A stretch of DNA of 25,394 nt, from contig JBHLOY010000022.1 in NCBI GenBank assembly GCA_048939995.1, positions 1-25,394 of the forward strand, read 5' to 3'. Both the position numbers and the translations under genes were made by a program. The notes under the pieces were generated by a model. That model saw only the letters and a list, made by a program, of their open reading frames with translations, was not told where the DNA came from and did no database searches. This DNA comes from Promethearchaeota archaeon (lineage in GTDB: Archaea; Asgardarchaeota; Lokiarchaeia; Sigyniarchaeales; SOKP01). How positions within the stretch are numbered: the first letter of the stretch is position 1; every line of letters starts with the position of its first letter. This document shows positions 1-25,394 of this stretch, piece after piece.

Positions 1-149
1 GAAAAACTTAGATTTGGAAACGCATTCCTAAAATTATAGCCATAAGTTCTAATAATATTGAAATTGATAAACCAACCAATAATTATTCCTGAAATAGATG
101 AAATCAAAATTATAGATGCCATAATAGCTATTTTAAATATTTTTCTCAT
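1..149 (-). CDS. 5' part of a membrane-anchored/secreted protein running off the window, possibly a PQQ-dependent glucose/sorbosone dehydrogenase (GSDH) family beta-propeller
   Basis: Not in the ORF track. Manual translation from ATG at 149 gives MRKIFKIAIMASIILISSISGIIIGWFINFNIIRTYGYNFRNAFPNLSF, open to the window edge. It has a basic N-terminus and hydrophobic helix, then AFPNLSF, which resembles the start of many GSDH-family proteins. Only 49 codons are visible. Confidence 0.55.
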   Translation of the reverse strand, partial: MRKIFKIAIMASIILISSISGIIIGWFINFNIIRTYGYNFRNAFPNLSF

Positions 150-377
150 TAAAAACACAGAGGTCGATAGAATCTTTATTGAAAATTAAGCTACGATTGT
201 ATATGTATCTTCTATCTATGATTAAAAAACAAATCATTCAAGATTGTTATATTATAAATTGAAAAGAAGTGAAATTTTTATAAAAAGAAATTCTATTCTA
301 ATAAGATTTGAGTTCTCTTGATCTAAAATGAAACTAATTTCGAAATATTAGTATAAGTGAAGCAAAAATAGGAGATA

Positions 378-1802
378 TTGAAAATACATCTTATCCTAAT
401 CTTAATTATTACAGGAGTAGTAGTTGGAATAAAAATGAAATCTAATTTAAAAATCCCGATCATATTAATTGCTATTGGAATTTTATTTTTATATTGCACC
501 CAAATTTCCAAAAACGTTAATATAGGTGGAGTAGATTTCCAGCAAAGCTCAGAATGCAACGAAAATTTGAAAAATTCAGGAATATCGGGAAAAATTCATA
601 TAAAAAATAATTGGACAACTGCTAAGTCTGCAGGTATATGCATTGGGAACGGCACTTATGACGATCCATACATTATACAGGATTTAATAATAGATGGGGG
701 AGATTTGGGAAGTTGTATCTTAATAGAGAATTCCAGAATACACTTTAAAATTGCAAACTGTACCCTTTATCATTCCGAATATGTAGGGGGACCCTCTTAT
801 AGTGCAGGGATAACATTATCTAACGTAACTAACTCCCAATTAATTAGTAATAATTGTTCATTAAATTATGATGGAATTAGATTATATAATAGTCATTATA
901 ACCAGATTGTGGGAAATCTGATTGCTAATAACCAGTTAGGAATGAACTTAGAAAGTTGTGTTAACAATACTATATGGGAAAATATAACAAATAATAATAC
1001 TGTAGGGATAAATATCCTATATGGTCAAAATTATAATATTTCAGGAAATACTGCAAATAACAATTCTAGATACGGAATTTATTTAAGATTTAGCAATAAC
1101 AATATTATTTCAGGAAACACCGCAAATAACAACACAATATTTGGAATTTATTTAAGGGAGAGTAATTATGATGTTATTTTGGGAAATATTGCCAATTATA
1201 ATAATGGCTATGGTATTTATTTAAGAGATTGTGAAAATGACAATATTTCAGGAAATGCCGCATTTTATAATTTAGAACAGGGTATGCTAATAGAAAATTG
1301 TGCTTTTAGCGATATACTTTGGAATACAGCAAATTTTAACGCTTATTGGGGAATAGGTTTATCTTCTGGTAATGAAAACAACTTCATAGGAAACTACGCC
1401 AGCAATAATAATATTGGAATTTACTTGCAATTTAATATTAATAATAATATTACAGGAAATACCGCAAGTATGAATGAAAATCATGGAATTTATTTATTTT
1501 TTAGTGATTCTAATATCATCTCGGAAAATACTGCCAATAGTAATAGATATGGAATTTTTCTACAAAGAAGCGACTATAATACTATTTCAGGAAATACACT
1601 ATTAGGAAATATTGAATGTATCTTTGAAGAAGATTGTCAAGGAAATAAATTTAGTGATAATGGCGCCTGTACCTATAATGAAGGTAACGATGGTGGAGTT
1701 CCTATTGAATTAATATATTTAATTTTGAATGTTGGATTAGGAATGTTGTTAGTTATTGTAACTATCTGGCTTATTATCTCTAAAAGGAAAATGCGGACGT
1801 AG
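378..1802 (+). CDS. Cell-surface right-handed parallel beta-helix (NosD/CASH/PbH1 repeat) protein with C-terminal membrane anchor
   Basis: Repeating ~22-23 aa units GIYLxxSxxNxISGNTAxxN, the N-terminal GNGTYDDPYII motif typical of archaeal NosD-like proteins, an N-terminal hydrophobic segment, and a C-terminal TM helix followed by KRKMRT. The true start may be ATG at 435 rather than TTG at 378. Confidence 0.85.
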   Translation: MKIHLILILIITGVVVGIKMKSNLKIPIILIAIGILFLYCTQISKNVNIGGVDFQQSSECNENLKNSGISGKIHIKNNWTTAKSAGICIGNGTYDDPYIIQDLIIDGGDLGSCILIENSRIHFKIANCTLYHSEYVGGPSYSAGITLSNVTNSQLISNNCSLNYDGIRLYNSHYNQIVGNLIANNQLGMNLESCVNNTIWENITNNNTVGINILYGQNYNISGNTANNNSRYGIYLRFSNNNIISGNTANNNTIFGIYLRESNYDVILGNIANYNNGYGIYLRDCENDNISGNAAFYNLEQGMLIENCAFSDILWNTANFNAYWGIGLSSGNENNFIGNYASNNNIGIYLQFNINNNITGNTASMNENHGIYLFFSDSNIISENTANSNRYGIFLQRSDYNTISGNTLLGNIECIFEEDCQGNKFSDNGACTYNEGNDGGVPIELIYLILNVGLGMLLVIVTIWLIISKRKMRT

Positions 1803-1822
1803 AGACCTTTCTAGTTGACGAT

Positions 1823-2653
1823 TTAGCCTCTGTCTGGACCAGCAATTGCAATCAATCCTTTAGTTTGAGTGAATCCTTTTCCAAGTATCATCCGAATTGA
1901 ATAGAAGTATTCATTAAGATTAAATTCAGAAACTATTCTTAAAGCTAATTGATTTTTATCCAGTATTCCAATGCGAATTTTTCTATTATCGATATTACTG
2001 ATTAAATTTTGTAGGAGTAAGTATGGTTTCAATTCTTTGGGATCAACAACCCAAGGACCAATGAATATGTGATCTTTTTTTGGAATCCCCATTATATACC
2101 CTTTTAATTCATCTTTTCGACTCAAAACATAGCATAACTCAGGATGCAGTGAAAATCTTCTTTGCAAAAGAAAAGATCTATTTCCCTTGAAATGTTTCTT
2201 GTCTAACGAAATCACACTTGTTAAATCCTTTTTAGTCATTAATCGTATGTGACTACTTGAATTTGGATCTACTTCTCCTTCTAATCTAAGTGAGCGACAA
2301 AATGACTTAAAATTGAACCTTTTATAGAGAAGACACATCTCTGGAACAGCATCTAGCATAATATTTTTAATTCCTAAAGATAAAAGGTAATCAATTGCAT
2401 GTTTTATTAAATTACTTCCAACTCCTTGATTTCTAAACTGATTTAACACAATTAAATTACCTATAAATCCAAATGTATTATAACATGCTGTCGAGATGAT
2501 TCCTTCAAGATTTCCATTAGAATCTGAAACAAAGAATCCTTTAGGGGAAAATAAGTATAGATCTTCTAATTCTTCTTTTGAAGTGCCCCAATTTTCAAAT
2601 TCTGTAAGTTTTAAGGCAAAATCTAATTCATTGTATGAAAGATTTCTGATCAT
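1823..2653 (-). CDS. GNAT family N-acetyltransferase (tandem GNAT, YitH-like)
   Basis: Acetyl-CoA binding motif A LIVLNQFRNQGVG, plus LDA..LYKRFNF. A second degenerate GNAT half contains IGPWV. Starts 28 nt after the E1 stop on the same strand. Confidence 0.85.
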   Translation of the reverse strand: MIRNLSYNELDFALKLTEFENWGTSKEELEDLYLFSPKGFFVSDSNGNLEGIISTACYNTFGFIGNLIVLNQFRNQGVGSNLIKHAIDYLLSLGIKNIMLDAVPEMCLLYKRFNFKSFCRSLRLEGEVDPNSSSHIRLMTKKDLTSVISLDKKHFKGNRSFLLQRRFSLHPELCYVLSRKDELKGYIMGIPKKDHIFIGPWVVDPKELKPYLLLQNLISNIDNRKIRIGILDKNQLALRIVSEFNLNEYFYSIRMILGKGFTQTKGLIAIAGPDRG

Positions 2654-2681
2654 AAATCAAAAAAGAAATTTGATATTTAAA

Positions 2682-4256
2682 TCACATATATGTAATTATT
2701 ACATTATACTTTTTTATATCTGATTCTACTTTTGCTTTTCCAAGTGGTGTTAATGTAATTATATCATTATTTCTTATTTTTAAAGCGGTTAATTTGATAT
2801 TAGGATCCTTCATTGAAGGTATATATGGATTCCAGTATATTTCTTTTGAAGTGGGATTAGTAATTATCCACAATATCGGTTCTAAGGAATGTCCAATTAT
2901 TCTAAGAGCCTTAAATATATATCCTATATCTGCATCAAAAGGAACAACAATCTTTATATTTTCTTCGCCTTCAATTTTGCCACAAGCCAAACAATCCTCT
3001 CTTTTGATAATATTAAGATGATCAAATTGGCCGTAAACCCCATTATAATTGACATAAGGAGGATCCATAGGGGCTCCGATATTTCTACCATGTAATCTAA
3101 ATATCATCTTTAAAGCTTCTTGGGATTGTATACTAGCTATAACTGAACTCACTGATTGAATTGCAGCAATTTTATTCCCCAAAATATTCTCCATTTCTTC
3201 AAATTTGAAATCTGGACCAAAAGTGTCTTTAATATTATTTTCCCATTCTTGAACTTCTTCAAAACTTAAGGATTTGAGTTTTTCCGGGGGTACATTTTCA
3301 TTAAATACACGGTGTCTTAATTTTTCGAGTTCTTCTTGTGCTATTTGTTTTAATTTTAATACATCTTCATCCATATTCATATCTGGTTTAAAACCATATT
3401 TTTTTTCAAAATCAACCTCAGCTTTAATAACACAATGATTTCTATTCCTTGGTAACCCCTTTAAAGTACAAGCAGCAATGAGCTTATCGTCAGCAGGTGG
3501 TATTGGAACAAGACATCTGTAACATGGAGTTATGTTCAATACATTTTCAGCATATTTTGCATCGAAATCCACCTCAACCTGTTTTCGAATTTGCTCTCTA
3601 ATAGGCTCAATTTTGTTTTGTTTGATTCTTTCAATATTCTGTTCTAATTCATCAATTTCTCTTAAAGCTTCTTTAAATTCTGGAGTGTCAAGCTCCCACA
3701 TTTTGCTTTCAACTAAATTCTCAATTTCAGTGGCTTTATCTTTGTATTCTATTCCTGAACCTTTAGGTATAATAATTTGAACATGCCCTTCAAAACCAAC
3801 TGTACCACCTTCAATAATAGGTATTTTCAACCTTAAACAAATTTTATTCAAATCCAATCTTGCATTAAAATTATCTAAAGCGGCAATCACTACTTCAGAT
3901 TCTTCAAATACCGACATAGGTAATTTTTGAAGTTTTTCAAAATAAAAGTCAACTTTTAAATAGGGATTCATTTCCTTTAGACGCTCAGCTGCTACTTCTG
4001 CCTTAGGACGACCCTCATCTCCAGGTTTGAATAACATTTGTCTTGATAAATTAGATGTTTCTATTGTATCTAAATCTACAAGTATTAATTTTCCAATACC
4101 CATTAGTGCAAAATCTTTTGCCACTTCACATCCAAGCGCACCAACTCCCACAATCATTAAACAAGCTTTCTCAAGAGTTGCTTGGTCCCATCCATCAATC
4201 AATTGCTGTCTTGCGTATATTCGAGATTTTAACACATCCTCTTTATTTTCCGTCAT
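2682..4256 (-). CDS. Ubiquitin-like protein activating enzyme E1 (ThiF family adenylation domain; Uba3/Uba2-like architecture)
   Basis: YARQ, GVGALG nucleotide-binding loop, DLDTIETSNLSRQ, KAE, ALDN..AR and GTVGFEG motifs. Zn pairs C245xxC248 and C422xxC425. Putative catalytic C263 in ACTLKGLPRNRNHC. GNKIAAIQSVSSVIA helix and a C-terminal ubiquitin-fold-like segment. Confidence 0.88.
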   Translation of the reverse strand: MTENKEDVLKSRIYARQQLIDGWDQATLEKACLMIVGVGALGCEVAKDFALMGIGKLILVDLDTIETSNLSRQMLFKPGDEGRPKAEVAAERLKEMNPYLKVDFYFEKLQKLPMSVFEESEVVIAALDNFNARLDLNKICLRLKIPIIEGGTVGFEGHVQIIIPKGSGIEYKDKATEIENLVESKMWELDTPEFKEALREIDELEQNIERIKQNKIEPIREQIRKQVEVDFDAKYAENVLNITPCYRCLVPIPPADDKLIAACTLKGLPRNRNHCVIKAEVDFEKKYGFKPDMNMDEDVLKLKQIAQEELEKLRHRVFNENVPPEKLKSLSFEEVQEWENNIKDTFGPDFKFEEMENILGNKIAAIQSVSSVIASIQSQEALKMIFRLHGRNIGAPMDPPYVNYNGVYGQFDHLNIIKREDCLACGKIEGEENIKIVVPFDADIGYIFKALRIIGHSLEPILWIITNPTSKEIYWNPYIPSMKDPNIKLTALKIRNNDIITLTPLGKAKVESDIKKYNVIITYM

Positions 4257-4430
4257 TTTAAAATGGCATTATTTAATTATCCTATTATATTAACAAATCA
4301 AAAGAATATAAATTATTTTAGTATTTAATGTACATAAACATTTAGATTTAAGATTATTTGATTTAACTCACTATCTGAAGATCTAATGGTGATTTTTATA
4401 AACAAGATAATAGCAGTTAAAAATAAGGAT

Positions 4431-7400
4431 TCAATCTTTTTCCTTTTTAGATATATCCTTTAACATTTTTTTAATTTCGTCAGCCTTTTCTTTATCCTTC
4501 GCTTTTTGCATATCTTCTTTTTGCTTAGCGCTCTTTTCCTTAGATTTATTGATCTCCTCTATAAGCTCTTGTTTGAGTTTAATTAAATTTGCCATATCTT
4601 TGCTAAAAGATTTTGCTTCTTCTTTCAATTGGACTCTTTCTTCTCTTATTCTTTTTTTTAACTGTTTATCTTGTTTTTTAATTAGTTGAGAGACTTCACT
4701 TGTCATATCACTTACTTTATTTATAGTTTGTTGTATTTTATTTTCTTCTTCCAATAAACGAAGTTGTTCTGAGCGCTTTTTACTTGTCAAGTCTTCATAA
4801 ATTGCCTGCATTCTGACTTCATCTTGTTTTACTTTTTCTTGTAATTGTTTGGTATTTTCAATTTCTTTTTTAATAAATTTTGCTTGCTCCATCCAACCAA
4901 TTTCATTAAATTTAGAGGTCGCTCTTTCAAAAATAGAATATGCTCCTTCAAAATCATGATGAATTGCTAAACTTTTTCCTTCATCTATTAACTTTAAAGC
5001 ATCTTGTTTAATTTGATCAGTACGTTCTTTAAGTCGTAATAGCTGTCTCATCTTATTCTCTTGTACATTCTTTTTTCTTAAATAATCTTCACGTCTAGTT
5101 CTAATTTCCTCTTGAAATTTTTCATATTCTTTCTGACGGGCAAGTCGTCTCTGGACTTCTATTTTTTTCTTTTCAATAAACTGCTTTTTTTCTTGCTCTA
5201 AATCCTTAATTAAAACATCTATATTGTTAATTTCAGGTTCCCAACCAACATTTTCAGCTAATATTGCCCTAGCTTGCATATATAAAGAAATTGCTTGATC
5301 ATAATCGGGTTGTTTTCTTTTAAGATATGTGGCTCCTTTCTCTAAAAGATTATAAGCAGTTTCTCTATGACTTAGTTGTTCTTTAACTAATCTCTCCTTT
5401 TCCTTGATAGCAAGTTTTTGAGCAAATTCTTTTTCTCTTTCATATTTTCTCCTCTCTTCTATGAGTTCCCTTAGCTTCTTTTCCTCTTGAATTTTTTCTA
5501 ATTCTTTCTTTAGTTTTAATTGTTTCTCTTCCAAGTCCTTTTTCTTAAGCTCTTCAATTTTAATAGTCATTTGGGAGATAGAATTAGTAGGATAATGAAT
5601 TTTATTTAAAATTAACATAGCTTTTCTATAACTTTTAACCGAATTTTCATAATCTTTTACTTTAATAAATTTCTCGGCATCATCTAATATTTTAAAAGCT
5701 TCTTCTTTAATCCGCTTGGTTTCAACTTTTCCTTCTTCTAATTTCTGAACTTTAATTTCTCTTGCTTTTAATTTTTCTTTTTCTTTAAAAAGTTGTTCTA
5801 CTAATTTTTTATTAAATTCTTGCCGAGCTTTTTCATTTTGAATTTTTAATTCTAACTGCTTTTGTTTCTCTAATTCCTGTTCCCTTTTCTTCTCTCTCAC
5901 TTCTAATATCAGTTCCTTTAAGGAATCTGTAGGGAACTGGATTTCATTTAATATTAACTCAGCACTATGGTAAAATTCAATTGCTCTACCATACTGAGAC
6001 TTTTTCATAAAATTTTCTGCTTGTTCTAGAAGATCAAAAGCATCTGCTTTCCTCTTCTCAATATATCCTTTTACTCTTGCTTGTTTAATCAATTCAATTT
6101 GTTTTTGTCTCATTTGTTCAGTTTCAAATTTCATACTATCAGCAATTTTTTGTTGAAAGCGCTTCTGTTCTTCCTCCTTTTTAATTTGTTGTTCAATTTC
6201 AAACTGTTTTGCTAAATCTTTCTCTCTTTTCTTCTCCTGAATCTTTAAGATTAATTCTTTAATAGAATCAGTTGGAAATTGCAATTGATTTAAAACTATT
6301 TCTGCTTGATAATAAAGTTCAATAGCTTGTTCATAAAACCCCTGGCTTAATATGTTCTCTGCTTTATCCATTAAATTAAAAGCCTCGATTTTAATAGATT
6401 CCATTTGTTGCATTAAAACTTCTTTTTCTTTTATCTCAATACTTTTTGCTTTTAATCTGGCTCTTTCTTTCTCCATTTGTTCCATAAGTCGCATTTCAAA
6501 TTTTTTGTCAGATTCAATTTCTTTCCTTGTTGATTCTTTCTCTCTAAGTTCTCTTTTCTGTTTTTCTTCACTTCTGTTTTTTATTTCGCTAATAGTATCT
6601 TCGATTAATTTGATATAACCTCCTGTCCATCCAATATCTTCCAATAGATTTAAAGCTTGTTGGTAATTTATTAATGCATCGTTAAATTCTTCTCTTTTTA
6701 GATAAACATCAGCATTCTCAATCAATTTAAGAGCTTCTTCTTCTTTAGAGCGATTTTGAGCAGATAATTTCCTCCTCTTCTCAATTAATTCCTGATCTTT
6801 TAATCTTCGTCTATTCTCTATTTCTCGTTGACGCTTTAGTCTTTCAGTGAACTCCCGATTTTCCATTTCTTTTTTAATAGTGTCCTTTATCCTTTTTTGA
6901 TCAAAGATATCCTTCTCTTTCTTCTTCGATTCAATTTCGAGAATTGCATTATGTATGATTGGGATTTCATCTCTCCATTGAATTTGAGCAAAAACATTTG
7001 CAACCTTTCTATATGTGTCAATAGCATCATTAAACCTACCTAATGAGAGGTTGTTTTGTGCTTCTTCTATTAATCTAAATGCCTCTCTACGTTTATCTTC
7101 TCTATATTCAAATTCCTTTTCTTTTTCTCTTAACTTTAATTCTCTCTCTTTAAGATTCTCTTTTTGAGACTTTAGCTTCTCTATTATTGTAACTTGAAAA
7201 TTTCTTTCCTGTTTTTCCCTTTCTAATTTTTCTTGCAACTCTTTTTGCTTCTTTAGAAAAAATTCCCGTTTTTTATTTTCAATTTCGATGGTTGCATTAC
7301 CTATGAATTCTAATTCATCATACCACTGGATTTCAGCAAAAAGATTAGTTACATCATGGTAAATTTCAATAGCTTTATCAAAATTTGCTTTATTGATAAA

Positions 7401-9371
7401 CTCTTGAGCCTTATCTAGTAACTTAAAAGCATCTTCCTTTCTTTTCTGTCGATATTCTAACTCTTTTTCTTTTTCTCTTAATCTTATCTCATTTTTTTTC
7501 AATCTCTCCCTTTCTAAACTTAACTGGCTTGAAATTCTCTCCTGAAAATCCTGTTCTTCTTTTTGTCTTTCAATTTCATTCTGCATGTCTTTCTGTTTCT
7601 TATTCTCTAAATTTTTTTTCATTTGTTCTAAATCTTTAATTGATTCTTCGATTAAAGGTAATTCTTCATGCCATTGAATTCCAGCAAAAATATTACCGAC
7701 ATGTTGATATGCCAAAATTGCTTTATCAAATTCTCCCGTTTGGATATATTTTTGGGCATCATCTAATGCTTTAAATGCTGAATCCCTCCTATACTCGATG
7801 TACTCCGCCTTTTCCTGTTCTAACTGGATCCCAATTTCTTTTTCTTCTAGCTTTTTACGTTCTTTTTGTAAGATATCAGTAATCTGCTGTTGAAATTTAG
7901 ATTCTTCTTTTTGTTTCTCTTCCATTCGTTTCTGAGTTTCAAATTCTTTCTTATAATGGGCTTCTTTCAACTTCTTAACACTATTAATCGTAGTTTTGAT
8001 CATTGGTATATAAGATTCCCAACTTGGACCAAGATCAAAGAGTACTTCTAAAGCATTTTGATATTCTATTAGTGCTGAATCAAAATCATGTTGTTTTTGA
8101 AGAGAATTATCAGCTTTATCTAAAAAAGTGAAAAAATCAGCCTCTTTTGCCAATTGAATTTTCCTTTTTTGTTCATAATCTTTACGGCGAAGTTCTTCCT
8201 CTTTTGCAGACTGTATTATTTCCTCCCTTTTTTTAACATAAAACGTATCTTGAATCTTTCTAATCTCTTCTTCTCTTTTATTTTTCAGATCTTCCAAATT
8301 CTCTTCCATTTCCTGCTTTTCCCTTACATCCTTTATAAAATTCATAATAGGGAGGATATAGGAATCCCATTCAATTGATTTAAGAAGTTGGACTGCCTTT
8401 TGAAACTTTTCAATTGCTCTCTTGTAATCTTTTTCGCGCTCTAATTTCTTAGCGTATTCAATTAAATTAAAAGCTTCAATTTGGATTTCCTCTTCCGTTC
8501 TTTTTTTAAGTTCAAATTCAATAATTTTAGTACCATCAGCGTATATTTGAGAGTCATCATAAAGGTCTGAAGGTGGTATTTCACTTATTTGAGGTTCTAT
8601 CTTCAATCTTTCATACTTTTGTTTTTCATTTCTAAGTTTTTCAACAATAAATTGGAGATTTTGAGTCTGTTCTTTCCATCCAATTGAATTTAATAGCTGA
8701 ATTGCTTTTTCATAATTTTCAATCGCTTCATCGAACCTTCTCTCCTTCTCAAAGAATTTTGCATTATCAATAAAAGTAAATGCATCATTTTGGATACGTT
8801 TTTGTCTTGCCCTCTCCTGTCTATACTTTATAAGTTGTTCAGTTCTTTCAGCATTCTTCTTTTCACCGAATACATCCACCACCTGAGGACTCACCTCTAT
8901 ATCGGAAACACTCTGGCTGCTTTCACTTTTGATTGATTCTTGAATGTTTTGTTTATCAATTAAAGTAGTAACTTTCACTCTTAAATTTTGAATTTGCGTT
9001 TCAGACCAGCCGGCCTGTGTAAGTAATTTTATAGCAGAATTATATCTTTCAATTGCACCTTGAAAAAATCCGTCGGATTCTAATTTATTTGCCTTATCTA
9101 TTAAAACAAATGCTTGGTCCTGCAATTTTTCAATTTGAGTAGCTGCTTGTTTATGTTGGAACAACTTTTTTTCTTGTATAAACGATTTTAATCCTTCTAT
9201 TCTTTCATATAAGTCACTAACTCGATGCATCATATACCCGCTTTTTTTAAGGTAATCTGCAGCTATTTGATAATTTTCGATTGCTTCTTCATTATTTCCC
9301 TCTTCCTCAAATCTCTGAGCTCTTTCTAAATATTTAAGGGCTTCTTGAGCTAAATAATCATTATCTTGCAT
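4431..9371 (-). CDS. 1646-aa all-helical repeat protein: 14 MIT/TPR-like three-helix units separated by E/K/R/Q-rich long helices
   Basis: The motif AFxL(I/L)(D/E)xA-x(5-7)-(F/Y)xxA(I/L)xxY-x(10)-(G/Q)W or (F/Y)PT recurs 14 times. The ORF is uninterrupted for 4.9 kb and has no TM segment. Confidence 0.8.
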   Translation of the reverse strand: MQDNDYLAQEALKYLERAQRFEEEGNNEEAIENYQIAADYLKKSGYMMHRVSDLYERIEGLKSFIQEKKLFQHKQAATQIEKLQDQAFVLIDKANKLESDGFFQGAIERYNSAIKLLTQAGWSETQIQNLRVKVTTLIDKQNIQESIKSESSQSVSDIEVSPQVVDVFGEKKNAERTEQLIKYRQERARQKRIQNDAFTFIDNAKFFEKERRFDEAIENYEKAIQLLNSIGWKEQTQNLQFIVEKLRNEKQKYERLKIEPQISEIPPSDLYDDSQIYADGTKIIEFELKKRTEEEIQIEAFNLIEYAKKLEREKDYKRAIEKFQKAVQLLKSIEWDSYILPIMNFIKDVREKQEMEENLEDLKNKREEEIRKIQDTFYVKKREEIIQSAKEEELRRKDYEQKRKIQLAKEADFFTFLDKADNSLQKQHDFDSALIEYQNALEVLFDLGPSWESYIPMIKTTINSVKKLKEAHYKKEFETQKRMEEKQKEESKFQQQITDILQKERKKLEEKEIGIQLEQEKAEYIEYRRDSAFKALDDAQKYIQTGEFDKAILAYQHVGNIFAGIQWHEELPLIEESIKDLEQMKKNLENKKQKDMQNEIERQKEEQDFQERISSQLSLERERLKKNEIRLREKEKELEYRQKRKEDAFKLLDKAQEFINKANFDKAIEIYHDVTNLFAEIQWYDELEFIGNATIEIENKKREFFLKKQKELQEKLEREKQERNFQVTIIEKLKSQKENLKERELKLREKEKEFEYREDKRREAFRLIEEAQNNLSLGRFNDAIDTYRKVANVFAQIQWRDEIPIIHNAILEIESKKKEKDIFDQKRIKDTIKKEMENREFTERLKRQREIENRRRLKDQELIEKRRKLSAQNRSKEEEALKLIENADVYLKREEFNDALINYQQALNLLEDIGWTGGYIKLIEDTISEIKNRSEEKQKRELREKESTRKEIESDKKFEMRLMEQMEKERARLKAKSIEIKEKEVLMQQMESIKIEAFNLMDKAENILSQGFYEQAIELYYQAEIVLNQLQFPTDSIKELILKIQEKKREKDLAKQFEIEQQIKKEEEQKRFQQKIADSMKFETEQMRQKQIELIKQARVKGYIEKRKADAFDLLEQAENFMKKSQYGRAIEFYHSAELILNEIQFPTDSLKELILEVREKKREQELEKQKQLELKIQNEKARQEFNKKLVEQLFKEKEKLKAREIKVQKLEEGKVETKRIKEEAFKILDDAEKFIKVKDYENSVKSYRKAMLILNKIHYPTNSISQMTIKIEELKKKDLEEKQLKLKKELEKIQEEKKLRELIEERRKYEREKEFAQKLAIKEKERLVKEQLSHRETAYNLLEKGATYLKRKQPDYDQAISLYMQARAILAENVGWEPEINNIDVLIKDLEQEKKQFIEKKKIEVQRRLARQKEYEKFQEEIRTRREDYLRKKNVQENKMRQLLRLKERTDQIKQDALKLIDEGKSLAIHHDFEGAYSIFERATSKFNEIGWMEQAKFIKKEIENTKQLQEKVKQDEVRMQAIYEDLTSKKRSEQLRLLEEENKIQQTINKVSDMTSEVSQLIKKQDKQLKKRIREERVQLKEEAKSFSKDMANLIKLKQELIEEINKSKEKSAKQKEDMQKAKDKEKADEIKKMLKDISKKEKD
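4830..9345 (-). repeat. Intragenic protein-level tandem repeat, 14 units, period ~113-119 aa in the core
   Basis: First codons of the repeat-defining residue lie at about 9341, 9113, 8783, 8474, 8135, 7778, 7430, 7082, 6734, 6383, 6041, 5699, 5357 and 5000. Spacings are 76, 110, 103, 113, 119, 116, 116, 116, 117, 114, 114, 114 and 119 codons. Confidence 0.85.
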
Positions 9372-9555
9372 TTTAAAAAAAATTCCTTAGAATAATTCAT
9401 AAATCAGAAATAAAATGACGAATAAAAACATATATCTTATTATAAATAAAATCCTTTAATCAAATAAATTTTTTATACTTACCCAATTATGTTTATCAAA
9501 TATTAATAATTGGTATATAACTTCATATTTCTATTTTCTATTTTGAGATTAGGAC

Positions 9556-11511
9556 ATGGAAAATAATAAAATTGTAATGGATTTAGAACCAATTTCCAGG
9601 AGGCTCCATTGTTCAATAGAAAAATCTATTTATCAAATGATTATCGATTCGGGAATTCAAATTCGAACATTATGTGGAGGGAAAGGTACTTGTGGAAAAT
9701 GTAAACTCCAGATTCAAAAAGGACAAAGATTTTTTAATTCACCATCTCAAACAGAAATTGAAATTTTAAAAGATGGTTTGAAGGAAAACTGGAGATTAGC
9801 GTGTCAATTAAAAATTAATTCTGAAAAAATTGAATTGATAAATGAATTTAAATCTCCCCAATTTACAGTTTTCTTACCTGATGAGTTATTAATTGAAGAT
9901 TTTAAAATATTAACCTCTGGAATTACAAGAAAAATTAAACTTCATCCAAATATACAGAAAGTATATGTAAGGGTTGAAAGACCAACCCTTAATCGCCCTA
10001 TTCCATACTTAGAAAGAGTCTTTAAAGCCCTAAATAATTTACCCTTTATAATTAAGCTAAATGAAAAAAATATAGATTTAAATGCTTTGAAAACCCTTGA
10101 CCGCCTTATTAATGATGACTGTTATGATTTTACGATTACTTTTCTAAATAAATCCAAAATAATTCATTTTGAGCCTGGAGATAAAACTGAGGAGAATTTT
10201 GGAGTTGCTTTTGATATTGGAACAACTACAATAGTAGGTTACTTAATTAACCTTAAAGATGGAAAAACTTATGCTGTAGCATCAATGTTAAACCCCCAAA
10301 CTGCATATGGAGAGGACCTAATTACTAGAATAACATTTATTAAGGATCATAAAGAAGGACTGAAAAAGTTGAACTCAATTGTTATCGATGCACTAAATAA
10401 GTTAATAGATAAATTATGCTTTAAGGCAAAAATTTATCCAGCTCAAATATTTGAAATTACCATCGTCGGCAATTCTGTTATGCATCATATATTTCTTGGG
10501 TTAAATCCTAGAAGCATTGGAGTGAGTCCTTATGTTCCTGTACTCCAACAAGAGCTCAATTTAACTCCTTATGAATTAAATCTAAAGTCATTCCCTCAAG
10601 GTAATATTTACATTTTACCATTGATCGCAGGATTTGTCGGTGCCGATACAGTTGGCGTAATAGTATCTTCTGGAATTGATGAAGAAGCTGACTTAACATT
10701 GGCCCTAGATATTGGAACGAATGGCGAATTAGTTATAGGTAATAAAAACGTATTAATTACTGGTTCTTGTGCAGCTGGATCTGCTTTAGAAGGTGCTCAT
10801 ATCAAAGATGGAATGAGAGCGGCTGGTGGAGCAATAGACACAATAAAAATTAATCCTAAAACATTAGATGTGTCATTTACTACTATAAAAAACAAACAAC
10901 CTATTGGTATTTGTGGATCCGGTTTAATTGATGCTGTTGCAGAATTATTAAAATCTAAAATTTTAACCCGGAGTGGGAATTTTAATAAAGACTTTATTCA
11001 AAAAGATAGATTCCAAACCATAGAAGGTAAAATAGAATTTATAATTGCTTATAAAAATGAAACTTCAAACGGAAGAGAAATTACACTTTCTCAAAAAGAT
11101 ATCAGGGAAATACAGATGGCAAAAGCGGCATTTTTCTCAGGAACTAGAGTTATATTAGACTATCTCAGAACTAAGTATAAGAAAGAATGTGAAATATCAC
11201 AAATTTTTCTAGCAGGTGCTTTTGGTAATTATATTAATAAAGAAAATGCTAAATTTATCGGGATGATTCCTGATATTAGTTTGGATAAAATATATCAAAT
11301 AGGTAATGCAGCTGGGACTGGTGCAAAAAATTGTTTGATAAATAAAGCTTTAAGAACAAAAGCTCAGAATTTACTGAAAAATATAAATTATGTAGAAATA
11401 GCATTAGAAAAAAATTTCCAAAAAGAATATGCCGAAGCAATGTATTTTCCTCATATGAATTTGAATCTCTTTCCTAGTTTAGAAACTTATAAAAGCGTTC
11501 CTATAAGATAA
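9556..11511 (+). CDS. ATP-dependent reductive activator of corrinoid proteins (RACo/AcsV-like; ASKHA ATPase, DUF4445) with N-terminal [2Fe-2S] domain
   Basis: CGGKGTCGKC plus RLACQ (2Fe-2S domain). ASKHA motifs DIGTTT, NPQ..YGEDLITR, GFVGAD, DIGTNGE, CAAGSALEG, GICGSG, QxAKAA, LAGAFG and GNAAGTGA. Confidence 0.92.
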   Translation: MENNKIVMDLEPISRRLHCSIEKSIYQMIIDSGIQIRTLCGGKGTCGKCKLQIQKGQRFFNSPSQTEIEILKDGLKENWRLACQLKINSEKIELINEFKSPQFTVFLPDELLIEDFKILTSGITRKIKLHPNIQKVYVRVERPTLNRPIPYLERVFKALNNLPFIIKLNEKNIDLNALKTLDRLINDDCYDFTITFLNKSKIIHFEPGDKTEENFGVAFDIGTTTIVGYLINLKDGKTYAVASMLNPQTAYGEDLITRITFIKDHKEGLKKLNSIVIDALNKLIDKLCFKAKIYPAQIFEITIVGNSVMHHIFLGLNPRSIGVSPYVPVLQQELNLTPYELNLKSFPQGNIYILPLIAGFVGADTVGVIVSSGIDEEADLTLALDIGTNGELVIGNKNVLITGSCAAGSALEGAHIKDGMRAAGGAIDTIKINPKTLDVSFTTIKNKQPIGICGSGLIDAVAELLKSKILTRSGNFNKDFIQKDRFQTIEGKIEFIIAYKNETSNGREITLSQKDIREIQMAKAAFFSGTRVILDYLRTKYKKECEISQIFLAGAFGNYINKENAKFIGMIPDISLDKIYQIGNAAGTGAKNCLINKALRTKAQNLLKNINYVEIALEKNFQKEYAEAMYFPHMNLNLFPSLETYKSVPIR

Positions 11512-11560
11512 TGTACAATCTTAATAACCAATACTCTTAAATCTAATGGATTTTTAAAAG

Positions 11561-11567
11561 TTTTTTT
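11561..11567 (+). terminator. Possible archaeal oligo-T terminator of the corrinoid activator gene
   Basis: T7 tract 50 nt after the stop at 11511. Weak evidence in such AT-rich DNA. Confidence 0.2.
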
Positions 11568-11712
11568 ATATATGCGTGCATAAGTTAAGTATTTGACCCT
11601 TTATCTATTTAAAATTGGGTAAAAGTATTTAAGATATAAATTCATTAAAATTTTAACAAGGATAATATAAACTTTTAAGAAAGAATTAATTAAATTCTTA
11701 AATAACAATTAC

Positions 11713-11728
11713 GATAATAATTTATATA
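11713..11728 (+). promoter_or_regulatory. Candidate archaeal BRE/TATA promoter of the Rab-like GTPase
   Basis: TTTATATA at 11721-11728 preceded by purine-rich GATAATAA, about 52 nt upstream of ATG 11781. Confidence 0.3.
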
Positions 11729-11780
11729 CCATTAAATATTTTTTAAATAATATACGAAATATAATCCAGAAGAAAACTGT

Positions 11781-12308
11781 ATGTCAAGTTTTAAACTAAA
11801 AGTATTGCTTACTGGCGCTGCTGCTGTTGGAAAAACAAGTTTAGTGCAACGATTTATAAAAAACAGATTTGCTGCTAATTACAAGCTCACAGTAGGTGTT
11901 GATATTCTAACAAAGGATGTAGAGTTTAGGTCGGGAGAATTTGCTACACTCTCAATTTGGGATATTGGAGGTCAACAAAGGTTCGAATTTATTCGCAGTA
12001 CTTTTTACAAAGGAGCAGCTGGAGCTCTTTTAGTATTTGATCTAACTAGGGAACAGACATATACAGAAACTAGGAAATGGTTGACTGAAATACGCCAATT
12101 TGCTGGAGAGAACATTCCTTTTATTTTGATTGGGAATAAAGCAGATTTACTTGAAGATGTCGGAGTTGTAATTGATAAAAATGATGCAATGTCTTTTGCA
12201 GAGAAAGAAAAAAGTATCTATATTGAAACTTCGGCTAAGACTGGTGAAAATGTTGATGCTGCATTTACGGAATTAACAAGAAGGATTATTAATTCAAGAA
12301 CACAATAA
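11781..12308 (+). CDS. Rab-like Ras-superfamily small GTPase
   Basis: G1 GAAAVGKTS, G2 YKLTVG, G3 WDIGGQ, G4 GNKAD, G5 ETSAK. RabF-like motifs are present and there is no C-terminal Cys. Confidence 0.93.
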   Translation: MSSFKLKVLLTGAAAVGKTSLVQRFIKNRFAANYKLTVGVDILTKDVEFRSGEFATLSIWDIGGQQRFEFIRSTFYKGAAGALLVFDLTREQTYTETRKWLTEIRQFAGENIPFILIGNKADLLEDVGVVIDKNDAMSFAEKEKSIYIETSAKTGENVDAAFTELTRRIINSRTQ

Positions 12309-12349
12309 TGTGTTTAAGTTTCAATCTGAATTTACTTATTTAAAATAGG

Positions 12350-13765
12350 TTATTCATCTAAAAAATCCTCATATAAATCACGGTGAATAACATTAATAGC
12401 ATCAATAAGATAGCTTTTGTTTATTACTAGTGAAAAATTAAGATCATCAATACTTTGAGTTAGAGCTTTCACTTTAATGCGTTTCTTTTCCAAAGCCTGA
12501 AAAATTTTAACTTTTGTTAGGTTATCTAACACTTTAAAACCAGTGATATTAATTATTGCTACTTCTTCGCTTTTGATTTGAAAAAAATCTGAAAAGTACT
12601 CAGATTTTTTTAGAGCTATAAGTGCTTTTTCAGCATCTTGTTGTTTGACTATAAATGATGTGCTAATTTCTGATGCACTCTGAGCAACTAAGGAGACACT
12701 AATATTATTCTTACTCATGATTTTAAATATTTTAGCTAAAACACCGGGGACATCTACTAAACTCCCTGAAGTAATAGTGATTATTAATCCATCTTCAACT
12801 GCAGATATACCTTTTATATTATTTCTATCAGTAAATCCTGAAATTGTGGTAAAATTTACTTTTTCTAATGGTTTATCAAAATTCCTAATTTCTAATGGAA
12901 TATGGTTCTTTTCTATAGCTTCTAAACATTTTGGGTGCAAAACTTTTGCTCCGAAGTTCGCAATATGTTTTGCTTCTTCATAATCTAGATTTCGAATTAA
13001 GGATGCTTTTGGAACATAATTGGGTGCAATCGCGAGTAAACCATCAACATCTTTCCATAATATCACTTTAATATCTTGATCATGACCTATTTCGTAAATA
13101 GAATGAGCCAATATGGTTGCGGTATAATCTGAACCTCCTCTTCCTAGGGTTGTTGTATATCCGATTTTATTTCTTCCTATAAAACCAGTTATGCAAATAA
13201 TCGTATTTTTTTTAGGGTTCTCCAAAAAAGGTATTAGCATTTTCTCTACTCGTTTATTTGTTAAATTATAAAGTGGATAAGCGTTATTAAACTCATCATT
13301 GGTTATAATTACCTTATTTGCTGGAATAAAAATGGAATCAAATCCTCTATTTATAAGAAATTGATTCAATATATATGTTGAGATAATTTCTCCATAACTT
13401 AAGACAGAATCTTGATAATATGGTTCTAATCCAAATTCTCTAATATCTACAAAAATTTCTTCAAGTTCACTTAATTGATTATCAACCCATCCTTTTATAT
13501 TATAAAATTCATCAGAATCTTCTTTAAATACTTCCTCAATTATATCAAAATGCTTTTTTTCCATGATAGCCATGTTTTTGTCTAATTCTGTTTCGTTATT
13601 AACATTTTGAGCCATTTGCAGAAGTAGATTTGTAACACCATTAAATGCTGAAACAACATATACTCTTCCTACATTGTCATAAATCTCTGAAATTTTAAGG
13701 ATTTTGTGAAATGCGTTCTTATCACTTAAACAACTTCCTCCAAATTTCATGATTACAACTGTCAT
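12350..13765 (-). CDS. lysC: Aspartate kinase with C-terminal ACT domains
   Basis: MKFGGS, VVSA, SYGE, TTLGRGGSDYTA, WKDVDG and FGAKVLHP motifs. ACT domain VPGVLAKIFKIMSKNNISV..QSASE. Confidence 0.93.
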   Translation of the reverse strand: MTVVIMKFGGSCLSDKNAFHKILKISEIYDNVGRVYVVSAFNGVTNLLLQMAQNVNNETELDKNMAIMEKKHFDIIEEVFKEDSDEFYNIKGWVDNQLSELEEIFVDIREFGLEPYYQDSVLSYGEIISTYILNQFLINRGFDSIFIPANKVIITNDEFNNAYPLYNLTNKRVEKMLIPFLENPKKNTIICITGFIGRNKIGYTTTLGRGGSDYTATILAHSIYEIGHDQDIKVILWKDVDGLLAIAPNYVPKASLIRNLDYEEAKHIANFGAKVLHPKCLEAIEKNHIPLEIRNFDKPLEKVNFTTISGFTDRNNIKGISAVEDGLIITITSGSLVDVPGVLAKIFKIMSKNNISVSLVAQSASEISTSFIVKQQDAEKALIALKKSEYFSDFFQIKSEEVAIINITGFKVLDNLTKVKIFQALEKKRIKVKALTQSIDDLNFSLVINKSYLIDAINVIHRDLYEDFLDE

Positions 13766-13770
13766 ATCTT

Positions 13771-13776
13771 ACACCA
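13771..13776 (-). promoter_or_regulatory. Shine-Dalgarno-like motif (TGGTGT) of the aspartokinase
   Basis: Minus strand reads TGGTGT-AAGAT-ATG. GGTG matches the archaeal GGAGGTGA consensus. Confidence 0.55.
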
Positions 13777-13880
13777 TTAATTCAATGGATTTTAAAAGCT
13801 TATTTATCAATATGATATTTAAATAAATAAACTAATTTGAAAATAGTTTATCTAGAAATTATTATAAAAAAATGTTCTAA

Positions 13881-15734
13881 TTATTCAAAATCTTTAAGTA
13901 AATCTTCGATTTCTTTTATTTGATTATTAACATTTTCTTCAATTGTTATTAATCTTCTTTTCTTATCTTCAAGCTCTTTGGCAGTAATTTCTCCAGTTAA
14001 TTCTTTCATATCAAAATCTAATGACATTTTTGCAAGATAAGCTTTTTTGATTTTTAAGTCAATAAGTGATTTTTCTAAGCTTAACTTTTGGGGCACTTCA
14101 GTAGGAGCACTTTCTTTAGAAGCGGATAAAGTTTGTTCTGGAGGTATGGTTGGGGGAGATTGTTGGGTCGTAATCACTTTTATTGGTTCAGGTGGCTTTA
14201 TTGGTTCTATTGCTGATTCTAAAGGCATAACTGTTTTTGGCATCAATTTAGAAGGTGTTTCGATATTTTCACTTTTCACTTCTTGGTTAGTCACTTGAGC
14301 ATACGGAGAAATTTGCAATTTTTCCCTGGCACCTTTAGGCACCTCGCTAATTGACTTAGGTCTTTGCTTTACCATAAAATCTTCAGGATTTAGATTTAAA
14401 CCAATTTTTTTAGGGACAGAAGATTCTACTTCTTGAGGGATTGGAGGTGAAATTTCAGTTTGAAGATTTTCAGATATAGTTTTTTCTTTAATTACCTTAA
14501 TAGGTTTTTTAAGTGTTGAAGACTTAACTTTAAATGCTTGTAAAGGAATTTCTAGCTTTTTAAGAGCGATAGGTTTCCCCAGGTGTTGTTTAAATGCCTT
14601 AGAACCTTCAACTTCAGGACTATCTTCTACTGAAGGCGTTGAAGGCGCCACTGGAGTTTCAACACCCTGACTTGTTGGAGGCGATGCAGGTGAAATTTGT
14701 GGGAGCATACCTAAAATTTTTTGTGATTTTTCGAAAAACTCTTTTCCTAATGAATCGTCTCCTAATTCTATGCATAAATCACAAATTATTTCAAATAATT
14801 TCGCAGCTTTTTCAAATTCAGCATTCTCTAATGCCTTTGCTGCTTCTTCTATATATGTATCTCTTTTTAATAGGGGTTGCAATAAAGGAGATACTTCTGC
14901 ACTCATTTCTAAAATATCTGCAATGATTGTAATCATTTTGTCTCTATTTACAGGATCTTTTGCGATCATAGAGTAGGTTTTTAAACCTAAAATTTTTTCT
15001 ATTTGATCTGGTTTCATTGCTGTCTCTAAATCTTGTTTATTTCCAATTATAGCGGTATGTGCATGGGGGGCTTGTACTTTTATTAATTCGAGAAAAAATT
15101 TGCTCTTTTCTACGTTTTCCAAACTAGAATCTGTAATTAAAAGGACAGCATCACTCCCTTTAATAAAATTATTCCAAAGATAGCTAAACTGTTCTTGGCC
15201 AGCAAAATCCCAAAGATGGAAATGCAATTTGCCAATTTTGATTGTTGCAATATCACCTGTAATAGTTGGAATATGTTGCAAAGGAATTTCTTCTGCCCTA
15301 ATAAGCCTAGTTAAAGTAGTTTTACCGACTCCCGAAAAACCAACTAATGATATTTTTGGTCGTAAATTTTTATGTGTTACATCAATTGTGGGATCAAAAA
15401 TTTCAAAAGTTTTTTCATCATATTTATGCATTATTATGTCTTCAAATAAATTTAGAAATTCTTTTCTACATTTTATCAATTCCTTCTTGACATTTTCAAA
15501 ATTATCAGTAAGACCGGTAACAAAAAGAAATATTAACTGTAATTTTGGTTCGGTAATAAAAGAGATCCTATATTTATAATAATCGTGATAATCTACACTA
15601 TCGGTTCCTTTAGCAAAAGCTTCTTTTATTAAATCCGTAAATAATGCTTTAAAAACATCATCCTTCAATGCTTTTCCAAATTGCCTATAATATAATAAAT
15701 CGTTAGCCTTATAGATATAAACCTGCCTTAAAAT
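13881..15734 (-). CDS. Longin-like domain + Arf-like small GTPase + helical (MIT/TPR-like) hairpin + Pro-rich linker + C-terminal coiled coil
   Basis: G1 GFSGVGKTT, G2 IPTITG, G3 WDFAGQ, G4 GNKQD. The N-terminal region has a longin-like pattern. The frame is open 22 codons upstream of the track's TTG (15668) to ATT at 15734, giving (M)LRQVYIYKANDLLYYRQFGKA and 617 aa in total. Confidence 0.82.
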   Translation of the reverse strand: MLRQVYIYKANDLLYYRQFGKALKDDVFKALFTDLIKEAFAKGTDSVDYHDYYKYRISFITEPKLQLIFLFVTGLTDNFENVKKELIKCRKEFLNLFEDIIMHKYDEKTFEIFDPTIDVTHKNLRPKISLVGFSGVGKTTLTRLIRAEEIPLQHIPTITGDIATIKIGKLHFHLWDFAGQEQFSYLWNNFIKGSDAVLLITDSSLENVEKSKFFLELIKVQAPHAHTAIIGNKQDLETAMKPDQIEKILGLKTYSMIAKDPVNRDKMITIIADILEMSAEVSPLLQPLLKRDTYIEEAAKALENAEFEKAAKLFEIICDLCIELGDDSLGKEFFEKSQKILGMLPQISPASPPTSQGVETPVAPSTPSVEDSPEVEGSKAFKQHLGKPIALKKLEIPLQAFKVKSSTLKKPIKVIKEKTISENLQTEISPPIPQEVESSVPKKIGLNLNPEDFMVKQRPKSISEVPKGAREKLQISPYAQVTNQEVKSENIETPSKLMPKTVMPLESAIEPIKPPEPIKVITTQQSPPTIPPEQTLSASKESAPTEVPQKLSLEKSLIDLKIKKAYLAKMSLDFDMKELTGEITAKELEDKKRRLITIEENVNNQIKEIEDLLKDFE

Positions 15735-15740
15735 TTAGAT

Positions 15741-15747
15741 TCACCAC
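15741..15747 (-). promoter_or_regulatory. Shine-Dalgarno motif GTGGTGA for the longin-GTPase
   Basis: Minus strand reads GTGGTGA-ATCTAA-ATT TTA AGG CAG, a 6-nt spacing to the ATT. It lies in the 24-nt gap after the roadblock gene. Confidence 0.65.
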
Positions 15748-15758
15748 AAAATTATCAT

Positions 15759-16250
15759 TTAACTCGAAATATATTTCACGAGATCTTTTATAATTGAATA
15801 TTTTTTATTCTTAGATTTTTCTTGTTGAATAACATCTTCGACTTTGTTGATCTCTTTTGAAAAATCAAAGATTGAAAATTCATTAATCTCCTGCCCTTTG
15901 GAAGTCTCTCCAAGTTTTTTTAAAAATACACTGATACTTGGCATAAATTTAGCTAAATTGACATCTAAATTTAGTTTTGAAATTAAAATTAAATTATTAT
16001 TAAATGTAAATAAATAATTATAATCTTGAGCCTCTATGGCAAATGAGTTAATTCTTTTTAAATTTAAGTCTTTAGCGATATGCTGAGAGTTGGCAATTAG
16101 GGAAAGAATTTTTTGAGGAATAACTTTCCCCTTAGAAAATTCTTTAATAGCAGAGCTAAGAATTATTCCATATTTATTCGCGATTGCGCATTCTGAATTT
16201 AATTCTGCTTTCAATTGTGAGATGATATTATCGTAATTTATTTCTCTCAT
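15759..16250 (-). CDS. Roadblock/LC7 (MglB/LAMTOR-like) domain protein with C-terminal helical extension
   Basis: Helix, then AIANKYGIILSS (beta hairpin with conserved G), helix, LKRINSFAIEAQDYNYLF, LILISKL, and VNLAKF..helix: the roadblock secondary-structure pattern. Directly upstream of a small GTPase. Confidence 0.7.
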   Translation of the reverse strand: MREINYDNIISQLKAELNSECAIANKYGIILSSAIKEFSKGKVIPQKILSLIANSQHIAKDLNLKRINSFAIEAQDYNYLFTFNNNLILISKLNLDVNLAKFMPSISVFLKKLGETSKGQEINEFSIFDFSKEINKVEDVIQQEKSKNKKYSIIKDLVKYISS

Positions 16251-16358
16251 GGTTTACAAATATCTTTTTTGATTAAATAATAACCGATAATTTATTTATA
16301 TTTATTTGAAGTATATTTTTAAGATTCAATATGTTTTATATTCTAATAGAAGATAACT

Positions 16359-17144
16359 ATGCAAATATATAAATTTCATTTTATTGAAAAACAATCAAAT
16401 ATAACAATTATTTCAGAATCCAAACATGCCATTTTAAGAGCAAAAAAAGAATTTTATTATCAAAGGCAGCTTTTAGAGGACTATATATCTCATCATAAAG
16501 AATTTCTAACTTCTTTTTCTCCTGTAAGAGTTCAAACTGAATATGAGGTGGTTAATTTAATGGCCCAAGGGGCATTTTTATGTGATGTAGGTCCAATGGC
16601 AACTGTAGCGGGAGCTTTTGCAGATATAATGCTTAAAATAATGAAATCTTATATTTCTGAATTTAATATAGCAAAAATCGCATTGATTGAAAACGGTGGA
16701 GAAGTAGCAAATGATTCAGAGAAAACCATGAAAGTTGCTCTATTTGCTGGAAATAACCAGTTAAGCATAAAAATTGGGTTTTTGCTTAAAAAAGAAGATT
16801 CTCCAATTGGTATTGCAACTAGTTCTGCTACTATAGGACATGCAATTAGTTTAGGTGAAGCAGATGCTGTAACCATTTTTGCTAATACTACTACTATTGC
16901 TGATGGAGCATCAACTAGAGTTTGTAATCTTGTCAAAGGACTTGATATTGAAAAGTCTATTAAGAGAGCATTGGATACTGTTGATGACATGGAGGGTGTA
17001 AAAGGCGCTTTTATAAGTCGCCAGAATATGGTAGGTCTTACAGGAAAAATCCCCGAGATTTTTAGGTTAAATGAAGAGAATGGCTTAGAATTAAAGAAGA
17101 AGTTGGAATATCAATTTCCTGAGAATTTTGAGATTATTAAATAA
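16359..17144 (+). CDS. UPF0280 / ApbE-like family protein
   Basis: VGPMATVAGA, ENGGE, GIATSSATIGHAISLGEADAVT and ADGAST motifs. Overlaps the convergent gene by 8 nt. Confidence 0.88.
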   Translation: MQIYKFHFIEKQSNITIISESKHAILRAKKEFYYQRQLLEDYISHHKEFLTSFSPVRVQTEYEVVNLMAQGAFLCDVGPMATVAGAFADIMLKIMKSYISEFNIAKIALIENGGEVANDSEKTMKVALFAGNNQLSIKIGFLLKKEDSPIGIATSSATIGHAISLGEADAVTIFANTTTIADGASTRVCNLVKGLDIEKSIKRALDTVDDMEGVKGAFISRQNMVGLTGKIPEIFRLNEENGLELKKKLEYQFPENFEIIK

Positions 17145-19395
17145 CCCAATAATATGGAAATATTATGCCACTCTCACTTTTAGAGGAGCAAATTTTATTT
17201 AAATAATTCATATTGTAATATGCTTCCATTTCTTCTGCTGTTAATCTCTCATAGACATCAAATCCACTAAAAGCTAAATAATTATCATCTAAAATTAGAT
17301 AAATATTTGTGTTTAGAGATTGCTTCATTTGCTGTAATTTATTCGTACCATTTGCATAAAAATGGTCACTCGGTTTAAAATAACCTTTTGGTTCTTGTAT
17401 AAAATCTAGAAGGTCTCTCACTAAAAGACTTTTATTTTGAGCATCAAAAGGATATTTATAATACATAACAACATAAGGGATTCCAAATTCACAAATCAAA
17501 AAATTTCTATCATCAGTAAAATTTGAATACCATTGAAGTGAATATACTTCTCTTCGATGTAAGCTATATTCTTGATCATCAATATCCAGCAGTTGGTCAG
17601 AGAATTGGGCAATAAACATGAAAATAATCACACTAAGAATGAAAACTTTAATCCTAAGTTTAGATATGGATTTTAACTTAAACAACTTATATAAATAAGA
17701 TATAAATCCAAAAATTACCACTGGTGAGAATAATAAAAGTATTCTTCCAGACCAATATTGATGTAGTACAAAAATGTCTAATGAAAAAGCTCCTAAATAA
17801 ATAATTGTCAAACCAAGAAACCATAGAGCTAATGGTTTTCCTCGGGGAACTTTCTGAAAAGTGATTAAACCCCAGATTCCGAAATAGAAAAGAACAGTAC
17901 TATCAATTAGTATTAAAATTTTTGAAAAGTTTACATTCCAACTTTCTATATTAAAGATTATAAAAATAATGACCATTATACTAATTACAGCAAAAAGAAC
18001 TGGAAAAGCTAATTTATCTTCTGCTATTTTATAATATCTATATTTTTGACCCGTAATTATTGATTTGAACTGATTTTTCTCAAATCTAATTCCAGTTCGT
18101 AGTTTTAAAATTAAAAATAATCCTAAAATCCCTGCAAATACCAATAAAAACCAAGGTAATGCTAGAATGTCAACTATCTTCCAATGGGCACTTATTTCGC
18201 TAAAATTAAATAAAGCTAGAAATATGCCCAAGCAGATACATAGAATTAAAAAATCAAAACCCCTCTTATAACTTCTTGCAAAATAGATTAAAAAAATAAA
18301 TGTAAATGATACAATAAAAATGGTAGCTATAAGGGAATGAGTAAATAATGCACTAATAAATATTAAGATAATTAAACTATATGATAGGATAAGATTTGTT
18401 AAAATATCTTTTCTAGTAGGTTTGTCTTCTTTTATGAAGTTTTCTAGCCTTAAATATAGTATAAATAAAATATGTAGAGATTGAATAGTTGCTAAAGAAG
18501 TTGGCCAAAATTGATACATCATATTACTAAAACCTAATGAGGTAAATTCTAAAATAAAAACTCCAAAAATAGCCAAATTTCGGCTTTTAAAAATTCTTTT
18601 TAAAAGATTGTAAATTATTAGTCCAGAAGCTAAAAAAGTATAAAATGAAAAGAATTTTGCTATTATTAAATGGTCTATACCCGTAAAAAAGTAAATAATT
18701 GCAGTAAAAAGATGTAAACCTAAAGCTCCAAAGTATTGTTCCACTGGTAAATAATTGAGAGAACTGATCATCTTACTCATAAAAACATGGTACATTGCAT
18801 CAGTTCCATAGAAATAACTAAATCTGACTCCATGAAGAATGGAAAGTAATATCAGAAAACATATAACTAACAAACTAACTAATGGAATCCTTTTCTTAAT
18901 GTAATTCAGTAAGGAAAAGTTTTGTTTATTAGTAGTTTTCTTTTCTGATTTCAGAAATAAATTTAGATTCTTTCTTTTTTCGATAAAAATAATATAAATG
19001 ATTAAAACAAAGTAAGCAATAGTTATAATAACTATAAAAAATGAGCCCGTGATGGGAATACCCAGTAAATTTCCTAAATATCCTAATAAAATATAGAAAG
19101 TTAAATTACTTATAATAGTTAAACTAGCTTTTTCTAAAAAGCTAAAACCCTTTTCTTTCAAAATGATATAATATAGAGGATAAAAAGGTAAAAAAAGTAA
19201 TATTACAGCGGTACTTATTAACAATATTATTCCAAAAAGAAATTCTAAAACGCTATTTTGTAATTGAAAATTTACCTGGAAAAAAACGAATAATAAAGCT
19301 AAGGCTGATATGATAAACATCACAATCTGCTTTCTATGGTATAAAGAAAATAATAAGGTGTTAAATTTTTCTTTCATAGATGAAGAATTTCTCAT
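17137..19395 (-). CDS. Polytopic membrane protein, probable GT-C-fold glycosyltransferase-like
   Basis: Many hydrophobic helices and an N-terminal DUF1616-like LFLP..LEK motif. External loop GTDAMYH (D-x-x-YH as in GT-C first loops). C-terminal soluble domain EVYSLQWYSNFT..LICEFG. Sits next to NDP-sugar genes. Confidence 0.55.
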   Translation of the reverse strand: MRNSSSMKEKFNTLLFSLYHRKQIVMFIISALALLFVFFQVNFQLQNSVLEFLFGIILLISTAVILLFLPFYPLYYIILKEKGFSFLEKASLTIISNLTFYILLGYLGNLLGIPITGSFFIVIITIAYFVLIIYIIFIEKRKNLNLFLKSEKKTTNKQNFSLLNYIKKRIPLVSLLVICFLILLSILHGVRFSYFYGTDAMYHVFMSKMISSLNYLPVEQYFGALGLHLFTAIIYFFTGIDHLIIAKFFSFYTFLASGLIIYNLLKRIFKSRNLAIFGVFILEFTSLGFSNMMYQFWPTSLATIQSLHILFILYLRLENFIKEDKPTRKDILTNLILSYSLIILIFISALFTHSLIATIFIVSFTFIFLIYFARSYKRGFDFLILCICLGIFLALFNFSEISAHWKIVDILALPWFLLVFAGILGLFLILKLRTGIRFEKNQFKSIITGQKYRYYKIAEDKLAFPVLFAVISIMVIIFIIFNIESWNVNFSKILILIDSTVLFYFGIWGLITFQKVPRGKPLALWFLGLTIIYLGAFSLDIFVLHQYWSGRILLLFSPVVIFGFISYLYKLFKLKSISKLRIKVFILSVIIFMFIAQFSDQLLDIDDQEYSLHRREVYSLQWYSNFTDDRNFLICEFGIPYVVMYYKYPFDAQNKSLLVRDLLDFIQEPKGYFKPSDHFYANGTNKLQQMKQSLNTNIYLILDDNYLAFSGFDVYERLTAEEMEAYYNMNYLNKICSSKSESGIIFPYYWVI

Positions 19396-19558
19396 AATCT
19401 AATTGAGAATGTAATTTAATAATTTAATATAAATTTATTTAGTTTCGTTTGTAAGATTCATTATATTCTATTATAAGGTTTCTATGTAATATAATGTACT
19501 AACTTTTTAATTTTATAAATGTATTAGTTTACTAAGATAATAATATTATTTATTAATT

Positions 19559-20539
19559 ATGTTAAAAAATAAAACAATTCTTATTACTGGAGCTGCTGGT
19601 TTTATTGGATCTCATTTAACTGAAATTTTACTTAAGAACAAAAACTTTCTAATTTTGATCGATAATTTCAATGATTATTATCAAGGAAAGGAAGAAAGAT
19701 TAGCAGCTATACTAAATAATTACAAATTCACTAAGGATTACATACTTTTAAAAAAGGATCTTTTAGATTCATCGGTTTTTAATCAAGTTGATAAGCATAT
19801 TGATGTAATGTATCATTTAGCAGCTCAAGCAGGTGTGAGGTATTCTACTAAACATCCCATTAAAGTCGCACATAATAATATCATTAGTACAGTTAATCTA
19901 TTTGAATTTTCTCGCCAACTTGATGAAATTAGTAAAATTGTATATGCCTCATCATCATCAGTATATGGGAATCCAATTTACACTCCCTGTGATGAAAATC
20001 ATCCGAAAGTTCCGATATCTGCTTATGCTATATCTAAATTAACTGGTGAAGTATATGCTGACTTTTATTATCGTGAATTTAACTTGCCAATTACTTCTTT
20101 AAGATTTTATACTGTATATGGACCAAGAGGAAGACCGGATATGGCTATATATAAGTTCTTTGAGTTAATGTATCAAAATAAAGAAATACCGATTTATGGA
20201 GATGGAGAACAAGTTAGGGATTTTACTTATATTTCCGATATCGTTGATGGTATGATTTTAGCTGGTGAAAAAGATGAGTCTATAGGGGAGATATTCAATT
20301 TAGGATGCTCAAATCCCTTAAAAGTAAATGATTTAGTTGATAAAATGTATAAAATAACAAATAAACCTAAAAGAATAAAATACTTACCAAAACAGAAAGG
20401 TGATGTTGATTTGACTCATTCAGATATAACTAAAGCGAAGAAAATGTTAAATTTCAAACCCAAAATAGATATAGAAGAAGGCTTAAGATTACAACACCAA
20501 TGGCAATTAAAAAATTTTGAGAAATCAACAAAAATTTAA
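19559..20539 (+). CDS. NAD-dependent epimerase/dehydratase, UDP-glucuronate 4-epimerase-like (extended SDR)
   Basis: TGAAGFIG, HLAAQAGVRYS, ASSSSVYG, YAISK, RFYTVYGPRGRPDMA and RDFTY motifs. Confidence 0.88.
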   Translation: MLKNKTILITGAAGFIGSHLTEILLKNKNFLILIDNFNDYYQGKEERLAAILNNYKFTKDYILLKKDLLDSSVFNQVDKHIDVMYHLAAQAGVRYSTKHPIKVAHNNIISTVNLFEFSRQLDEISKIVYASSSSVYGNPIYTPCDENHPKVPISAYAISKLTGEVYADFYYREFNLPITSLRFYTVYGPRGRPDMAIYKFFELMYQNKEIPIYGDGEQVRDFTYISDIVDGMILAGEKDESIGEIFNLGCSNPLKVNDLVDKMYKITNKPKRIKYLPKQKGDVDLTHSDITKAKKMLNFKPKIDIEEGLRLQHQWQLKNFEKSTKI

Positions 20540-20732
20540 AAAGAAGATTAAAGAATTACTCCTATATTTTAAAATATCTAGTTTTATACTAAATAAAAAG
20601 CAAATTCATCCCTAATCTATGGGATCTTGGAAAAATTAACCACTAGAATAAATTTTTATTAAATTAATACCAATTATATTATTATACTAAACTTTTAATC
20701 ATACTAGAAATTTTTCGATCTGGGCTTTTATT

Positions 20733-21599
20733 TTGAAAACTCTAATGAGCAGCAATAATGTAGATAATATTACAGATGAAAAGATAGTTAAATTTCAAAA
20801 AAAATTTCACGATTTTAGCGAATTATTTAAATCTCTCGAAGATTTTGAATCTCATAAAAATACTACTATCCTTTCTATAATCCTTCCAATGTATAATGAG
20901 GAGAAAACAATCCGAAATGTATTAGAAAGTTTACCAGATCATAAATCCATTGAGATTATTGTTATTGATGACAAATCTACTGATAATAGTATAGAAGAGA
21001 TTAAAAAGGTTAATTCTACTAATGGTATTCGAATCCTTCAGCATAGTAAAAATAAGGGATATGGAGGAGCTATTACTACAGGGATGAGAAATGCTAAAGG
21101 AGAAATCATTGTATGCATGGATAGTGATGGACAACATAGTTCTGATGATATATATGAGCTAATTAAACCAATTATAAAAGGAGAATCAGATATTACAATC
21201 GGATCAAGATATCTAGGTAGTTACAATTATCCTTTACCTTTATTGAGACAAATCGGAGAAATTCTTGCAGAAAAAGTCTTAAGAATTTTTTTCAAGTTAA
21301 AGGTTAAAAACAATCAAAATGGTTTTCGGGCTTATAATAGAAGAGCTATTAAAATATTGAAAAGGGCGCTTTATCCTGATTATGCTTTTTGTACAGAACA
21401 AATATTAAAAGCTTCAGTATATGGTTTAAAAATCAAAGAGTGCCCTATAAAAGTATCTGGGCGACAACATGGGACTTCAAAGCTAACCATAATTAAGCTT
21501 GCACTAAACATCTTTTCTTGTTTATTACTATATTACTTTAGGAAAATTGAAGTAAATACTGCCAAAAAAAGTAAAAGTTTTTTCTCAATTATTTTCTAA
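20733..21599 (+). CDS. GT2 glycosyltransferase, polyprenol-phosphate sugar synthase (DPM1-like)
   Basis: SIILPMYNEE, DDKSTD, NKGYGGA, DSDGQH, GSRY, NGFRAY and R..GTSK motifs. Start is possibly ATG at 20745. Confidence 0.88.
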   Translation: MKTLMSSNNVDNITDEKIVKFQKKFHDFSELFKSLEDFESHKNTTILSIILPMYNEEKTIRNVLESLPDHKSIEIIVIDDKSTDNSIEEIKKVNSTNGIRILQHSKNKGYGGAITTGMRNAKGEIIVCMDSDGQHSSDDIYELIKPIIKGESDITIGSRYLGSYNYPLPLLRQIGEILAEKVLRIFFKLKVKNNQNGFRAYNRRAIKILKRALYPDYAFCTEQILKASVYGLKIKECPIKVSGRQHGTSKLTIIKLALNIFSCLLLYYFRKIEVNTAKKSKSFFSIIF

Positions 21600-21664
21600 G
21601 ATCTCATAATTACCATTTTAATATATTCATAAAATTTTTGATAGGTTAATCCTATTATACTCCT

Positions 21665-22735
21665 ATGAAAAAAATAATCACTTGTATAGGAATCCGGCCT
21701 GATATAATACGATTATCTCAAATAATTAAAAAGTTAGATAAATATTTTGAAAACATTATCGTTGATAGTGGTCAACACTATGATTATAATCTAAATAAAA
21801 TTTTTTATGATCAATTAGGAGTAAGAATACCAGAGTATAACCTTAACATAAAGAGTGGAACCCATTCGAGCCAAGTGGGAAGATTAATGATTGAATTTGA
21901 AAAAGTCCTATTAAAAGAAAGCCCTGAATTTGTCATTGTGCTCGGTGATAATAATAGTAGCTTAGGGTTTGCCTTAGCAACGTCTAAATTAAATATTCCT
22001 TTAGTCCATATTGAAGCAGGTATGAGAAGTAAGAATTGGATCATGCCAGAAGAAAAGAATCGTAAAATAATCGATCATTTAGCTGATATGAATCTGTGTT
22101 ACCTCACCGAGCATAAGCAAAATCTATTAAGAGAAGGATTAAATCCAAGAAGATGTTGGGTAATTGGGAATCCTATTTTAGAGGTTGTGAATGCTGTCAA
22201 AACTTCATTTAAACAAACCAATTCTTTTTACCTTGTTACGTGTCATCGGGCTGAAAATACAGAAATAGAGGAAAATCTTAAAATTATCCTTGGTTTTTTA
22301 GGAGAGTTATATAGAAGAAAAGAAATTGAAATTAAATTTATCCTTATGCCAAAAACTAAAAATATGATGGAGAAATATAAATTAGAATTTCCAAAGGGTA
22401 TTAATCCAATCCCCCCACAAGGTTTTTTGGAATTTCTCGGGATGGAAAAAGAAGCTAAATTAGTGATAACTGATAGTGGGACTGTTGTTGAGGAATGTGC
22501 TATTTTAGGAACTTCCTGCTTGACAATAAGAGAAAGCACAGAACGGGTCGATCTAATCGAGCTTGGCGTGAATTTATTAACAGGTATGAACATCGATCAA
22601 ATGCTTGATTCAGCAGAATTAGCATTATCTAATAAAGTCGAGCCAGTCTCTCATTATGGTGAAAATATCTCAAATAAGATTTGTAGTATTTTAATAGGGA
22701 ATTCTATTAATTTCTATAGAAATGCTGAAAGATAA
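21665..22735 (+). CDS. Non-hydrolysing UDP-N-acetylhexosamine 2-epimerase (WecB family; CapG/FnlC/QnlB-like subtype)
   Basis: GIRPDIIRLS, GQHYD, LGDNNS, HIEAGMRS, PEEKNR, GNP, CHRAEN, TDSGT..EE and R.STER motifs. IIRLS and TDSGT are typical of the CapG/FnlC subtype. Confidence 0.88.
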   Translation: MKKIITCIGIRPDIIRLSQIIKKLDKYFENIIVDSGQHYDYNLNKIFYDQLGVRIPEYNLNIKSGTHSSQVGRLMIEFEKVLLKESPEFVIVLGDNNSSLGFALATSKLNIPLVHIEAGMRSKNWIMPEEKNRKIIDHLADMNLCYLTEHKQNLLREGLNPRRCWVIGNPILEVVNAVKTSFKQTNSFYLVTCHRAENTEIEENLKIILGFLGELYRRKEIEIKFILMPKTKNMMEKYKLEFPKGINPIPPQGFLEFLGMEKEAKLVITDSGTVVEECAILGTSCLTIRESTERVDLIELGVNLLTGMNIDQMLDSAELALSNKVEPVSHYGENISNKICSILIGNSINFYRNAER

Positions 22736-22738
22736 TTG

Positions 22739-23626
22739 TTATCTTTTCATCATATAGGCTTTAAGTTCAGATATAGCTGTTCTTAAATCTTTTTTTCCCA
22801 TAATTTTTTCTAATTCAGAATAATTAGTAGCAAGAGATCGGTCAATTTTTTGTTCTGGTTTATAAATTTTTTCGATCTTCAATTCTTTTTCAAATGTATC
22901 ATTAAATATATTCATTAATTGATATTTATTTACTGTATTATTTGGTATATAGTGGTGTAGATAAGACTTTTCGATTAAATCTTCATAGTTATTCAAAGAA
23001 ATTATTTTTTCAGATAATTGAGCAAATTGAAGTGTAGTAATGCCATTCCAAATATGGTGTTCAAATCCTCCAATTGTTCCCCCTTTGGGTTGACTTAAAA
23101 ACCATTCTAATAAAAAACTTTCTTGCTTTTTAAGTTCAGGGCCAATAATAGAACATCTAATTATTAGCACTGATCTATCAAATACTTCACCAAGACTTTT
23201 TGACTTTCCATAAACATCTAATGGATCATGGGGGTCGTCTTCAGTATAATTTCCTCTCTTTCCAGAATAAACACAGTCAGTTCCAATTTGAATGACTTTA
23301 ATATTATACTTTCTGGTATAACTAGCTAATTTCCACGGAAAATCGGCATTTATTAAGATAGCTCTTTTAACACCTTCAGGATCATTATCTTTAGAGAAAG
23401 GTTTCGTTATTCCTATGCAATTAATAAGATAATCTATTTTCAAACCGACAAATTCTGGCTTTTCCAGCTGGGAAATATCGTAAGCATCAAAAAGAATTAT
23501 GTTCTCTTTTAAATATTTGACATTTCTAACAGTGCCATAAACCCTCAAATTTGGATTTTTAGATAGGTAGTCAAAAACCACCGATCCTAACATACCACTT
23601 GCACCCAGAACTAAAACATTTCTCAT
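22739..23626 (-). CDS. RmlD-like NDP-4-keto-6-deoxyhexose reductase (QnlA/WbvR-like)
   Basis: LGASGMLG, INCIG, GTDCVYSG, YGKSKSLGE, RCSIIGPE, LLEWFL and WNGITT motifs. ATG 23626 is preferred over the track's GTG 23638 because GGAGTGA lies 8 nt upstream of it. Confidence 0.85.
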   Translation of the reverse strand: MRNVLVLGASGMLGSVVFDYLSKNPNLRVYGTVRNVKYLKENIILFDAYDISQLEKPEFVGLKIDYLINCIGITKPFSKDNDPEGVKRAILINADFPWKLASYTRKYNIKVIQIGTDCVYSGKRGNYTEDDPHDPLDVYGKSKSLGEVFDRSVLIIRCSIIGPELKKQESFLLEWFLSQPKGGTIGGFEHHIWNGITTLQFAQLSEKIISLNNYEDLIEKSYLHHYIPNNTVNKYQLMNIFNDTFEKELKIEKIYKPEQKIDRSLATNYSELEKIMGKKDLRTAISELKAYMMKR

Positions 23627-23655
23627 TTTAACTTTCACTCCATATTAGGTTAAGA

Positions 23656-25056
23656 TTAGCGATTTTCTACTTCCCATATCTGCTTTCCCCAGTAATCAGC
23701 CGGAAACCTATAATCATCCCCTTTACTCTCTTCTAATGAACTTGTGGAAAAAAATATTACACGAGTATCTTCTTCTAATGGTCTAAATCCATTTGCATAT
23801 CTAGGAGGTATAAATAAAATTTGAGGATGTTTATCAGACAAAATATACCGATTAACATTCTGATGCTTTGAAGGTGATTTAAAGTCATCTAACTTTACAG
23901 CAGCTACAATAGCGGAACCTTTTGCGATATATACATATTTTGCTTCATTCATATGCCCATGAAATGCCCGAATTGTCGATGTACTAAAATTTTGAACTTG
24001 ATAAAAACGTTTAACTCCATAAAAGTTGAAATCGTTAGCAAAATTTAAATATCCTCTGTCATCTACCGCAATACCACCTTCTATTAACTGCAACTCTCTC
24101 TTTCCAATAGTCTCGTTTATTTTTATTCTTTCTGCTAATTTTAAGTTAGAATAAATCCCCTTATGAAAATCTTCCACTGTGGGAGATTCAATTATTTCTT
24201 TAACAGCATACTCGATGTCATAATTGAATTCAAAACCAGTTTTCATTATCTTGGCACTATCTACCATGTAACTTCTCTTATCTACAATATTTTTATTAAT
24301 CTCGATATTACAACCTGTGATTTCTTTAACAATTTCTCCTAATCTCATCAAACTTAGATTTTCACCGCGAATATTATATATTCCGTGTAAATTCTTCTTA
24401 ATAACGTGAGCTACAGCTCTTGAGATATCGCGAATATGTACAAATGGGCGTTCTTGTTCTCCTCCAAAAACCGTTATATTTTTGAATTTCTGAGCTCTTG
24501 CTGCAAATGAATTCACAACTAGATCATAGCGCATTCTCGGACTTAATCCATATGCCGTACCTAACCTTAGAATACAATAATCATCACTGCATATTTCTCT
24601 TATAAGGCGCTCTTGGGTATATTTAGTTTGACCATAGAAATCAATAGGGAAACCCTCATCTTCTTCCTTCACAACGATATTAGGTTCACTTCCATAAATA
24701 CTGCATGTACTAATATGTATAATAAACTTCTTCAACTTTTTACAAATTTCAGCAACATTTCGAGTACCTGAGCAATTTATATCAATAGCTAATCCAGTGT
24801 CTATTAGGCAAGCAGGATCTCCTACAATTGCTGCTAGATTTACTATAATATCGTAGCCTTTTACTATCTTTTCTAGTTTATCTCTATTTCTTACATCTTC
24901 CTCGATGAATAGATTTGGAGGAGAAAGATCTCTATAAAGATGATTGTCAAAAATATCAACCTCCCATCCCTCTTGTTTAATAATTTCGAATAATACACTT
25001 CCGATATATCCAAGTCCACCTATTAATAAGACTTTATTTGGCATTCTTCTTTCCAT
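23656..25056 (-). CDS. NAD-dependent epimerase/dehydratase (extended SDR) fused to a C-terminal RmlC/FdtA-like cupin
   Basis: GGLGYIG, NLAAIVGDPAC, STCSIYG, YGQTK and RPFVHIRD motifs. The C-terminal ~145 aa contain DDRG, RAFHGH..E and ILFIPP.YANGF (cupin epimerase/isomerase). Confidence 0.85.
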   Translation of the reverse strand: MERRMPNKVLLIGGLGYIGSVLFEIIKQEGWEVDIFDNHLYRDLSPPNLFIEEDVRNRDKLEKIVKGYDIIVNLAAIVGDPACLIDTGLAIDINCSGTRNVAEICKKLKKFIIHISTCSIYGSEPNIVVKEEDEGFPIDFYGQTKYTQERLIREICSDDYCILRLGTAYGLSPRMRYDLVVNSFAARAQKFKNITVFGGEQERPFVHIRDISRAVAHVIKKNLHGIYNIRGENLSLMRLGEIVKEITGCNIEINKNIVDKRSYMVDSAKIMKTGFEFNYDIEYAVKEIIESPTVEDFHKGIYSNLKLAERIKINETIGKRELQLIEGGIAVDDRGYLNFANDFNFYGVKRFYQVQNFSTSTIRAFHGHMNEAKYVYIAKGSAIVAAVKLDDFKSPSKHQNVNRYILSDKHPQILFIPPRYANGFRPLEEDTRVIFFSTSSLEESKGDDYRFPADYWGKQIWEVENR

Positions 25057-25394
25057 TAACTTTTAATTCATTAGATTCATAAAATCAAAAATCACTTCTT
25101 ATTACTATTTTAAATTCTACTAATAATAAAAATTAAATCAATTTTCAATTTATTAAAGAGTTTTAGAATATGATCTATAAATTTTTAACTAAATTAAGGA
25201 ATAATAGAGAAGCAAATCCGAGTCAATGAAATGTTAAACAATACTGCCTTGTAATTTACTTTTGCTTTCAGAATTTTTATTACCTTCATTTAGAAATCTT
25301 TCCTTCTTCAGTTAGATATTAAATTTTATATTGAAGGTAAATTTTTTAATATTTAGCACATGAATTATTTAAAATCTTAAAATTATCTTATTGC

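Follow-up and report, generated by a model that had tools for sequence, protein, structure and literature searches.

Introduction

[quoted passage not shown] Such domains are also listed for Asgard E1s, including that of Lokiarchaeum, in Figure 3 and Supplementary Notes 2 and 4 of that paper, and its Supplementary Figure 2 displays an N-terminal YDRQ in the Caldiarchaeum E1 chain. The layout of archaeal and Asgard E1s was restated in a 2024 review (PMC11354881). The step from a symmetric MoeB-like dimer to an asymmetric eukaryotic E1 is usually inferred across very distant sequences. MoeB donates its arginine in trans. In BilD and in the eukaryotic E1s the arginine is supplied by the inactive half (Chambers et al., 10.1101/2023.09.26.559546).

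Here we describe an E1, denoted E1-B, encoded in a 25,394-nucleotide stretch of DNA from a Promethearchaeota archaeon of the class Lokiarchaeia (hereafter the window). The original prediction, made from the DNA sequence of the window, asked whether the SCCH-containing layout of this protein was new; the figures and notes cited above place it in Caldiarchaeum and Asgard E1s already. Since the layout was known, E1-B alone is of modest interest, and its value is comparative.

Results

Motifs and domain layout of E1-B

The features of the E1-B gene are collected in Table 1. The motifs quoted in the original prediction were all found at their places and the numbering of Cys263 was correct, so that its list of parts held as far as it went; it had, however, omitted a 77-aa insert at residues 166-242. 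In addition to the motifs positioned in Table 1, the P-loop occupies residues 37-42, SNLSRQ lies at 68-73 and the re-entry motif begins at 360. None of 20,000 shuffled sequences showed the combined motif pattern, and its CxxC-Cys-HC part was found in a single further ORF of the genome, E1-A on contig C23. The catalytic, zinc and ATP motifs are conserved in 162-164 of the 164 family members. The Arg finger does lie in the E1-B chain itself, as had been proposed, and its RQ is retained by 162 of the 164. The Cys domain is ~35 residues longer than in the short archaeal forms. Among named close homologs the labels are Promethearchaeota, Lokiarchaeota and other Asgard.

Table 1. Coordinates of E1-B and its parts in the window
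Feature	Position	Strand	Remarks
E1-B gene	2682..4256	-	524 aa; single-adenylation-domain canonical-type E1 (predicted)
YARQ Arg-finger motif, aa 14-17 (R16)	4206..4217	-	motif position; modelled dimer contact
Adenylation domain, N-terminal part, aa 12-165	3762..4223	-	P-loop, SNLSRQ, K85, D128/R133
77-aa helical insert, aa 166-242	3531..3761	-	alignment and model
First zinc-binding CxxC, C245 and C248	3513..3524	-	invariant in family alignment
Catalytic-cysteine motif, C263 ... H274, C275	3432..3473	-	aligned with UBA1 and UBA2 catalytic-Cys motifs
Helical Cys domain	3177..3431	-	minimal SCCH-like core and ~35 extra residues
Adenylation domain, C-terminal part	2973..3176	-	dimer helix and second CxxC (C422, C425)
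C-terminal ~96-aa domain (putative UFD)	2685..2972	-	structure alignment, UBA3 profile match, Atlas lead
Left contig edge	1..1	+	E2-B ~1.6-2.1 kb beyond, in 2.4-kb assembly gap C36-C24

A profile built from 58 sequences of the E1-B family matched human UBA3 in one continuous stretch that reached the ubiquitin-fold domain (UFD), with an E-value of 3.9e-62 (profile positions 25-406 of 425, UBA3 35-419). An AlphaFold2 model of E1-B was obtained (pLDDT 81, pTM 0.64), for which Foldseek reported UBA3 as the best match. In structure alignment, E1-B residues 9-524 aligned with UBA3 (2nvu_B) at Z 30.1, with 377 aligned residues and an rmsd of 8.2, and the alignment extended through the C-terminal ends of UBA3, UBA2 and UBA1, taking in the Cys domain and the UFD; MoeB covered the 235-residue core alone (Z 31.6, rmsd 1.9). 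The proposed UBA3/UBA2-type layout in a single chain was borne out by the comparison with UBA3, UBA2 and MoeB that had been suggested for checking it. The UFD assignment draws on the structure alignment and on an Atlas score of 0.83, which is at lead level; scanned in isolation, neither the C-terminal domain nor the Cys domain nor the insert had a useful match in Pfam, and the HHalign comparison of the C-terminal domain with UBA1 UFDs was not significant.

For the whole protein Pfam reported ThiF matches only, and the adenylation core fits MoeB and ThiF best, tied with UBA3, as would be expected of a sulfur-carrier activator of the MoeB/ThiF/UbaA type carrying accessory domains. This reading is hardly tenable, as E1-B falls far under each of the curated NCBIfam cut-offs (ThiF, 137 of 275 bits; MoeB, 124 of 266; UbaA, 108 of 450), the genome has two MoeB-like genes elsewhere, and E1-B has a Cys domain, a UFD and a linked E2. 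The separation from MoeB/UbaA activators agrees with what had been expected of it. The sequence and the model support a canonical-type E1 with a Cys domain, a UFD and its own Arg finger, and E1-B is very likely an active, Cys263-type enzyme.

The helical insert and a predicted homodimer

The insert, charged and all helical, separates the adenylation domain from the first CxxC. It was seen in this order only; in other orders of the class E1-B is present as short forms of ~410-420 aa that are devoid of it. The position of the insert is similar to that of FCCH, but the insert is all helical and recent, and it was treated as an independent insertion and not as an FCCH homolog.

Residues 1-430 of E1-B were modelled as a homodimer along with three controls. 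The homodimer scored 0.75 and the highest control 0.00, and in the dimer runs contact agreement was at least 96% and partner pLDDT at least 76. In calibration, 20 of 30 proteins solved as one-chain pairs attained the mark that we used, as did 1 of 23 solved as single chains. As dimers of MoeB and ThiF have already been solved, the result for E1-B may reflect its likeness to those. In the modelled interface the Arg-finger loop (residues 12-17) faces partner residues 66-74, and the inserts form an inter-subunit coiled coil with helices crossing at L204. I201, L204 and I208 are invariant, in an insert whose mean conservation is 52%. The coiled coil probably stabilises the dimer, and we consider the homodimer that the original prediction had envisaged to be likely on the strength of this modelling.

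The genome has six ThiF-family genes, of which two are MoeB-like, one is without class assignment and three are ubiquitin-type E1s; all six keep SNLxR, and therefore no dead partner subunit was found for E1-B. One of the three, E1-A (410 aa), has the same layout as E1-B and lies inside a Ubl-E1-E2-JAMM operon on contig C23. E1-A and E1-B are 36% identical and both are present in most genomes of the family, which would suit a heterodimer of the two as a forerunner of APPBP1-UBA3. Such a heterodimer is nevertheless very unlikely: both proteins keep all catalytic motifs and the Arg finger, each has its own E2, and the insert, which E1-A lacks, pairs with itself in the homodimer model.

Candidate partners and parallel cascades

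Both other ubiquitin-type E1s of the genome adjoin their own Ubl and E2. In addition to E1-A with its operon, the genome has a 293-aa E1 without a helical Cys domain, with its own JAMM, E2 and Ubl alongside. The operon Ubls (G000 C23:193243-193569 and 195439-195816) end in Ala-Gly, not Gly-Gly, and the same Ubl domain is found fused behind a roadblock-like domain, again with an Ala-Gly end, and behind a membrane anchor; G000 C6:24582-25505 and C23:194596-195393 are the coordinates listed with these Ubls and their fusions. In a 200-genome sample of the phylum, full-length E1-B matches came from this order alone. Judged by its distribution, E1-B is a class-restricted Lokiarchaeia paralog with an order-restricted insert, and thus a derived form.

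A distinct E2 of 169 aa, E2-B, is encoded at the E1-B locus in 14 of 20 relatives, within ~1-6.5 kb. The present assembly misses it only owing to a break of contig C36 at a tRNA gene; an assembly 99.8% identical to it (L064) bridges C36 to C24 and carries E2-B. An apparent tRNA gene with an intron stands at the right end of C36 (~20109-20274) and probably caused the break that hides E2-B. Across much of the family, E2-B (L064:15880-16389) shows 85-95% identity. Behind its catalytic Cys a loop is extended by ~13 residues, at what we take to be the position of the Cdc34/UBE2G loop. Synteny and homology give good grounds to regard E2-B as the partner of E1-B. In one genome of another order (G205) genes for an RWD-RING protein, E1-B, E2-B and a JAMM protein are consecutive, with a vWA-RING gene close by. 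A run in L112 (5359-12368) comprises RWD-RING, E1-B, E2-B, a JAMM with a helical tail, a divergent ThiF and vWA-RING; homologs of its RING and JAMM proteins are scattered in G000 (C32, C7, C28, C37, C3 and C6).

Ub-B is an orphan Ubl of 84 aa (C28:100549-100803) that ends in Gly-Gly plus one residue. It is strongly conserved in the class and was not found outside it in the phylum sample. It lies near a tandem form of E1-B, described below, at two loci, a minority of those with the tandem form, and at one locus near a copy of E2-B; none was found beside the tandem E1-B in L129, L130 and L139-L141. Between Ub-B and a divergent second E2-B, L097 encodes a 379-aa protein (807-1946) whose C-terminal domain resembles Ub-B (57% identical).

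By the linkage at those loci and by elimination we assigned Ub-B to E1-B, and on balance favour it as the main modifier. The same enzyme could instead pair more loosely, activating the operon Ubls (Ub-A, with the Ala-Gly end) or several modifiers, and charging more than one E2. In line with this, Ub-B is unlinked to E1-B in this genome, its linkage to E1-B is seen in two loci only, and an E2-A-type match is all that was seen in genomes carrying the tandem form. However, Ub-A and E2-A are encoded in the operon of E1-A, and E1-B, E2-B and Ub-B are linked pairwise in different lineages and are each strongly conserved, so that we regard looser pairing as possible but doubtful. The gene content indicates that Lokiarchaeia, like eukaryotes, operate ubiquitin-type cascades in parallel, each with an E1, an E2 and a modifier of its own.

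Intron-like inserts and neighbouring genes

In several Lokiarchaeia genomes E1-B, E2-B and Ub-B are interrupted by inserts (30-32 or 39 nt) that contain a hairpin and have edges resembling a bulge-helix-bulge; most of these inserts carry stops or shift the frame. Those in E1-B lie in the P-loop, in four genomes of one genus (L051 ~6520, L052 ~565, L043 ~1642 and L053 ~9873); in E2-B there are about five sites (L103-L109, L055 and L063), and in Ub-B two (L101, L102 and L110). They are likely tRNA-type introns of mRNAs. The E1-B gene of the window has no such insert.

Directly upstream of E1-B the window encodes a 1646-aa MIT/TPR-like helical repeat protein (4431-9371, minus strand). A gene of this type is adjacent to E1-B in 16 of 21 loci, all within family f1, and its product is a possible substrate or adaptor. 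A functional unit made of the MIT array, the E1 and a GNAT was considered and found no support, as GNAT is present in 2 of the 21 loci and the MIT/TPR-like gene is confined to that one family. At 15 of 21 loci (L044-L063) E1-B converges with a gene for a HAD-like hydrolase, and at 8 of 21 it has a subtilase-like gene next to it; both labels were given by eye and both genes are absent from the window. The window also encodes a RACo-type Fe-S protein (9556-11511, plus strand), a Rab-like small GTPase (11781-12308, plus strand), an Arf/Roc-like GTPase fusion (13881-15668, minus strand) and a sugar-nucleotide/glycosyltransferase cluster (19559-25056, assigned by eye), all of them ordinary for the lineage.

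A tandem form of E1-B

A search with representatives reported P0123, an 800-aa protein with two ThiF domains. There are 20 full-length proteins of this tandem form, 730-880 aa long and of one build, several of them labelled Sigynarchaeota (HME52195.1 and MDO8112195.1 are examples of the tandem enzyme), and in all three genomes of family f28 (G247, G287 and G296) it is the sole E1-B match at the search threshold. No E2-B was found in these three genomes, which are 78-88% complete; two have an E2-A-type match only and one has none. In all 20 proteins the first half keeps YARQ and has lost SNLxRQ and both CxxC, and the second half has lost RQ; the second half keeps the catalytic motifs, the zinc site and the UFD. 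The finger is thus found solely in the dead half, as expected if it acts in trans. FCCH and the four-helix bundle are absent from the inactive half, which has a variable acidic linker instead. P0123 also has a conserved N-terminal helix (residues 79-107) behind an acidic disordered tail.

The model of P0123 (pLDDT 65, with a disordered N-terminus) had UBA6, UBA7 and UBA1 as its first matches, and its two-domain core superposes on these at ~3.0-3.4 Å over ~410-420 residues. The tandem halves are 59% and 34% identical to E1-B, as against 35% and 22% to the UBA1 halves, and the identity to the window E1-B within the active core is 59%. The dead half carries the C-terminal signature of the E1-B type, and its closest match in this genome is the window E1-B. 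The tandem enzyme and the window E1-B probably use a near-identical ubiquitin (83%).

Phylogeny of E1-B and of the tandem halves

In our trees the eukaryotic E1s were represented by the UBA1 halves, with UBA3, UBA2, SAE1, APPBP1 and the Caldiarchaeum E1 left out. A quick tree of the N-terminal core left the dead half of the tandem form unplaced, and once the C-terminal core was added it was placed in E1-B. In the careful tree both tandem halves nest inside E1-B (support 99/94), and together with the window E1-B they form an inner clade (95/94). This nesting favours an independent duplication. In AU tests on 213 columns, shared ancestry of the tandem halves with UBA1 gave p-values of 0.39 and 0.097, and 0.098 for both jointly, none of which led to rejection. 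Overall, it seems likely that the tandem duplication was independent of that of UBA1.

In HHalign comparisons, the short archaeal Cys domain matched the four-helix bundle of UBA1 with a probability of 91% (42 columns) and SCCH segments with 65% and 25%; the control insert gave no match. The comparisons are pairwise, between hand-chosen regions, and their scores are hence suggestive only. The original prediction had likened E1-B to the ancestor that preceded the duplication of the eukaryotic E1 halves. Our sequence comparisons are compatible with a single-domain ancestor of the family as a whole. A special place for E1-B as the closest living proxy of this ancestor is quite unlikely. The archaeal Cys-domain core does resemble both the UBA1 four-helix bundle and the SCCH segments, and a clade of E1-B with the active halves of UBA1 was not rejected (p-AU 0.315); yet the best trees set E1-B among archaeal paralogs and apart from UBA1, the insert and the longer Cys domain are confined to one order, and the layout is common to Caldiarchaeum and many Asgard E1s. 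On this phylogeny, E1-B is a derived paralog and not a relic of the eukaryotic ancestor.

Discussion

The analysis points to E1-B as probably a homodimeric activating enzyme for a ubiquitin-like protein, belonging to a second Lokiarchaeia cascade whose genes are dispersed in this genome. In the model, two E1-B chains would pair through their adenylation domains as in MoeB, each lending R16 to the ATP site of the other, and the order-specific insert would form a coiled coil across the two-fold axis that probably steadies the dimer. By homology, Ub-B, the most likely modifier, would have its extra residue trimmed by a JAMM protease, be adenylated and then be moved to Cys263. Synteny and homology further suggest that the UFD recruits the neighbouring E2-B for transthiolation, and in other orders of the class RING genes adjoin E1-B and E2-B, whose products may serve as ligases for the cascade.

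The tandem E1-B apparently repeats, independently, the step behind the eukaryotic ubiquitin E1. It is fairly likely that the E1-B family of one order includes both a homodimer stabilised by a coiled coil and an independently duplicated, UBA1-like chain with a dead and a live half. If so, the change by which eukaryotic E1s became asymmetric is represented within a single order by its earlier and its later state. The unduplicated E1-B and the tandem dead-live version are close relatives that likely share one modifier, and the two could be compared for half-site reactivity, for the way in which the Arg finger is donated and for what asymmetry gains. If the duplication was independent, common descent does not necessarily follow where a prokaryotic E1, such as BilD, has a UBA1-like architecture.

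We found no published description of E1-B as a system of its own, of its insert or of the tandem form, in a search with most subscription papers outside its scope and thus as weak evidence of novelty. Of the described E1s, Caldiarchaeum subterraneum CSUB_C1476 and the archaeal Cluster I/II E1s (PMC5654768), as far as the figures and supplementary material of that paper go, have a layout in common with E1-B and the Arg finger in the chain. [quoted passage not shown] The genomic linkage of these clusters is seen across the E1-B family, with an E2 in 14 of 20 loci, RING-E1-E2-JAMM in G205 and a Ubl at two tandem loci. Unlike the Caldiarchaeum E1, E1-B has a UBA3-like Cys-Thr...Pro...His-Cys, the 77-aa coiled-coil insert and a longer Cys domain, and is a second paralog with dispersed partners; dimerisation is not discussed in the same parts of PMC5654768. 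Human UBA3 and UBA2/SAE2 share with E1-B the domain order (AAD, Zn, Cys domain, AAD, Zn, UFD), the catalytic-Cys motif and a small helical Cys domain. They need the Arg finger of an inactive partner, whereas E1-B carries R16 itself, and identity is ~18-29%. From sequence and model, E1-B would work like UBA3, and we do not class it as a UBA3.

The tandem P0123 resembles UBA1, UBA6 and UBA7 in having inactive and active domains in one chain, with the finger in the inactive half only and the Cys domain and UFD on the active half. It differs from UBA1 in having no FCCH or four-helix bundle, in its acidic linker and in keeping the zinc site. BilD, like P0123, is a prokaryotic single-chain E1 of the inactive-active-Cys order (Z 27.4, rmsd 3.8, 377 aligned residues). 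In contrast to E1-B and the tandem form, BilD lacks a UFD, and its role is in phage defence; the window protein is single-domain, and in the E1-B system, unlike in that of BilD, the unduplicated parent survives in sister families.

Follow-up and report, generated by a model that had tools for sequence, protein, structure and literature searches.

A 14-module protein of Loki-type archaea, predicted to form a helical rod with conserved ends and a middle that varies by whole units

We found that a 1646-residue protein, encoded in the 25,394-nucleotide stretch of Promethearchaeota DNA analysed here (the window), is real and conserved in Loki-type Asgard archaea. It is predicted to form a helical rod of about 0.14 micrometre that carries 14 three-helix knobs. 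Comparison with its relatives shows computationally that evolution alters the length of the rod by whole units only, in the middle, and that both ends stay. We read the protein, at a probability of roughly 0.6, as a stiff, periodic, length-setting scaffold or tether whose ends would bind and whose connector helices would pack in register on a partner chain. The window has a GC content of about 29%, and a Pfam scan places Rab-like and Arf/Rag-like GTPases and an E1-like enzyme among its genes. The features used below are as follows.

4431..9371, minus strand: rod protein gene (P0001), 1646 residues, 14 three-helix modules, no transmembrane segment (ORF, module HMM, hydropathy, 120 homologues)
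8607..9353, minus strand: head, modules 1–3, residues 7–255, the most MIT-like part (spacing, linker composition, Pfam)
4833..8486, minus strand: rod, modules 4–14, residues 296–1513, with predicted proline-free connector helices (AlphaFold, register, charge)
5712..7442, minus strand: middle block, units 7–11, residues 644–1220, duplicated or lost between species (unit mapping)
4449..4892, minus strand: tail, a single predicted helix of 148 residues after module 14 (AlphaFold)
4434..4508, minus strand: conserved C-terminal amphipathic basic helix with a DEIKKML core (conservation, hydrophobic moment)
11781..12308, plus strand: Rab-like small GTPase, 175 residues, G motifs intact, no C-terminal Cys (Pfam, locus comparison)
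9556..11511, plus strand: RACo (ASKHA corrinoid activator), divergent neighbour (Pfam, locus comparison)
2682..4256, minus strand: E1/ThiF-like gene, 174 bp downstream of the rod gene (Pfam, locus comparison)

Glutamate and lysine together account for 31% of the protein. Its highest 19-residue hydropathy value is 0.69, and since it contains no hydrophobic stretch, we read it from its composition as soluble and cytoplasmic. Most named homologues belong to Promethearchaeota (Lokiarchaeota) assemblies. An assembly artefact does not explain the array, because the DNA-level repeats inside the gene are old, with 61–90% identity over 26–57 nt.

Modules, spacing and connector helices

A module HMM built on ten seeds, with leave-one-out seed scores of 27–60 bits, finds 14 copies in the protein at 24–79 bits each, against a best score of 6.0 bits in 200 shuffles of the same protein. 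The copies are anchored at residues 11, 87, 197, 300, 413, 532, 648, 764, 880, 997, 1111, 1225, 1339, and 1458, giving spacings of 76, 110, 103, 113, 119, 116, 116, 116, 117, 114, 114, 114, and 119 residues. This agrees with the 14 modules of the original prediction, and the two peptides quoted there lie at residues 10–62 and 647–683. The period of 113–119 residues proposed at the same time holds from module 4 onward and fails for the first three spacings. The strict pattern A-x6-A-x11-A-x3-Y occurs in ten of the 14 modules. Across 59 homologues, the rod linkers consist to 60% of E/K/Q/R, bearing out their predicted E/K/R/Q-rich character, and contain 0.0% proline; head linkers 2–3 and 3–4 contain 3.6% proline and vary in length. 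Within the head, modules 1 and 2 keep a fixed spacing of 76 residues, and the proline-containing, length-variable linkers lie beyond them.

AlphaFold models of stretches of the protein (alignments of 118–119 rows, pLDDT 87, pTM 0.37 and 0.43) build each knob from three pieces: the last part of one long helix, a return helix of 17–18 residues, and the first part of the next long helix. In these models a connector runs from helix 3 into the next helix 1 as one unbroken helix of 90–93 residues (90, 93, and 93), and about 56 of the 116 residues of a unit lie in the bundle and about 60 in bare connector helix. AlphaFold tends to draw E/K-rich stretches as long helices and the pTM is low, so that the global shape is uncertain. 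The hydrophobic register of the connectors, aligned on the next module, has its best shift at 0 for nine connectors (units 5–13), and the differences between periods of 114, 116, 117, and 119 residues are located in the bundle loops, not in the connectors. Connector hydrophobics form a sparse conserved 4-4-7-7-7 stripe with additional off-face positions and no clean 3.5 peak, and conserved hydrophobic residues are not confined to a single face. The linkers are enriched in charge pairs at i+3 (z 5.5) and i+4 (z 3.2). This salt-bridge pattern and the absence of proline would suit a single α-helix spacer, an E/K/R-rich helix with few hydrophobics, but large hydrophobics at conserved positions make up about 23% of their residues, more than a free single α-helix usually has.

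The net charge averages about −4 in the bundles and about +3.5 in the connectors. A charge wave runs through the protein at the unit period (p 0.0075), and 82% of units combine an acidic bundle with a basic connector. Covariation over 1300–1660 pooled units, both raw and corrected for unit class, gave a helical i+3/i+4 signal and a few intra-bundle pairs; bundle–connector pairs reached z 3.5–5.5 and were not stable between settings. A homodimer prediction for residues 483–860 with an alignment scored 0.00, which carries no weight either way. The C-terminal helix, within the last 25 residues, has a hydrophobic moment of 0.79, the highest in the tail.

Kinship of the three-helix modules

The whole protein scores 76.7 bits against Pfam MIT (PF04212, cut-off 30), a value reached by summing modules. 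Singly, modules 1–4 score 24–28 bits (E 2e-6 to 3e-5), all below the 30-bit cut-off, module 10 scores weakly at 17 bits, and modules 6, 7, 8, 13, and 14 gave no Pfam MIT match. Among 63 module-1 homologues, 61 match MIT, 32 match SNAP, and at most nine match any single TPR family. A module-1 profile reaches the MIT domains of calpain-7 (E 2.6e-6), VPS4A (3.4e-5), and archaeal CdvC as well as MITD1; its alignments span two or three helices of MIT domains and mostly no more than one hairpin of TPR proteins. Module 1 keeps two residues typical of MIT domains, an acid in the first helix and an Arg in the third. Modules 1–4 are MIT-like in sequence. The MIT identity originally proposed for the modules is thus supported in part: its sequence signal is clear for the first four, weak for module 10, and absent from modules 6, 7, 8, 13, and 14.

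In the AlphaFold models the modules are antiparallel three-helix bundles of about 60–70 residues that superpose on 2w2u, 5lb7, and 4a5x at 1.6–2.7 Å. For module 8, MIT comes first among the compact matches (Z 9.2–9.8; CdvC MIT 2w2u, Z 9.8, 1.6 Å over 63 residues; katanin 5lb7, Z 9.7, 2.0 Å over 67), with TPR-like chains tied. For module 14, the TPR/SNAP triplets score slightly higher (RapI, Z 11.1; Sec17, 10.7; CdvC MIT, 9.6). Z values of 9–11 are ordinary for helical bundles and are not specific to MIT. By these models the rod modules cannot be told from TPR/SNAP triplets, and a fair filing is an MIT-like head with rod knobs of MIT/TPR type. Each of the rod modules tested has its own conserved surface.

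The known families share parts of this design. MIT proteins (PF04212: Vps4/CdvC, katanin p60, MITD1, NRBF2, USP8, calpain-7, and ULK3) have the three-helix bundle and the A-x6-A-x11-A-x3-Y pattern in common with the rod modules, but have one or two MIT domains next to an enzyme or adaptor, whereas the rod family has 9–25 bundles and no catalytic domain. Unlike those of MIT proteins, the rod bundles are predicted to have first and third helices that extend into connectors of 90 residues, and the MIT score has been lost from most of the rod modules tested. Helices 1–2 of a module resemble one TPR hairpin, and three consecutive TPR/SNAP helices match the bundle (Z 9–11), but the rod lacks the 34-residue period and the hairpin stacking of those solenoids; a hairpin with its capping helix stands alone on the rod. 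A TPR solenoid was rejected, as the spacing is 76–119 residues, not 34, and AlphaFold draws isolated, unstacked bundles on unbroken helices, in line with the bundles that the original prediction had preferred to a stacked solenoid.

Spectrin, dystrophin, and nesprin are chains of three-helix bundles in which a helix continues between repeats and length follows repeat number, and the rod likewise chains its bundles through a continuing helix, with length given by the number of units. Spectrin repeats (about 106 residues), however, are bundle throughout, whereas half of the rod unit is bare helix. A spectrin repeat was also rejected (bundle about 56 of 116 residues, middle helix of 17 residues, no Pfam spectrin match at E 0.1), and the earlier notion of a spectrin-like rod falls on the roughly 60 residues of bare connector in each unit. 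An ESM Atlas bacterial cluster (320 residues, 71 members) has a predicted bundle–helix–bundle (TM 0.59 over 209 residues, feature score 0.85); it is short, uncharacterised, and a predicted model only, and its resemblance to the rod is one of predicted shape. Bundle–helix–bundle-like shapes are predicted for bacterial ESM Atlas clusters of 320, 371, and 263 residues (TM 0.35–0.59).

A Foldseek search against the PDB returned nothing at E 0.001 or better, and an NCBIfam scan of the protein returned nothing. We found no description of the rod design in the open literature, searched also with the accessions of the cultured homologues; subscription journals lay outside this coverage. The protein has no end-to-end match to any named family, as the original prediction had supposed. 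Neither the knob fold nor the long helical rod is new in itself. Joined to each other, with a connector that does not vary and a length that changes in blocks, they turned up in none of the family libraries, structures, and open papers searched.

Length change and distribution among relatives

The homologue set comprises 120 proteins at 37–74% identity. Nearly all of them keep the rod spacings of 113, 119/118, 116, 116, 116, 117, 114, 114, 114, and 119 residues, down to 37–50% identity. Their length classes have 14, 18, 19, and 20 modules, and wider searches add forms with 9, 10, 12, 15, 17, and 25, for an overall range of 9–25. Units 1–2, 4–6, and 11–14 are retained in nearly all forms tested, and units 7–11 are copied or dropped as blocks. 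Module number changed at least eight times on a midpoint-rooted tree of selected rows, built from the C-terminal three modules and the tail. Fixed ends with a copied or lost middle are the pattern of a spacer with working ends, and the fixed spacing and whole-unit length changes sustain the elongated scaffold or ruler of the original prediction.

The unit profile is present in 130 of the 131 genomes of the order (family f1, 117 of 118, including the source genome; f2, 11 of 11; f4, 2 of 2) and in none of seven genomes from other orders of the same class, and a three-module profile had no match in about 225 other Asgard genomes searched. The unit family is also present in the cultured MK-D1. 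Among 1.84 billion representatives, 251 proteins match at 1e-10 or better. The long-period matches form several paralogous subfamilies, the named ones all from Promethearchaeota or Sigynarchaeota, and 116 is the dominant period among their proline-free connectors (298 of 582). The idea that paralogue periods differ by whole helical turns was dropped, as there was no clear 3.6-residue phase. In sister families the homologous rods are shorter and less regular, which counts against a spacer or tether: that of Promethearchaeum syntrophicum MK-D1 (DSAG12_01966) has 985 residues and seven modules spaced 108–124 residues apart, and shorter, less regular homologues occur in Ca. Harpocratesius repetitus (MCF2141197) and in a closed 6.04-Mb relative genome.

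Several further relatives were observed. The homologue at locus L005 (G019:C15) is frameshifted near residue 365, by assembly error or as a pseudogene. The source genome has two paralogues on contig C11, one of about 1700 residues (363818–369011) that is split by a 100-N assembly gap, with periods of 116, 122, and 129 near its C-terminus and an Arg-rich tail, and one of 444 residues with three modules (12804–14138). A long paralogue with 127- and 116-period units and up to 2910 residues occurs at L128, L130, and L142 and in the source genome (C11:360222–369011). In families f1 and f2, including MK-D1, its gene lies head-to-head with that of a UPF0182-like membrane protein of about 1000 residues, which by this arrangement is a possible membrane partner. 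In family f4 (L132:1876–8628, L135, and L136) two rod paralogues lie on the same strand with an uncharacterised 326-residue gene between them, preceded at L132 and L135 by a longin-like gene; this clustering hints that the paralogues may act together. A separate group with a period of 57 (P0210, P0237, P0247, P0252, P0266, and P0272) has 14–22 similar three-helix modules and no connector; several members have signal-peptide-like N-termini, and one is named Bacteroidales.

Gene neighbourhood and proposed function

The GTPase at 11781–12308 is, among the roughly 60 small GTPases of the source genome, the best match, at 66% identity, to the GTPases encoded next to the homologue in two closed f2 genomes. 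The Rab orthologue is divergent to the rod gene and lies within 4 kb of it in 59 of 61 f1 loci, at 0.4–5.1 kb in all seven decidable f2 genomes, and at 5 kb in one f4 genome, counts in which related loci are kin and not independent; the link is missing in one genome each of f3 and f4. A roadblock-plus-longin protein of 270–300 residues, whose predicted shape is like folliculin/C9orf72 (TM 0.46–0.50), is encoded next to the rod gene or close to it in some members of each of the four families and is absent from most f1 loci. Its gene is head-to-head with the rod gene in several f2 genomes, in f3, and at two f1 loci, and lies a few kilobases upstream on the same strand in f4. As a rough synteny baseline from the examined loci, three of 22 opposite-strand pairs are linked across families, all of them with rod genes. 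RACo, a metabolic gene and probably a passenger, accompanies the cluster in f1 and in one genus of f2. Because RACo stays in the cluster and the Rab orthologue is unlinked in two genomes, the Rab linkage may be inertia. In MK-D1, GTPase genes as a rule do not share operons with the genes of their regulators (PMC10933270). We take the linked GTPase as a lead, a possible partner of the rod.

The E1-like gene, whose link is less steady than that of the Rab orthologue, is adjacent and co-oriented in 51 of 77 loci. A fixed operon with the rod gene was rejected, as a convergent subtilase lies between them in 24 of the 77 loci and the orientation differs in f3. Its 524-residue product, in which long charged helical insertions split the ThiF domain, is 76–88% identical among close relatives and 54% in f3. 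Elsewhere in the window, a 595-residue Arf/Rag-like GTPase with extra domains (13881–16250, minus strand) recurs in 37 of 87 related loci and is preceded by a 163-residue gene that has no Pfam match and is roadblock-like by eye. A 752-residue ORF (17137–19395, minus strand), whose N-terminus includes a hydrophobic segment and which matches nothing in Pfam or NCBIfam, adjoins a sugar-nucleotide and glycosyltransferase cluster (19559–25056).

As a spacer or tether, the protein would set a distance with its middle and bind with its ends. At 0.15 nm per residue, minus overlap, each unit would span about 11 nm, giving about 135 nm for rod and tail here, about 80 nm for a 9-module form, and about 250 nm for a 25-module form. 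The bare connectors, with their sparse hydrophobic stripe and net positive charge, may pack on a partner chain, in register or with a half-unit stagger that brings them against the acidic knobs; candidates for this chain are another copy of the protein, a filament, or a paralogue that shares the 116 period. The MIT-like head, on its loose linkers, would capture a helical ligand. At the other end, the conserved amphipathic and basic C-terminus may anchor on a membrane or in an MIT-like groove. The most likely candidate for a regulator, though a tentative one drawn from gene order, is the linked Rab-like GTPase with its roadblock–longin neighbour.

Golgin/EEA1-type tethers are long helical rods with conserved ends, a C-terminal anchor, N-terminal capture, and Rab association (PMC4707255, PMC2582897). 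The rod as predicted is likewise long and helical, with fixed ends and with candidates for a C-terminal anchor and an N-terminal capture region. Golgins, however, are continuous dimeric coiled coils without periodic bundles, no sequence relation between them and the rod was found, and the Rab link is known here from the gene neighbourhood alone. It also counts against a tether that Loki GTPases lack lipid anchors and that cultured Lokis have almost no internal membranes (PMC10933270).

The competing readings overlap with that of a spacer or tether. A possible though doubtful one is a self-assembling cytoskeletal fibre, likened to intermediate filaments or myosin rods, in which the protein, alone or with paralogues, would associate side by side with a half-unit stagger that puts the acidic knobs over the basic connectors, or else head to tail with the C-terminal helix in a head module. 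The charge alternation, the connector hydrophobics on more than one face, the 116 period common to paralogues (two of them in one f4 gene cluster), and the tail-helix pattern I-x-x-M-L-x-x-I, which resembles that of a MIM1 helix, argue for such a fibre, but no charge compensation is seen within orthologous units (mean r −0.05) and the ORF lengths of paralogues do not track the module number of the rod protein. It is unlikely that the knobs are MIT domains that bind MIM tails and so space or bundle Loki ESCRT-III polymers, as the original prediction had suggested, or, in a weaker form, that only head modules 1–4 do so; none of the results supports ESCRT-III binding as such. The Pfam matches of modules 1–4, the MIT domains found by the module-1 profile, and the MIT-like acid and Arg of module 1 fit this idea, and the source genome encodes Vps4 and two Snf7 proteins with Leu-rich tails, of the kind that Asgard Vps4 MIT binds (PMC7240154). 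Yet these genes lie on other contigs (C13 and C11), none of the nearest neighbours of 87 rod loci is an ESCRT gene, the MIT signal is lost in most rod modules tested, each with its own conserved surface, and ESCRT-III is Asgard-wide whereas the rod is found in one order only.

An actin subunit rises 5.5 nm along one strand, so that a unit of about 11 nm would equal two subunits (2 × 5.5 nm) of a polymer such as Lokiactin, along which the protein might lie as a ruler in the manner of nebulin or tropomyosin. Four actin-family genes in the source genome, and the actin filaments that run through Loki protrusions (PMC9834061), accord with this numerical fit. The rise, however, is an estimate from predicted helix lengths, good to perhaps 1 nm, no actin-binding motif was seen in the rod and no linkage to actin genes, and the sole tubulin-family match in the source genome is a single 379-codon gene; we consider such a ruler very unlikely. 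Little probability also attaches to a degenerate adaptor of the TPR/SNAP-like kind, with a repeat number that drifts through slippage, no ruler role, and a spacing kept only because indels break the helix. TPR/SNAP triplets do fit module 14 as well as or slightly better than MIT, and module number varies nearly threefold among related genera. But an isolated helix should tolerate indels of 3–4 or 7 residues, which are very rare in the rod across the 120 homologues, long-diverged paralogues keep the same 116 period, and the connectors keep conserved hydrophobic positions.

New here are the constant connector register, the fixed ends with a variable middle, the period shared among paralogues, the charge wave, and the GTPase/longin neighbourhood. 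No rod was detected beyond a single order, so the family sheds little direct light on the ancestor of eukaryotes. On a broader and rather speculative view, Loki-type archaea would possess a multi-gene family, peculiar to them, of rigid modular rods built on one 116-residue lattice, co-assembling into tethers or spacers of species-specific length (80–250 nm) under the control of a Rab-like GTPase. Long protrusions and necks are seen in cultured Lokis, with few of their structural proteins identified so far, and near-universal, order-specific rods of a predicted 80–250 nm, with fixed ends and a quantised middle, are a concrete candidate for setting such distances. The MK-D1 homologue DSAG12_01966 makes localisation and pull-down possible in a cultured organism. 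Asgard genomes encode dozens of Rab-like GTPases without known effectors, and their role is stated as unknown (PMC10933270). If the broader view is true, the rod family would be an archaeal counterpart of golgin-type tethers and a first effector class for Asgard small GTPases.
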